A DNA stretch of 50,986 nt from Planctomycetota bacterium. GTDB lineage: Bacteria; Planctomycetota; Planctomycetia; Pirellulales; UBA1268. The notes below the pieces were generated by a model. That model did not search any database and was not told the origin of the DNA. It saw nothing but the letters and a program-made list of their open reading frames with translations. Shown one piece after another: positions 1-50,986 of the stretch. Position numbers and translations under genes: made by a program. The stretch lies in contig QWPN01000116.1 in the NCBI GenBank assembly GCA_003671185.1, positions 1-50,986 of the forward strand, given 5' to 3'. Each line of letters starts with the position of its first letter. Position 1 is the first letter of the stretch.

Positions 1-1755
1 CACCACACCTCGCCCGTCGCCGTCGCCATATTCGCCGCCTTCGTGCTCGGCGTGCTCGGGCTGTCGTTCTGGCTCGGCCGCAAGGGCCAGTCGGCCAGCG
101 GCTACTACGCCGCCCACGGTCAGATTCACTGGTTCGTCAACGGCATCGCCTTCGCAGGCGACTATCTCTCCGCCGCGTCGTTTCTCGGCATCTGCGGGAT
201 GATCGCCTTCTCCGGCTACGACGGCTTCCTCTACTCGATCGGCTTCCTGGCGGGCTGGATCGTGGCGCTGTTCGTGATAGCCGAGCCGATCAAGGCCCTC
301 GGCAAGTTCACGTTTGCCGACGCCCTCGACAGCCGGTTCAACAGCCGTGGCATCAAGCTCGCCGTGGCGATCTCCACGCTGGTCGTGAGCGTCTTCTACC
401 TGATCCCGCAGATGGTGGGCGCAGGCTCGCTCATCAAGCCCCTGCTCGGCCTGCCGCACGAGGCGGGCGTGATCCTCGTGGGGGTGACGGTGACGCTCAT
501 CGTGGTCACGGCGGGCATGGTTTCGACGACCTGGGTGCAGTTCATCAAGGGGTCGCTGCTCGTCTTCTTCTGCGGCGTGCTGACGGTGCTGATTCTCGGC
601 CGCGGCCTGTCCGTGAACGCCGGCCGCGAGGGGGCCGAGAACCTCGCCCCGCAGGTGAAGACCGTGAAGCCCGACGGCACGGTGCTCGTGGACGGCGCAC
701 CGCAATCAAGCGACCACGACCTGCGGCCCGTGGGCACGATCCTTCGGCTGCCCGAACGATTCGGCGATGCCCGCTCCACCGGGCCGCTCGGGCCGCTCGC
801 CTACCTCTCGGCCCTCGAGGACTCGACGATCGTCACCTGGGCAGGGAAGAAGCACATGGATGCCGATGGGTCACACACCATGTACCTGCCGGTCGAAATG
901 CAGGGCTCCGACCTGCTCAAGCCGGGGGGCTACTTCAAGGGCCTGACCTCGGGCAAACTCGCCGACCGGCTCGACTTCGCGAGCCTGATGCTGGCACTGT
1001 TTTGCGGCACCGCCTCGCTGCCGCACATCCTCATCCGCTACTACACCGTCAAGGACGGTGCCGCGGCCCGCAAGAGCACGGTCGTCGGGATAGCGGCCAT
1101 CGGCGTGTTCTACGTGCTCACGCTGTTCCTCGGCCTCGGCGCCATGACCTCCGGCGGCCTCGACCCCACCGACACCAACATGGCGGCGCCGCTCCTGGCC
1201 AAGAGTTTCAGCGACACGCTGTTCGCGGTGATCTCGGCGATCGCGTTCACGACCGTCCTGGGCACGGTCAGCGGCCTGATCATGGCCGGCAGCGGGGCGG
1301 TGGCCCACGATCTCGTCGAAAACGTGTGCGGCGTGCGGATGACCGACCACGAGAAGATTCGCGTCGGCAAACTTTCTGCCGTGGGCCTGGGACTCGTGGC
1401 GATGGCCTTGGGAATCCTGTTTCGCAATTTCAACGTCAGTTTCCTCGTTGGCTGGGCGTTCAACATCGCGGCGAGTGCCAACCTGCCAGCGTTGGTGATG
1501 CTGCTGTTCTGGCCGCGGACGACGCGGCAGGGGATCGTGGCGGCCGTCACGGTGGGAATGCTGGCGTCGCTGACATGGATCCTCCTCTCGGCCGACACCT
1601 TCGAGAAGGTCTACGCGCTCCCGCGAGAGAATGCCCTGACGCCCTTCAGCCAGCCCGGACTGGTGACGATTCCACTGGGATTCATCGTTCTGGTCGTCGT
1701 GTCGCTGCTGACTGCCCCACCTGCCGCCTCGTCCGCTACCGTCGGCCGGCACTAG
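1..1755 (+). CDS. actP: Solute:sodium symporter family, cation/acetate symporter ActP-like (5' partial)
   Basis: Frame open from base 1 (HHTSPVAVAIFAAFVLG...). Motifs NGIAFAGDYLSAASFLG, GTASLPHILIRYYTV, AASANLP; many TM helices. Confidence 0.85.
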   Translation, partial: HHTSPVAVAIFAAFVLGVLGLSFWLGRKGQSASGYYAAHGQIHWFVNGIAFAGDYLSAASFLGICGMIAFSGYDGFLYSIGFLAGWIVALFVIAEPIKALGKFTFADALDSRFNSRGIKLAVAISTLVVSVFYLIPQMVGAGSLIKPLLGLPHEAGVILVGVTVTLIVVTAGMVSTTWVQFIKGSLLVFFCGVLTVLILGRGLSVNAGREGAENLAPQVKTVKPDGTVLVDGAPQSSDHDLRPVGTILRLPERFGDARSTGPLGPLAYLSALEDSTIVTWAGKKHMDADGSHTMYLPVEMQGSDLLKPGGYFKGLTSGKLADRLDFASLMLALFCGTASLPHILIRYYTVKDGAAARKSTVVGIAAIGVFYVLTLFLGLGAMTSGGLDPTDTNMAAPLLAKSFSDTLFAVISAIAFTTVLGTVSGLIMAGSGAVAHDLVENVCGVRMTDHEKIRVGKLSAVGLGLVAMALGILFRNFNVSFLVGWAFNIAASANLPALVMLLFWPRTTRQGIVAAVTVGMLASLTWILLSADTFEKVYALPRENALTPFSQPGLVTIPLGFIVLVVVSLLTAPPAASSATVGRH

Positions 1756-1803
1756 CAGACTGTGGAACACGTCTGCCGGAGCAGGATGCGACGACAGCCG
1801 ACC
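1752..1803 (-). repeat. Partial copy (one end) of a CTAG-bounded ~126 bp miniature element
   Basis: TAGCAGACTGTGGAACACGTCTGCCGGAGCAGGATGCGACGACAG is the near-exact reverse complement of 29283-29333 and similar to ~50051-50102. Confidence 0.85.
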
Positions 1804-1805
1804 TG

Positions 1806-2762
1806 TCAGAGCGATCCCGCGATGCCCAGCTGGAACGTCGTGGCGGGGCCGCTTTTGTCGGTGCCGGCGCCCCAGTTTCCGTAGATGGAAACGCGATCGT
1901 TCGGATACCAGATCCAGCCCGCCCCCACGACCGTCTGGGCGGCCATGCGTGGCAGCGCCGACTGATTCTGGAAGCCGTGCACGAAGAGGTGGAAGTCGTC
2001 GGTGACCTCCTTGGAGATCGACCACTGGATGACGTCCACCAGCGTGTAGCCCCCCTGTGTGGAGTCGCTCCCGACGCCCACGTTGTATTCGGCCGCCAGA
2101 CCCCAGAACAGCGTGTTGCGAAACAGCATGGTCAGGCCGGGCTGCGTGCCGGAGTCAAAGGCCGGTGATCCCCAGGGCGTCTGGATGTAGGCCTCGAAGC
2201 CCACGGCCGGCAGCCAGAGATCGCGGTTCTCCTCCCAAAAGTGAATCTTCGTGTCGAAGGTGAGCGGGGCGACGCCAGTGGTCTGGCCCATGCCGAGTCC
2301 GCCGGCCTGCCAGGTGAAGCCGTTGGAAAAGAGCCGGAACTCGACCCGGTCGGTGAGCCCCAGCCGCAGCAGGTACTCCGCGTTGTACATCTGTGGTTGC
2401 ACACCCGCGATCGCGCCGGTGAAGAACACCGGACTCGTTTCCAGGTACACCGCGCCACGCGGTATCGTGTCCGGGCTGTTGGGATAGTTGGCGGTGTCCG
2501 GCCCGGGCTCACGGATCGTGTGCGGCTCCCGCGACCGCTCGGGATCAAGGCCCTCCGGAAACACCTCGGCCAGGAACCGGGCCCAGGGATAGGGTGATTC
2601 AAACGCGGCGTCGTAGGGCTCTGCGCCGCTCGCGCAGGTGGTCGCTGCCGCTGCCAGCGCGAGCAGCGCCAGCACGATGCAACGGCCACAGATAATGGAG
2701 AGGCTAATTCGCCCGCGCACCGATCTCGATTCCCCGGGACGATGTCGCCCAAAGACTCGCAA
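1806..2762 (-). CDS. Exported putative outer-membrane beta-barrel 'transporter' (MetA-pathway/phenol degradation-like); true start probably internal
   Basis: Signal-like LALLALAAAAT; IREPGPDTANYPNSP motif; LLRLGLTDRVEFR; alternating aromatic beta-strand pattern. Confidence 0.55.
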   Translation of the reverse strand: MRVFGRHRPGESRSVRGRISLSIICGRCIVLALLALAAAATTCASGAEPYDAAFESPYPWARFLAEVFPEGLDPERSREPHTIREPGPDTANYPNSPDTIPRGAVYLETSPVFFTGAIAGVQPQMYNAEYLLRLGLTDRVEFRLFSNGFTWQAGGLGMGQTTGVAPLTFDTKIHFWEENRDLWLPAVGFEAYIQTPWGSPAFDSGTQPGLTMLFRNTLFWGLAAEYNVGVGSDSTQGGYTLVDVIQWSISKEVTDDFHLFVHGFQNQSALPRMAAQTVVGAGWIWYPNDRVSIYGNWGAGTDKSGPATTFQLGIAGSL

Positions 2763-2887
2763 AAACGACGCTCTCGTCGCCAGACCAGCCGCCGCCGCAC
2801 GCGCGGCACCCTGGGCAGTCTGGGTGGGCGCCGGAAAGAGCGGCTCCCTGAAAACTCCCGCATTCCGGCTTCAACGCAGCGGGTGCT

Positions 2888-4738
2888 TCAACTCCGCTGC
2901 GCTGAAAGGATGCTCACGTCGCGATTCACCTTGCGCAGCTTCGTGGCCAGCGACACGGCGAGGTTGCGCAGGATCGTGGCGTGGATCCTAGGGTGGCTGT
3001 CCTGCATCCGGAGAAAGTCGCCCACGTCGAACAGGCTGCACTCCACGTCGCACTCCGCCACCACGTTCGCCGATCGTCGCGCGCCGTCCAGAAACGCCAG
3101 TTCTCCCACCATGGTGCCCACGGAAAAGCTGGCTACCCGGCTGCCGGTCCCCGGCTCGCCCAGCCACACGCCCACGACACCGCTCCTGATCAGGAACAGG
3201 TTCGTGGCCTCGTCGTCCCGACGGATGATGACTTCGCCACGCGGGTAGCGCTGCCTCGCCAGCAACCCGTCGAGCACGTCGAGTTCCTGCTCGGTCAGGC
3301 CGGCGGCGATCTCGAAGGTGCGCAGGTCCTCCACCCGCGTCGGCACCGGTCGTGTCAGCGCGTCGAGCAGATCGTCCTCGCACCACTCCAGAGCCAGATC
3401 GGTCGAGGAGAAGCGGAACAGGCGGTCCACGGCGACGGTGTCGGTCCAGTGTGCCGCCACCTGCGGCCGCAGGCTCGGCAGCCGCTGCGTGTGGGTGACG
3501 AACGTAGAGGTGCCGCGGAGCGCCAGTTCCGCGGCCAGATCCGCGAGGAGTCGCGCGGCGGCGTTGTTCACGGCGGTGACATGGTGAAAATCGAGAATCA
3601 CGCTGCGCTGCTCGCCGGAGCCGGCGATCACCTTGCGGATGATCGATTCCGTGGTCGAGAAGGCCAGGTTGCCCTGGATCTCGAACACCCGCACCCGGGA
3701 GCCATTGTCACGCAAGCAGGCGAGATCCCCGGGGTGCCGAATGCGGCTCGAATTCCGCTCGGCGCAGGAATAGGAGAGCCGGTGGCTCGACCGCGGGCAG
3801 TAGGGCGGGTTGAACTGGTGCAGCTCCCAGGCCCGCGACACCTCCGCGCAGACCTTGAGGGCCCGCACGCTGTTGCCCTGCTCGTCGATCCGCGGCGAGA
3901 AGACGCCGATGCCAAACTGCCCGGGCAGGACGGCCAACACCCCGCCCGACACGCCACTCTTGGCGGGCATGCCCACGTTGTAGATCCAGCCACCCGAAAA
4001 ATCGTACATTCCGCACGATGCCATCACGCTGAGGACGTTCTCCACGTGCGCGTCCTCGATGGCCCGCACTCCCGTCACCGGATTGACGCCCTGGTTGGCC
4101 AGCGTGGCACCCATCAGGGCCAGATCGGCGCAATGCACGGCGATCGAACACTGCTGGAAATACGCGTCCACAGTGGCCGTCGGATCGTCGTCGAGGATCT
4201 CGAAGTTGCGCAGCAGGTGGCCGATGGCCCGGTTGCGATGCCCGGTCCGGTTTTCGGATTCATAGACCGCCCCATCGATCCCCATCGGGTGGCCCGTGTA
4301 GCGGCCGAACATCTCCAGGATCCGCGCCACCCGCTGCTGCGGTGAATCGGCCCGCACCTGCCCCGTGGTGGCGATCGCACCCGCGTTGATCATGGGATTG
4401 CATGGGCGGCCGGTCGCCCTGTGCAGGCTGATGGCGTTGAAGGCATCACCGCTCGGCTCGACCCCCGTCTTGGTGAGCATGTGCTGCGTGCCATTGTCGT
4501 CGAGCGCCAAGCCGTAGACGAAGGGCTTGGAAATCGACTGCACCGTGAACTGGTGCCTGGAGTCACCCGCCTCGTAGAGAAATCCATCGGCCGTGGCCAG
4601 ACAGATGCCGAACAGGTCCGGATCCGTCTTCGCCAGTTCGGGGATGTAGGTGGCGACCTGCCCGTCCCTGACGCCGGCATACCGGGCGCGCAGCGATTCC
4701 AGAAAGGACTGGATGGGTGATCGGTGAGCGGCACTCAT
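2888..4738 (-). CDS. glsA: Glutaminase A with C-terminal STAS and cyclic-nucleotide-binding domains
   Basis: QSISKPF (SxxK), NPMINAGA, PAKSGVSGG; STAS-like EIQGNLAF...VILDFHHV; cNMP GELAFLDGARRSANV. Start taken at ATG 4738. Confidence 0.9.
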   Translation of the reverse strand: MSAAHRSPIQSFLESLRARYAGVRDGQVATYIPELAKTDPDLFGICLATADGFLYEAGDSRHQFTVQSISKPFVYGLALDDNGTQHMLTKTGVEPSGDAFNAISLHRATGRPCNPMINAGAIATTGQVRADSPQQRVARILEMFGRYTGHPMGIDGAVYESENRTGHRNRAIGHLLRNFEILDDDPTATVDAYFQQCSIAVHCADLALMGATLANQGVNPVTGVRAIEDAHVENVLSVMASCGMYDFSGGWIYNVGMPAKSGVSGGVLAVLPGQFGIGVFSPRIDEQGNSVRALKVCAEVSRAWELHQFNPPYCPRSSHRLSYSCAERNSSRIRHPGDLACLRDNGSRVRVFEIQGNLAFSTTESIIRKVIAGSGEQRSVILDFHHVTAVNNAAARLLADLAAELALRGTSTFVTHTQRLPSLRPQVAAHWTDTVAVDRLFRFSSTDLALEWCEDDLLDALTRPVPTRVEDLRTFEIAAGLTEQELDVLDGLLARQRYPRGEVIIRRDDEATNLFLIRSGVVGVWLGEPGTGSRVASFSVGTMVGELAFLDGARRSANVVAECDVECSLFDVGDFLRMQDSHPRIHATILRNLAVSLATKLRKVNRDVSILSAQRS

Positions 4739-4825
4739 GGCACGATGTCGGAGATCCGGGCGCGGCCGGCAGGAAACGCGGCAGCCCGGACCGCTCCCGA
4801 TCATAAACGCCGCGCCGCGACGTCT

Positions 4826-5782
4826 CTACTGCTGCTGCTGAACCTCGGTGTCGTCTCCGTAGACGGGGGCGGTGCGCAGCACCGAATGTACCGGCACGTC
4901 GAGCGGCGGGAGTTGGTCGTGCCAGGACAGCGAGGGCAGTCGCTCCAGCGTCCGCGTGGCGACCCGCACGTTGATCCGCTCCTCGCCAGCCCCCCGGTAG
5001 ACGCCTTTGTTCGGAGGCACGTCGGAGAAGTCTCGCCCCACGGCCGTCTTGACGAAGTCCCGGTTCACGGGACAGCCATTGGTGGGATCGAACCCGGTCC
5101 AGCCCACGTCCGGAAGCCAGACTTCGCACCAGGCGTGACTCTGTGATTCCCGGTTCGGCCGGTGGATGTAGCCGCTCACGTAGCGGGCCGGCACGCCAAA
5201 GGATCGCAGGATGGAGATCATCAGGTGCGTGAAGTCCTGGCACACGCCCTTGCCACGCGTGAGCAGGTGATCGATGGGCGAGGTGGCGTCGGTGACGTCC
5301 CGGGCATACTGAAAGCGGCTGCGGATGTGCTCCGCCACCTGGCACACCCACATCCCCACGCGCATCCCCGGCACCGGCCGCAGCAGCGCCAGGTGCGGCT
5401 CCAGGAGCGAGGTGGCCCGCGCCGGCCCGCGCAGCGGCAGGTAGTCGATGGTTTCCAGGGGCAGTTGCCACTCGTCGGCCGGAACACCGGCGGGAAACTC
5501 CGCATGACTGGCGATCGGGCCCACCCCGGCATCTTCGGTCTCGACCACGCTGGCTGCCAGGATCCGCAGCGTGGCCGGCGGCTTGAGCAGGTTGAAGTGA
5601 TGGACCCGGTTCCCGAAGCCGTCGAGGTACTTGCTGATCGCGGCCGGCTGGCCGATCGTGATCTGGAAGGAATGGCAGCGCTGGCTGCGGTCGCTGATCG
5701 GCTCCATGCGGAGTTCGCAGAGCCACTCGCTCACGGGCTGCGAATACTCCATCGTCGTTTCGTGCTGGATTTCCAGGATCAT
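4826..5782 (-). CDS. Bacterial transglutaminase-like protein (Bact_transglu_N + core)
   Basis: Cys/His/Asp triad motifs GVCQDFTH, SHAW, FDPTN; N-terminal IQHETTMEY...ELRMEP; ends QQQQ. Confidence 0.9.
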   Translation of the reverse strand: MILEIQHETTMEYSQPVSEWLCELRMEPISDRSQRCHSFQITIGQPAAISKYLDGFGNRVHHFNLLKPPATLRILAASVVETEDAGVGPIASHAEFPAGVPADEWQLPLETIDYLPLRGPARATSLLEPHLALLRPVPGMRVGMWVCQVAEHIRSRFQYARDVTDATSPIDHLLTRGKGVCQDFTHLMISILRSFGVPARYVSGYIHRPNRESQSHAWCEVWLPDVGWTGFDPTNGCPVNRDFVKTAVGRDFSDVPPNKGVYRGAGEERINVRVATRTLERLPSLSWHDQLPPLDVPVHSVLRTAPVYGDDTEVQQQQ

Positions 5783-5805
5783 CGCGTCCTTCTCCGGGCG
5801 GCTGG

Positions 5806-6756
5806 CTACTGCAGGGCGTATTGCTGCTGCAGGAGGGCGCTGATCCGCGCACAACGCCCCAGTGCGTCGCCGAGGAACGAGTGCAGCCGTTCACCCCCCA
5901 GTGCGGCGGCGTCGAGGTAGACCAGATCGTTGAGCAACCGGGCCACGGTCCGCACCACCTCGTCGTCGCAACGGTCGGGCAGGCGGCCGCTGATCTCGGT
6001 GAGCGAGTGCAGGCTTTGGGCCAGGCAAAACCGCACCGAATGCGGGAAGTCGGGATTGACGAGCAGGAACTCGATGACGCGCTCCGGCTCAACGCGGCTG
6101 ATGTACAGCCGCTGGTAGGCTTCGTAGGCGGCACAGTTCTTCAGCACCGCCCCCCACTGCAGGGTGCTGATGGGGAGGTCGACCGACCCAGACCGCTCCA
6201 GCAGGCCGAACTTGGAGTCGAGAATGCGCAGCACCTTGTCGGCACGCTCTAGGTAGCGGCCCAACTGGATGAAGTGCCAGCCCTCGTCGTGGGTGAGCGT
6301 GGCCTCGCAGACCCCGTGGAACAGCAGCACGCCGATCTGCGCCTCCTGGCAGAAATCGTGCGGCGACTCGACCACGCGCGACTGCAGCGCGGGATCGGAG
6401 AGCCGCCAGTGCAGCTTGTTGAGCTCCCGCCACATCTGCGGGCTGATCGATCCCCGGATGCTGCGGGCGTTGTTCCGCGAACGGTTCACGCACGACATCA
6501 CGCTGCCGCCATTGCTGCCCTCGAGCAGCAGCCAGCGCTGCACCGCCGCCACCGGGGACTCGCCCTCCGCAATCTGCGGAGGCGATTGCCGCAGCAGGCT
6601 CAGCAGAGCATTCCACTCCAGTTCCACCGGGTTGGCGAGCACACCGTGCAGGTCGAGATCGAGGTGAAAGGTGACGTCCACGGCCCGCGCCAGGTGATCA
6701 GCCCGCTCCAGGTAGCGGCTCATCCAGAACAGCGCATCGGCGACCCGGCTGAGCAT
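5806..6756 (-). CDS. Alpha-E domain protein
   Basis: MLSRVADALFWMSRYLERA and second repeat LGRYLERAD; FPHSVRFC. Confidence 0.9.
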   Translation of the reverse strand: MLSRVADALFWMSRYLERADHLARAVDVTFHLDLDLHGVLANPVELEWNALLSLLRQSPPQIAEGESPVAAVQRWLLLEGSNGGSVMSCVNRSRNNARSIRGSISPQMWRELNKLHWRLSDPALQSRVVESPHDFCQEAQIGVLLFHGVCEATLTHDEGWHFIQLGRYLERADKVLRILDSKFGLLERSGSVDLPISTLQWGAVLKNCAAYEAYQRLYISRVEPERVIEFLLVNPDFPHSVRFCLAQSLHSLTEISGRLPDRCDDEVVRTVARLLNDLVYLDAAALGGERLHSFLGDALGRCARISALLQQQYALQ

Positions 6757-6765
6757 GGCGTGGCC

Positions 6766-8268
6766 TCATTGCCTGGGGGCGTCGGCCAGGACCCAGGTGT
6801 CCTTGCTGCCGCCGCCCTGCGAACTGTTGACCACCAGGCTGCCCTTGGGCAGGGCCACGCGCGTCAGGCCTCCCGGCGTTACCGTGACCCGCTCGCCGCA
6901 GAGCACGAACGGCCGCAGGTCCACGTGCCGCCCCTCGAGGCGACCGTCCACGAACGTGGGATGCGTCGACAGCTGGATCGTGGGCTGGGCGATGAAGTCA
7001 CGCGGATTGGCCTGGAGCAGAGCCCGAAACTCCTCGCGTTGCTGCTGCGTGGAGGACGGGCCCACGAGCATGCCGTAGCCGCCCGACTCGTTGACGCGCT
7101 TCACCACCAGTTTGTCGAGGTTGGCGAGCACGTGGCTCAGCTGCGCGGGAATCTCCGGACGGAACGTCTCCACGTTGTCGAGCAGCGGATCCTGCTTGAG
7201 GTAATAGCGGATCATGTCGGGAACGAACGGATAGACGCCCTTGTCGTCGGCGATGCCGGTGCCGATGCTGTTGGCCAAAGCCACCGTACCGGCGCGGTAG
7301 GCGTTGACGAGGCCCGGTACGCCGAGCGCGCTGTCCGGCCGGAACGTGAGCGGGTCGAGGAAGTCGTCGTCGATGCGCCGATAGATCACGTCCACCCGCT
7401 GCCGGCCACGGGTGGTGCGCATGTACACCCGGTTGCCATCCACGAGCAGGTCCCGGCCCTCCACCAACTCGATTCCCATCCGCTGGGCGAGAAAGCTGTG
7501 CTCGAAATATGCCGAGTTGTACATGCCTGGGCTGAGCAGCACGGCGGTCGGCTGCGAACTCGACTCCGGCGCAATGTACTGCAGTACCTCCAGCAGGGCG
7601 GCGGGATAATCGTCCTGCGGAAGCACGTCGTAATCGTTGAAGATCGCCGGAAACACACGCTTCAGCACCTGCCGGTTCTGCAGCATGTAGCTCACGCCCG
7701 ACGGCGTGCGGGCGTTGTCCTCCAGCACCAGGTAGCGGCCGTCGGCGTCGCGGATCAGGTCGGTGCCGCAGATGTGAACGTAGATGCGCCGAGGCACATT
7801 CACGCCGACGAACTCGCGGCGAAAATAGCCTCCCTGCAGGATCAGCCGGGCCGGCACGACGTTGTCGCGGAGGATGTGCTGCTCGTGGTAGACGTCCCAC
7901 AGAAACAGGTTCAGGGCGTTGATCCGCTGCGTCAGTCCGGCCTCGATCTGCCGCCATTCACAGGCGGGGATGATGCGAGGCACGGGGTCCATCGGCCAGA
8001 CACGCTCGATCCCCTCCTCGGCCCGATACACCGTGAAGCCAACACCATCCTGCCGCATCGACAGGTCGGTCATCGCCTTGTGGCGGCGGAAGTCGTCCGG
8101 AGCGGTCTGCAGCAGTCGATCGAACAGCGGATGGTAGTGAGGCCGCGGCCCACCCGACGCATCGACCATCTCGTCGTAGGCCGCCCCCAGCTCGTACCCA
8201 GACAAGAGGCCGTCACCAGCCTCGGTGGCGGCGCGGGACGGCCGCGTCGCTGCGGCATGCGGTGTCAT
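6766..8268 (-). CDS. Circularly permuted type 2 ATP-grasp protein
   Basis: [53 protein letters not shown]. Confidence 0.93.
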
Positions 8269-8463
8269 CTGCCTGATCCTCGTTCGCCTGCCATCGCTGC
8301 ACAGGAAGGGGGCAGACGATGCCCGAACGCAGGGCAGCGCGTGCCCGCAGTCCGATCACGATCCGCCTTTTCCTTGACGAAACAACCGCTTCCGATACTC
8401 TGCGGTGTCGTCGCCGATGATACTGCAAGTGGCGCGCCGCTTTTTGAGATTGTGGGGAAATTG

Positions 8464-9243
8464 ATGACCTACTGCGTCGGAATCCGCACCCAGCAGGGCC
8501 TTGTCATGGCCTCCGATTCGCGGACGAATTCCGGTATCGACCAGGTCGATGTGTGCCGCAAGATGCACAACTTCGTCGCCCCCGGCGAGCGGATGTTCAC
8601 GATCCTCTCCAGTGGCAGCCTGTCACTCACCCAGTCGGTGATGACGCGGCTGGAGCAGGAGTTTCGTGCCGGCGATGGGCTTGCCAAGGTCGAAACCTTC
8701 TACGACGCGGCCCGCTGCGTGGGCCGGCAGGTCCGGGAAGTCGCAGCCCTGGACCGCGAATTCATGGAACGAGACCACATCAGTTTCGCGGTCAACCTTC
8801 TCGTGGGCGGTCAGATCCGCGGCGAGGCCCCGCAGCTTTACATGATCTACGCCCAGGGCAATCCACTGCGGTGTACGCGGTCGTCACCGTTTTTGCAGAT
8901 CGGTGAGAGCAAGTACGGCAGGCCGATTCTCGATCGCGGCATCCGTTTCAGCGAAACCACACTCGATCAGGCGGTCAAATACGCGGTCATCTCCCTCGAT
9001 TCCACGATGCGTTCGAACGTCGCGGTGGGCCCGCCCATCGACCTGCTGGTGTATGCCAACGACGATCTGGCGGTGAAACGCTACCGGCGGCTGACCGCGA
9101 CCGATCCGGATCTGATGGAAATCCGCTCCCACTGGGAGCGGGAGCTGCGGCACGCCATCGGGATGCTGCCGCAGATCGACTTCTCCGGCCCGCCGCAGGA
9201 TGTGACGCTGGGCGTAACCAACTCCCGGGCCGCCGGCGACTGA
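8464..9243 (+). CDS. Anbu proteasome-type Ntn peptidase
   Basis: Starts MTYCVG (Thr1 nucleophile after Met removal); ASDSRTN, QIGESKYGRPILDR, STMRSNVAVGPP. The 989-aa ORF call is a spurious upstream extension. Confidence 0.9.
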   Translation: MTYCVGIRTQQGLVMASDSRTNSGIDQVDVCRKMHNFVAPGERMFTILSSGSLSLTQSVMTRLEQEFRAGDGLAKVETFYDAARCVGRQVREVAALDREFMERDHISFAVNLLVGGQIRGEAPQLYMIYAQGNPLRCTRSSPFLQIGESKYGRPILDRGIRFSETTLDQAVKYAVISLDSTMRSNVAVGPPIDLLVYANDDLAVKRYRRLTATDPDLMEIRSHWERELRHAIGMLPQIDFSGPPQDVTLGVTNSRAAGD

Positions 9244-9300
9244 GGGCCAACCGTGGCCCGACGATGACTTGTCGGCCTCGTGCAACTCCCGTCGGCTGGG

Positions 9301-10329
9301 TCAGGGGGTCCGCGGCGCGGGATCCGTGGGGCGAGTCCCCGCCGCCCGGCCGAACGACCGCTCCGTCGCTTCCCAGACCGTGCAACTCGGCTCGTAACCG
9401 AGCTCCCGGCGCGCGGCGTTGATGTTGAAGTAGTGGTCGGTCGACATCTCTTCCGCCAGGAAGCGCGTCAGTGGAGGATCGGACGACAGGTGCAGAGTCC
9501 ACCACACTGTCTCGGCCGCGGTGGCCAGCACGCGGGCCATGGCCGCCGGAATCCGCCGACGCACCGGCGGCATGTCGTGCAGGGCGAGCACCCGGCCGAT
9601 CCATTCCCAGAGCGGCACCGGAGTGCCCTGGCTGATGAAGTAGGGCCGGCCGCCCACGCCTGGATTTTCCTCCAGCGCGACCGCCGCCCGCACGTGCGCC
9701 GCCACGCAGTCGTCGATGAATGTCAGGTCGACGAGATTGGTGCCATCGCCCACCTGCACGAGCCGGCCGGCACGCGCTCGCTCGAGGATCGTGGGCACGA
9801 GATTCGTGTCACCGGGCCCGAAGATCAGGTGCGGTCGCAGGGCGATCGTGCGCAGGCCGGCACCGTGAGCCTGGAGGACCGCCCGCTCGGCGGCGGCCTT
9901 GGTCTGCGGGTAGAGCGCACTGGAGCGGCTCGGGGAGGGCTGGGATTCATCGATGCCACGAAGATCGTGGCCCGCCGCGACCACGCTGGGGGAACTGGTG
10001 AACACGAGCCTGGCCACGCCCGCCGCCCGGCAGGCCGCGATCACGCTCTCGGTGGCGCCGATGTTGCCACGCACGAACGCCTCGCGCGGCCCCCACATCT
10101 TCACGTGGGCCGCCGTGTGAAACACGCACTCCACGCCGGCCAACAGCCCGGTCAGGCCGGTCGCCGCCCCGGTCACCGCCAGGTCGTGAACCACGGTGCG
10201 GATGCCTGCGGCGGCGAGCGCCGGGTAGGGCCTGCGGCCCAGTGCCGTGACATCGTGGCCCAGATCACGCAGCCGCCGACAGAGCGCGGCACCGACGAAT
10301 CCACCCCCGCCCGTGACGAGTGCCCTCAT
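9301..10329 (-). CDS. oleD: 2-alkyl-3-oxoalkanoate reductase OleD (extended SDR)
   Basis: TGGGGFVG, FTSSPSVV, YPQTK (YxxxK), LRPHLIFGPGD; ATGA overlap with oleBC. Confidence 0.85.
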   Translation of the reverse strand: MRALVTGGGGFVGAALCRRLRDLGHDVTALGRRPYPALAAAGIRTVVHDLAVTGAATGLTGLLAGVECVFHTAAHVKMWGPREAFVRGNIGATESVIAACRAAGVARLVFTSSPSVVAAGHDLRGIDESQPSPSRSSALYPQTKAAAERAVLQAHGAGLRTIALRPHLIFGPGDTNLVPTILERARAGRLVQVGDGTNLVDLTFIDDCVAAHVRAAVALEENPGVGGRPYFISQGTPVPLWEWIGRVLALHDMPPVRRRIPAAMARVLATAAETVWWTLHLSSDPPLTRFLAEEMSTDHYFNINAARRELGYEPSCTVWEATERSFGRAAGTRPTDPAPRTP

Positions 10330-12938
10330 GCGTTCCCCGCCACGTCCGTGCTGGGCCCGTCGCACTCGATGGCCGTCTGCGTGGCCGCCCAGGCCGCGAG
10401 GCGGTCGCGGAAAATCTTGGCGTTGTGACGGGCATCCACGGGAAATGAGGGATGGAAGAAGAAGCGCGTGATCGGTGCCGTGACGGGATCGCCTGCGCCG
10501 ATCACCCGGAGTTCACCGGCCAGCCGCCGCCGGGCCTCTGCCCCCAACGCGCGCGACCGCGGTTCGACGACCAGCGCCGGCCGCCCGCCCACGCCCACCA
10601 GGGCGGTGCGACTCACCTGCGGGTGACGATTGAAGACGTTCTCCACGGGCACGCTGTGGAAGATGCGTTCGGGCGTGACCACCAGGTGCGCCCGCCGGCC
10701 GCAGAAGTAGAGTTGTCCGCTGCCGTCGACGTAGCCCATGTCGCCCATGCGGTGCCAGATGCGCCCGCCGTCCTGCACCTTGCTGGCCGCTGTGGCCTCC
10801 GGACGCGCCAGGTATTCCTGGCTCACCGTCACGCCACTGACGATGATTTCGCCGATCGCGCGCTGCGGCACGTCGACGAGCGCCGCGGTGGGAGCCGACA
10901 AGGGCTCCACCACACGCAGCGACACTCCCGCGATGGCCCGGCCCACGGGAGTCCCCTCTTCGCCCGACAGGGCCAACACGGGCGGATCCTGCCGCAGATC
11001 GACGGCGGCAGCGACCGTGACGGGCAGGGCTTCGGTGGCGCCGTACGGTGTGAAACTCTCCGCCCCAGGGCAGGCGGCCGACACCAGGTCGATCGTGGCC
11101 TGCGAAACCGGCGCGCCGGCCATGAACACGCGGCGCAGCTGCGGCAAAGACGTGCCGGTCCGGCGGCAGTATTCGGCCAGCTTCGACCACAGCGTGGGAG
11201 AGCCGAACGATGTCTGGTTGCCGAGGTCGCGCATCACGCGGACCACCTGGCTGGGGTCGAGCGCCAGCGGTCGGCTGGGGTCGAGCGGCGGAAAGATGCT
11301 CCCCACACCGAGGGCGGCGGTGAACAGGCTGAATACTGGCAGCAGCGGCAGATCCTGGTCGCCGCGGCGAAAGCCGAACTGTCCGCGAAACACCGCCAGT
11401 TGCTCGGCCAGCATGCGATTGGTGAACACCACGCCCTTGGGCCGGCCGGTGGCACCGGACGTGAACGCCACGAGCGCCGGATCGTCGGCCTGCCGCGGCA
11501 CCGGGGCGGGCGGCCCGGCGGCGGGTTGCCCCAGGTCACGGGCCCGCGTCGCCCCGAACACGGGAAGGCGTCCGGCCACGACGCGGAAGCGCAATGACCG
11601 GAACAGTTCCGCGGCCTTGAGCCGCAGCAAATGGGCCCTGGGAACGCCGATGAAGCCGCTCGGCTCGGCCTCCTGCATGCAGGCCACCACGGCATCCACG
11701 CCCATCCCGGGGTCGATGAACACGGGCACCGCCCCGCGGCCCATCACGGCATAGCTGAGGGCCAGGAAGTCGACGCCCGGCGTCACGAGCATGATGACTC
11801 GCTCGGCCGCCCTCAGGCCGGCTGCGGCCAGGCCGCTCTCATAGGCGCTGATGCGGGCGGCGAGCGTCGCGAACGTGATAGCCTCGTAGCGCGGTGTGCG
11901 ACTCAGGCGCGGGAACGACACCTTCGTCACCGCCGACACCCATGGCGTGGCCGCGGCGGCCGCCCGCAGCGCCGCGTAGAGTCCCCCCGCGGGCGCGGCC
12001 AGTTCCAGGGCGGACTCGTCTCCTGCCGGTCTGGCGGCGGCCGTTCCCGCGCGCGCTTCCTGTGCCGAAGGCAGAAGAAAGTCCCGCACCTCGCCGATCA
12101 CCTGCGCCGGTGCATCCTCCAGCACGAGGTGCGACGCGTTGGGAATGCGCACGACCTCGGCCGCCGGAAAATGCGTCGCGAAGTGGCGCAGGATTTCCGC
12201 GTGAAAACACGGGTCCTTCATCCCCCAGATGATCTTCACGGGCGTGCCGGCCAGCATCGGCAGCCGGCCCGCCACGTCGTTCATCAGGGCCGTGGTCGGA
12301 TGGGATGGACGGAAGGGAATGTCGCGCACGAATCCCCAGATGGCCCGCCGGTTGGCCCGGGTGCGGTAGGGATGCCGGTAGGCCCGCACGACGTCGTCCG
12401 GCAGCGCATGCCGGGCGCCCATGGAGGTCAGCAGCCTGATGAACCACGGTGTGTCCTGCGTGAGCAGCCGGCCCACGACGGGCGACGCGGCCCGTCGGAT
12501 CATCCCGGGCAGCAGGGCCGTTTCGGTGAGCGCCGTGTTGAAGTACACCAGCCGCTCGACGTCCGCTGGACGGCGCACGGCCAGGCCCGTGCCCAGCGAA
12601 CCGCCCCAGTCGTGCATGACCAGCGAGAAGCGGCCCACGTCGAGGTGCGCCAGGAGTTCCTCGAGGTGACCGATGCGGTCCGCCGCCCGGAAGAACACGT
12701 CGTCGGGCTTGTCCGACAGACCGCAGCCCACGTGGTCGGGCACGATCACCCGGCAGTTGTGCCGCAGGGCGGCGATCAGATTGCGAAACAGAAACCCCCA
12801 GGTGGGATTGCCGTGCAGGCAGACGACGACCGGGCCGCGCCCCTCGTCCACGTAATGCATCCGGTATCCACCCCCCGCGCCAGTCCCGCGGCCGACCGTG
12901 GCGAACCGGGACTGGAAGGGATAAAGGACACCGTTCAT
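10326..12938 (-). CDS. oleBC: OleB-OleC fusion: haloalkane-dehalogenase-like beta-lactone decarboxylase + AMP-dependent beta-lactone synthetase
   Basis: N half HGNPTW, HDWGG, SHLVLED; C half IDPGMG, FTSGATGRPKG, TPYGATE, HRMGDMG, PVDARHNAKIFR. Confidence 0.88.
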   Translation of the reverse strand: MNGVLYPFQSRFATVGRGTGAGGGYRMHYVDEGRGPVVVCLHGNPTWGFLFRNLIAALRHNCRVIVPDHVGCGLSDKPDDVFFRAADRIGHLEELLAHLDVGRFSLVMHDWGGSLGTGLAVRRPADVERLVYFNTALTETALLPGMIRRAASPVVGRLLTQDTPWFIRLLTSMGARHALPDDVVRAYRHPYRTRANRRAIWGFVRDIPFRPSHPTTALMNDVAGRLPMLAGTPVKIIWGMKDPCFHAEILRHFATHFPAAEVVRIPNASHLVLEDAPAQVIGEVRDFLLPSAQEARAGTAAARPAGDESALELAAPAGGLYAALRAAAAATPWVSAVTKVSFPRLSRTPRYEAITFATLAARISAYESGLAAAGLRAAERVIMLVTPGVDFLALSYAVMGRGAVPVFIDPGMGVDAVVACMQEAEPSGFIGVPRAHLLRLKAAELFRSLRFRVVAGRLPVFGATRARDLGQPAAGPPAPVPRQADDPALVAFTSGATGRPKGVVFTNRMLAEQLAVFRGQFGFRRGDQDLPLLPVFSLFTAALGVGSIFPPLDPSRPLALDPSQVVRVMRDLGNQTSFGSPTLWSKLAEYCRRTGTSLPQLRRVFMAGAPVSQATIDLVSAACPGAESFTPYGATEALPVTVAAAVDLRQDPPVLALSGEEGTPVGRAIAGVSLRVVEPLSAPTAALVDVPQRAIGEIIVSGVTVSQEYLARPEATAASKVQDGGRIWHRMGDMGYVDGSGQLYFCGRRAHLVVTPERIFHSVPVENVFNRHPQVSRTALVGVGGRPALVVEPRSRALGAEARRRLAGELRVIGAGDPVTAPITRFFFHPSFPVDARHNAKIFRDRLAAWAATQTAIECDGPSTDVAGNA

Positions 12939-12975
12939 GGGGTCGTCGTGGGGCGCTGGGAAGACGGGCCGGTTG

Positions 12976-14037
12976 CTACCACTCGAATCCCAGGAATCGC
13001 GTGTTCAGCCCACTGCCGAACGCGGTGAGCAGCACCTTCTCCCCCGGCTGGATATCCTTCTCGCCCGCCCCGATCGCCAGGGCCGCCGGCAGGGCCGCCG
13101 ACACCATGTTGCCGTACCGCTTGTAGATGGCGAAATCCTTGTCGAAGTCGAGCCCCATCTCCTCGTAGAACGCCTCGTTCACCTGCCGGCCCACCTGGTG
13201 GCAGAACACGTGGTCGACATGCTCCCTCGACCAGCCCAGCGACGCGGTGACGTCGGGGAAGGCGCGGCCCCCCAGCTTGGCGGCCGCGATCATCAGCTGC
13301 GCCGCATCGGAGGTCATGATGGGCGCGATTTCCTCCCCTTGGCCGACGCTGAAGTCGCCGTTGCCGATGCACAGCTCGTGATGCTGCGATGCCGAGCGGG
13401 CCACGCCGCCGATGAAGCGATGCCCGCCATTTGAGATGCTCTCGTGGCAGAGCACCGCGGCGACGGCGCCGCAGCCGAGCGTCAGCGTGGGCAGCATCTG
13501 CAGCATCTTGTCGCGGGTGATGCCCTGGTCGCCCAGCAGTTGCTCGCACGTGGTGTGCACCACCTTGGAGATGTTCTCGCCGGAGCAGATGATCCCCGCC
13601 TGCACGGTGCCCGCCTCGATGAGGTGGGCGAGCATGATCATGCCGTCGCTGAACCCGATGCAGGCGTTGGTGATGTCGAGCACCAGCGATTCCTCGGGAA
13701 TCCCCAGGTTGTGGTGCACCAGGCAGGCGGTGGCGGGCTCGAAGAAATCCCGCGACACCGAGCAGTTGATCAGCGCGCCGATCTGGTCGGGACGGAACCT
13801 GGATCGCTCCAAAGCCTCGCGGGCCGCCACCGTGGCCACGGAGCTCGGAGTCACCGTCGTGGGCCACATGCAGCGCGTGCTCACGCCGCTGACGCGTTCC
13901 AGCGTGCCCGCCGGAATCCGCAACCGTTCGTACACCGGCGCCAGCCGGTGCTCGATCTCCGCCGAAGACACGAGCGTGGGAGGAAAGTTGAGACCGAAAG
14001 ACTCGATGCGGACATGATCGAACCGGAACGAAATCAT
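12976..14037 (-). CDS. oleA: Acyl-CoA head-to-head condensing enzyme OleA (thiolase/FabH-like)
   Basis: FFEPATA (catalytic Glu), ITNACIGF (Cys), FCHQVG (His), TLTLGCGA, GSGLN; upstream of oleBC-oleD. Confidence 0.88.
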   Translation of the reverse strand: MISFRFDHVRIESFGLNFPPTLVSSAEIEHRLAPVYERLRIPAGTLERVSGVSTRCMWPTTVTPSSVATVAAREALERSRFRPDQIGALINCSVSRDFFEPATACLVHHNLGIPEESLVLDITNACIGFSDGMIMLAHLIEAGTVQAGIICSGENISKVVHTTCEQLLGDQGITRDKMLQMLPTLTLGCGAVAAVLCHESISNGGHRFIGGVARSASQHHELCIGNGDFSVGQGEEIAPIMTSDAAQLMIAAAKLGGRAFPDVTASLGWSREHVDHVFCHQVGRQVNEAFYEEMGLDFDKDFAIYKRYGNMVSAALPAALAIGAGEKDIQPGEKVLLTAFGSGLNTRFLGFEW

Positions 14038-14363
14038 CAACTGCTCCTCGCTGCACCCGGCGCCCGACCGGCTGCGGCGATCTGCCGCAGCGGGGCGCCG
14101 GCCCGGCGCGACGTGCGTGTCGCTCGGGCGGACTTGATTCCGCGACGACAGAATAATCGATTTGCCGCGATCCAGCAGGGCGGCCCTTTTCGCCGTGGGG
14201 TCGGGCACCCGGAGCGTTTTTGGACACTGGCGGCTTTTGTTCCCGATTTGAACCGGGTTCAGGCCTTCGACCCCCCTGACGTGCCTACGGGCCGCAGCCT
14301 TGACCGCGACCACCCTTCGGCACCCGCGGTAGGATGTGGAATTCGCTCGCCCCCACCAAGCGC

Positions 14364-15548
14364 ATGAGCCAGTCGCACGTGTCCGCATCGCCGCCTGCTG
14401 AACCCTCCCCCACCGCTGCCGCCCCGCCGCGCGGCGACAAGGAGTCCCGCCCCTGGCCCTGGTGGGCGCCCCGACTCTGGCACGGCATGACGCTGGGCGA
14501 GTGGACGTCGCTCGCCGGCGAGCACCGCTGGCGGGCGAGCCCTAGCCGCTGGGGGCTGGTGGCGACGATCACGGCCGCCTCGGGCTTCAACTCCCTGGCC
14601 GCGAGACTCTGCGCGGCGGCCTATCGGCGCGAGCTTCGTTCGCCGCCCGAGACGCCGCCGCCGCTGTTCATCATCGGCCACTGGCGCTCGGGCACGACGC
14701 TGCTCCACGAACTGATGATGCTCGACGGGCGTTTCTGCTGCCCCAACTACTACCAGTGCTTCTCGCCCAATCACTTCCTACTCACCGAGCGGGTGCTGAC
14801 GCCGGCCCTGTCGTGGATTCTGCCCGCCAAGCGGCCGATGGACGACATGGCGAGCGCCTTCGACAAGCCGCAGGAGGACGAGTTCGCGCTCATGAACATG
14901 GGCGCGCCCTCGCCGTACCGGCGCATGGCCTTCCCCGTGACCAGCAGCCCGCATCCCGTGGCGCTCGACCTGACCACGCTGCCGGCGGCGGACCTGGATC
15001 GCTGGCGCGACACCCTGCGTCGGTTCCTGGCGATGCTGGCCGTGGCCGACCCGCGCCGCCCGGTGCTCAAGAGTCCGCCTCACACGGCCCGCGTCGGCGT
15101 GCTGGCGGAGATGTTTCCGCAGGCCCGGTTCCTGCACGTCGTCCGCGACCCCTTCGCCGTGTTCGGCTCCACGATGAAGCTCTGGCGTTCGCTGGACGCG
15201 GGCCAGGGCCTGCAGGTTGATCGAGGTGAGCGGCTCGAGCAGTATGTGTTCGAGTGCTTCGAGCAGATGTACGCCGCCTTCGAGCGGGATCGAGCCACGC
15301 TGGCGCCGGGGCGGCTGCACGAGGTCCGCTACGAGGAACTCGTGGCCGATCCCGTCGGCCAGATCGAGCGGGCCTACGACACGCTCGCGCTCGGCGATTT
15401 TTCTTCGATGCGCGAGGCCTTGGCCAAAGAGGCTGCCTCGCGGCAGAGTTACCGCGCCAGCACGTACAAGCACGACCCGCGGATTGTCGCGGAGATCTGC
15501 CGGCGCTGGCGACCCTTCATCGACCGTTACGGCTACACGCCGCCGTGA
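14364..15548 (+). CDS. PAPS-dependent sulfotransferase (Sulfotransfer_3 / Stf3-like)
   Basis: GHWRSGTTLLH (5'-PSB loop), RPMDDM, PQEDEFA, LKSPPHT, VRDP (3'-PB). Confidence 0.85.
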   Translation: MSQSHVSASPPAEPSPTAAAPPRGDKESRPWPWWAPRLWHGMTLGEWTSLAGEHRWRASPSRWGLVATITAASGFNSLAARLCAAAYRRELRSPPETPPPLFIIGHWRSGTTLLHELMMLDGRFCCPNYYQCFSPNHFLLTERVLTPALSWILPAKRPMDDMASAFDKPQEDEFALMNMGAPSPYRRMAFPVTSSPHPVALDLTTLPAADLDRWRDTLRRFLAMLAVADPRRPVLKSPPHTARVGVLAEMFPQARFLHVVRDPFAVFGSTMKLWRSLDAGQGLQVDRGERLEQYVFECFEQMYAAFERDRATLAPGRLHEVRYEELVADPVGQIERAYDTLALGDFSSMREALAKEAASRQSYRASTYKHDPRIVAEICRRWRPFIDRYGYTPP

Positions 15549-15618
15549 CGAGTCGGTGAGGGTGGGCCCCCGTCACACCCAACCGGTCCATGACTCCACC
15601 TTTGGTGTCGCCCGTCGC

Positions 15619-16116
15619 ATGCACCCCGCTTCGCTGACACCTGTGGACCTGCTGGCACAGACCCGCGAAAGCCGCACCCGACGATCCGGTCCGGGGGGGC
15701 AGCATCGCAACAAGGTCGAGACCGCGGTCATCCTCGTGCATCTGCCCACGGGTATCTCGGCGGAAGCCTCGGAACGTCGTTCGCTGGCCGAAAATCGCCG
15801 CGTGGCGTTGCAGCGACTTCGGCTCCGGCTGGCCCTGCAGCACCGCTCGCCGGCCGCCTACGACGGGCCATCGGCACTGTGGCGATCTCGGCTCCGCGGC
15901 CGACTGCTCGCGGTTGCCGGCGACCATGACGATTACCCGACGCTGATCGCTGAGGCGCTGGATCGGCTCCAGGCCGTGGGCTTCGACATGAGCCGTGCCG
16001 CCACCACGCTGCTTGTCAGCCCGACGCAGCTTGCCGGGCTGTTTCGCAAGCAACGTGCCGCATGGACGGCCCTCGCCGCCCTGCGGGCCCGCATCGGCCT
16101 GCCAGCGCTCAAATAG
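15619..16116 (+). CDS. Stand-alone peptide chain release factor-like (RF-1 GGQ domain) protein
   Basis: RRSGPGGQHRNKVETAV...ERRSLAENRRVALQRL. Confidence 0.75.
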   Translation: MHPASLTPVDLLAQTRESRTRRSGPGGQHRNKVETAVILVHLPTGISAEASERRSLAENRRVALQRLRLRLALQHRSPAAYDGPSALWRSRLRGRLLAVAGDHDDYPTLIAEALDRLQAVGFDMSRAATTLLVSPTQLAGLFRKQRAAWTALAALRARIGLPALK

Positions 16117-16346
16117 GTGGCTGCCCCGCCCCGAACCCCTTCCGGCCGGAAGCCGACTGCACCGCGGCCGCTGGCAACGCGCGCGGCCTCGAACCCCCGG
16201 CCCGGCTGACGGAACACAGATTCACGGAAAATTGGCGGTCCGCTCACACGTTTTTCACATCCCGCCGCTTTCGCTCCAGTGTCGCGAGATGCGATGTCTC
16301 CGAGCACTGGCTCAGTCGCCGGCTGCATTCCCACGCGATCCCCGCC

Positions 16347-17340
16347 TCGAGCGCATTCCGCCTACGTGTAGCGGTAGCCGCAATGCTGGAAGCAGTTACG
16401 GCACTCCGCCTCGGTGAAGCGGTCGAGGATGTCTCCACAGACCGACCACAGGGCATCAACCGTCCGGGCAGATGCGCTCTTCAAGAGCCGCTTGAACTTC
16501 GAGAAGACGAGTTCGATCGGGTTGAGATCCGGGCTGTAGGGCGGCAGGTAGACGACCCTCGCGCCGGCGGCCGCGATCGCCTCGCGTACATCTGCAACCT
16601 TGTGGACGCCGAGATTGTCCATCACCACGACGTCGCCTGGCTGGAGCGTCGGCACCAGGTGGTGTCTCGCCCAGCCGAGGAGGATCTCGCCGTTGATGGC
16701 CCCATCCACGACCAGAGGGGCCGTCAGGCCCGTCGTGCGAAGGGCCGCGAGGAAGGTGGTCGTCTTCCAGTGACCGTGAGGCGCGCTGGCCAGCAGGCGT
16801 TCGCCCGTAGGGGCCCGGCCACGCGGCCGGGTCATGTTCGTCTTGGCCCACGTTTCGTCGATGAACACGAGCCGATCCGGATTCAGGAGCGGCTGCTCCC
16901 GCTTGAGTTCCTCCCGCCGCTCCGCGGCGATGAGCACTTTTTTTGACGGTCAGACGCAGCCGCTTGAGCGCCGTGCACAGCGTCTGCACCGAGAGTTCTG
17001 TCTGAAGTTTCGCCTTGAGCTCCCGGAGCGTCAGGTCGGGCCTGTGACGAATCACGGCACGCATCCGATCTGCCAGCGGAGCCCACAGTGGCGTCCGACG
17101 CCGCGTCAGGTACGGGGCAACCTTATTCAGTTCCCGCCGCTCCTGCTTGACCCGACGCACCCACGACTCACCGACGTTGACGTGCGTCGCGACCTCACGG
17201 GTGCTACGCCCCCTGTCGCAGGCCGCGAGCACCTCACCGCGGAACTCCTTCGTGTACGGCCTCATGGACACCTCCTTGGAGATGACCACGCTACCCAAGT
17301 TTGCCCGGGGGGGCGCTCGTCCTATGTCAGACGCGCTCTA
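16347..17340 (-). mobile_element. IS630 family insertion sequence (~1 kb)
   Basis: Transposase inside; ends ctAGAGCGCg (17341 inward, minus strand) and ctCGAGCGCa (16346 inward) form a short imperfect inverted repeat consistent with a TA/CTAG-type target. Ends approximate. Confidence 0.75.
16362..17265 (-). CDS. IS630 transposase split into two frames at an A7 run (16938-16944)
   Basis: [13 protein letters not shown] (HTH, AAGGAGG RBS) ...RLTVKK; ORF-B with DDE motifs [21 protein letters not shown]. Confidence 0.85.
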
Positions 17341-17454
17341 GCCCCCGCCCGACTGCTGCATCGATCCGGCCCCAAAACCGGATGGCGTCGGCCAGACACC
17401 ACACGGAGCAGACTGGCCCCAGGCCTTTCCGGGGTCGAGGTTCGGTCTTCGTGC

Positions 17455-18326
17455 ATGTACGTCTCTCGCCTACCGTCCCGGCACTGGAGCCGCCACGCCT
17501 TCAGCCTCGTGGGGCTGCTCGTCGTGATTGCGATCGTCGCGACCCTCGTCGCACTGCTTCGGCCGGCGATTCAGTCGGTCCGCGAATCCGCGCGGCGGAC
17601 GATGTGCGCCAACAACCTGAAGCAGTTGGCCGTCGCCATGCTGTCCTACGAGCAATCGCAACAGCAGCTCCCCGCCGCCGCCCGCGTGACCGAACAGGAC
17701 ACCTGCATCGACTGCTTCATCCCCTGGACGGAAGCGAAACTCGCGGCCGGATCGTTCGCGCCTGGAACCAGCGCACGGCACGAGCTGGATGTTCAAGATC
17801 TTGCCGCACATTGAGCAACTCGCCATCCGCGGATCCTGGAACCCCGACACCAACGTCCTCGGCAATGCCGCACTGGCCCAGACGGACATTCCGGGCTTCT
17901 ACTGCCCTTCTCGTCGGAATGGCATCCGTACGGGAAGCGGCGACCACCTGAACCTCCTCGATCCCTCCTGGCGAGGTGGCGGCAACGATTATGGCGGCTG
18001 CTACGGCAACGGCTGGCACCGCCTCTGCTCGCAGGGGGCCGACACGGGGACGCCTACCACCGCCACTCCCTCCCGCCCGCGGGACCGTCACGACACGGGC
18101 CGACTGAACGGGATCTCCAAGGCGGCGCAGTCCAGGCGGCCTGTGCACTGGATTCTTCGAGTCACCGGGCAGCGAACACCTGGGCGGTTGTTTCATCGCC
18201 ATGGGTGACGGATCGATCGACTTCGTCAGTGAATTCGTCGATGCCAAGGAGACCAACTCCGTCTTCGCCCTGCTGGGATCGATGCGCGATGGCGAGACCG
18301 TGAGCCTCGCGGCGGTGGTGAACTGA
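17455..18326 (+). pseudogene. DUF1559 (prepilin-type N-terminus / H-X9-DG C-terminus) planctomycete protein, frameshifted
   Basis: AFSLVGLLVVIAIV...ESARRTMCANNLKQ; after a shift WMFKILPHIEQ, FYCPSRR; in another frame SEHLGGCFIAMGDGS. At least two frameshifts. Confidence 0.85.
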
Positions 18327-18344
18327 CCCATCGAGGACGATTCC

Positions 18345-18737
18345 ATGTCCACCACGTTGTGCCACGCGATCCTCAAGCCGACGGCCCTCGTCCCCACGGC
18401 CGGCTGCTCCCGGTCGGATCGCCCTCCCCTGGGCGCCGTACACGGCACGGTCACGCTCGACGGCGTGCCACTGGAGAACGCCTTGGTGCTGTTCACGCCC
18501 GAGGGACCGGGGCGAACGTCACTTGGCTCCACCGGCCCCGACGGCACATACTCCCTGGCCTTTCTGCGCGACATCATGGGGGCCAACCTCGGCCGCCATC
18601 ACGTGAGGATCACGACCGCCACCAAGGAGAACGGGGGCCGGGAGATGCTGCCCGCGAAGTACCACGCCAAGAGCATGCTCGGGGCCGACGTATCCGCCGG
18701 CGTGAACACCGTCGACTTTCCGCTCACGGTCAAGTGA
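18345..18737 (+). CDS. Carboxypeptidase-regulatory-like domain (lipo)protein, the usual DUF1559 partner
   Basis: AGC followed by [31 protein letters not shown]; signal peptide looks degraded. Confidence 0.7.
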
Positions 18738-18906
18738 CGGCCCCGGACGGCGGCCCGCACGACCGCCACAACCGCCACGACCGGCGGCCACCGCACCGCG
18801 TCCATTCCCGGACTACGCCGCCAGAAGTGCGAACTACACTGGTCTTGAGGTCGGGCTCTTGCCTGGCTTCGACCCTCCGACCGCCACGCCCGTCACCGCA
18901 CTCGCC

Positions 18907-20388
18907 ATGAACACGATGCGCCTCCTCCGGCTCACCACGCTGGGGCCGATCTTTGGCCTCTTCGTGCTCGCGGTGCTCGCGTTCTTCAACCAGCGGGCCG
19001 TCAACCGGGCCCAGATCAACCGCTACGAGTCCTTCCGCCTGGCCCAGGAACTCCGCGCCAGTTCCGAGGATCTGACCCGCCTGGCCCGCACCTACGTGGT
19101 CACCGGCGACCCCGTCTACGAGGAGCAGTACTGGCATCTCCTCGACGTCCGCAACGGCGTCAAACCCCGGGCGGACGGCCGCACCGTGCCGCTGCGGACC
19201 CTGATGCAGGCCCAGGGCTTCAGCGTCGAGGAATTCGCCAAGCTCAAGGAGGCCGAGAACAACTCCAACGCACTGGTGACCACCGAGACGATCGCCATGA
19301 ACGCCGTCAAGGGCCAGTTCGACGACGGCCGCGGGGGCTACTCCCGCCGCGGGCCACCCGACCCCGAGTTGGCCCGCCGGATCATGCACGACCAGAAATA
19401 TCATGCCGACAAGGCGATCATCATGGGGCCGATCGCCGAGTTCGAGACGCTCCTCGACCGGCGCACCGAGGCGTTGGCAGCGGCGGGCCGGCGACGCGGC
19501 GATTTCGTGATGTCGATCGGCGTGCTGCTCGCGTCAGCCGCCGCCATCGCCACCTGGATCAGCCTCCGGCGCCACGGCAGCACGCTGCAGGCCGCCATCG
19601 GAGAATTGGCTTCCACGTCCGAATACGTGGCGGTGGGCGCCACCCAGATCGCCTCCTCCAGCCGCTATCTGGCCGAGGGGGCCGCGCAGCAGGTGGTCGC
19701 CCTCGAGGAGATCGCCATATCGGCACGGGAAATGGGCGGCATGGCCACCAGCAGCGCCCACAACACGCAGACCGTGAGTGATCTGGTCACGCGCGAGCAG
19801 CGGCACTTCCAGGACACCATGGCCCAGCTCGCCGACATGCTCCAGGCCATGGAGGAGATCGACGCGGCCAGCGACCGGATCTCGCGGATCAACAAGGTGA
19901 TCGATGAAATCGCCTTCCAGACCAACATCCTGGCCCTCAATGCGGCGGTCGAGGCGGCTCGGGCCGGAGAGGCCGGCCTCGGTTTCGCGGTGGTCGCCGA
20001 CGAGGTCCGCAATCTCGCCCAGCGCAGCGCCGAGGCTGCCCGGGAGACGGCAACGCTGATCGAGGAATCGATCACGCGCACGCGGGCGGGCCGCGGCAAG
20101 GTCGACCAGGTGACGAATGCCATCCGTGCCCTGGCCGGGCAGTCGGCGGAGGTGCAGTCGCTGGTGGAAAACGTGCGGCTCGGCAGCCGTGACCAGCACC
20201 AGGCGATCGACCGCGTCCGGGCGGCGATCGAGCGCATCGAACAGGTCTCCAAGCAGGCGGCCGCCGGGGCGACGCAGGGCTCGGCTGCAGCCGAGGAACT
20301 CACCGCCCAGGCAGGCGGGCTCCGGGACGTGGTGGCGACGCTGGAGAGGATGGTGGAGGTCGCCCGCCGACCGGCCGCCACCGGCTGA
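18907..20388 (+). CDS. Methyl-accepting chemotaxis protein
   Basis: Two TM helices around a sensory domain; signalling hairpin [37 protein letters not shown]. Confidence 0.92.
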
Positions 20389-20551
20389 CCCCCCCATGGT
20401 CGCCGCCGGCCGCCCCTGGGGCAGCGTCTCCGCACCCCGTCCGCCGCGGCGAAACAGCCGCGCACCGCCCAGCGCCTGCCTGGCGGAACTCTCACGATCC
20501 GGTTTGTTGCAACCGCGCTGTTTCTGAACTAGTTTTGGGAGCACGTCGGTA

Positions 20552-20600
20552 ACGCGGGAATTTCCCGCGTCTTGACGCCATTCTCCGTCCTTCAGTATTC
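20552..20600 (+). promoter_or_regulatory. Perfect 9-1-9 palindrome followed by a TTGACG -35-like hexamer: candidate operator/promoter of the ATPase operon
   Basis: ACGCGGGAA-T-TTCCCGCGT at 20552-20570; TTGACG at 20572-20577; only a weak -10 (AGTATT/TATTCG). Confidence 0.5.
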
Positions 20601-20613
20601 GGGAGCTTCAGTC

Positions 20614-20955
20614 ATGATTCGGGCAGCACACCCAGGCGTCGACGGGCTCGCCTCCATGTCCACCGTATGGGCCGTGATGGAGGCCGCCCGCGCCGGCGCG
20701 GCCGACGCATCCTGCGCCGCCCGTGGCTTTCTGCCCGCGGTCTCGCAGGCAGTCGGCCGGGGCGCGCATGTCACCGGTTTCACGATCGGCTACGCCGTCG
20801 CCTTTCCCGCCTGCCTCGTGGCCCGGCTCGTCCCCCGCAACAACGCCATCGTCTACGGTCTCACCGACGGTGGTCGCGCGGGTATCGATCTGGCACGGAC
20901 CACGACGCAACGCGAAGCCGAGCCGGTGCCCGCGCTCGCCGTCGTCACGGCCTGA
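20614..20955 (+). CDS. Small hypothetical membrane-associated protein, paralogue of 27929-28282
   Basis: GGGAG upstream; shares Y..(A/V)FP......VP.NN..V.GL.DG.RA with 27929-28282. Confidence 0.7.
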   Translation: MIRAAHPGVDGLASMSTVWAVMEAARAGAADASCAARGFLPAVSQAVGRGAHVTGFTIGYAVAFPACLVARLVPRNNAIVYGLTDGGRAGIDLARTTTQREAEPVPALAVVTA

Positions 20956-21002
20956 CCCCCCGCCCCACCCGTCCTCCACCCCATCTCCAGGAACCCGATC
21001 GC

Positions 21003-21260
21003 ATGACGCGCTCCGAATTAGGCTACTTCTGTGCAGGCGTCGCCGCCGGCGCTCTGGGCCACAAGTTCTATCCGCAGCTCAAAGACAAGCTTGCCCCGTA
21101 CATGGCCGGTGCCATGGTGTTCGCCCAGCAGGCGTTCGGCGACGCCATGAAGGACGCCATGGCCACCGTTGACGCCATGCACCGGGCGGCCGAACCGGTG
21201 GGGGCGGAGTTCTTCACGGGCAAGACCACGGAAGCGTCTTCTGGCGAAGCCGCAGCCTGA
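21003..21260 (+). CDS. Small protein with N-terminal GxxxG hydrophobic helix and amphipathic tail (FezA-like architecture)
   Basis: MTRSELGYFCAGVAAGALG..., 85 aa, AGGA upstream, directly before the ATPase. Confidence 0.65.
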   Translation: MTRSELGYFCAGVAAGALGHKFYPQLKDKLAPYMAGAMVFAQQAFGDAMKDAMATVDAMHRAAEPVGAEFFTGKTTEASSGEAAA

Positions 21261-21300
21261 TTCACCGGCCCGCATCACGCCCATCACCCGGAGGCCGCTC

Positions 21301-23937
21301 ATGGATGTCCGCGTCACGTTTCCCCGGGAAGGCGTCATCCACGTCGAGGGGCCTGTGTTCGCCGCGGCGGACAGTGCGGCCTGTCGGCAGTTTCTGCGCT
21401 GCGCCTTCGCGGTTGCCGAGATCGACGACGTCACGCTCACCGGCGGCCGATCGCCCCGCGCCGAGCTCCGCTTTTCGCCGCGGCGCGGCAGCGCTCGCCA
21501 AATCCTCGATCGGGTGGCACGGCTGCTGGGAGCCGCCGCAAACCCCGATGATGCGACACCCCGGGCGGTCGCGGAGATCCAGATCCCGGTGATCGCTCGC
21601 GACCGTCGGGGCGCCGTGCGGGTGCAGCGTCACGGCGAGCTGGTGTCAGGCTGGCGCGTGGTTCGCGAATCGCTGGGAACCGTGAAGCTCTCCCATCCGC
21701 TGATCCACAGGCGGGGCGAGGTTGCCGAAGCCATTGAACGGGAACTGATGAGTGTGCTGGGGGTCGACAAGTACTCCACCAACACGTTCTTCTCCACGGT
21801 CACGGTCGACTACGACCCGCGGCAACTGTCCCGCTCGCAGGTGGTCGAGATTCTCGACGGCGTCCTGGCCGGGAACCCGATCCCCTCCAAGCTCGACAAG
21901 CTCGACCTGTCGATGGCCCTCTGCACGGTGTCGCTGCCGCTCGCCGCCGTCGCCCAGTTCGCCTTTCCTCCCCTCCTGCCGGCGGCGGCGCTGCTCTTCG
22001 CCTACACGTCAGTGTCCACGTTTGCATCCGCCAAGGAACTGCTCGTCAAGGAACGCCGGCTGGGCTGCGACGTGCTCGACGCCGTCGTCGTCGTCGGCTG
22101 CCTGTCCACCATGCAGATCCTGCCCGGCGCCGTGCTGATGTGGTGCCTGGCGCTGGGCCGCATGCTCGTCAAGCGGACAGAGGATCGCTCCAAGAAGATG
22201 CTGCTCAACGTGTTCGGCAAGCAGCCCCGCTTCGTGTGGGTCGTGCACGAGGGTGTCGAGGTGCAGATCCCCCTGGCGCAACTCAACCAGGGCGACGTGA
22301 TCGTGGTCAACACCGGCGACGTGATGCCCGTAGACGGCGTCATCGCCGAGGGTTTCGCGATGATCGATCAGCACGCGCTCACCGGCGAGAGCACCCCGGC
22401 CGAAAAAGGTCCGGGCGACCGCGTCTTCGCCTCCACCGTGCTCGTGGCCGGCAAGGTGTTCGTGGCGGTGGAGTCCAGCGGTACGGATACGGCCAGTGCC
22501 AAGATCGGCAAGATCCTGGCCGACACGGCCGGCTACAAACTGGCCCGGCAGCACGCCGGGGAACGGCTGGCCGACACGGCCGTGATCCCCATGCTGGGCC
22601 TCGGCGCCCTGGGCTTCGCCGCCATGGGCCCGGCCGGCGCCGTGGCGATCGTCAACTGCGACCTGGGCACCGGAATCCGCATGGCGGCGCCGCTGGCGAT
22701 GCTCAGCTCGCTCGCGCTGTGCGCCAGCAAGGGCATCCTCATCAAGGACGGCCGTGCCCTCGATCTCATGAACGAGATCGACACCGTACTCTTCGACAAG
22801 ACCGGGACGCTGACCCGCGAGCGGCCCGAGGTGGGGGTGGTCCATGCCTGCCAGCCCTGGGGAGAGAATGCCATCCTCCGCTATGCGGCGGCGGCCGAGC
22901 AGAAGTTTCACCACCCGATCGCGCTGGCGATCCTGCACGAGGCCAACGATCGCGGACTGGAACTGCCCCCCGTCGAGGAGAGCGAACTGAAGGTCGGCTT
23001 CGGCATCAGCGTGCGGGTCGACGGCCGGCTGATCAGGGTCGGCAGCCGTCGTTTCATCGAGCAGGAGGGGCTCACCATCGGTGCCGACGTGGCCGCCGCA
23101 CTGGAACGCGCCCATGCCCTGGGCAACACCATGGTGCTGGTAGCCGTCGACGACACGCTCGGCGGGGCGATCGAACTGCAGGCTTCTGTGCGGCCGGAGG
23201 TGGCCGAGATCGTGGCCGGACTGCGGGCCCGCGGCATCCGTCACCTGGCGATCATTTCCGGCGATCACGAGGCTCCCACGAAGCGGCTTGCCGAGCAGCT
23301 GGGCATGGACCGCTACTTCGCCCAGGTGTTGCCGGCTGACAAAGCCGACTACGTCGCCAAGCTGCAGGCCGAGGGTCGCAAAGTGTGCTTCGTCGGTGAC
23401 GGCATCAACGATTCGATCGCGCTCAAGAAGGCGAATGTGTCGATCTCGCTGCGTGGTGCCTCGACGATCGCCACCGACACGGCTCACATTGTGTTCCTCG
23501 ACGAGGGCCTTTCGCACCTCTGCGAGCTGCGCGACATCGCCCGCGAGCTGCACGCCAATGTGCGGCGCAGCTGGCACATGATCGTGGCGCCGAACGTCGC
23601 CTGCGTGGCGGGCGTGTTCACACTCGGCTTCGGCATCTATGCCAGCGTGTTCTTCAACAACATCACGGCGCTGGCGGCCGTGGCCAACGGCCTGTGGCCG
23701 ATGCGCAAGGTGGCCCAAAATGAGGCTCGGCGCAAGCAACTGATCGCCGCAGCCGTGCAGGCTGACGCAGCGAAGGACGGCGGCGCCGCATCGGAGCCGA
23801 GGGTGGCGGATGCGACCAGCGCCGCCCCGCTGCCGCCCGTCGCCGGCGGCGACGGCGCGTCGACCGCCACGCCCGCCGTCGGGAACGGATTCGGTGTGGG
23901 CGTGCCGTCGCTGACGCAGGAAGCATCGCCGGTATGA
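21301..23937 (+). CDS. Heavy-metal P1B-type ATPase without CPC motif (P1B-6/FezB-FezH-like), with N-terminal HMA-like domains
   Basis: TGES, DKTGT, HHP, SGD and GDGIND intact; TM motif NCDLGTG and late TM FNNIT instead of CPC; no CxxC metal-binding motif in the N-terminal domains. Confidence 0.88.
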   Translation: MDVRVTFPREGVIHVEGPVFAAADSAACRQFLRCAFAVAEIDDVTLTGGRSPRAELRFSPRRGSARQILDRVARLLGAAANPDDATPRAVAEIQIPVIARDRRGAVRVQRHGELVSGWRVVRESLGTVKLSHPLIHRRGEVAEAIERELMSVLGVDKYSTNTFFSTVTVDYDPRQLSRSQVVEILDGVLAGNPIPSKLDKLDLSMALCTVSLPLAAVAQFAFPPLLPAAALLFAYTSVSTFASAKELLVKERRLGCDVLDAVVVVGCLSTMQILPGAVLMWCLALGRMLVKRTEDRSKKMLLNVFGKQPRFVWVVHEGVEVQIPLAQLNQGDVIVVNTGDVMPVDGVIAEGFAMIDQHALTGESTPAEKGPGDRVFASTVLVAGKVFVAVESSGTDTASAKIGKILADTAGYKLARQHAGERLADTAVIPMLGLGALGFAAMGPAGAVAIVNCDLGTGIRMAAPLAMLSSLALCASKGILIKDGRALDLMNEIDTVLFDKTGTLTRERPEVGVVHACQPWGENAILRYAAAAEQKFHHPIALAILHEANDRGLELPPVEESELKVGFGISVRVDGRLIRVGSRRFIEQEGLTIGADVAAALERAHALGNTMVLVAVDDTLGGAIELQASVRPEVAEIVAGLRARGIRHLAIISGDHEAPTKRLAEQLGMDRYFAQVLPADKADYVAKLQAEGRKVCFVGDGINDSIALKKANVSISLRGASTIATDTAHIVFLDEGLSHLCELRDIARELHANVRRSWHMIVAPNVACVAGVFTLGFGIYASVFFNNITALAAVANGLWPMRKVAQNEARRKQLIAAAVQADAAKDGGAASEPRVADATSAAPLPPVAGGDGASTATPAVGNGFGVGVPSLTQEASPV

Positions 23938-26375
23938 TTTCCGGCGCGGCGAACGTCGTGCTTCATCCTGCCGGCAGGTGCATCCGCGTCCAGGCGGCCG
24001 CCCTCGGCCGCGGACCGGAGCGGCGTTCCGACAGGATCCGATTCCTGGCACACGTCATGTCCTGCGCCGCGGTGGAGCGGCTCACACTGGACGCCCGGGC
24101 ATCGACGGCCACCATCCACCTCCGCGTCGATGGCACAGACTTTCGCGACGCGGTCGCCTCCCTGGCGGCTGCCGTGAGGGGCCGCGCGGAGGCCGCGGAA
24201 CTGCCCCGCGACTGTCTCGATAACGACCGGCTCTCGATCCAGCGGATCGGGGGCCGCCTCACCACCTGGCAGGTGGGCTCCTCCGGGCCGCATCGGCTGC
24301 AATTCCGCCACCCCCGCCTGCGTCACGACCGCGTCCTGGCCCGCGGCGTCGAACGGTTGGTGGTAGCAGTGCCCGGTGTGCGGAATGCGCGGCTCTCGAC
24401 GTGGTCAAGCGATCTCCTTGTGGAGTTCGACGAGGCCCGGCTGGAAGCGGACACGCTCCTGGCCGTCCTACAGCACGCCGTCGAGACCCGCGCCGGATCC
24501 GAGTCACCATCCGCCCGCTGGCAGATGCTGGGCAAATCGGCGACGCTGGGAGTCGCGGCACTCACCGACTTCGTCTTCCCCGTGCTCGCTCCGCTCAGCG
24601 CCACGCTGCTGGTGGGCACGAACCTGGGCACCATCGCCGCCACGGTAGGCGACCTGCGCAGGCGACGCGTGGGGATGGCCACGATCGCCACCGCGATCAT
24701 CGTGGGAACGCTGGCGACGGGGCAGTATCTGGCGTCGGGTATCATGGCCTGGTCGTTCGCCTTCTGGAGGCTGCGGCACCGCCGCGACGTCGAAGCCGAA
24801 CGTCTCCTGCTGCTCGAAGATGCCGTGCCGCTGCCGGCCTGCTCGCTGATCGATCGAGCCGACGGCACGCTGGCCGTGCAGCCCGTCGACACGCTTCATG
24901 ATGGCGACCACGTGCGGCTCGAGACCTGGGACGTGGTGCCCGCGGACATGCTCGTCGTGGAGGGCCGCGGCGTCGTCGACGAGCGCTGCGCGACCGGGGT
25001 CGCGGGAGCCCGGGCGGTCGGCCCCGACGACCGTGTCCAGGCCGGTGCCGTCGTCCTTGGCGGCCGTCTTCTGGGCGCGATCGCCAGCCAGCGGGAACCC
25101 CGGGTGATGCGGGCGGCCCGGCTGCTGGCCGCAGCCACGCAGACGCAAGCCGGCCGCTTCGCTCCCACGCGGCAGGCCGAGGAATTCGTGGAGCAGCTTG
25201 CCGGCCCCACGCTGGCCACGGCGGGGATCGGCCTGCTGGTGGGGGACGTGACCACGGCCGTCGCCATCATGCGACCCGACTACGCCAGCGCCGAGGCGAT
25301 GGCGGTGTCTTTCGAAGACATCGACGCGGTGGCCTGCGGAGTGGCCGCGGGATGCATCGTCACCGCACCCCGGGCCCTCGACGCCCTGGCCGGCGTGGAC
25401 ACGGTCCTGCTCGTCGATCATCCCTCTCTCCACGAGCGCCGGTTGGAGGTGACGCGGATCCAGCCCAGGCCCGGACCGCACGCCGATGCGGAATTGGAGC
25501 CGCTGCGCTGGGCCGCCAGCCTGGCCCGCCACCTTGCCGATCCGCGCCGCGAGGCCTTGGCGGCACTGGCCGCGGCTCGGGGCCTGATCCTCACCGACAT
25601 CGCCCCGGACTCCTTCGGCGACGAGGCCGGGCTGCGTGTTGTGCATCGGCGGGCCGACCGCACTCTGGCCCTGGTCGACACGTCCGGCGCGGGTGCCGCC
25701 GGGCCTCTCGTACTCCACCTCGACGGCGGAACATGGGCCACGTTCGAATTCAGTCCCGGCCTCGCACGGCGGGCATGCGGAGCCCTCGACCGGATGCGGG
25801 AGATCAGGCCCCTGCACGTGATCCTCGCCCAGCCGGCCGCCGCCACCGACACCCTATCCGAGGAACTGCACTGCGACGATCGCATCGACCTGGGCAGCGA
25901 CGTGGCCGGCACCCTGGTCGACGCCGTGGGCCGCCTGCAAGCCGAGGGGCGTCGCGTCGCCGTCGTAGGGCCGCCCGGCCTGATCGCCCCGTGCCGGGGC
26001 GTGGCTACCGTCACGCTGGCCACCGGCTTCGATGCGGACAGCCAGGGACAGGAGGCCGACATTTACAGCCTGGCGGGCGACATCGCCTGCCTCGCCGACC
26101 TGCTCCTGGCCGCGGCACTCCGCCGCAAACGACTGGCGCTGTCGCGGAAGATGAGCATTCTTCCCAACATGGCATGCATCGTGGGGGCCTTCTTCTTCGG
26201 GTTTACGAGCCTGGTGTCGGCCATCGTCAGCAACGTCGGCACGATGGGCATCTACCGCCGTGCCAGCGGCACGCTCCACCACAACCACCGCACACACTGG
26301 CTGAAGTCTCGCTCCAGCGCCGCGGCTCGCCGGGTCAGGCTGGCCGGTTCGCCGTCCCGGGGGGCCACGCCATGA
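23934..26375 (+). CDS. Degenerate P1B-ATPase paralogue lacking catalytic motifs (pseudo-ATPase)
   Basis: Collinear with the previous gene (VVPAD, PDYASA, LPNMAC...SNVGT), but TGES>TGVA, FDKTGT>LVDHPS, GDGIND>GPPGLI. Uninterrupted 813-aa ORF. Confidence 0.8.
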   Translation: MISGAANVVLHPAGRCIRVQAAALGRGPERRSDRIRFLAHVMSCAAVERLTLDARASTATIHLRVDGTDFRDAVASLAAAVRGRAEAAELPRDCLDNDRLSIQRIGGRLTTWQVGSSGPHRLQFRHPRLRHDRVLARGVERLVVAVPGVRNARLSTWSSDLLVEFDEARLEADTLLAVLQHAVETRAGSESPSARWQMLGKSATLGVAALTDFVFPVLAPLSATLLVGTNLGTIAATVGDLRRRRVGMATIATAIIVGTLATGQYLASGIMAWSFAFWRLRHRRDVEAERLLLLEDAVPLPACSLIDRADGTLAVQPVDTLHDGDHVRLETWDVVPADMLVVEGRGVVDERCATGVAGARAVGPDDRVQAGAVVLGGRLLGAIASQREPRVMRAARLLAAATQTQAGRFAPTRQAEEFVEQLAGPTLATAGIGLLVGDVTTAVAIMRPDYASAEAMAVSFEDIDAVACGVAAGCIVTAPRALDALAGVDTVLLVDHPSLHERRLEVTRIQPRPGPHADAELEPLRWAASLARHLADPRREALAALAAARGLILTDIAPDSFGDEAGLRVVHRRADRTLALVDTSGAGAAGPLVLHLDGGTWATFEFSPGLARRACGALDRMREIRPLHVILAQPAAATDTLSEELHCDDRIDLGSDVAGTLVDAVGRLQAEGRRVAVVGPPGLIAPCRGVATVTLATGFDADSQGQEADIYSLAGDIACLADLLLAAALRRKRLALSRKMSILPNMACIVGAFFFGFTSLVSAIVSNVGTMGIYRRASGTLHHNHRTHWLKSRSSAAARRVRLAGSPSRGATP

Positions 26376-26719
26376 CCGAGGACCTCCCGCCCACGCCGCC
26401 CGTGCAGCGCTCGCCCACCGAACGAGAGGTCGAGGAACGGCTCCAGCGGCTGCCGCCCGAGATGGGTGCGATGCTGCTCACGATCGGCATTTTCGGGATG
26501 ATCCTCCCAGGGATGGTGGGCACGCCCGCGCTGCTGGCCGGCGGGCTGCTGCTCTGGCCGAGGGGCTTCCGTGGTGTCGACCGTTGGCTGCGCCGGCGCT
26601 GCCCGCGATTGCACGGGCAGGGCATCGTCCAGTTGCTCCGCTACCTTGACGACATGGAGCGACGGTATCCTTCAACCCGACACGCCAACCTTGCACCGCC
26701 GTCGGAGGCATCCCCATGA
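26372..26719 (+). CDS. Small membrane protein (Gly/Pro-rich hydrophobic hairpin)
   Basis: LPPEMGAMLLTIGIFGMILPGMVGTPALLAGGLLLWP; ATGA overlaps at both ends. Confidence 0.75.
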   Translation: MTEDLPPTPPVQRSPTEREVEERLQRLPPEMGAMLLTIGIFGMILPGMVGTPALLAGGLLLWPRGFRGVDRWLRRRCPRLHGQGIVQLLRYLDDMERRYPSTRHANLAPPSEASP

Positions 26720-27768
26720 CGACTGACACCCTCACAGCCACGCTCGCTCCCTACGAGGCGGCTCAGATCCGCGAGATCGCCACCTGGAAGAGCATGCTGC
26801 CCAGCCGGATCTCGCAGGCCGTCGACGTGGTGGCCTCGCCGCTGACCTGGGTCGTGGGGCACGTCGTGCCACGCTCGGCGGTGACGAGGATCGTCGCCTC
26901 GATGGAGACCGTCGCGGCCCAGGCCGACATTCCCGCCGAGGTGGCCCGGATCGCCGGCGTGGCCGGGGTGTCCGACCTCGGCAGCCGAACACTCGAGGAG
27001 TGCGACCGCCTGGCATGCATGTTCAGCGCCCGGGCCGAGCGATTGGCGCTCGTCGAGGGGACGGTCTTCTCGCTGGGCGGCCCCTTCGTACACGTGCCGC
27101 AGCAATTGATCGCTTCGCTGCGGTCGGTGACACGCATCGGCCACTGCTACGGCTACACCCTCGAGCAACCGCAGGATCGTGCCCTGGTGATCGACGTGCT
27201 GGAAATCGCGATGCTGCCCGACCCGGCCGAGCGCATCCAGGTCGTGGAGGCGCTGCACGCGGCCATGGATGCCCATGCCGACTCGCTTGGTGACGCCCAG
27301 GATGTGCTCTATCACGCCACGCGCACGATGTTCGCCGAGGAGGCCCTCGACCTGGTGCCGGTCGTGGGCACGGCCGTGTCGTTCCTGTTCGACAATCAGT
27401 TCATGCACGCCGTCGACGTGGCGGCCCGCCGCATCTTCCAGGAACGCTGGCTGCGCGACCGCGGCCTTGTCACTTCGATACCCCCGGCGGCCGTCGCCGC
27501 CCGCAGCAGCAGCATCGGCGAGGTCGGCCTGGCGATCGGCCAGTGCCTGTATTGCATCGGCGCCGTGGCGGGTTTCGCCGCCACCGCGCCCTGCCGGCTG
27601 GTCCAGCACGCAGTGGGGCAACCAGGAAGTCCGGTCGCCGCGGGCGCCCGCCACGGGTCCGATCGGGCCGTTCACGATGCTCGGGAGTTCATGGATGGCC
27701 TGCGGAGTTCGTTCGCGGAAGCCGAGATGGACGAGTTCGCAACGGCCGCTCCAGCGGCCGGAACATGA
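26716..27768 (+). CDS. EcsC family protein with C-terminal extension
   Basis: YEAAQIREIATWK, IGHCYGY, LVPVVGTAV...NQFM...FQERWLRD resemble EcsC-family motifs. Confidence 0.65.
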   Translation: MTTDTLTATLAPYEAAQIREIATWKSMLPSRISQAVDVVASPLTWVVGHVVPRSAVTRIVASMETVAAQADIPAEVARIAGVAGVSDLGSRTLEECDRLACMFSARAERLALVEGTVFSLGGPFVHVPQQLIASLRSVTRIGHCYGYTLEQPQDRALVIDVLEIAMLPDPAERIQVVEALHAAMDAHADSLGDAQDVLYHATRTMFAEEALDLVPVVGTAVSFLFDNQFMHAVDVAARRIFQERWLRDRGLVTSIPPAAVAARSSSIGEVGLAIGQCLYCIGAVAGFAATAPCRLVQHAVGQPGSPVAAGARHGSDRAVHDAREFMDGLRSSFAEAEMDEFATAAPAAGT

Positions 27769-27928
27769 GTTTTTTGCGAGTCCTGGAATCCTTGTCCTGA
27801 TTGTTTGCATCGCCACACCGTGGCGACTAGGATCGGTCGCGAGTCCAGTCAGGTAGCGGGGCGGTCGCGACCTGTGCCGGCCCGAATGCTGAAGTCATCC
27901 ATACCCCCCTGCAACGGAAGCCATACTC

Positions 27929-28282
27929 ATGACCCACGAGACTGCCGCTGACGCGACGGCAAACGCCAACCACGACCCCCTGAATGCCGTCGCCGATGCG
28001 ATGCAGGCTGCCGCCGCCACCGTGTCGGACGGAGCCAACGCGGCCCGTCAGGCCGCCGAGAAGGCGCTGCCCTCCGTGGGCCTGTTCGCCAACCGTTTCC
28101 TCTACACGTCCTCCTACGCCGTTTCCTACGGCGTCGTGTTCCCGCTGGCACTCATCGCGCTCTCCGTGCCCCACAACAATCCGTTCGTGCACGGCTTGGT
28201 CGACGGTTCGCGGGCCGCCCGCGACAAGGTCGACGCGCTGCTGAGCGGGAAGCCGGCCACCAGCGAAGTGCCGGCCACCTGA
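27929..28282 (+). CDS. Small hypothetical membrane-associated protein, paralogue of 20614-20955
   Basis: SYGVVFPLALIALSVPHNNPFVHGLVDGSRA; strong GC3 codon bias. Confidence 0.78.
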   Translation: MTHETAADATANANHDPLNAVADAMQAAAATVSDGANAARQAAEKALPSVGLFANRFLYTSSYAVSYGVVFPLALIALSVPHNNPFVHGLVDGSRAARDKVDALLSGKPATSEVPAT

Positions 28283-28319
28283 CGTCCGCTGAACCGGTGG
28301 CTCTCCGGGAGCGCTTCGG

Positions 28320-28787
28320 ATGGAGCTCGCTCTGGAGGATCATTTCGGTGCCAGCCGCAGCCTGGTTGAATTGACGGGGCGCGTGGTGGTGCTTGTGTAT
28401 GCCGAGCGTCGCGGCGCATCGGCGGCGCTGCGCCTGGGACGGTCCTTGCACGAGCGATTCACAGCCGCTACCGGCGATCCGGCTGTGAGCGTCATTCCCG
28501 TCGCCTGCCTGGCCGAGGTGCCGCGTCTCTTCCACGGCATGGCGCGCAGCCTGCTGCGCCGCGAATCACCCCACGTCGTGGTGTGGATCGATTTCCATGG
28601 CGCCTTGCAGCGTGCGGTTGGCTTGAAGCCGAACGTGGCCAACGTGGCCATCGTCGACCCTCACGGCCGGCTCGACGGAGTGCATGCCGGAGATTTCGCT
28701 CAGCCCTTCCTGGAGGCGGTGGCCGCGGACATCGAACGCTGCCGTCGGGGAACGGAGATCACACCATGCCCGCGCGGTTCTGGCTGA
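28320..28787 (+). CDS. Hypothetical protein, possible redox-inactive thioredoxin/AhpC-like fold
   Basis: LEDHFG...L.GRVVVLVY, VWIDFHG, AIVDPHGR pattern; no CxxC. Confidence 0.5.
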   Translation: MELALEDHFGASRSLVELTGRVVVLVYAERRGASAALRLGRSLHERFTAATGDPAVSVIPVACLAEVPRLFHGMARSLLRRESPHVVVWIDFHGALQRAVGLKPNVANVAIVDPHGRLDGVHAGDFAQPFLEAVAADIERCRRGTEITPCPRGSG

Positions 28788-28930
28788 TCCTGGCGCTTTC
28801 CATCCTGGCCGGCATGGCGCTGCTGCTCCCCGAGCCGACCGGCAGGAAGCCCTCGTCCTCGGTCCCCTGGCGGGGGCAGATCAAGCCGCCGCCCCCCCCG
28901 CCGATCCCGCCCGGACCGCAGGAGTCCTAA
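28766..28930 (+). CDS. Small protein with N-terminal hydrophobic helix and poly-Pro tail
   Basis: MPARFWLILALSILAGMALLL...KPPPPPPIPPGP, 54 aa. Confidence 0.4.
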   Translation: MPARFWLILALSILAGMALLLPEPTGRKPSSSVPWRGQIKPPPPPPIPPGPQES

Positions 28931-28947
28931 CCCGGGCCCGCTGGACG

Positions 28948-29171
28948 CCTGATACGGATCACAACTGAAACTCGCGCGTACGGGTTTCCTGAGCATCGAT
29001 TGTGCGAGGGGCCGCCCGTGCCAGTCGAGCGGCGTGGGAAACCGAGCGCAGCCACGAAGGCGAAGCGGTTTCCCCCGAGTGAGCGCAGGGCAGGAAGCCC
29101 GCAGCGAACGTCCGGCGAGACGGGACGGGCGACCCCGGCACGCCTGCGGATCATGTGTGAGCCGTATGAGG
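28948..29171. mobile_element. MITE-like element (~224 bp) with ~21 bp terminal inverted repeats
   Basis: Left CCTGATACGGATCACAACTGA; right end reverse-complements to CCTCATACGGCTCACACATGA; second, truncated copy at 42715-42887. Confidence 0.75.
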
Positions 29172-29207
29172 TGCAGTTACGAGTCTCACGAACTGGGGAT
29201 ACCGGAG

Positions 29208-29333
29208 CTAGCCGTCCGTGGACAAAGTCATCCCTGAACGTTGTCCACGTGGCCGACCGGTGGAAACGCTGAGGGCGTCCACGGTCGCCTGTCGTCGCAT
29301 CCTGCTCCGGCAGACGTGTTCCACAGTCTGCTA
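29208..29333. mobile_element. CTAG-bounded ~126 bp miniature element
   Basis: CTAGCCGTCCGTGGACAAAGTC...GACGTGTTCCACAGTCTGCTA with imperfect TIRs; same length and aligned sequence as 49977-50102. Confidence 0.75.
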
Positions 29334-29759
29334 AGGGCCGTCGGCGTTCCGGGTTCTGGCCCGCAGGGAAAGCGCCAACACCGCGGCCAGCACGGGCACC
29401 AGGATCAGGCTCCCGTAGTGCCCGGGAGGATGATGGCCCACGGGGTTGGGTTTCGTCACCCAGGCGGCGAGTGATATCAACACCCGCTCCAGCAGTGCCA
29501 GGCCGAGAAACAGCGGCACGAGCTCCCGGTAGCGCCACGCGATGGCCATCAGCCCGATGCCGTGGGCGATCTGCAGGGATCCCATCCAGGCGACCGTGCC
29601 GATCACCGTGTGACGGTTGTGCGTGAGGTCGAGGCCGGCGATCACCCCGGCGCCTCCATCCGGGAGCAGGAAGTGGATGCATCCGGGGACGATCTCGAGC
29701 AAGCCGTAGAGGCCGAGGGCCCAGGCCGCGACGATGGAGCCACGCTGAACGTCTGGCAT
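29331..29759 (-). CDS. Hypothetical membrane protein (~4 TM)
   Basis: IHFLLPDGGAGVIAG, AWRYRELVPL, HHPPGHY; four hydrophobic segments. Confidence 0.7.
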   Translation of the reverse strand: MPDVQRGSIVAAWALGLYGLLEIVPGCIHFLLPDGGAGVIAGLDLTHNRHTVIGTVAWMGSLQIAHGIGLMAIAWRYRELVPLFLGLALLERVLISLAAWVTKPNPVGHHPPGHYGSLILVPVLAAVLALSLRARTRNADGP

Positions 29760-29907
29760 GAATGCAGGGTCCTTGAGAACACGCCCACCGCGCCCACCAG
29801 ACGCGCCTGGGTCCGAAGTTGCGGGGCGAAAATCTCGAAGTATCGCCGTTCGGGTATCGCAGCACGCCGGCCAAGTGCCGCACTTTGATAACCCAAGGAG
29901 AATGCAA

Positions 29908-30339
29908 GTGTATCGGACGCTCGTCGTATTCGCGTTGCTGGCTGCCATGTGCCTGGCCCACACCGGGGCATGCCTGGCCCAGAACGCTGCCTTTCTGAAC
30001 CGCACGCCGCAGAAAGCCGGGCTCCTGGCCCGCCTGAACCGCTCACGGCTGCCCACGCTACCGGGGCTTCCCACCGCCAGCCCGCTGGGGCTGATCGCGC
30101 CCCGCCTCAGCAACGCCGCGTCACTCGTGCAACTGGGTGGCATGCGCAGCCAAGCGGGGCGTCTCAGCGCGCTCGGCATCCTGTCACCCCGGGTCAGCCC
30201 GCTGGTGGCGCTCGTGCGCACACCTCCCAAGACCCGCCAGGCCCGGTTCCTGTACGGCCTCACGATCCTGTCACCGCGGGCCACGGTGCTCGTGGGCATG
30301 CTGCAGGCCTCGCGGGGGCTGGCCTCGTCGCTGAACTAG
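29908..30339 (+). CDS. Secreted cationic hypothetical protein with internal repeats
   Basis: AAGGAG RBS 7 nt before GTG 29908; signal peptide; repeats LGLIAPR / LGILSPR / LTILSPR; no Asp or Glu. Confidence 0.55.
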   Translation: MYRTLVVFALLAAMCLAHTGACLAQNAAFLNRTPQKAGLLARLNRSRLPTLPGLPTASPLGLIAPRLSNAASLVQLGGMRSQAGRLSALGILSPRVSPLVALVRTPPKTRQARFLYGLTILSPRATVLVGMLQASRGLASSLN

Positions 30340-30493
30340 ACATCTGCGATCCGGATCGGGACGTCGGGCGCCCGTCATGGTGATCGTGCATCGGCCGGGC
30401 AGAGCATGCGGGATACCCCCGCGGCTCTGCCCGGCTTCGTTGCGGGACGCCGCTGCGAACGCCCTGCCCATCGGGCAGACGAGGCCGCGGCAC

Positions 30494-31711
30494 TCAACGA
30501 TTCAACCACACCACCGGTGAATTGACGCTGGCGTCGCCCCACACGCCAGCCCCGCTGGCGTTGATCATGAAAGCGGTCACCCCGGCGGGAAGCGGCTTGC
30601 TCGCGATCACCTCGCCATTGCCGATGGTGCAGGGAATGGTGGCAAGGGACGGGTTCTTCCAGTCAGCAGCCGTCGTGTAGCCGACCGCGGCGCTTTTGAT
30701 CTCACCGCTGACCTTGGCGTGCACCAGCCCATCCTGCGGATCGACCCGCGGCCGCTCAAATCTTGGCATCGGCGGCCCGTCCTTGACGATGCTGTTGGCG
30801 AACCCGCCGATCTCCCAGACCTCCTCCCAGCCGAACCCGTGTCCGTGAATCAAAAACGGACGGATGCAGATGGTGCTCGTTCCCCCGGCCACCTCGGCCG
30901 ACCTGGTCAACGAATCGATCGGATAGGGATCGTTGAAGCCACTCACCCAAAGCATGGGCATCTTCGCGTGTGGCAGATGGGCGGCCGGATCCCACTTCTC
31001 CAGATAGACGCGATACTGCTCAGGCGTCATGTCGTGCTTGTGAATGAAGCCCCCGTGATAGACGGGAATTACGAAGGCGAACCGTGGATCCACACCGGCC
31101 ACGGTGCTAACGATCGTTCCACCCCAGGAGATGCCCGTGAGCCCAATTTTGTTGGGGTTGATCTCCGGATAGGAGCGCAGCAGCGAGTTGGCCCGGATCA
31201 CGTCGGCGACCGCGTGATAGAACCACTGCTCCTGGTCGGGCAGGGCGATGTCGCCAAACCAGCTGATGCGCTTGGGTCCGGCATGGTCGTGCCCCTGATC
31301 GGCGGGAAAGCCGGCGGGCACGCCGAAATGGGTGCCCCCCGGCAGATGCCCTTCCAGATCGATCGCGATGGCGGCGTAGCCGTTCTTATTCCACTGCGCG
31401 ATCCAGGCCGGAAACGCCGTGCCACCTCCACCGTGCGCGCAGACGACCGCCGGCCAACCGCCCTCGGGTGGTTGGCCGCCAGGGGCGGAGTAATAGGCGA
31501 ACACCCAGGTCGGCTTTCCCTTGTAGTCCGCGCCCTCGTAGAAGAATGACTTCATGCCGTTCACGGCCCGTTCCGTGGTGGCGTGCACCGGGGGAACCTT
31601 CGACAGCGCCTCCACGTCCCACGGCATGATCCGCGCGGCGGGCGCCGGTTCGGCGGCGGCGCGGCCCACGAGGATCGCGGTCATCAACGGAACAAGCCAC
31701 TTCATGCGCAT
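30494..31711 (-). CDS. Secreted alpha/beta hydrolase (acetylxylan esterase / dienelactone hydrolase-like)
   Basis: GAGGAG RBS, signal peptide, HGGGG, GISWGG nucleophile elbow, HGH. Confidence 0.8.
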   Translation of the reverse strand: MRMKWLVPLMTAILVGRAAAEPAPAARIMPWDVEALSKVPPVHATTERAVNGMKSFFYEGADYKGKPTWVFAYYSAPGGQPPEGGWPAVVCAHGGGGTAFPAWIAQWNKNGYAAIAIDLEGHLPGGTHFGVPAGFPADQGHDHAGPKRISWFGDIALPDQEQWFYHAVADVIRANSLLRSYPEINPNKIGLTGISWGGTIVSTVAGVDPRFAFVIPVYHGGFIHKHDMTPEQYRVYLEKWDPAAHLPHAKMPMLWVSGFNDPYPIDSLTRSAEVAGGTSTICIRPFLIHGHGFGWEEVWEIGGFANSIVKDGPPMPRFERPRVDPQDGLVHAKVSGEIKSAAVGYTTAADWKNPSLATIPCTIGNGEVIASKPLPAGVTAFMINASGAGVWGDASVNSPVVWLNR

Positions 31712-31797
31712 GTGTGCTCCTCGGTGTGTCGGGTGACGAATGACAGAGTCATGGTGCCAATGCGCCCCGTGCGGGGCCGGACTCGAATCAGGGTGTA

Positions 31798-32568
31798 TCA
31801 GGTCTGCGGGTCTGCATCCCCGACCGCGGCGTCGGAGCGAAGTTGCACCAATGCATTGGAGGCGGCACGCTGCTCCGCCTCCTTCTTGTTGCGCCCCCAG
31901 GCGGGGGCATAGCGACGGCTGCCGATCTGGGCAGAGACGTGGAAGTTCTTGCTGTGGTCCGGACCACTCTCTTCGATCACCTCGTACGTCGGGGTGACCC
32001 CGAAATCCCGCTGCGCCCACTGCTGCAGGAGCGACTTGTGGTTCGACCCCTGCGCTCCGCACGCCACCTGCTCGATTTCCGGCCCCAGCATCCGGGCCAC
32101 GAGCGGCCGCACCGCGTCCATGCCGCCATCGAGGTAGATGGCCGCCACCAGCGACTCGAACAGGTCGGACAGCACCGACGGAGGCACCGGCCGGTTCACC
32201 GCCAGGCCCTTGCCCACGATGAGGAAGTCGATGAGCCGCAGGTGTTCACTGATCCGACTGCACGTTTCGCGGCTCACCACGACCGACTTGATCCGCGTCA
32301 GATCACCCTCCAGGGAATCGGGAAACGCCCTGTACAGCGTCTCGCAGACGAGAAACCCGAGGATCGCATCACCCAGGAACTCGAGCCGCTCGTTCGACGC
32401 CAGACGATGCTGGGCGCCGGAGGCGTGGGTCAAGGCGGCCACGAGCAGCAACGGGTCGCGGAATTCGTAGCCGATACGCCGCTGGCACTCGGCCACGTCA
32501 ACGCCCGGTGGCGGCGGAACCTGGCCGTCGCCCTGCCCCGCTCCATCCTGTGCCGGCTGCCGGATCAT
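31798..32568 (-). CDS. rnc: Ribonuclease III
   Basis: NERLEFLGDA signature, SDLFESLVAAIYLDGG, dsRBD with GPDHSK and NKKEAEQ. Confidence 0.97.
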   Translation of the reverse strand: MIRQPAQDGAGQGDGQVPPPPGVDVAECQRRIGYEFRDPLLLVAALTHASGAQHRLASNERLEFLGDAILGFLVCETLYRAFPDSLEGDLTRIKSVVVSRETCSRISEHLRLIDFLIVGKGLAVNRPVPPSVLSDLFESLVAAIYLDGGMDAVRPLVARMLGPEIEQVACGAQGSNHKSLLQQWAQRDFGVTPTYEVIEESGPDHSKNFHVSAQIGSRRYAPAWGRNKKEAEQRAASNALVQLRSDAAVGDADPQT

Positions 32569-32791
32569 GTGGCGGAGTCCTCGTTTCCACGGGAAAAATA
32601 CGCATCTTTCCCGGGGGATGTCAACGGGCTGGCCTCTGCGCGGCCACCCGTCGAACCATCCGCCCGCGGGCTGCGTACCATGTCCATCGACATGTCACGT
32701 CCCACCCCCACCGGACCACTCGGCCCGGGTGGACCCGTTTGGGGCGGACGTGTCAGGTCGCCCGGATCGAAGCCCTCGACATAGGTGAGCC

Positions 32792-34333
32792 ATGACAATG
32801 ACACCCTCTCGACGCTGCCGCACGATCGACTGCACGCTGCGGCCCGCCGCTCCTCGCACGCTCTGCGTGCTCTGCACCGCCACCGCCCTGGCCCTCGCGG
32901 CCGCTCTGTCGGTCGTCCGTGCCGACGAGGCCCAGAACGCGGCGGCCCTCAGCCATGCCACCGCTCTCTCCGCCGCCTTCCGCCATGCAGCCGAGGTGGC
33001 CACGCCCAGCGTGGTGGTGGTGCGCAGCGAGGCGAAGCCCAAGGCGCGCCCGGGCCGCGGCCCGCGGGTTCGCGGCGACAACCCGCTGCAGGGCACTCCC
33101 TTCGAGGGCATGTTCCCCGACGGCCTGCCCGAAGGCTTCGAGTTCCAGATGCCGGAGGGCCGTTCGGCACCGCGGTCGGGCACCGGATCTGGAGTCATTG
33201 TCGACGCCTCCGGGATCGTGATCACGAACAACCATGTCGTCGAGGGCGCCGACGAGGTCACGGTGGAGCTGGCAGACGGCCGCGAGTTCAAGGCGACCGA
33301 GATCAAGACCGACCCGGAGAGCGACCTGGCCGTGATCCGCCTGGCCGAGGCCAAGGGGCTGCCGGTGGCGAAGATCGGCGACTCCGACAAGCTCTCGACC
33401 GGCGACTGGGTGATCGCCATCGGCACCCCGTTCGAGTTGGAGACGACCGTCAGCGCGGGAATCATCAGCGGCAAGGGGCGTGAACTGGGCGGTGTGCGCC
33501 GCGCCCAGTTTCTGCAGACCGACGCCGCTATCAACCCGGGCAACTCGGGCGGTCCGCTCGTCAACCTGTCGGGCGAGGTCGTGGGCATAAACACCGCCAT
33601 CGCCACAAGCAGCGGCGGTTACCAGGGGATCGGCTTCGCGATTCCCATGAACCTCGCCACGTGGGTGACAGGCCAGTTGATCGCCAAGGGCTCCGTGGAG
33701 CGGGCCTACATCGGCGTGCAGATGGGGCCGCTCGACACGCGGATGGCAGCCAAGCTCGGCGCCGCCGGACGGCGCGGCGTGCTCGTCAACGATGTGGTTC
33801 CCGACTCGCCCGCGGCTGCCGCAGGCGTGCAGGAACTCGACATCATCACCGCCTTCGACGAGCAGCCCGTGCAGGGGTTGCGGTCGTTGCAGGAGATCGT
33901 CGAGCGGTCGTCAATCGGCAAGCCGCACACGCTCACAGTGCTGCGGGATGGCAGGCAGATGACGCTCACCGTGAACGTGAAGCCGCTGCCGGGCGATTTG
34001 GCGAAGCGCGGCCGTAACGCCCCCCTGCGGGCCGAGGCGGGCGAGGAGACCTACTATTCGAAGGACTTCGGCATCGAGGTCCGGGACAAGTCGTCAGTGG
34101 CACAAGACGCGTATGCCGACTTCGAGGGCGTACTCGTCGATCGCGTCGACTCCGACGGCGTGGCGGCCTCGTCCGGCATCGGCCCGGGCATGCTGGTGCG
34201 GAAGGTGGGCAAGAAGCCGGTGGCGTCGGTCGCGGAGTTCACCGCCGCGATCGAGGCGGAGTCGCCCGCCGACGGCGTCGTGCTACAGGTGCGGACTCCC
34301 CGCGGCAATGCAGTGGTGCTCTTGAAAAAGTGA
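32792..34333 (+). CDS. Do/HtrA family serine endopeptidase with two PDZ domains
   Basis: TNNHVV, SDLAV, TDAAINPGNSGGPL; signal peptide. Confidence 0.93.
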   Translation: MTMTPSRRCRTIDCTLRPAAPRTLCVLCTATALALAAALSVVRADEAQNAAALSHATALSAAFRHAAEVATPSVVVVRSEAKPKARPGRGPRVRGDNPLQGTPFEGMFPDGLPEGFEFQMPEGRSAPRSGTGSGVIVDASGIVITNNHVVEGADEVTVELADGREFKATEIKTDPESDLAVIRLAEAKGLPVAKIGDSDKLSTGDWVIAIGTPFELETTVSAGIISGKGRELGGVRRAQFLQTDAAINPGNSGGPLVNLSGEVVGINTAIATSSGGYQGIGFAIPMNLATWVTGQLIAKGSVERAYIGVQMGPLDTRMAAKLGAAGRRGVLVNDVVPDSPAAAAGVQELDIITAFDEQPVQGLRSLQEIVERSSIGKPHTLTVLRDGRQMTLTVNVKPLPGDLAKRGRNAPLRAEAGEETYYSKDFGIEVRDKSSVAQDAYADFEGVLVDRVDSDGVAASSGIGPGMLVRKVGKKPVASVAEFTAAIEAESPADGVVLQVRTPRGNAVVLLKK

Positions 34334-34357
34334 GCCCCGGCGGGGCAACCTGTGCTC

Positions 34358-35071
34358 ATGGCCACGCTTGGAGTCAACATCGACCACGTCGCCACCGTAC
34401 GGCAGGCTCGCCGCACGGTGGAGCCGGATCCCGTCTGGGCGGCCGCGCTGGCCGAACTGGGCGGGGCGGACGTGATCACGGTGCACCTCCGCGAGGACCG
34501 TCGCCACATCCAGGACCGTGATCTGGAGGTGCTGCGGCGCACCGTGCAGGTGCCGCTCAACCTGGAATGCGCCGTATCGCCGGCGATGATCGAGATCGCC
34601 TGCCGCGTTCGCCCCGACCTGGTGACGCTCGTCCCGGAGAAGCGAGAAGAGGTGACGACGGAGGGCGGGCTCGACGTGGTCGGCCATGAGGCCGCCGTGC
34701 GCGAGGCGGTTGCCCGCCTGCACGATGCCGGTATTCCCGCCTCGCTGTTCATCGACCCGAGCGCTCGGCAGATCGATGCCACCGTCGAGAGTGGGGCGCG
34801 GGCCGCTGAACTGCACACGGGCTGCTACGCCAATGCCGGCACCGAGGCCGAACGGCACGACCGGCTCGTGGAGCTGTCCCGGGCTGGCTCGATGGTGCGG
34901 GCGGCAAAGCTCGACCTCCACGCCGGTCACGGCCTCACCTACCGCAACGTGGTGCCGGTGGCGCGGCTGGAGGGAATGGGTGAGCTCAACATCGGGCATT
35001 CGATCGTGGCCCGTGCGGTGCTCGTGGGCTTCGCGCAGGCCGTGCGCGAGATGAAGGCCCTCATCTCCTGA
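34358..35071 (+). CDS. pdxJ: Pyridoxine 5'-phosphate synthase
   Basis: [43 protein letters not shown]. Confidence 0.97.
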
Positions 35072-35074
35072 GCG

Positions 35075-36796
35075 CTATCTGGGCTGGCCGGCGAAGGCCT
35101 CGGGCTCGGTGAGCACGAACATGTGTCCGTGATCGCTGGTCACGATCACGACCGTGTCCTTCCACGCATCGCGCCGCTCGATCCAGTCGACGACCGCACG
35201 AAACGCCTTGTCTCCGCTCTTCACGGCCCCGATGCAGGTGTCGATGTTGTTGGCGTGCGACGCCCAGTCGACGTCGCCCGCCTCCACCATGAGCCAGAAG
35301 TTGCCCCGGCTGGCGAGCACGTCGAGCGCCGCGCGGGTCATGTCGGCGAGTGTCGGATTCTCGTCGATGTCGGCCGCCGTGTAGCGGATCGCGGAGCCGT
35401 ACTTGAGCCGCAGCGGATCGACCTCGCCCGTGGCCGGCACACCGCCCGCCGGCTCGAAGTCGCCGTCGGCGGTCTGCAGGGGCAGGTTTCCCTCGGCGGT
35501 GCCGAAAAAGCCGAACAGCCGCAGTTTCCGCTGCACGGCGTCGACGGCGGCCTCCGCCAACACCTCGCCGCCGCGGCGCCCCGCCGTCCGCGTGGCCACG
35601 CGGTAGCCGCCCCCCTGGCGGGCATCGATCGCCGCCAGCGTCGAGTCGGCGACGTACTTGTTGCCGGTTTCGAAGTTCCGCCCCTGGTCCTTCTCCACAT
35701 CCTTGTGCACCCCCCGGCCGCCGCCGATCAGGACGTCGAGGCCCGGCAGCGGCTGCTCGCGATGCGAGATGGAGGGCTGTCCGAGCATGTCGCGGGCGAT
35801 GTCCTGGTAGTCGTCGCGGGAGACGTTGTTGGCGTATGAGCAGGCGGGCGTGGCGTGTGATACCGGCACGCTCGACACCGCCCCCACCGCCCAGCCTCGG
35901 GCTTGCAGGATCCGCGCCACAGGCATGAGCGGAGCTCCCGTCACATCGACATTGATGGCGTCGTTGTACGTCTTACGGCCGCAGCACAAGGCCGTCGCCG
36001 AGGCCGCCGAATCGGTGACCGCATGAGGCCGATCACGGTCGCGGCCGATCAGGTAGCGGGGGCTGGCCAGGGGATCCCAGGCGGTCGTGCCGCCGCGGCC
36101 GGCCTCGTAGCCGCCCGATCGTTCGCCGCCCGGATTTCTCACGGTTTGTGCGTCGACGTCACATTTCGTGCCGTCGTTGGCGGGGCTCGTCACGCAGAGT
36201 CCGAAGTCGGTGGCCGTGCCGCGGTAATCCTGGAAGGCGAATCCCGTACCCCGGCCCTCGTCATAGGCCACCACACCGCTGACGGCGATCGCCGCGGTCC
36301 GCGTGGTGTGCCAGTCCATGCCGTCGAAAACGAAGAGCACGATCTGCTTCTTCCCGGCGTCGGCGGCCATCATCTGCAACCGCTGCACGTCGGTCTGATC
36401 GAAATAGTCGGCCTGCGGATTGAGCGTCCCTGCGGGATCGCGGCCGTACAGTTCCCGCAGGCGATGCTCGTCGCGGTAAGGGCTGTTGGTGCCAGACACT
36501 TCCGCCAGCGTCATGCCAAAGGTGTAGACCGGGATCAGCCGGTTCGAGTGGTTCGACCAGGACACGTAGCGGTCCGGCTGATCGCCCCAATGGCCCCACG
36601 CCGCGCGGCCATCGATCTCGGCGGCCGCCTGCATCTCCCGAATCCGATCGACCGCGTCCGCGACCGTCACTTCCGCGGAAGTCTCATCCGGCGCCGGAGC
36701 AGGCGCTGCCACCGGCGCCCCGGCTCGGGTCGTCTGCAGCAACGCCAACAGCGATCCCAGCAACGTCACACTGAGGCATGTCCGCAAGCTGTTCAT
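35075..36796 (-). CDS. Alkaline phosphatase (PhoA family), apparently circularly permuted
   Basis: FDGM, TDSAA (Ser nucleophile), SHATPA, EAGDVDWASH, TSDHGH; signal peptide. Start taken at ATG 36796. Confidence 0.88.
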   Translation of the reverse strand: MNSLRTCLSVTLLGSLLALLQTTRAGAPVAAPAPAPDETSAEVTVADAVDRIREMQAAAEIDGRAAWGHWGDQPDRYVSWSNHSNRLIPVYTFGMTLAEVSGTNSPYRDEHRLRELYGRDPAGTLNPQADYFDQTDVQRLQMMAADAGKKQIVLFVFDGMDWHTTRTAAIAVSGVVAYDEGRGTGFAFQDYRGTATDFGLCVTSPANDGTKCDVDAQTVRNPGGERSGGYEAGRGGTTAWDPLASPRYLIGRDRDRPHAVTDSAASATALCCGRKTYNDAINVDVTGAPLMPVARILQARGWAVGAVSSVPVSHATPACSYANNVSRDDYQDIARDMLGQPSISHREQPLPGLDVLIGGGRGVHKDVEKDQGRNFETGNKYVADSTLAAIDARQGGGYRVATRTAGRRGGEVLAEAAVDAVQRKLRLFGFFGTAEGNLPLQTADGDFEPAGGVPATGEVDPLRLKYGSAIRYTAADIDENPTLADMTRAALDVLASRGNFWLMVEAGDVDWASHANNIDTCIGAVKSGDKAFRAVVDWIERRDAWKDTVVIVTSDHGHMFVLTEPEAFAGQPR

Positions 36797-37079
36797 CGGT
36801 GACAGCATACCGATGCCGGCCCCGGCAGTCTTTTCATTTGCTCCCACACCCCTCTCAGTGCCGCGCCGTCGGGCAGATGAGTGCCCGATTGGGAACCACA
36901 TGGCGGGCCAGCTGGCTCACCGCCATCGTCAGCCCCGGGATTTTTTGGCCACTTTTTCGCCCCTTTGCCCCCGCCACCAGGGATCGCTCCTCGGCGCGGC
37001 GTTTGCTGTGTAAGGTGCACATGCGGTCGCCAGCCCGCTTGCCCCTGGCCGCTCACCCCCCCGCCTCGGATCGCCCACC

Positions 37080-39830
37080 GTGCCCGACGACGACCTCCTG
37101 CGCCGCGACGTGCGACTTCTCGGCGACATGCTCGGCGGCGTGATCCGTGATCTGGCCGGAGCACGGGCGTTCGACCTTGTGGAGGAGATCCGCCGTCTGG
37201 CCCGCGACCGTCGCGCCGGCCAGCACGAGGCCGAGGCCGTGCTCGCCACGCGGATCGAGTCGCTCGACGACGCGGACGCCACGATCGTGGCCCGCGCCTT
37301 CAGCATCTTCTTCGACCTCGTGAACATCGCCGAGGACCGGCAGCGGGTGCGGGTGCTGCGCAGCCGCGAGCTGCAGCGCCATCCACTCCCCGTGGGCGAG
37401 TCCCTGGCGGCGGCGATCGCTGAATTCAAGGAACGTGGCCTGGGTGTTGACGAGGTGCAGGCGGCCCTCGACCGGCTCGCCGTGGAACTCGTGTTCACGG
37501 CACATCCCAGCGAGGCCAAGCGACGCTCGATCCGCGCCAAGCTGCGGCGCATGCGGGCCAGCCTCCAGGCCCTCGACAGTCCCGAACTCCTGCCGCGCGA
37601 GCGGCTCCGCCACGAGACGGACATGCGCGGCGAGCTGACGGTCCTCTGGCAGACCGAGTTCCTCCGCCCCACGCGCCCCACGGTGCTCGACGAGGTCGAC
37701 CGGGGACTCTCCATCATGCCACGGATCTGGGAGGCGGTACCGCAGGTGCACGCATCGCTGCGCCGAGCCTTGGCCGACGCCTATCCCGGCCACGACTTTC
37801 GCCTGCCCGTGCCGCTCACGTTCGGCTCGTGGATGGGAGGCGACCGGGACGGCAACCCGTTCGTGACCGCCGAGGTAACCGCGCAGACGCTGCTGCGGCT
37901 CCGTGCAGCCGCCATCGCCGAGCACCTGGCCTGGTGTCACCGACTCCACGACCTGCTCACGGTCTCCGCCCGTTCCACGCCGCACGCGGCGCCGCTGGGC
38001 GACCGGCTCGCGGCCTTGGCTGCACGATGGCCGGCCCTGTCCGCCGCGCTGGAGCCGATCGCCGGCCACGAGATCTACCGGCGCTGGATCCGCATGATTC
38101 GCTTCCGCCTGGAGGCGGCGCAGGCGGCCAATCTCGAGGAAACGCCCGGCGACGAAGGCTACTGCACGGGGCCGGATCTGGAAGCCGACGTAGCCCTGCT
38201 CGTTGAGAGCCTGGCCCGCGACGTGGGCAGTTCCAGCGACTCGGCCGCCAGGGCCTGGCTCGACCTCGTGCGCACCTTCGGCCTGCATATGACCCGGCTC
38301 GACGTCCGCCAGGACGCCCGCGCCTACCGCGAGATCATGGCGGACATCCTGGCCGCCGCGGGCGTCCTCGAGTCGGCGGCCGCCTACGAGTCGCTCGATG
38401 ATCCCGGCCGGGCCCGTGTGCTGGCCGATACGTTGGGTAGCATCGGGCAGTTTCCTGACGAGGGTCTGCGGCCGCTGGCAGTTGACACGCTGCGGCTGTT
38501 CTCGCTCCTGCACAAGGCGGCCGTCCGCTTCGGACCGCAGTGCCTGGGCGGCGCCATCGTGAGCCTGACCCGCTGCCCCGCCGACGTGCTCTCCGTGCTC
38601 TGGCTGTGGCGCTGGGCGCAGCGTCGGGCCGGCGACTGTGGCGAGACGGTGTCGGGGCACGACATCGCCGTCGTGCCGCTGTTCGAAAAGATCAACGACC
38701 TCGCCCATGCCCACGAGACGCTGTCCACGATCCTCGACGAGCCCCGCTACCGGGACCACCTCCGCGGCCGGGGAGACCGGCAAATCGTGATGGTGGGATA
38801 CTCAGACAGCACGAAGGACGGCGGCTACCTGGCCGCCTGCTGCGGCCTGCAGGCCGCGCAGGGCAACCTGCACGCCGCCGCCGCCGCCCGCGGCGTGTCG
38901 ATCACGTTTTTCCACGGTCGGGGTGGGTCTTTAGGCAGGGGCGGCGGGCCAGCCGCTCGCGGCATCCTCTCCCTGCCGCCGGAGACACTCGACGGCACGC
39001 TGCGGCTCACGGAGCAGGGCGAGGTGCTCGCCGAACGCTACGACGACGCCGAGATCGCCCGCCGGCACCTCGAGCAGGTGCTGTGGGCCACGCTGGTCGC
39101 CTCGGGAGTCCGCCGCAGCGAGCCACGGCGCGAGTGGACCGCCGTGGCCGCGCGGATGGCGGAGCGGTCCTGGACGGTGTACCGCGACCTCGTCGACCAG
39201 CCGGGCTTCATCGGTTATTTCTCACAGACCACGCCCATCGACGACATCGAGAACCTGCCGATCGCGTCCCGTCCCTCGCGCCGCCGCGGCGAGCGCACGC
39301 TCGACGACCTGCGGGCCATCCCCTGGGTGTTCGCCTGGACGCAGAGCCGCTGCATGATCCCCGCCTGGTATGGGTTGGGCACGGCGCTGGCCGAGGTGAA
39401 ATACGAGGACCGCCGCGCCTGGCAGCACGTCTGCGACATGTACCGGCAGTGGCCCTTCTTTCAGGCCACGATCGACAACGCCACGCTGGCCCTGGCCAAG
39501 GCCGACATGTACGTCGCGCAGCGCTACTCCGAACTGGCCGAGGACGACGACGCCCGGCGTCGCATCTGGCACCTCATCGCCGCCGAACGCGACCGCACGC
39601 GGCAGGCCATCCTCGACATCGTCGGCGGCGGGGAACTGCTGGCCACGACGCCCTGGTTCCAGCGGTCGATCGAGGCCCGCAACCCCACCATCGATCCGCT
39701 CAATCTCGTGCAGATCGAGTTCATGCGCCGGCGCTGCCAAGCCGCGGCCTCGGGCGACCCCGAGGCCCACCGCGACCTGCTCCGTCTCTGCGTGCAGGGA
39801 ATCGCCGCCGGGATGCGCACCACGGGCTGA
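37080..39830 (+). CDS. ppc: Phosphoenolpyruvate carboxylase
   Basis: VFTAHP, SWMGGDRDGNP, MVGYSDSTKDGG, FHGRGGSLGRGG, RAIPWVF; C-terminus MRTTG. Confidence 0.96.
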   Translation: MPDDDLLRRDVRLLGDMLGGVIRDLAGARAFDLVEEIRRLARDRRAGQHEAEAVLATRIESLDDADATIVARAFSIFFDLVNIAEDRQRVRVLRSRELQRHPLPVGESLAAAIAEFKERGLGVDEVQAALDRLAVELVFTAHPSEAKRRSIRAKLRRMRASLQALDSPELLPRERLRHETDMRGELTVLWQTEFLRPTRPTVLDEVDRGLSIMPRIWEAVPQVHASLRRALADAYPGHDFRLPVPLTFGSWMGGDRDGNPFVTAEVTAQTLLRLRAAAIAEHLAWCHRLHDLLTVSARSTPHAAPLGDRLAALAARWPALSAALEPIAGHEIYRRWIRMIRFRLEAAQAANLEETPGDEGYCTGPDLEADVALLVESLARDVGSSSDSAARAWLDLVRTFGLHMTRLDVRQDARAYREIMADILAAAGVLESAAAYESLDDPGRARVLADTLGSIGQFPDEGLRPLAVDTLRLFSLLHKAAVRFGPQCLGGAIVSLTRCPADVLSVLWLWRWAQRRAGDCGETVSGHDIAVVPLFEKINDLAHAHETLSTILDEPRYRDHLRGRGDRQIVMVGYSDSTKDGGYLAACCGLQAAQGNLHAAAAARGVSITFFHGRGGSLGRGGGPAARGILSLPPETLDGTLRLTEQGEVLAERYDDAEIARRHLEQVLWATLVASGVRRSEPRREWTAVAARMAERSWTVYRDLVDQPGFIGYFSQTTPIDDIENLPIASRPSRRRGERTLDDLRAIPWVFAWTQSRCMIPAWYGLGTALAEVKYEDRRAWQHVCDMYRQWPFFQATIDNATLALAKADMYVAQRYSELAEDDDARRRIWHLIAAERDRTRQAILDIVGGGELLATTPWFQRSIEARNPTIDPLNLVQIEFMRRRCQAAASGDPEAHRDLLRLCVQGIAAGMRTTG

Positions 39831-39874
39831 CGGCGGCAACCCCGGCCACCCGCACACCGCCAGGGATCGCCACC

Positions 39875-41206
39875 ATGACCGCCCGCATCACGCAGACCGA
39901 CCTCGTGGTGGCGAATCTCGGCCCCTGCCGGATCGACTCACCGCTCAAGCCGCTGCTCGAGTCGCGGCGCACCAACGTCCACTACGTGGAGGAGGATGAC
40001 CGCGTCCTGTTTCCCGACACGTCGAGCCTGGTGGCGGCCAGCGGCGTCCGCGCCGAGGCACTGCCCGGCTTCGAGCCGGCCGGCCCGCGCAAGAACATCT
40101 TCTTCGACCCGAAGAAATTACGTGTCGGCGTCGTCACGTGTGGCGGCCTCTGCCCCGGCATCAACAACGTGATCCGCGGCCTCGTCATGGAACTCACCTT
40201 CCACTACGGCGTGACGCGGATCTATGGCTTCCGCAACGGCTACCAGGGCTTCATCCCTCGCTACGGTCACGACGTGGTCGATCTCACCCCCGCGGTCGTG
40301 AGCGGAATCGACGAGGATGGCGGCACGCTCCTGGGCACCTCACGCGGCGGACAGGACCCGCGCGAGATCGTCGACTGCCTGGAACGCATGAACATCAATG
40401 CGCTGTTCGTGATCGGTGGCGACGGCACGTTGCGTGGTGCCATGCAGATCGCGGCCACGGCCTCGGAAAGGGGCTCGATGATCGCCGTCGTCGGCATCCC
40501 CAAGACGATCGACAACGACATCCCCTACATCGACCAGAGCTTCGGCTTCCAGACGGCGTTCTCCGAGGCCACGAAGTCGATCCGTTCGGCGCACGTGGAA
40601 GCCAAGGCCTCGCCCAACGGCGTCGGGCTCGTGAAGCTGATGGGGCGGCATTCTGGCTTCATCGCCTGCTACGCATCGCTGGCCGAACCTGACGCCAACT
40701 ACGTGCTCATCCCAGAAGTGCCGTTCACCCTCGACGGACCCCGGGGGTTTCTCGAGCACCTGATCGACCGGGTGCGGCGCCGGGGCCACGCGGTGATCGT
40801 CGCGGCAGAAGGGGCGGGCCAGCACCTGATGACCGAAGCCGCCACGGGCGTCGACGCCTCGGGGAATCGGCGGCTCAACGACATCGGCCTGCATCTCAAG
40901 GAGCGGATTTCATCGCACTTCGCCGCGGCAGGGGTGGAGTTGAACCTCAAATACATCGATCCCAGCTACGCGATCCGCAGCGTCGAGGCCAACCCGTTCG
41001 ACAGCGTCTATTGCCTGCGGCTCGCCCAGAACGCGGTGCATGCGGCTCTCGCCGGCCGCACGGCCATGGTGGTGGGCCGCTGGCGGGGACGCTTCGTCCA
41101 CCTGCCCATGGCCCTGGCGGTCAGCCATCGCAACGAGGTCGAGCCCAGCGGTGATCTGTGGCTCTCCGTGCTCGAGGCCACCGGCCAGCCGCGGACGTTC
41201 GGCTGA
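39875..41206 (+). CDS. pfkA: 6-phosphofructokinase (clade X type, probably ATP-dependent)
   Basis: TCGGLCPG, GGDGT (Gly at the ATP/PPi-determining site), PKTIDND, MGRHSG, YIDPSY. Confidence 0.9.
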   Translation: MTARITQTDLVVANLGPCRIDSPLKPLLESRRTNVHYVEEDDRVLFPDTSSLVAASGVRAEALPGFEPAGPRKNIFFDPKKLRVGVVTCGGLCPGINNVIRGLVMELTFHYGVTRIYGFRNGYQGFIPRYGHDVVDLTPAVVSGIDEDGGTLLGTSRGGQDPREIVDCLERMNINALFVIGGDGTLRGAMQIAATASERGSMIAVVGIPKTIDNDIPYIDQSFGFQTAFSEATKSIRSAHVEAKASPNGVGLVKLMGRHSGFIACYASLAEPDANYVLIPEVPFTLDGPRGFLEHLIDRVRRRGHAVIVAAEGAGQHLMTEAATGVDASGNRRLNDIGLHLKERISSHFAAAGVELNLKYIDPSYAIRSVEANPFDSVYCLRLAQNAVHAALAGRTAMVVGRWRGRFVHLPMALAVSHRNEVEPSGDLWLSVLEATGQPRTFG

Positions 41207-41288
41207 CGCGGGCGCCCCTGCCGGCAGGGCTTCCCGCGCGGCATACTGTCCGTGCGATCCGCGTTCCGCGATCCGCCGGAGAAGGTCG

Positions 41289-41630
41289 ATGACAGAAGTC
41301 CCCTTGGAACTCTCGGCGACCGATGCTGCCCGTGTGCTCCGAGATGCGCCGCCGCCGGGCGTCCTCCTGCTCGACTGCCGCACGGCCGAGGAGCACGCTG
41401 CCGCACGGATCGCGGGGGCCGTGCTGGTTCCCATGCAGGATCTCCCTGATCGGCTCGCCGAACTGGAGCCGCATCGCAGCCAGGCGATCATCGTGCACTG
41501 CCATCACGGCATGCGCAGTCTGCGCGTGACCCGCTGGCTGCGCGAGCGGGGATTTGCCCGCGTCCAAAGTATGGCGGGGGGCATCGACGCCTGGAGCACC
41601 GACATCGACCCCGCGGTGCCGCGCTACTGA
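41289..41630 (+). CDS. Rhodanese-like domain protein
   Basis: LLDCR, CHHGMRS, GGIDAWS...DPAVPRY. Confidence 0.88.
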   Translation: MTEVPLELSATDAARVLRDAPPPGVLLLDCRTAEEHAAARIAGAVLVPMQDLPDRLAELEPHRSQAIIVHCHHGMRSLRVTRWLRERGFARVQSMAGGIDAWSTDIDPAVPRY

Positions 41631-41717
41631 TACTCATCGCACTCGATCCTCAGGTGCGATCCGAGGGGACGATTCCGACGCGTGAGCGCGATGCCTGCAC
41701 GCCCACGAGCTGGGAGC

Positions 41718-42617
41718 GTGATCCACGATCAGGATGTGCAGGGACTGAAGTACCTGCCGAGGATTCGTCCGTTACTGTCGCGGCTCCGCAAGGCGGGCGC
41801 CGAACGAGACAGGGCCGGCAATCGCCGGCAATTCATGGATCAATACTGCGCACTGATCCTGATGTCGTTGTTCGGCCCGGCTATCGAGAGCCTACGCGAC
41901 CTGCAGCGGGCCTGCCTCGACAAGGTCCGCATGCGGCTTGGCGTCACCCGGGCTTCTGTGGGCTCCCTCGCTGAATCGGTGGCGATTCTCATCCGACGGC
42001 GCTCAAGGAGATCGAGGGGGACCGCCGCTTCATCCTCGATCGCGGCTCCATCAGCTACCGGCTCTGGAGCGCGTGAATGCCCCAGGGAGCAGTTGCGTCT
42101 ACAGGGCTTCAGACAGGACCGCAGCTCCGGTCAGGCACACCAACGAGCTGTCAGAAGCCGATCGTGCTGCCAACGTGATCAGCGACGAGATCGTCGACCT
42201 GGGCTGGAAGTCTCGGCACCGCATACTCCCCGACCATCCGATGCGGCTCATTCGTGTTACCGACAAGCCGCACGCTGGCTGCCGGAACATGCACGGGCCG
42301 ACGTGCGACGGGGTACGCCGACTGGTCGCGAATCGACTTGCCATGCCGGCCGAAGTCATCGTGGAAATGAACCGGCTGCGGTGGATCGTCGAGCTGTTCT
42401 TCCGCACGTTCAAGCAACTCCTCGGGTACGGGCACCTGTTCTCCGACAAGCACAACGGAATGCAGATCACGGCCTCCTACGCCATGATCGTCTGCATGCT
42501 GATCCTGATCTCCACGGGCGAGATGCCGAACGAGGCGATGGAGCAGTTGGTCTGGTCCACCTCATTGGCCTCGCCAGCCTCAAAGCGTTCGCGGCGTTCA
42601 TCAAACCACGAAGGTAG
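41718..42617 (+). pseudogene. IS4 family transposase remnant (frameshifts, internal deletions)
   Basis: QGLKY...RDRAGNR..MDQYC...ASVGSLAES in one frame; degenerate YREK region RLRWIVELFFRTFKQLLG in another; the pieces together are much shorter than an intact IS4 transposase. Limits approximate. Confidence 0.75.
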
Positions 42618-42714
42618 CCCTCGCCGGCGAAGCCACGGCCTGATCTGCGCGCGGTTCGCCGCTGCGCAGTGGAGGGGTGAACTCAGCGAGGGGCTGCCCA
42701 TCCCCTCGAGACGG

Positions 42715-42887
42715 CGTGATACGGATCACACGTGAAACTCGTGCGTACGGGTTTCCTGACCATCGACTGTGCGAGGGGTCGCCCGTGCCAGTCGAGCGGC
42801 GTGGGAAACCGAGCGCAGCCAGGAAGGCGAAGCGAGGTTTGCCCCGAGTGAGCGCAGGGCAGGAAGCCCGCAGCGAGCGTCCGGCGA
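42715..42887. repeat. Truncated second copy of the 28948-29171 MITE-like element
   Basis: Aligns with 28948-29118 at high identity; lacks the right TIR. Confidence 0.85.
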
Positions 42888-43009
42888 CAGGGCATTGGTG
42901 GCTCCGATCATTTCCAGTCGGCGTGATCGGCAAGATTCCCGAATTGCCAGACCATTCCGCCCAGGCACGCGATGCGCATCGCGGAGCCGCATCAGCCGGT
43001 CGCGGCGGC

Positions 43010-44278
43010 TCAGGTCCGCCGGCTCGTCACGTCGCGCTCATAGTGCCGCACCACGTCGAGCCAGGCGTCACCCACCGGCACGCCCTGCACCTGGCAGTGC
43101 CAGTCCCAGACGGCGCCGAAGGGCAGGCTCCGGGCCTCCTCCTGCAGGGCGAGCCGGGCCGTGAAGTCACCCTCGCGCTCCGCGAGGAGGATGCCCGGCG
43201 GCTCAAGCAGCGCCACCAGCAGCGCCCGTAGCATGTTTCGCGTGCCGATCGCCCAGGCAGCCACCCGGTTGATGCTGGCGTCGAAATAATCGAGCCCCAC
43301 GTGGACCCGCGCCGGGTTCCCCACCGCCACGATCTCCCGGGCGATCGCCAGCAGATCGTCGTTGAAGGTCACCACGTGATCACTGTCCCAGCGCACTCCG
43401 CGGCTCACGTGGAGGAGGATCTCCGGCAGCCAGAGGAGCACCGCCGAGATCTTGTCGGCGATCGACTCCGTGGGATGAAAGTGCCCCGCGTCCAGGCAGA
43501 GCAACGTGCGGCGGCTGATGCAGTACCCGAGGTAGAACTCCGCCGACCCCACCGTGCATGACTCGCTGCCGATACCGAACAGTTTGGGCTCCACGGCGTC
43601 GAGGACGTGCTCCGGCGGCAAGCTTTCCTGGAACACGTCGTCGAGCGACTCGGCCAGCCGCTGCCGCGGCCCGCACCGGTCGGCGGGCGTGTCCTTGAAG
43701 CCGTCCGGCACCCACACGTTCGTCACGCACGGCGTGCCCAGGGCGCGTCCGAACGCGGCCCCGATGCGGCGGGCCCGGCGGCAATGTTCGATCCAGAACC
43801 GACGCACCGCCGCATCGGCGTGCGACAACGTGAAACCGTCGGCGGCATGGGGATGGGCGAAGCAGGTGGGGTTGAAATCGAGGCCCACGCCCCGCTCCCG
43901 GGCCCAGGCGATCCAGGCGGCAAAGTGCTCCGGCTCGATGGCGTCGCGGTCGACCGTCCGGCCCCCGAACTCGCCGTAGAAGGCGTGCAGATTGAGCCGG
44001 TGCCGCCCCGGGATCACGGCCAGCGCCGCGTCGATGTCGGACCGCAGCTCGTCTGGCGTGCGCGCCCGGCCCGGGTAGTTTCCCGTCACGGCCAGCCCGC
44101 CCCCCAGGGCCCCCCCGGCCTGCTCGAAGCCCACCACGTCGTCGCCCTGCCAGCAGTGCAGCGAGACCGGGAAATCCGCCAGCGTGGCCAGGGCCCGCTC
44201 GGTGTCGACCCCCAGCGCGGCATAGCGCTCGCGGGCCAACCGGTAGGCGGCATCGACCTGGTTGGCACCTGTGTTCAT
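43010..44278 (-). CDS. rhaA: L-rhamnose isomerase
   Basis: [49 protein letters not shown]. Confidence 0.95.
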
Positions 44279-44293
44279 ACCCGGGATGTGCCC

Positions 44294-44848
44294 TTACAGC
44301 TCGCCCTTCACGGCCAGCTCGTGGAAGTAGTGCCCCACCTTCTTCTGGTTCTTGAGCAGCCAGTCGATCGAGGGTTCATTCCGCATCGCCTTGCCGATCG
44401 CCTTGGCCGTGGCCTCGCGGTGGGTGCGGAACAGCACCTCGTGGTCAATCTTCGTCTTGGGGTCGGCCGCAGCCGGGTCGAGCCACACGGCCACGATGAT
44501 GCCGATGTCGTTGACCTTCGACTTGGGAATGTCGCCCGCTCGCACCGCATCCAGCACCCCGTTGGCGATCGCCGCCTGCACGGTGCCCATGAGAATGTTC
44601 GTGTAGCGGGCATTGGGCGCCGTGTACTTGCTGACCATCAGCGTGGCCGGCCGCACCTGAACGTCGCTGTTGAGAATCGCCCACACGCGACTGTGCCCCT
44701 TCACCTGGTCGCCGATCAGGTTGGCGATGGCGTGGCCCACCGGGCCGTCGAGTTCACCGATCACCACCTCCGGCTCGGCCGCGCTCCAGGCCTCGTCGGC
44801 CTCCACCAGCGCCTCGCCCGTCCGCATCACGATCCGCTTGCCCGCCAT
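44294..44848 (-). CDS. fae: Formaldehyde-activating enzyme family protein (divergent Fae2/3-like)
   Basis: GEALV, VRPATLMVSK, GTVQAAIANGVLDAVRAGDIP, EATAKAI, EPSIDWLL. Confidence 0.85.
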   Translation of the reverse strand: MAGKRIVMRTGEALVEADEAWSAAEPEVVIGELDGPVGHAIANLIGDQVKGHSRVWAILNSDVQVRPATLMVSKYTAPNARYTNILMGTVQAAIANGVLDAVRAGDIPKSKVNDIGIIVAVWLDPAAADPKTKIDHEVLFRTHREATAKAIGKAMRNEPSIDWLLKNQKKVGHYFHELAVKGEL

Positions 44849-44991
44849 CGCTCGCCGTCCTTTCCTGCTGGAGCCTCGTGGAGCCGCCGCGTCGATACGA
44901 CGCAGGGGGAATTGTGCCGCCGCCGCCCAGAAACCACAAACCGGCCCATCTGCCGCCACAGGACCTCCATGCACCCCGTGAGCGCTCCGCT

Positions 44992-45822
44992 TCAGCGGGG
45001 ATCCGGGAGGCGGGCCAGGACGCGCAGCGGGCCGCCGCTGCCGCCGGCGATCTTCATGGGCAGCGCCGCCACGAAGGCCCCCTGCTCCGGCAGCCGGTGC
45101 AGGTCGGCGAGGTTCTCGAAGATCGGCACGTTCCCCTTGCACAACGCCACATGGGCGCCGAACAGCGTCGAAGGACCGTGGTCGATGCTCGCCGTATCGA
45201 TGCCGACCGCACGCACCCGCCGATGGTCGACGAGCCACTGCGCCGCCTGCGGCGACAGGCCGGGAAACCTGAGCAACGCGACGGCGTCGGGCCCCAGCGC
45301 CGCCGTGCCCAGGTAGGCCGTGCGATCAGACCACTTCTGCGACCAGCCCGTGCGCACGAGCACGATCACATCGACGAGCTGCCGGCCATGCCGCCGCTCC
45401 CAGGCCACAAGATCGTCGGTCGTGACTTCGTAGGCAGGATCGGCCGCGCACGCATCGGCCACGTCGATGACCGCCGCCTCGCCCACCAGACGGCCGGGCT
45501 CGATCTGGTCGGCCGTGTGTCGCCCTGCGGCGAAGTGCCGCGGCGCATCAAGATGCGTGCCGCCGTGCTCGGCGGTGGCGAAACGGTTGGCGGCGTAGTA
45601 GTAGCCCTTGGCAGTTGGACCGTTTTTGCCCTCCTCGAACTGAAAGCCCCGTTCCGTCGGCCAGTAGATGGTGGACTCGTCGAAGGCATGGGTGAGGTCG
45701 ATCCATGCGCCGGCGGCGAACCGGTCGACGAGCCGCTCCAGCGGCGCTGCGGACGGCGTGCAGCCCACGGCGGCGGCGCACACCGCCAACGTGGCGGGCC
45801 ACGACCGCCGGACGGAGTTCAC
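44992..45822 (-). CDS. Cyclase family (kynurenine formamidase-like) metallo-hydrolase, probable lipoprotein
   Basis: EHGGTHLDAPRHF, GIDTASID, ENL, GSGGPLR; lipobox AVGC. Confidence 0.88.
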   Translation of the reverse strand: MNSVRRSWPATLAVCAAAVGCTPSAAPLERLVDRFAAGAWIDLTHAFDESTIYWPTERGFQFEEGKNGPTAKGYYYAANRFATAEHGGTHLDAPRHFAAGRHTADQIEPGRLVGEAAVIDVADACAADPAYEVTTDDLVAWERRHGRQLVDVIVLVRTGWSQKWSDRTAYLGTAALGPDAVALLRFPGLSPQAAQWLVDHRRVRAVGIDTASIDHGPSTLFGAHVALCKGNVPIFENLADLHRLPEQGAFVAALPMKIAGGSGGPLRVLARLPDPR

Positions 45823-47084
45823 GGCGCGGCCCCGCTCTGCCCCGCGGCAGGTGCTGTGCCCGCCTTGTCGCCCTCGCCCGCCTTCTCACCCTTGGCGTCC
45901 TTGCCTCCCGCGGCATCCTTGTCGTTCACGCGCACCAGCAGCAACTGCTCCACCTTGCCCCCGTCCCGATGCACGAGAATCGTCGTCTGCTGCTGCGTCA
46001 GGTTGCTGAGGCCCGTCTCGTAGACCGGTTCTTTCTTGCCGCCCACGGTCCAGGCGGCACGCTGCGTCTTCTTGTCGACCTTGCCCGTGACGTTCATGGT
46101 CGAGTCGGAAACGGCGTCGTAGTAGGTACCGCGGAGCAGGCCGGCCTTGTCGATCGCCAGGCTCACGAAGGTGCTGGGGTTCGTCTCCTCCGAGCGGGCC
46201 AGCGCGAACACGCCCAGCGGCCGCCACTGGTCGTCGTCGGCCACCTTGGCGTCGGCGCCACCTTGGGCCGCGATGGCCGATGCCTGCTGGGCATACTCCT
46301 CCGCGGAGCCCACCCGACTGCCGAGAACGTACACGCCGTCATCCTGGTAGCAGACGTTCGTGCCGTAGTTGTATGTCACGGGAGCCGCGCCGTAGCCGCC
46401 CCAGCCAGCCAGATCGGCCCATGCCAGACCGGCCAGCATGCCCCAACCCCAGCCACCCCACCAGCCACCTGGCCACCAGCGGTCGAAGTGGGCCGCGTAC
46501 CAGCCGCGGCCGCCATACCAACCGCCCCGGTAGAAGTTGTTGCGGATCGCTGCGCCGCGGTCGGCCAGGCCCCTCGTGGTGTAAGGATGCACCGCGTCGC
46601 GCGCCAGTCCGTCGCGGCCCGGGCCCACGCCGGCGATCCGTTGGAAGTCGGCCCGCGACAGGTTGCCCGCGCCCGCAAAGTGGCCGGCCGCGAAAGCGCC
46701 GCCGTCGAGGGCACCACCGCCGTCCAGCCGGCCGGCTCCGTCGACTCGCCCATCGAGACCACGAGCACCATCGAGACCACGAGCACCATCGAGACCACGA
46801 GCACCATCGAGACCACGACCGCCATCGAGACCACGAGCACCATCGAGACCACGACCGCCATCGAGACCACGACCGCCATCGAAGCCACGACCGCCATCAA
46901 AGCCGCCCATGTGCATCCCACCACCACCGCCCATGTGCATGCCGCCCCCACCGTGCCCACCACCGCCACCGCCGTGCGCGACCGCCGGCAGAGGCAGGGC
47001 CACGTGGGCCGTCGCCGCGAATGCCGCGAGCACGACCCCGATGCGATTCACCCTCTGCTTCCGCGATCTGGCGTTTGCACGCAT
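45819..47084 (-). CDS. Exported Gly-rich repeat protein with Trp/Tyr-rich segment and C-terminal globular domain
   Basis: AGGAGG RBS, signal peptide, G(L/F)DG(A/G)R repeats, WWPGGWWGGWGW, WRPLGVFAL domain. Confidence 0.75.
   Translation of the reverse strand: MRANARSRKQRVNRIGVVLAAFAATAHVALPLPAVAHGGGGGGHGGGGMHMGGGGGMHMGGFDGGRGFDGGRGLDGGRGLDGARGLDGGRGLDGARGLDGARGLDGARGLDGRVDGAGRLDGGGALDGGAFAAGHFAGAGNLSRADFQRIAGVGPGRDGLARDAVHPYTTRGLADRGAAIRNNFYRGGWYGGRGWYAAHFDRWWPGGWWGGWGWGMLAGLAWADLAGWGGYGAAPVTYNYGTNVCYQDDGVYVLGSRVGSAEEYAQQASAIAAQGGADAKVADDDQWRPLGVFALARSEETNPSTFVSLAIDKAGLLRGTYYDAVSDSTMNVTGKVDKKTQRAAWTVGGKKEPVYETGLSNLTQQQTTILVHRDGGKVEQLLLVRVNDKDAAGGKDAKGEKAGEGDKAGTAPAAGQSGAAP
46750..46904. repeat. 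18-bp coding tandem repeat, ~8.6 units
   Basis: CCATCGAGACCACGA(GCA/CCG) repeated with no spacers. Confidence 0.95.
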
Positions 47085-47168
47085 CGTCCGTCCTCCTGGC
47101 TCGTGATCGTGATCAGTCTTCGGCCGTGGTCTGGCAACCGGGACGATCCGGCCACTCCACCCCGCCCG

Positions 47169-48101
47169 TCAATGGACCTTTCGCAGGTGCACGGGATCGC
47201 CATCCGGCAGCGGCACGCCGTCGATCGACCGCTCGATCGCGTGCATCGTGCAGTGGTTGTCCCCGCCCGGCACGATCACCTGCACCCAGCGCGACGACCG
47301 GCCCGACACGCTGTCAGACGGCGTTCCCACCATGCTGCGGTTGATCGTCGAGCCGTCGGCCTCCAACACGCCCTCGGCCCGGGCGCCCGTGGAGTCGAAC
47401 ACCCAGCAGCGCACAACCCCGCTGTCGCGGTCGGCGTGGATCACCTCCACGGCCTCTAGCGCCGGCCCCACCTTGGGCTTGATCTTGGTGCGGCCCAGGA
47501 TGCAGTAGCCACCCACGGTCTTCTCGTAGATCGCTTCCACCGCGGGGCCATCCGCTCCCTCCGACCGCCACGTGCCCAGCATCCAGTCGAGCTCGTCGAG
47601 CGCAGCGGCGTGGGCAGGCGCTACGAGCGACTCGGCCAGCCGCCACGTGCCCTCCTCCAAAACCCGTAGACTGGAAAACCGCGACTCGATCGGCTTCTCG
47701 CCGGGACGGCGCGTGAACCGCATCACTCCTGCCACCCGTGCCAGAGGCTCGGCGAGCACGTCGACGTCGGCGACTACGATCTGCAACGCGGCCTCCGGAT
47801 GCCGCTCCCGCCAGGCACGGATCGACGCCATGATCGCGTCCCGGCCCGCCAGTCGCGAACCGCCCTCGATCAATTCGGCCCCCGCCGACCACTGATCGGC
47901 CAGCGCCTTGAAGTCCTTCTTGTTGTAGGCGTCCGCGTAGGCGGCGGAAGCCTTGCGCACCTGATCGACGACGGCATCATCCGCGGCGACAGGAGCCCGA
48001 GTGAGCGTCACGAGGGCCGCCAAGGCGACGACCGCGCGGGCAACGCAGCGCAGCTGGCGGCGGAAACAGATCGGAAGATTGACCTGGATAGCCATGGGCA
48101 T
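47169..48101 (-). CDS. Exported NTF2-like (SnoaL/DUF4440/YybH) domain protein
   Basis: Signal peptide; YADAYNKKDFKALADQW, GRDAI, GTWRL; second domain LDWMLGTW...WVFDSTG. Confidence 0.7.
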   Translation of the reverse strand: MPMAIQVNLPICFRRQLRCVARAVVALAALVTLTRAPVAADDAVVDQVRKASAAYADAYNKKDFKALADQWSAGAELIEGGSRLAGRDAIMASIRAWRERHPEAALQIVVADVDVLAEPLARVAGVMRFTRRPGEKPIESRFSSLRVLEEGTWRLAESLVAPAHAAALDELDWMLGTWRSEGADGPAVEAIYEKTVGGYCILGRTKIKPKVGPALEAVEVIHADRDSGVVRCWVFDSTGARAEGVLEADGSTINRSMVGTPSDSVSGRSSRWVQVIVPGGDNHCTMHAIERSIDGVPLPDGDPVHLRKVH

Positions 48102-48232
48102 GTTCCTCTGCGAATCGACCCCGCCATCGGCGCCGCGGCCCGCCCGCCACTGCCGTCTGCGACAGCATACGGCACCGCCGCCGGACTTGCATCATCCTCA
48201 CCGGGCGATGCGATCGTCCACCCCGGCCGGCG

Positions 48233-49495
48233 TCACGGCGTTGCGTCGAGGGCCAGGATTCGGTCGACCGTGCGGAACACCATCCGGCCGCCTGCCACGG
48301 CCGGCGTGGCCCGGCACTCCGCTCCCAGCGGCGTCCGGCCCAGCACCTCGAAGACATCGCCGGCCGCGATCACCACCACCTCACCGTCGGCCGACACGTT
48401 GCGGATCGTGCCACCTACGGCGATCGGCGACGCCGAGAACGTGCCGCCCACGCGGCCCCGCCAGATCACCCGGCCCGTCGTCGGGTCGACGCAGGTCACC
48501 ACGCCGCGATCACCCCACAGGTAGAGGCGGTCGTCGACGTGCAGCGGCGTGGGCACGTAGGGGGCCACGCTGCGATCGAGTGCGAACGCCACCGCAGGCT
48601 CGATTCGTGGCTGGACCGCATTGCCCGCGCCTCCCGGCAACCGCAGGGCTACGAGCGTGTTGTCGCCGCCGCCGTCGCCGCAGGTGGCCACCACCAGCGG
48701 ACCGGCACGCACCGGGGACGACACGGCCCGCTTTGGCAGACAACGCCGCTCCCAAAGCACGCGCCCGTCACGGGGATCGACGCCGGTCAGGCCGTGCGCA
48801 GCGCTCGCCAGGATCACCTGCACGCTTCCTTCCACCTCGATGACGAGCGGCGTGGCGTAGCACGTCTTGCCGCTGTCGCGCCGCAACCGCCAGCGTTCGC
48901 GGCCCGTCGCCGTTTCCAGGGCCACGACCGCGCTCTGCCCATCCTGGTCATCCGGCACGATGAGCAGGTCGCCGCACACGGCCGGCGTGGCCCCGAAGCC
49001 GTGCTCGCCGGCATACGGCCCCAATTCGGCACGCCACCGTCCGGTGCCGTCGTGGGCTACGGCCTCGACGCGCAGACCATCGCTCACCGCCCACATCCAA
49101 TACACTCCCGAGTCGTCCACGGCCACCGATCCCGAGGCCGAACTGTTCTGGGCGTGATGCCGCTCGATCGGACCCGCGATCTCCCGATTCCAGGCCAGTC
49201 GCCCGTCGGCCAGACGGTGACAACTCACGAACCGCTTACCCGCCCCCTCGTCGGCGGAAGCCGTGAAGATCCGGCCCTGCCAGATCACCGGCGAGGCGTG
49301 CCCCCGGCCGGGCAGCGTTGCGGTCCACGCCCAATCGCGCTCGGTCCAGTACCGCGGAAACGCCCGCCCGCCCCCGTTGCCTGCGCCATCGCGGCCGCGC
49401 CACCGAGGCCACGGCTCCGCCTCGGCCGCGCCAGCCCGGCTGGAGACAACGCAACACAGCGCGACGAGCACAACGGCGAAGATACGCGGCGACAT
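48233..49495 (-). CDS. PQQ-binding-like beta-propeller (BamB-like) exported protein
   Basis: WPRWRG, GHASPV, repeated TG..W / SPV blades. Confidence 0.85.
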   Translation of the reverse strand: MSPRIFAVVLVALCCVVSSRAGAAEAEPWPRWRGRDGAGNGGGRAFPRYWTERDWAWTATLPGRGHASPVIWQGRIFTASADEGAGKRFVSCHRLADGRLAWNREIAGPIERHHAQNSSASGSVAVDDSGVYWMWAVSDGLRVEAVAHDGTGRWRAELGPYAGEHGFGATPAVCGDLLIVPDDQDGQSAVVALETATGRERWRLRRDSGKTCYATPLVIEVEGSVQVILASAAHGLTGVDPRDGRVLWERRCLPKRAVSSPVRAGPLVVATCGDGGGDNTLVALRLPGGAGNAVQPRIEPAVAFALDRSVAPYVPTPLHVDDRLYLWGDRGVVTCVDPTTGRVIWRGRVGGTFSASPIAVGGTIRNVSADGEVVVIAAGDVFEVLGRTPLGAECRATPAVAGGRMVFRTVDRILALDATP

Positions 49496-49746
49496 GGATT
49501 CGTTGTCTCGCGGGAAACGCTGTCCATCGTACCCCACGCGCTCACACGAGCCGAACACCGCTGCCGGCACGCCGCAGCACCCGCCGGCCAGCGCCCACTC
49601 GCCCGAGGGGTTCCGTGGCTGCGCTCCGTGCGGCTCGTGCGGAATCTGCCAAAGCCGCCGCCGTCGGGCCCTGGGGCAACGATTTTCGCGTCGCTCTGCC
49701 GATCTCAAACGAGCGTGGCGTCGTAGCAAGGAGTCATCACCACACC

Positions 49747-49980
49747 ATGCGCACCATCATGTACGCCGCCGTCACGACGGCTGGGCTGTTCGGCGCCGCG
49801 CTCGCCGAGGCCGCCAATTTCGATCCGCGTGTCATCACCTTTGGCGAAGCCCGCCAGGAAATTCAAAGCACGCCGGTTCTGCAGCGGCCCAACAGGCCTT
49901 TGCACATCTACGGCAACGCGGCCCGGCGTCGTCACCAACGCGGCGCCTCGGCCGGCCCCTCGGCCCGCACGCAGCGCTAG
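49747..49980 (+). CDS. Small secreted hypothetical protein
   Basis: AAGGAG upstream, signal peptide ending AEA, RPNRPLHIYGN motif. Confidence 0.6.
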   Translation: MRTIMYAAVTTAGLFGAALAEAANFDPRVITFGEARQEIQSTPVLQRPNRPLHIYGNAARRRHQRGASAGPSARTQR

Positions 49981-50102
49981 CTGTCCTTGGAAAAAGTCAT
50001 CCTTGACCTTGTTCCACTTGGCCCAGCGGTGGAACGCCGAGGGTTTCCACGGTCGGCTCTCATCGCATCCTGCTCCGGCAGACTTGTTCCACAGTCTGCT
50101 AG
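49977..50102. mobile_element. CTAG-bounded ~126 bp miniature element
   Basis: CTAGCTGTCCTTGGAAAAAGTC...GACTTGTTCCACAGTCTGCTAG; CTAG on both sides. Confidence 0.8.
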
Positions 50103-50305
50103 AACCCGCTTGAACACGTCTGGCTGCCGGCGTGTCGCGCGGTCGTGCAAACACGAACCCGGCGCTGGAAAACTGGCTGGGCTGCGCACCGTTTCAGCCC
50201 CAAAACCCCCGTTGCCCCGGCCGACGCATTCTGCGAACGTCCCGCCACGGCAGCCAGAGGACCGCTGCCGTTGATCCGTCACTCTTTCGCAAGGGGATGT
50301 CGCAG

Positions 50306-50503
50306 ATGCGTACGGTTATCCTTCTCGGGCTCGTGGTGGGCGGACTGGTCGTGGCAGGCGCGATCCACATCACGCAGTCGGGCGATCACATCGAGATTTC
50401 TGTCGATAAGCAGAAGGTGGAGGCCGTGGCCGGCCAGGCCATTCGCGAGGGCGAAACGATCTTGCGGAATGCCGCCGCCCAAAACGCAACCCAGGCCAAG
50501 TGA
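50306..50503 (+). CDS. Small hypothetical protein with N-terminal TM/signal
   Basis: AAGGGG RBS; MRTVILLGLVVGGLVVAG. Confidence 0.55.
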   Translation: MRTVILLGLVVGGLVVAGAIHITQSGDHIEISVDKQKVEAVAGQAIREGETILRNAAAQNATQAK

Positions 50504-50511
50504 TTCGCCAT

Positions 50512-50985
50512 TCAGCGTTTGAACCGGTGCACGGGCTCGACGAGCGCGAGCCCGTGCACCCTGTATTCGGCGCCGGATCGCGTGTCGAAGCACTGTCGGC
50601 GGCTGCGAAGACGCCGTGCCGCGCGGAACACGGCCCCCGTCTCAATGCGAAAGAGTGCGCCCTCGGCAAGGTCTTCCACTCGCGCCCGGCCTGCGACTGG
50701 GGCATCGTAGCGGGCCAGCGTTAACAGCAGCGTGCGGTCGCTGCAGGTGGCGGCGCGAGGGCTTTGCAATGACCGCGACAGGGCGAACGCCACGTCGTCG
50801 GGAAGCACGCCAGCCGACACCACCGGCTCGATCATGCCGGCGAAGGCCCGCTGCCACTCCGGCCCGTGAGGCCGCAGGCGCCGCCGCAGGCCGCGGTGCG
50901 CGTCCCAGGCCGCTGCATGGGCAAGTTCGTGGAGCAGCGTCGTCAGAAATGCATAAGGGTTGAGGTCCTCATTGATGGAGATGCG
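50512..50985 (-). CDS. SprT-like zinc metalloprotease (5' partial)
   Basis: RISINEDLNPYAFLTTLLHELAH (HExxH) and PHGPEW read from the window end. Confidence 0.8.
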   Translation of the reverse strand, partial: RISINEDLNPYAFLTTLLHELAHAAAWDAHRGLRRRLRPHGPEWQRAFAGMIEPVVSAGVLPDDVAFALSRSLQSPRAATCSDRTLLLTLARYDAPVAGRARVEDLAEGALFRIETGAVFRAARRLRSRRQCFDTRSGAEYRVHGLALVEPVHRFKR

Positions 50986-50986
50986 G

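Follow-up and report, generated by a model that had tools for sequence, protein, structure and literature searches.

Of the heavy-metal pumps, to our knowledge, the P1B-6 ATPases are the least understood, and no role of theirs other than ferrosomes has been studied. The ferrosome preprint defines FezB and the P1B-6 group by the motifs D[Y/F]SCA and HNxxT, reports fez clusters together with Feo and Fur genes, and describes ferrosome carriers as mostly strict or facultative anaerobes; a review also gives the TM6 motif of the group as N-X18-H-N-X-(S/T). The review places CtpC in the P1B-6 group and reports that it is co-expressed with PacL, a small membrane protein, and the ferrosome preprint notes an R-rich motif in CtpC.

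The CoBaHMA domain was described from calcium-carbonate-forming cyanobacteria. According to the Microcystis preprint, the surroundings of ccyA contain cax and genes for DUF1269, DUF5132, CoBaHMA-DUF454 and a protein with CoBaHMA as its single domain; co-expression with ccyA is given for cax, DUF454 and DUF5132. A preprint also reports iACC in Methylococcaceae.

Here we describe a gene cluster in a window of 50,986 nucleotides, the whole of the analyzed contig sequence of a Planctomycetota bacterium, for which the initial annotation had proposed a divergent fez-like system.

Results

Organization and conservation of the module

Nine co-oriented ORFs, all on the plus strand, were found at positions 20614-28930, in agreement with the initial annotation, and the chaining it described is present as three ATGA stop/start overlaps (23934, 26372 and 26716) that link g3 to g6. 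GC3 is 0.76-0.95 in all nine ORFs and the GC content of the window is 66-72%, so that the reading frames of g1-g9 look as expected for coding sequence. The core consists of the seven ORFs g1-g7 (20614-28282). Judged from their sequences and arrangement, g1-g7 would form a single operon-like module that is conserved, uncharacterized and a cousin of the ferrosome (Fez) system, a reading that we somewhat favor as a whole, together with the pump and substrate proposed in the Discussion. Searches of Pfam and NCBIfam assigned no family to g1, g2, g7 or g9. With Rfam at gathering thresholds, the window and four further loci gave only 6S RNA and tRNA, located elsewhere, and no metal-naming riboswitch; a promoter and terminator scan returned nothing exceeding shuffled expectation.

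A species-level genome scan identified 314 genomes with a relative, and about 80 loci (80-82) were examined. The module occurs in Planctomycetota, Methylococcaceae, Alphaproteobacteria and Acidobacteriaceae, and sequence identity among family members from four phyla is 57% or more. Cultured carriers include Aquisphaera, Tautonia, Methylolobus and Methylotetracoccus. For sTM, pseudo-ATPase, hairpin and EcsC, genes were counted only in loci with sufficient sequence to show each of them (53-71), and neighbors within 10 kb were counted in the 41 loci with long flanks. Synteny of the neighbors extends across phyla: a member of the small single-pass (sTM) family lies directly 5' of the ATPase in 64/71 loci, a pseudo-ATPase follows it in 43/59, and a g5-type hairpin protein is encoded in 48/55. 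EcsC is present in 12/53 loci, with the Methylococcaceae copies 28-31% identical, and is absent from the cluster of a genome of the same genus (G002). The window's clade is without c18, c7 and c8, which are common to most other loci. Neither Pfam nor NCBIfam has a family for the cluster representatives of c7, c8, c18, sTM, GxxxG, hairpin and a putative outer-membrane family ("OMP").

The active ATPase g3 is related to FezB but lacks its defining motifs

On the evidence of its motifs, g3 (21301-23937, plus strand) is a catalytically intact P-type ATPase, with all three defining motifs (DKTGT, TGES and GDGIND) and the HP motif present. It passes the NCBIfam model TIGR01525 (408 bits, cut-off 346) and is below the Cu and Cd subfamily cut-offs (TIGR01511, TIGR01512); its best match among solved structures is A. 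fulgidus CopA (E 5.9e-67). Across the 82 members of the family, GDGxND is found in all and TGES in 78. The overall fold and catalytic motifs are common to g3 and the canonical P1B-1, P1B-2 and P1B-4 pumps (CopA, ZntA, SPC-type), but g3 has neither CPC/SPC nor that TM4 proline. The earlier description of a CPC-less ATPase is borne out, with NCDLGTG at the place of CPC and FFNNITA in the last helix. TM4 reads N452-C-D454-L-G-T-G-I-R-M-A-A-P464, and in the MAFFT alignment L-G-T occupies the C-P-C columns, where neither CPC nor SPC is found; TM5 contains P764-N765, and TM6 contains N786-N787 followed by I-T-A. The polar residues that remain in the membrane part are Asp454, Asn452, Asn765, Asn786 and Asn787. 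The form N-[S/C]-D-[F/L/M]-GTGIRMAAP is seen in TM4 of 82/82 members, a count that for GTGIRMAAP follows from the selection of the set on that motif. The second position of TM4 is Ser in 63 members and Cys in only 19, so this Cys is dispensable. TM6 has NN in 80/82. His-rich NGH inserts were considered as a family trait and dropped, since N-terminal NGH repeats occur in only 5/82 members.

Alignment with FezB bears on the possibility that the locus is a true ferrosome operon, in which the ATPase would load Fe2+ into an iron-phosphate store bounded by lipid and the organelle would owe its shape to the small proteins; we regard this as highly unlikely. TM4 of g3 is in the exact D[Y/F]SCA register, with Lys/Arg at +6 from the Asp, likenesses that a ferrosome would explain. 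The spacing D-x4-[L/I]-[K/R]-x3-P is common to both, and g3 retains the Asn of TM5 and the second of the two in TM6. The Asp of DYSCA falls on D454 and its Cys on T457, and the His of HNGTT falls on N786; the register read previously, in which FNNIT was equated with HNxxT, was off by one. The S-C-A of FezB TM4 is replaced by G-T-G in g3 and the H-N of TM6 by N-N, and the His column is Asn in every family row shown in the alignment. With Thr in the Cys column and Asn in the His column, both defining motifs of P1B-6/FezB fail, which argues against a ferrosome. The ion site of g3, as predicted from the alignment, would therefore differ from that of FezB in having oxygen-type ligands, Thr and Asn, in place of the soft ligands Cys and His.

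A careful tree was built with IQ-TREE (34 rows, KdpB as outgroup), and a second, quick tree contained 61 rows. In the careful tree, one clade (100/100) unites the g3 family and the pseudo-ATPases with the FezB-type pair and with a cyanobacterial/Deinococcus/DYGTG group, and the quick tree agrees on a joint clade with the FezB-type ATPases (SH-aLRT 100). This joint clade stands apart from the clades of E. coli CopA, ZntA/SPC, CSC and CPS, and in neither tree does g3 fall among the canonical exporters of Cu, Zn or Co. The FezB-type references number two, chosen by their DYSCA and HNGTT motifs, with no experimentally studied FezB, FezH or CtpC among the rows; they form a clade of their own (100/99), and the g3 family belongs to the sister branch of that clade (100/97) and is not nested inside the FezB-type pair. 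The kinship to fez ATPases proposed initially therefore holds at the level of the superclade but not as membership of the FezB lineage: the shared superclade is what a ferrosome operon would predict, and the sister position is not.

The N-terminus of g3 lacks CxxC, as had been noted, and resembles HMA_2/HMA domains only weakly: the scores against HMA_2 (PF19991) are 18.3 bits for g3 and 21.3 bits for g4, both below the 30-bit cut-off, and in g3 of the window the basic strand beta-1 has degenerated to GTVKLSHP. An HMA_2 match at E<=1e-3 was obtained for 11/14 family ATPases, with a best value of 5.1e-11. An HMA_2 N-terminal domain with an alternating basic beta-strand appears to be common to Fez and the g3 family; HMA_2 is found in a Vibrio FezB-type ATPase, small proteins encoded in fez-like clusters of Vibrio and Azospirillum carry it too, and the NCBI annotation lists HMA2-domain proteins in a Priestia fez-like cluster. 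The beta-1 pattern PGRxRxK fits the Fez "R-rich motif" of the preprint, a further point on the side of a ferrosome, and by sequence comparison the Fez R-rich motif appears to be the CoBaHMA (HMA_2) domain. Supplementary Tables 1 and 3 of the ferrosome paper, which cover FezB homologs, FezH and "related P1B-ATPases with R-rich motif", may already include the g3 family.

The degenerate paralog g4 retains its membrane ion-site residues

The gene that overlaps g3 by ATGA, g4 (23934-26375, plus strand), encodes a pseudo-ATPase paralog of it (27% identity, E 6e-41). The suspicion that this second ATPase-like gene is dead proved correct: DKTGT, TGES and GDGxND are all lost. Among 47 pseudo-ATPases, DKTG and GDGxND are found in none and TGES in two, and the TM4 Asp is present in 47, the TM5 Pro in 47, the TM5 Asn in 46, the TM5 Cys in 45 and the TM6 Asn in 46. 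The loss of DKTG and GDGxND from all 47 proteins, while the Asp is kept in 47/47 and each Asn in 46/47, suggests that the membrane part of the pseudo-ATPases is under selection. In the careful tree the pseudo-ATPases are the sister clade of the active ATPases (100/100). No pseudo-ATPase was found in 16/59 loci with enough flank, several of them alphaproteobacterial with the order ATPase-c7-c8-hairpin, and a heteromer is therefore not obligatory for the whole ATPase family. Our literature search found no precedent for an active and dead pair among bacterial P-type ATPases, with matches only to P4-ATPase.

Small and accessory proteins

The two sTM proteins are g1 (20614-20955, plus strand; hydrophobic segment 55-73), upstream of the ATPase, and g7 (27929-28282, plus strand; hydrophobic segment 62-80). 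They are paralogs, as first annotated, with 42% identity over 65 aa (E 2e-14), and the sTM proteins of other phyla are nearer to g7 than to g1. Residues P81, N84, G89, G93 and A96 (g7 numbering) are invariant in the sTM alignment (A4). In the atlas search, all neighbors of g7 were unnamed "hypothetical protein" clusters, and the c7 protein likewise matched only unnamed clusters.

A Gly/Ala-rich N-terminal segment followed by an Ala/Asp/Met-rich helix makes up g2 (21003-21260, plus strand), which recurs in 20/82 loci by tblastn and in 29 loci by clustering. It had been described as a small GxxxG membrane protein; G12 and G16 are invariant in 20 homologs, but the hydropathy scan (KD>=1.4) called no TM segment, and its membrane nature is plausible. 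The g2 profile has weak matches in two fez-like clusters, to a 74-aa protein in Priestia (E 1.1e-5) and to a protein in Vibrio (E 3.9e-4, both at Z=40), in keeping with a ferrosome. Profiles of sTM, hairpin, c7, c8, c18 and g8 matched none of 40 proteins of fez-like and cyanobacterial clusters below E 0.01, and the best EcsC match among them was at E 0.013, so that of the small ORFs g2 alone has a weak match, and sTM, hairpin, EcsC and the dead ATPase match none of the fez-like cluster proteins collected. The dead ATPase paralog, the sTM family, the DUF454-like hairpin and EcsC belong to the module and not to Fez. A FezC-type protein (HMA with two TM helices), which a ferrosome operon would lead one to expect, was not found in the window.

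The small partner proteins also raise the alternative of an efflux or detoxification platform in the cytoplasmic membrane, of the CtpC-PacL "effluxosome" kind, in which the small proteins would stabilize the pump as scaffolds or chaperones and there would be no organelle; we consider it unlikely. In its build g2 presumably follows PacL, which we take to consist of an N-terminal hydrophobic segment and then an Ala/Glu/Asp-rich helix. No Pfam match to DUF1490/PacL was obtained for g1, g2, g5 or g7 at E<=0.1, which counts against an effluxosome, and the 20 g2 homologs matched no Pfam family at E<=1, DUF1490/PacL included. CtpC-PacL1 of Mycobacterium tuberculosis resembles the module in combining a P1B-6-like ATPase with an adjacent small membrane partner, and the co-expression of CtpC with PacL and the R-rich motif of CtpC speak for this comparison, but CtpC retains a CPC motif that g3 lacks. 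CtpC also has no dead paralog, unlike the g3-g4 pair, and a simple pump offers no reason for such a paralog to keep its ion-site residues.

A predicted helical-hairpin membrane protein resembling part of DUF454/YbaN is encoded by g5 (26372-26719, plus strand), which carries ATGA overlaps at both ends. The hydrophobic hairpin annotated earlier is seen in the AlphaFold2 model (mean pLDDT 73), formed by helices 29-44 and 50-61, with C-terminal helices after it. Against DUF454, g5 scores 16.2 bits, below the gathering cut-off of 35.1, over profile positions 7-50 only. One protein of a related locus has a full DUF454 domain (85.7 bits) joined to an N-terminal region, and HMA_2/DUF454 fusion proteins occur in five related loci. 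EcsC-family membership, also proposed at the outset, is clear for the accessory protein g6 (26716-27768, plus strand; C-terminal hydrophobic segment 270-288), which scores 97.2 bits against PF12787 (cut-off 30.4, E 1.5e-27, profile 2-240 of 240).

Recurrent neighbors of the module

In 16/41 long-flank loci a Ca2+/H+ exchanger of the cax type is encoded no more than 10 kb from the ATPase, often co-oriented and adjacent, and in 5/41 an NRAMP gene is. The linked exchangers are 30-52% identical to an annotated cax near a related Nostoc ATPase, from which it is 2 kb distant. On a Gloeothece plasmid, a related ATPase is clustered with a degenerate HMA2-ATPase and with DUF1269, DUF1345 and DUF5132. 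The ccyA neighborhood and the related loci have in common HMA_2, the DUF454-type hairpin, cax, DUF1269, DUF1345 and small proteins in which a helix accompanies a TM segment. These neighbors would suit a calcium-handling or calcium-mineral compartment (iACC- or acidocalcisome-like), where pump and cax would act together across an internal membrane, in Ca2+ loading or buffering or in H+ exchange. The linkage to cax, the HMA_2/DUF454 fusions, the Nostoc and Gloeothece clusters, and, in the preprints, the composition of the Microcystis ccyA surroundings and the iACC of Methylococcaceae are on its side, but we judge it distinctly unlikely. An exchanger of the linked type was not found in the window or in its assembled genome (85% complete), and the window, unlike the ccyA neighborhood, also lacks DUF5132; nor did a calcyanin or GlyZip gene come to notice in the loci. 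The part of the Microcystis preprint available names no P-type ATPase near ccyA, unlike the module, and the ATPase is present in Methylotetracoccus oryzae, a ccyA-free outgroup in the preprint on iACC in Methylococcaceae.

Feo, Fur and DtxR do not appear as recurrent families among those recurrent clusters that were annotated, which form a part of the total. The module thus has cax and NRAMP nearby, where fez clusters have Feo and Fur, and the fez-like Azospirillum cluster adjoins an iron ABC transporter; both observations, and the mostly strict or facultative anaerobes given as ferrosome carriers in the preprint, weigh against a ferrosome. NRAMP proteins can import Fe2+, and their presence in 5/41 loci would fit one. 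An importer of this kind nearby suits storage more than detoxification, and so disfavors an effluxosome, as does the regulator content: MerR and ArsR, both metal-sensing, were not seen in the window's flanks, and the only recurrent regulator noted was an AraC-like ORF, named from inspection of its sequence, in six loci. The distribution of the module is patchy, with an ortholog in 2/40 relatives, as for accessory resistance genes, and a distant relative is carried on a mobilizable Methylobacterium plasmid; both would be expected of an effluxosome.

Peripheral ORFs and a distant OMP-like gene

Downstream of the core, g8 (28320-28787, plus strand) encodes a peripheral, lineage-restricted protein. 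Its annotation as thioredoxin-like is matched at the level of fold: the model (pLDDT 86, pTM 0.81) finds thiol-disulfide oxidoreductases of the ResA/TlpA/DsbE type in Foldseek (E 1e-7, TM 0.63-0.70). The protein has no CxxC and is therefore probably not a redox enzyme. Only nine homologs were found among 5.8 billion clusters; g8 is present in 5/82 loci and has a paralog on another contig (C77) of the same genome. That g8 substitutes for c7 in the window's clade was rejected, since hhalign detected no similarity between them; nor did it relate GxxxG to c8, sTM to GxxxG, or hairpin to c8.

The poly-Pro peptide of the initial annotation corresponds to an existing ORF, g9 (28766-28930, plus strand), with a hydrophobic N-terminus and a 22-base overlap with g8, but its status as a gene is doubtful: no homolog was found in 82 related loci, it may not be real, and it probably does not belong to the module.

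The putative outer-membrane family, labeled from inspection of its sequence and without a Pfam family, is found no further than 10 kb from the ATPase in 11/41 long-flank loci. In the window, a distant homolog (1806-2762, minus strand) was identified by tblastn, with 45-56% identity to cluster-23 proteins of three loci (L015, L021 and L026); it is 18 kb away, and its linkage to the module here is weak.

Discussion

The divergent fez-like system of the initial annotation survives in part. The superclade, the TM4 register, HMA_2 and the conserved synteny are as it would have them; both FezB motifs, the Feo and Fur genes and a position inside the FezB lineage are not. As part of the explanation to which we lean, the module would be Fez-like in design without being a ferrosome operon, and the metal it handles is probably other than iron.

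On balance we prefer the explanation that the module encodes a heteromeric, Fez-like pump whose substrate would be a hard divalent cation, either Ca2+ or Mn2+, where the complex, the substrate and the location are inferred. Its engine would be g3, derived from the same stock as FezB (P1B-6). An ancient duplicate, g4 would neither be phosphorylated nor hydrolyze ATP, and would have kept the membrane Asp and Asn. The complex would comprise g3, g4, g1, g7, g2 and g5, with EcsC added in the window's lineage, and would spend ATP to export a non-thiophilic ("hard") divalent cation from the cytoplasm. The cation would either cross the cytoplasmic membrane or enter an internal membrane-bounded store, with a slight lean toward a store or buffer.

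Ca2+ and Mn2+ would be the best candidate substrates, and Cu, Zn, Cd and Fe less likely ones. The cax (16/41) and NRAMP (5/41) neighbors are hints in this direction. Against the preferred explanation speak the lack of a linked-type cax in the window's own genome and that of c18, c7 and c8 in its clade. The ion site of the g3 family has only one invariant carboxylate, whereas known Ca2+ pumps have two or three, so that Ca2+ is no obvious fit, a point that also tells against a calcium compartment. A monovalent ion or H+ may be the substrate instead, and the N-terminal NGH repeats, where they occur, would suit Ni, Zn or Co better.

A more speculative and doubtful extension is that the module, as a non-iron cousin of the ferrosome, builds or feeds a store of Ca or Mn, a hard cation, within a membrane, that the dead paralog would be the ion-conducting or gating half of a heteromeric P-type ATPase whose other half is the active pump, and that the ferrosome, the iACC neighborhood and the module are branches of one toolkit. 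The CoBaHMA paper of Gaschignard et al. 2024 (Proteins) may already list a CoBaHMA-ATPase architecture.

The analysis defines a large, strongly conserved sister family to the FezB-type ATPases, whose pump is usually encoded beside a dead copy of itself with the membrane ion-site residues intact. The family joins the ferrosome and CoBaHMA/calcium-carbonate fields, a link that was not found in the literature searched. Several carriers are in culture, and substrate and localization are therefore directly testable. If the common toolkit exists, it would be ancient and have three branches, and would serve intracellular metal compartments with a P1B-6-type pump, a CoBaHMA domain and a helical hairpin.

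Gene organization of the locus

ORF calling at positions 20614-28930 bore out the initial annotation of nine co-oriented genes, all on the + strand, with ATGA overlaps between g3 and g4 (23934), g4 and g5 (26372), and g5 and g6 (26716). Intergenic gaps among g1-g9 are short (47, 40, 160, and 37 bases), and GC3 lies between 0.76 and 0.95 in all nine ORFs, which matches expectation for coding frames in a window of 66-72% GC. The flanking genes are unrelated to the module: the upstream side carries a chemoreceptor gene (18859-20388), a gene for a DUF1559 protein typical of planctomycetes, and sulfotransferase and KAS-III-like genes, and the downstream side an esterase-like gene and one for RNase III. 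An Rfam family search and promoter and terminator scans gave nothing informative on the module. Nine runs contain DNA near-identical to 20614-28930 (at least half of the sampled words in a word index), one being the probable source; they are labeled as freshwater, sediment, drinking-water, or lake metagenomes, labels that are only a lead to the habitat of the module.

g3 encodes an intact ATPase related to FezB, with a changed ion site

The g3 protein is a P-type ATPase of 878 aa in which DKTGT, TGES, GDGIND, and HP are intact. With 408 bits it exceeds the cut-off of TIGR01525 (346), the model for heavy-metal pumps in general, but it stays below those of the Cd-type (302 bits, cut-off 313.5) and Cu-type (282 bits, cut-off 397) models, and its closest solved structure is A. 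fulgidus CopA (E 5.9e-67). Its description as CPC-less was confirmed by alignment, where L-G-T within 'VNCDLGTGIRMAAP' occupies the CopA C-P-C columns; the last helix reads FFNNITA. The N-terminal region, as initially described, has no CxxC, and it matches HMA_2 (PF19991) weakly, at 18 bits against a cut-off of 30.

Among the 82 family ATPases, that is, the g3-type proteins of the window and 81 related loci, TM4 reads N-[S/C]-D-[F/L/M]-G-T-G-I-R-M-A-A-P, TM5 has P-N, and TM6 has N-N in 80. Ser occupies the second TM4 position in 63; the 19 proteins with Cys there are all of the window's type, and the TM4 Cys of g3 is therefore not a conserved ligand. Long Asn-Gly-His repeat inserts separate the two N-terminal domains in 5/82 family ATPases (columns 100-290 of the family alignment, e.g., P0032, P0034, and P0047) and are absent from the window's g3. 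Some MAGs (locus pairs L068/L056 and L090/L048) carry the full module together with a second, solitary family ATPase on a separate contig, and in the tree the solitary ATPases of L064, L068, L079, and L090 fall into a subclade of their own.

In the ferrosome preprint, FezB/P1B-6 is defined by D[Y/F]SCA and HNxxT, and an N-terminal 'R-rich' motif is described that also occurs in FezC, in a second ATPase, FezH, and in related pumps such as CtpC. A review assigns SCA to P1B-6 and CSC to P1B-7, with the signature N-X18-H-N-X-(S/T). Reference pumps were found by tblastn of g3 against PLSDB, and the FezB-type ones were picked by motif (n = 2): ATPases of Vibrio (on a replicon) and Azospirillum (on a plasmid) that carry DYSCA and HNGTT. 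The other pumps are a split pump of a Priestia plasmid (DFICG/HNAAT), cyanobacterial plasmid pumps of Gloeothece and Nostoc (LDFGTGIRVSVP and NNG[S/T]A), a Deinococcus pump (LDFASGIR, SHGTT), and a Methylobacterium plasmid pump with 46% identity to g3. In two alphaproteobacterial loci (L058, 2100-4330, and L094), a relative with 'VDYGTGIRVAAP' in TM4 is encoded less than 8 kb from the family ATPase; it clusters with the pumps of Deinococcus and the cyanobacteria.

MAFFT placed D454 and T457 of g3 on the Asp and Cys of DYSCA, R460 and P464 on its Lys and Pro, and N786 and N787 on the His and Asn of HNGTT. This residue register indicates that the family keeps the FezB scaffold and swaps two soft ligands: whereas FezB has the DYSCA Cys and the HNGTT His, g3 has Thr and Asn.

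The phylogenetic trees also included CopA, ZntA, and, as outgroup, KdpB of E. coli, along with 20-33 further P1B pumps of relatives. A single clade unites the family and its pseudo-ATPases with the cyanobacterial/Deinococcus/DYGTG group and both FezB-type pumps (SH-aLRT 100 with 61 rows). In the careful 34-row tree, which includes two FezB-type references, this joint clade has 100/100 support and places g3 outside the canonical exporters, as had been anticipated. The FezB-type pair branches first within it (100/99), and the active family has the pseudo-ATPases as its sister group (100/100), their branches being several times longer. Membership in P1B-6, as that class is defined, did not hold, g3 having neither D[Y/F]SCA nor HNxxT. 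Alignment and phylogeny together identify g3 as a pump of FezB ancestry whose catalytic motifs are intact and whose ion site is all-oxygen/amide. The other P1B pump of the window's assembly (contig C101, about 11150-12844) and its relatives in L103, L107, L108, and L113 have ACPS in TM4 where CPC would stand, and they make up a separate clade with long branches.

g4 encodes a pseudo-ATPase

Alignment of the 813-aa g4 protein with g3 gives 27% identity across 716 columns (E 6e-41). In g4, LVDHPS stands in place of DKTGT, ATGVA in place of TGES, and VGPPGL in place of GDGxND; with all three replaced, it cannot function as a P-type ATPase. Its N-terminal region is without CxxC and matches HMA_2 weakly (21 bits, cut-off 30). 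Across 47 pseudo-ATPases, DKTG and GDGxND are found in none and TGES in two, and conservation runs the opposite way in the membrane, with TM4 Asp and TM5 Pro in all 47, TM5 Asn and TM6 Asn in 46 each, and TM5 Cys in 45. Shedding of catalytic motifs while polar membrane residues are retained argues that these proteins are under selection for a membrane event. By its motifs, g4 is a dead paralogue with the same membrane residues as g3, and mainly this pattern suggests that it would be the working non-catalytic half of a machine.

On a Gloeothece verrucosa PCC 7822 plasmid (L119, 11819-13387), a product labeled 'HMA2 domain-containing protein' (522 aa) proved to be a P-type ATPase that is shortened and degenerate and has no DKTGT; it is encoded three genes after an active relative and accompanied by DUF1345, DUF5132, and DUF1269. 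In the 61-row quick tree its branch is very long and clusters with the cyanobacterial pumps (SH-aLRT 99), which suggests a second, independent dead paralogue.

The N-terminal domain and the calcyanin gene neighborhood

Membrane transport proteins are said to be among the architectures of CoBaHMA. In a Microcystis preprint, Pfam HMA_2 is equated with CoBaHMA; the domain was originally recognized in calcyanin, which serves as the marker for amorphous CaCO3 inside cells. HMA_2 is matched by 11/14 family ATPases. It is also matched by the FezB-type pump of Vibrio (49 bits), the Deinococcus pump (53.6 bits), and the Gloeothece pump (33.4 bits), by the degenerate 522-aa neighbor of the last of these (38.9 bits), and by small proteins encoded in the fez-like clusters of Vibrio and Azospirillum (38.5, 31.6, and 26.8 bits). 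The fez-like clusters of Vibrio sp. THAF190c (L117, replicon), Azospirillum brasilense (L126, p3), and Priestia megaterium (L123, plasmid), recognized by their DYSCA/HNGTT or DFICG/HNAAT pumps, contain many HMA_2 domains, located at the N-terminus of the Vibrio pump and in small neighboring proteins. The FezB-type H-x-x-P-G-R-x-R-x-K aligns with P-G-R-L-K-L-K-N of the family, and the 'R-rich motif' of the ferrosome preprint appears from this alignment to correspond to CoBaHMA's basic beta-1 strand, an equation that we did not find in the literature examined.

The Microcystis preprint also places CoBaHMA-DUF454, DUF5132, a CoBaHMA monodomain protein, the Ca2+/H+ exchanger gene cax, and DUF1269 in the neighborhood of the calcyanin gene ccyA, with cax, DUF5132, and DUF454 co-expressed with it. 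In the Gloeothece cluster, the ATPase gene is followed in turn by DUF1345, DUF5132, a 40-aa ORF, and the gene for the degenerate HMA2 protein, with DUF1269 about 4 kb beyond. In Nostoc flagelliforme (plasmid pNFSY07, L124), an annotated cax lies 2 kb downstream of the pump; this locus holds two P-type ATPases, one with LDFGTG/NNGTA, and two hypothetical ORFs after cax look like a split second cax. Family-linked cax genes are 30-52% identical to the Nostoc cax. The sole Na_Ca_ex gene in the window's assembly, which is unlinked to the module, has 21% identity to the Nostoc cax over 283 residues and at most about 31% to cluster-linked cax. At the level of domain matches, the N-terminal domain links the module, the fez-like clusters, and the ccyA neighborhood.

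Small genes and distribution of the module

The small proteins g1 and g7 are paralogous, as initially proposed (42% identity, E 2e-14); each has one hydrophobic segment, followed in their family by an invariant P-x2-N-x4-G-x3-G-x2-A stretch. The N-terminal segment of g2 contains an invariant GxxxG. The g5 model (pLDDT 73) shows a helical hairpin and, after it, cytoplasmic helices; g5 is only weakly similar to the first half of DUF454, and g6 is a complete EcsC domain with a C-terminal hydrophobic segment. The thioredoxin-like fold assigned to g8 was supported (pLDDT 86; Foldseek E 1e-7 to ResA/TlpA proteins), although CxxC is absent. A g8 paralogue of about 30% identity is found on contig C77 of the same assembly (about 14163-14618).

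A g3 orthologue is present in just 2/40 relatives of the genome, one of the same genus (76% identity) and one of another family of the order (59%), both in syntenic clusters; the remaining matches are ordinary P1B pumps of at most 34% identity. In a collection of 5.8 billion proteins, the best 120 matches are all at least 60% identical to g3. A scan of one genome per species gave 314 relatives, the best 80 of which (57-84% identity) belong to Planctomycetota, Methylococcaceae, Alphaproteobacteria, and one Acidobacteriaceae MAG. Cultured carriers include Aquisphaera insulae, Tautonia sociabilis, Methylolobus aquaticus, and Methylotetracoccus oryzae, but many of the related loci come from MAGs whose labels are uncertain. 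In L023, L025, L026, and L027, titled Candidatus Kuenenia or Chitinophagaceae, the clusters share 71-76% identity with the planctomycete type of the window, and these titles may reflect binning or labeling and not the true host.

Components were counted in the 81 loci besides the window, with ORFs called de novo and clustered, shadow ORFs discarded, and loci with enough flank as denominators; the calls come from high-GC loci, and the counts depend on contig ends. The neighbors proved syntenic in other genomes, with an sTM gene (the small single-pass family of g1 and g7) directly upstream of the ATPase in 64/71 loci, a pseudo-ATPase downstream in 43/59, and a g5-type hairpin in 48/55. EcsC was found in 12/53 loci, and g2 homologues in 20-29 of 82. 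At most other loci, three ORF clusters absent from the window's clade lie between ATPase and pseudo-ATPase: c7 (about 190 aa, 44/68), c8 (about 69 aa, 45/68), and c18 (103 aa). DUF1345 occurs in six loci and fusions of an N-terminal domain to DUF454 in five. The ATPases are thus tightly linked with three or four small membrane proteins across phyla, and from these recurrence counts the module comprises g1-g7. The g8 gene, present in just 5/82 loci, is a lineage-specific passenger, and g9, with zero homologues in the 82 loci, is doubtful.

Predicted function of the module

A literature search found no paper on the family, the pseudo-ATPase, or the module, though the ferrosome supplements may list 'related P1B-ATPases'. 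We propose that g3, g4, and the small membrane proteins would form one complex acting on a hard divalent cation. To our knowledge, all P1B pumps transport out of the cytoplasm, and the cation would probably be moved in this direction. Ca2+ is suggested by cax-type exchangers in 16/41 loci but disfavored by the single carboxylate in the ion site; Mn2+ is suggested by NRAMP genes in 5/41 loci and by the Asp/Asn chemistry of the site. With no regulator or riboswitch seen at the module, the substrate call is not firm. A putative outer-membrane protein, as yet unnamed, is encoded in 11/41 loci. Entry of the cation into a store is favored by importer neighbors and, by analogy, the Fez precedent, and an efflux platform by the patchy, partly plasmid-borne distribution and the analogous CtpC-PacL precedent. 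On its sequence relationships, we file the module as a putative P1B-6-type system related to Fez, in which the ion site is changed and a dead paralogue has been added.

Follow-up and report, generated by a model that had tools for sequence, protein, structure and literature searches.

The window analysed here, 50,986 nucleotides of contig QWPN01000116.1 from a Planctomycetota bacterium, encodes a catalytically dead P1B-type ATPase paralogue, PSE (positions 23934–26375; ATG start, open frame, 813 aa), directly behind a relative, ACT (21301–23937), which carries TGES, DKTGT, HHP and GDGIND and represents an active P1B-type ATPase; all cassette features discussed lie on the forward strand. In textbooks, P-type ATPases are enzymes of a single chain, and the phosphorylation cycle accounts for their entire architecture. 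PSE belongs to a large and old family, present in more than one phylum, which has discarded this cycle and yet is kept under selection beside its working twin. As the family has been kept by selection after the loss of the cycle, there must be a second use of the P-type body in the membrane, one that is not enzymatic, which points to a role that has not been described for it. We consider it most likely that PSE serves, without catalysis of its own, as a membrane subunit in a cation-handling module around the active pump, a reading that we hold with moderate confidence.

PSE and ACT align collinearly in BLASTP (27% identity over 717 aligned positions, E 7e-38), with replacements at all catalytic motifs. 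At aa 492–499 (25407–25430), PSE reads LLVDHPSL where ACT has LFDKTGTL, placing Val in the phospho-Asp column, and at aa 353–358 it reads ATGVAG where ACT has LTGEST, the A-domain loop TGVAG (24993–25007) taking the place of the TGES dephosphorylation motif. The N-domain HP is gone, LADPRR standing from aa 534 where ACT has FHHPIA, and from aa 677 VGPPGLIA is found instead of VGDGINDS, so that VVGPPGLIA (25962–25988) replaces the hinge FVGDGINDS. The P-domain TGD and P..K motifs are missing as well; AQPA replaces SGDH, and the Lys is absent. In Pfam, PSE matches only the A domain (PF00122, 3e-12) and, weakly, HMA_2. The hydrolase domain PF00702, matched by ACT at 4e-30 along with PF00122 at 1.5e-27, gave no match in PSE and was matched in just 2 of 22 PSE orthologues. 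The Asp of LVDH (D495) is not superposed on the catalytic Asp; it aligns with the Lys column of DKTGT, and in the loci of the window's clade a hydrophobic residue, V, I, L or F, occupies the catalytic column. Judged by these residues, PSE cannot run the P-type cycle, being without the phospho-Asp, KTGT, TGES, the hinge Asp pair and the HP adenine-site motif. The alignments and the missing PF00702 match thus bear out the preliminary description, which had reported an intact 813-aa frame, collinear with the upstream ATPase, from which DKTGT, TGES, HP and GDGIND are lost. With a GC content of 68–72% in the surrounding DNA a long open frame by chance is conceivable, but the homology, the shared family and the dN/dS values given below show that PSE is not such a frame.

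While the catalytic motifs are gone, the fold of the predicted structure is that of a P1B ATPase. The AF2 model of PSE (pLDDT 85.7, pTM 0.82) comprises A, P and N domains and the membrane bundle, with four helices before the A domain, in agreement with the extra helices MA and MB of P1B pumps; its best Foldseek matches, which span the full length, are to P1B ATPases (4bbj, E 4e-26), and KdpB is matched as well. The best NCBIfam matches of PSE, TIGR01525, TIGR01512 and TIGR01511, all stay far under their cut-offs, and ACT scores 408 bits with TIGR01525, over the cut-off of 346. In the PSE model, a beta-alpha-beta domain (aa 1–95) precedes a CoBaHMA/HMA_2-like domain (about aa 99–185; 24228–24488), assigned from its AF2 strands and helices and from a PF19991 match that, at E 2.7e-4 and 21.3 bits, is below the 30-bit cut-off. 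PF19991 is matched at 1e-3 or better by 7 of 22 PSE orthologues (best 8.5e-10), and no match was obtained in 14 control genomes. The CoBaHMA-like domain of the cassette carries conserved basic residues (…RLQFRHPRLRHDR…). In the N domain, a near-invariant motif of R525, A528, S529, H533, R538 and A541 (RWAASLARHLADxR) replaces the HP motif.

At the canonical ion-site positions, the polar residues of the PSE membrane domain are invariant: R-P-D-Y in M4, P-N-x-x-C in M5 and N-x-G-T in M6. The M4 motif R447-P448-D449-Y450 (25272–25283), part of RPDYASA (aa 447–453), is invariant in the 22-member alignment and present in 33 of 33 loci, and it sits in the AF2 model at a helix break (H439–446/H450–471), where P-type ATPases bind their ion. 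In M5 PNMAC (aa 744–748) and M6 SNVGT (aa 766–770; both within 26163–26243), P744, N745, C748, N767 and T770 are invariant in the alignment. The preliminary description had these membrane motifs as kept; RPDYASA, PNMAC and SNVGT are indeed present, but M4 is not retained from ACT. ACT itself has NCDLGTG in M4, PN..C in M5, NN in M6 and a CoBaHMA-like N-terminus; M4 thus reads RPDY in PSE versus N[CAS]D[LF]GTG in ACT-type pumps, and PN..C in M5 is the sole membrane motif they share. A CPx-type (C/S/T-P-C/H) metal site in M4 is absent from both proteins.

The motif loss extends to the whole family. All catalytic motifs are missing in 33 of 33 near-full PSE orthologues from the retrieved loci, none of which keeps DKTGT, and all are kept in the 33 upstream ACT partners; the loss is likewise common to the 22 aligned orthologues, and among the 150 library representatives that match the PSE profile best (all E < 1e-81), at least 143 lack DKTG. 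In a tree with canonical P1B ATPases as outgroup, the 36 rows of dead proteins group as a single clade (SH-aLRT 99), sister to the active clade (95), and share the derived characters RPDY, DHP and a 5-residue deletion after GD. This tree is possibly affected by long-branch pull. In deep-branching dead members an Asp still occupies the phospho-site column, the P domain has kept its Lys and the hinge its first GD, and some phosphate or Mg chemistry may persist in these lineages. Intact relatives range from Planctomycetota to Alphaproteobacteria, where named relatives occur, and further named homologues are gammaproteobacterial; PSE is no lineage oddity but a member of a large and old family, also found in Proteobacteria and wider than had been assumed in the preliminary description. 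The family was found in none of 300 genomes drawn evenly from the phylum and in 4 of 60 relatives, a patchiness that makes it dispensable for most lineages; a plasmid search with P0180 gave no match. Proteins of this type are listed in databases as 'Cu2+-exporting ATPase', 'HAD family hydrolase' or 'manganese/zinc-transporting P-type ATPase C', names that are misleading for an inactive protein.

Synteny with the active pump is strict, as an ACT-type ORF lies no more than 2.6 kb upstream of PSE, on the same strand, in all 37 loci that have enough upstream DNA. An ACT-type pump can also exist alone, since one locus (L063) has such a gene without PSE within 8 kb downstream. The ATGA coupling at both ends of PSE, noted previously, is confirmed by overlaps at 23934 and 26372, and a further ATGA stop/start overlap follows at 26716; the 4-bp ATGA overlap of ACT and PSE occurs in the window and in 14 other loci (13 genome loci and the metagenome locus L064). 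The cassette runs in the order of two small membrane proteins, the live pump, the dead pump, a DUF454-like hairpin, EcsC and another small membrane protein. Its first gene (20614–20955) encodes a small membrane protein of about 113 aa, with a start inferred from orthologues in an ORF that opens at 20572, and is an upstream paralogue of the last gene, d117, as a tblastn search with d117 matches 20731–20889 at 41% identity; in most loci the cassette has a d117-like ORF ahead of it. The second, u86 (21003–21260; 85 aa, with the hydrophobic, Gly/Ala-rich N-terminal stretch AGVAAGALG), is the conserved part of ORF 20667–21260 and has orthologues of 50–83% identity directly upstream of ACT in 22 loci. 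ACT probably starts with the ATG at 21301, where orthologue alignments begin; from this start ACT and PSE total 1,691 aa, as against 1,735 aa for the ORFs as translated.

Downstream, the start of sm115 (26372–26719) overlaps the PSE stop. This two-helix hairpin membrane protein of 115 aa, encoded in 45 of 48 loci with at least 450 bp downstream, is DUF454/PGPGW-like, DUF454 being matched by 21 of 30 members (best E 3.8e-4, below the cut-off) and PGPGW by 7 of 30 (3.6e-6). It overlaps in turn with the gene of a 350-aa EcsC-family protein (26716–27768; PF12787, 1.5e-27), which is present in 26 loci and modelled by AF2 as all-helical (pLDDT 69.8), with no Foldseek match in the PDB at E 1e-3 or better. 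The 117-aa d117 (27929–28282), the best conserved accessory gene, shows 44–79% identity across loci, and its relatives in the Atlas fall just into 'hypothetical protein' clusters of Planctomycetota and Pseudomonadota. For u86, for d117 and its paralogue, for a 155-aa ORF and for three extra genes of the deep lineages, Pfam and NCBIfam searches up to E 1 yielded no credible family. An MCP gene upstream was rejected as a member, lying outside the conserved cassette, and so was an inverted repeat at 20554–20568 as an operator, as it is absent from other loci and was equalled in 31 of 100 shuffles. Six clusters (P0053, P0078, P0088, P0136, P0161, P0164) carry sm115 as a C-terminal fusion to PSE, and in P0073 a 105-aa accessory protein is fused to the N-terminus of PSE. 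A complex prediction for PSE (813 aa) with sm115 (115 aa) scored 0.00 in both runs, which speaks neither for nor against binding.

That PSE is a decaying pseudogene, still open by chance, is scarcely credible. It does evolve about two to three times faster than its partner, and its frame is split into two or more in 4 of 55 loci, but ACT is split just as often (4 loci, 2 of them the same), making assembly error as likely an explanation as decay. Against the 83%-identical orthologue dN/dS is 0.134 (813 codons, dS 0.76), and with 16 other pairs at 0.07–0.26 all 17 lie far below 1. Pooled values are 0.036 for M1–2, 0.027 for M3–4 and 0.113 for M5–6, as well as 0.157 for the N-terminus, 0.184 for the A domain and 0.215 for the P and N domains; every domain is therefore under purifying selection (all <0.22), with the membrane helices, at about 0.03, the most constrained. 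This selection, together with the motif loss common to 33 of 33 orthologues, refutes the pseudogene reading and upholds the earlier view that PSE is not a product of random decay; the new invariant motifs and the intactness of the gene across phyla point the same way. A still-active ATPase with non-canonical residues is also very improbable. D495 lies one residue past the catalytic column, and deep relatives have an Asp in that column itself; in the window's clade, however, the column is hydrophobic, KTGT, TGES and TGD are missing together with the P-domain Lys and both hinge Asp, and PF00702 is not matched. The suggestion that PSE is both retained and non-catalytic thus holds, on the strength of the shared motif loss, the purifying selection and the constant pairing with ACT.

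A non-catalytic PSE could still act by itself, as an ATP-independent transporter or channel that provides a passive or gradient-driven cation path in the same pathway as the pump, but unbound to it, for example for release versus uptake. We regard this as rather unlikely, although the constraint is strongest on the membrane helices, R-P-D-Y, N, C, N and T are invariant at ion-site positions, and natural forms drop the cytoplasmic A and N domains yet retain the membrane domain. Short natural forms have part of the N domain deleted, and the relative on plasmid pMRAD05 of Methylobacterium radiotolerans (hhalign probability 98.3%, E 1.6e-14) has neither the A nor the N domain left, but retains the N-terminus, all membrane helices and RPDF. 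An ACT-type pump is encoded two genes upstream of this reduced PSE, and the gene between them is that of a CorA-family channel, which also speaks for a passive path; the 112-aa ORF after the reduced PSE has no likeness to sm115. However, no P-type ATPase is known to conduct ions without its cycle, the invariant Arg beside the site Asp could just fill the site, and the ATGA coupling and the fusions with accessory membrane proteins fit assembly better. Alternatively, PSE might be a regulatory sensor that binds a metal, a nucleotide-like ligand or an anionic lipid through its CoBaHMA or re-modelled N domain and thereby gates or localises ACT. In favour of this reading, conservation extends to the N-terminal domains (omega 0.157), a near-invariant motif peculiar to the N domain stands in place of HP, the P-domain Asp, Lys and GD are retained in deep members, and for CoBaHMA domains a regulatory, anionic-lipid-binding role has been proposed (Gaschignard 2024, quoted in bioRxiv 10.64898/2025.12.07.689555). 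Deletion of the N domain in many natural short forms indicates, however, that it is not essential family-wide, and we assign this reading a low probability, noting that it overlaps with the subunit explanation and is compatible with it.

We therefore return to PSE as a non-pumping membrane subunit of one cation-handling complex. The family would go back to a single duplication of the CoBaHMA-type pump whose gene still lies immediately upstream, and selection has retained the N-terminal CoBaHMA-like domains of PSE and, above all, its eight-helix membrane domain. Through three successive ATGA overlaps, PSE would be made together with ACT, the DUF454-like hairpin protein and the EcsC-family protein; it could form a platform beside the pump on which the hairpin protein and further small membrane proteins dock, and it may add an unpowered cation site or path. 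We infer both the physical association of PSE with the pump and any binding of ions by it. A hard divalent cation is the probable substrate, because the sites are rich in Asp and Asn without CPx cysteines and because CorA is a neighbour in one relative. More speculatively, and with little probability in our view, the seven-gene cassette could be the core of an undescribed intracellular, membrane-bounded compartment for cation storage or mineral formation in Planctomycetota and methylotrophic Proteobacteria, with the dead ATPase as the structural organiser that would hold together the pump and membrane-shaping proteins; its modules would be those of ferrosomes (a P1B pump, a hairpin, Gly-rich proteins and an HMA domain rich in Arg) and of cyanobacterial carbonate inclusions (CoBaHMA and DUF454). 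The cassette would provide a defined partner set for the poorly understood CPx-less pumps of the CoBaHMA-type P1B group, and the role of PSE is directly testable, since carriers such as Tautonia sociabilis GM2012, Methylocella silvestris BL2, Beijerinckia indica and Methylobacterium radiotolerans, with its plasmid, can be grown.

Duplicated enzyme bodies that were kept after catalysis was lost are known from the degenerate nucleotide sites of heterodimeric ABC exporters, and the P4-ATPase-like domains of apicomplexan guanylate cyclases are enzyme bodies kept for structure or regulation; both belong to other enzyme families and organisms than PSE. Our literature searches found no bacterial P-type pseudoenzyme partner and no published description of the dead family, the CoBaHMA family paper (10.1002/prot.26668), which may cover CoBaHMA-ATPase architectures, lying beyond their reach. 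With the P1B ATPases CopA, ZntA and ATP7B (4bbj, 4umw, 7si6, 7r0g), PSE shares the eight-helix and A/P/N fold (Foldseek E 4e-26 to 1e-22, about 630–890 aligned columns), the A domain PF00122 and an N-terminal HMA-superfamily domain, but unlike them it has no catalytic motif, no PF00702 and R-P-D-Y instead of CPx in M4; by sequence, solved structures match it in the A-domain region alone (HMA4, E 2e-4).

Ferrosome (fez) clusters comprise the P1B-6 ATPase FezB, FezC with an HMA domain and two TM helices, small GxxxG proteins and, in some clusters, a second P1B ATPase, FezH (bioRxiv 10.1101/2020.01.10.902569). Like the PSE cassette, they group a CPx-less P1B pump and an Arg-rich N-terminal motif with small hydrophobic, Gly-rich proteins and a helical-hairpin module. 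FezB is characterised by D[Y/F]SCA in M4 and HNxxT in M6 (same preprint); D-Y-A-S-A and S-N-x-x-T of PSE are similar without matching this signature, ACT has D[LF]GTG and NN instead, and the M4 pattern D[YF]SCA occurs in none of 434 retrieved proteins. It is by this published motif signature that PSE and ACT are set apart from FezB. In the passages of the preprint consulted, FezH, unlike PSE, is not described as inactive, and neither an EcsC nor a 117-aa protein is named among the Fez proteins. In Microcystis, a CoBaHMA-DUF454 protein adjoins ccyA (PMC8890360; bioRxiv 10.1101/2024.07.07.602159), combining a CoBaHMA-like domain with a DUF454-like helical hairpin as does the PSE cassette, where these modules are divided between PSE and sm115 or fused in the six clusters. 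Unlike in the Microcystis protein, however, they flank an entire dead ATPase body in the PSE cassette, and the window holds no calcyanin or GlyZip.

A precedent for a P-type pump in a hetero-oligomer whose other membrane subunit carries part of the ion path is KdpFABC, where the P-type ATPase KdpB works with the channel-like KdpA (PMC8385062; PDB 5mrw and others). KdpA is unrelated to P-type ATPases, whereas PSE, the putative partner, is a dead paralogue of the pump beside which it is encoded.

The window, with a GC content of 66-72%, carries at 23934-26375 (+) an uninterrupted ORF with an ATG start, whose 813-aa product aligns collinearly with that of the ATPase gene upstream (27% identity over 717 positions, E 7e-38), as the preliminary description had stated. 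This upstream ORF stops at 23937 and probably starts at the ATG at 21301, because orthologues begin aligning there; it encodes a P1B-type ATPase with TGES, DKTGT, HHP and GDGIND, matching PF00702 (4e-30), PF00122 (1.5e-27) and TIGR01525 (408 bits, cut-off 346). The downstream copy matches the A domain alone (PF00122, 3e-12), besides a sub-threshold HMA_2 hit. Pairwise alignment agreed with the earlier reading that its catalytic motifs are all replaced: LFDKTGTL of the active pump corresponds to LLVDHPSL at the phosphorylation site, LTGEST to ATGVAG in the A-domain loop, FHHPIA to LADPRR at the N-domain HP and VGDGINDS to VGPPGLIA at the hinge; neither the TGD motif nor the Lys of the P domain remains. 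The Asp of LVDH does not superpose on the catalytic Asp, but falls in the Lys column, with Val in the phospho-Asp column. Judged by these replacements, the protein is unable to run the catalytic cycle. That its membrane motifs had been kept holds for PN..C in M5, which is common to both proteins, but not for RPDY in M4, which was not inherited from the partner (NCDLGTG).

Comparison with its homologues indicates that the dead ATPase is a family member, not an accident. A word-based search retrieved 55 orthologue clusters (35-97% identity), of which the few with names belong to Planctomycetota. PF00122 was the sole precomputed Pfam domain (HMA_2 aside, in some) in all but three of them, two having PF00702 as well and one lacking any Pfam domain. 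Motif loss is common to all 22 aligned orthologues. Loci were fetched from species-representative genomes (54) and metagenomes (two); of their 53 dead-type and 48 active-type hits, 33 each were near full length and were aligned, the shorter ones being excluded. The shared loss that the preliminary description had proposed to look for was found throughout: DKTGT, TGES and GDGxND are absent from 33/33 dead copies, while 33/33 active partners retain DKTGT, TGE[S/T/A], [H/A/S]HP and GDG[I/S]ND. When the 22 sequences were made into a profile and 1.84 billion representatives were searched with it, DKTG was missing from 143 of the best 150 matches (all E < 1e-81) and DKTG, TGE and GDGxN[D/E] were present in the other seven; 33 of these 150 were fragments of less than 640 aa. 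Part of the N domain is missing from some natural forms, which measure 670-750 aa.

An AlphaFold2 model of the dead ATPase, computed with the 22-row alignment as input (pLDDT 85.7, pTM 0.82), matched P1B ATPases along its full length in Foldseek, with CopA first (4bbj, E 4e-26), then ATP7B, ZntA and 7r0g, and KdpB ranking after the P1B ATPases. A maximum-likelihood tree (quick search, LG+G4) was built from 64 selected sequences: 36 dead, 19 active and 5 partly decayed ones and, as outgroup, 4 canonical P1B pumps. In it the dead proteins form a single clade (SH-aLRT 99), sister to a clade of active and partly decayed pumps (95); branches of the dead proteins are roughly threefold longer, and long-branch attraction may affect the tree. 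RPDY, DHP and the hinge deletion, as shared derived characters, fit a single origin of the family. Since the partly decayed P0158, P0169 and P0182 nest inside the active clade, beside Isosphaeraceae pumps, their placement marks a second, later, independent and less advanced motif loss. Their clade carries LFDQAAVR, FVGDG-NEN and similar motifs, and this type may be a third paralogue heading for the same fate as the dead family.

Following the order of the better-conserved loci, the cassette comprises a d117-like small membrane protein (20614-20955), the 85-aa small protein u86 (21003-21260), the active pump, the dead pump, the 115-aa membrane protein sm115 (26372-26719), an EcsC-family protein (26716-27768) and the 117-aa membrane protein d117 (27929-28282). 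The ATGA stop/start overlaps noted earlier at both ends of the dead gene are present at 23934 and 26372, and a third lies at 26716. Among 55 loci with a dead-type ORF, 37 include at least 2.6 kb of upstream DNA, and in all 37 an active-type ORF precedes the dead gene on the same strand; at a single locus, L063, the active gene stands by itself. Besides the window, 14 loci show the 4-bp overlap (13 from genomes, plus the metagenome locus L064). Of 48 loci long enough to contain it, 45 have the sm115 gene after the dead gene. Its product is a two-helix hairpin; of 30 members compared, 21 gave a DUF454 match (best E 3.8e-4, under the cut-off) and seven a PGPGW match (3.6e-6). Fusion of sm115 to the dead ATPase, at the C-terminus of the latter, is seen in P0053, P0078, P0088, P0136, P0161 and P0164, and the active pump P0152 contains a weak copy. 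Deep, Isosphaeraceae-type cassettes have three extra conserved genes separating the two ATPase genes (L035 6623-7846, L036 7143-7932, L038 4141-5305, L049 6735-7830 and others), encoding proteins of 105 aa, of ~180 aa with KRFDIFLIDTxWN, and of ~80 aa with a single helix, none with a Pfam or NCBIfam family match; in the dead ATPase P0073 the 105-aa protein forms an N-terminal fusion. Synteny, predicted translational coupling and fusions tie the dead gene to the active pump as well as to small membrane proteins.

Around the cassette, a methyl-accepting chemotaxis protein gene (18859-20388 (+); PF00015, 4.9e-41) lies directly upstream, outside the neighbourhood conserved in other loci. A perfect 8+8 inverted repeat at 20554-20568 (CGCGGGAA-T-TTCCCGCG) just precedes a TTGACG hexamer and lies ~45 bp ahead of the cassette's first gene; the repeat was not found in the other loci, and an equal match arose in 31 of 100 shuffles, which is not rare by chance. 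A 155-aa ORF of no family (28320-28787 (+)) comes after the cassette; it has similarly placed homologues in L017, L021 and L037 (35-41% identity) and may be an eighth, lineage-specific member. Unrelated neighbours encode a sulfotransferase (14334-15548 (+); PF13469, 3.2e-33), a DUF1559/SBP_bac_10 protein typical of Planctomycetota (16834-17814 (+)) and an esterase/peptidase-like protein (30494-32062 (-); AXE1, 6.9e-7).

The window's genome is a 2.75-Mb assembly, 85% complete. In 300 genomes drawn evenly from the phylum the dead gene was not found, and its search was positive in 4 of 60 relatives (G302 and G341 with both genes on one strand, G318 a fragment, G359 probably the active type only); its distribution is therefore patchy. 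The basal dead clade (P0180) has named alphaproteobacterial homologues in Methylopila, Hansschlegelia, Xanthobacter, Methylocella silvestris BL2 and Beijerinckia indica, annotated 'ATPase', 'HAD family hydrolase', 'E1-E2 ATPase-associated domain protein' or 'manganese/zinc-transporting P-type ATPase C'. Relatives of the active type at E <= 1e-60 number 1187, among them Aquisphaera, as well as Methylolobus and Methylococcus at ~62% identity. On plasmid pMRAD05 of Methylobacterium radiotolerans (NC_010518.1; L068 8677-11130 and L069 5331-8406), an active CoBaHMA-type pump (46% identity; NADLGTG, DKTGT, SHP, GDGIND) is followed by a CorA-family gene (PF01544, 2.8e-15) and then by the gene for a 614-aa 'hypothetical protein'. 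Alignment of this protein to the profile of the dead family spans 572 columns (hhalign probability 98.3%, E 1.6e-14); it has lost the A and N domains and retained the N-terminus, membrane helices and RPDF. A 112-aa ORF comes next. The genes overlap at their ends, and the plasmid is mobilizable. Freshwater, sediment, lake and drinking-water metagenomes contain near-identical DNA (20 holders, 17 studies), and one of these may be where the window came from. Several MAGs with this Planctomycetota-type cassette (L011, L025-L028, L050, L051, L062) are titled 'Candidatus Kuenenia' or 'Chitinophagaceae', which may be mis-assignments, because their genes sit among Pirellulales and Planctomycetaceae on the tree.

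By the Nei-Gojobori method, dN/dS of the dead gene stays below 1, the check suggested at the outset, with 0.134 for the window against L064 (83% identical, 813 codons, dS 0.76), 0.27 against L065 (96% identical, partial, 294 codons, dS 0.08) and 0.07-0.26 in 16 other locus pairs, for which the active partner gives 0.03-0.26, usually two to three times lower. Pooled over six pairs, not fully independent as one locus enters two, omega is 0.036 for M1-2, 0.027 for M3-4, 0.113 for M5-6, 0.157 for the N-terminus, 0.184 for the A domain, 0.215 for the P/N domains and 0.127 for the tail; all parts are therefore constrained, the membrane domain most. Decay of the gene would fit the frames split at some loci (dead gene in 4/55, active gene in four, two common to both), and beside these values we regard it as exceedingly improbable. 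In L041, L042, L055, L058 and L063, some with both ATPase genes in several frames, the breaks look like assembly indel errors rather than gene decay; four of the five lie on 0.5-1.7 Mb contigs, three of those with 'MFD' isolate names, and the L063 contig measures 116 kb. Residual catalysis is hardly less improbable. A 128-row alignment reveals a decay gradient in which deep members read (L/V)(F/L)D-DHPxL and retain Asp in its column, the Lys of the P domain and 'GD' before a five-residue deletion, all three of which are also gone in the window's clade.

Conserved in the dead ATPase are the N-terminal domains and a membrane domain with a polar site, whereas the cytoplasmic headpiece is dispensable in nature. 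Across 22 rows, R447-P448-D449-Y450 in the M4 helix break, P744, N745 and C748 in M5, and N767 and T770 in M6 are invariant, as is the family's own N-domain motif (R525, A528, S529, H533, R538, A541). The polar membrane site might serve an autonomous unpowered pathway, and the N-terminal domains a sensor or regulator; we consider each of these rather unlikely, and equally so. Our preferred reading, held with some reserve, is that the active pump would power a cation-handling module in which the dead ATPase would be a membrane subunit or platform without catalytic function. A hard divalent cation is hinted at as substrate, because of the Asp/Asn-rich sites without conserved Cys, the CorA neighbour and KEGG-style 'CtpC' names.

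Text searches, among them one for terms within the review PMC10654040, turned up no account of a bacterial P-type ATPase that is dead; the CoBaHMA family paper may bear on this. HMA_2 (PF19991) corresponds to the CoBaHMA domain, first seen in calcyanin (PMC8890360), and in Microcystis a CoBaHMA-DUF454-hairpin protein adjoins ccyA (bioRxiv 10.1101/2024.07.07.602159). Ferrosome clusters, as described in bioRxiv 10.1101/2020.01.10.902569, combine related parts: FezB, a CPx-less P1B-6 pump with D[Y/F]SCA and HNxxT; an N-terminal motif rich in Arg; FezC (an HMA domain and two TM); GxxxG proteins; and at times a second pump, FezH. While the FezB signature as given there occurs in none of the 434 fetched proteins, the present cassette has module types in common with these clusters.
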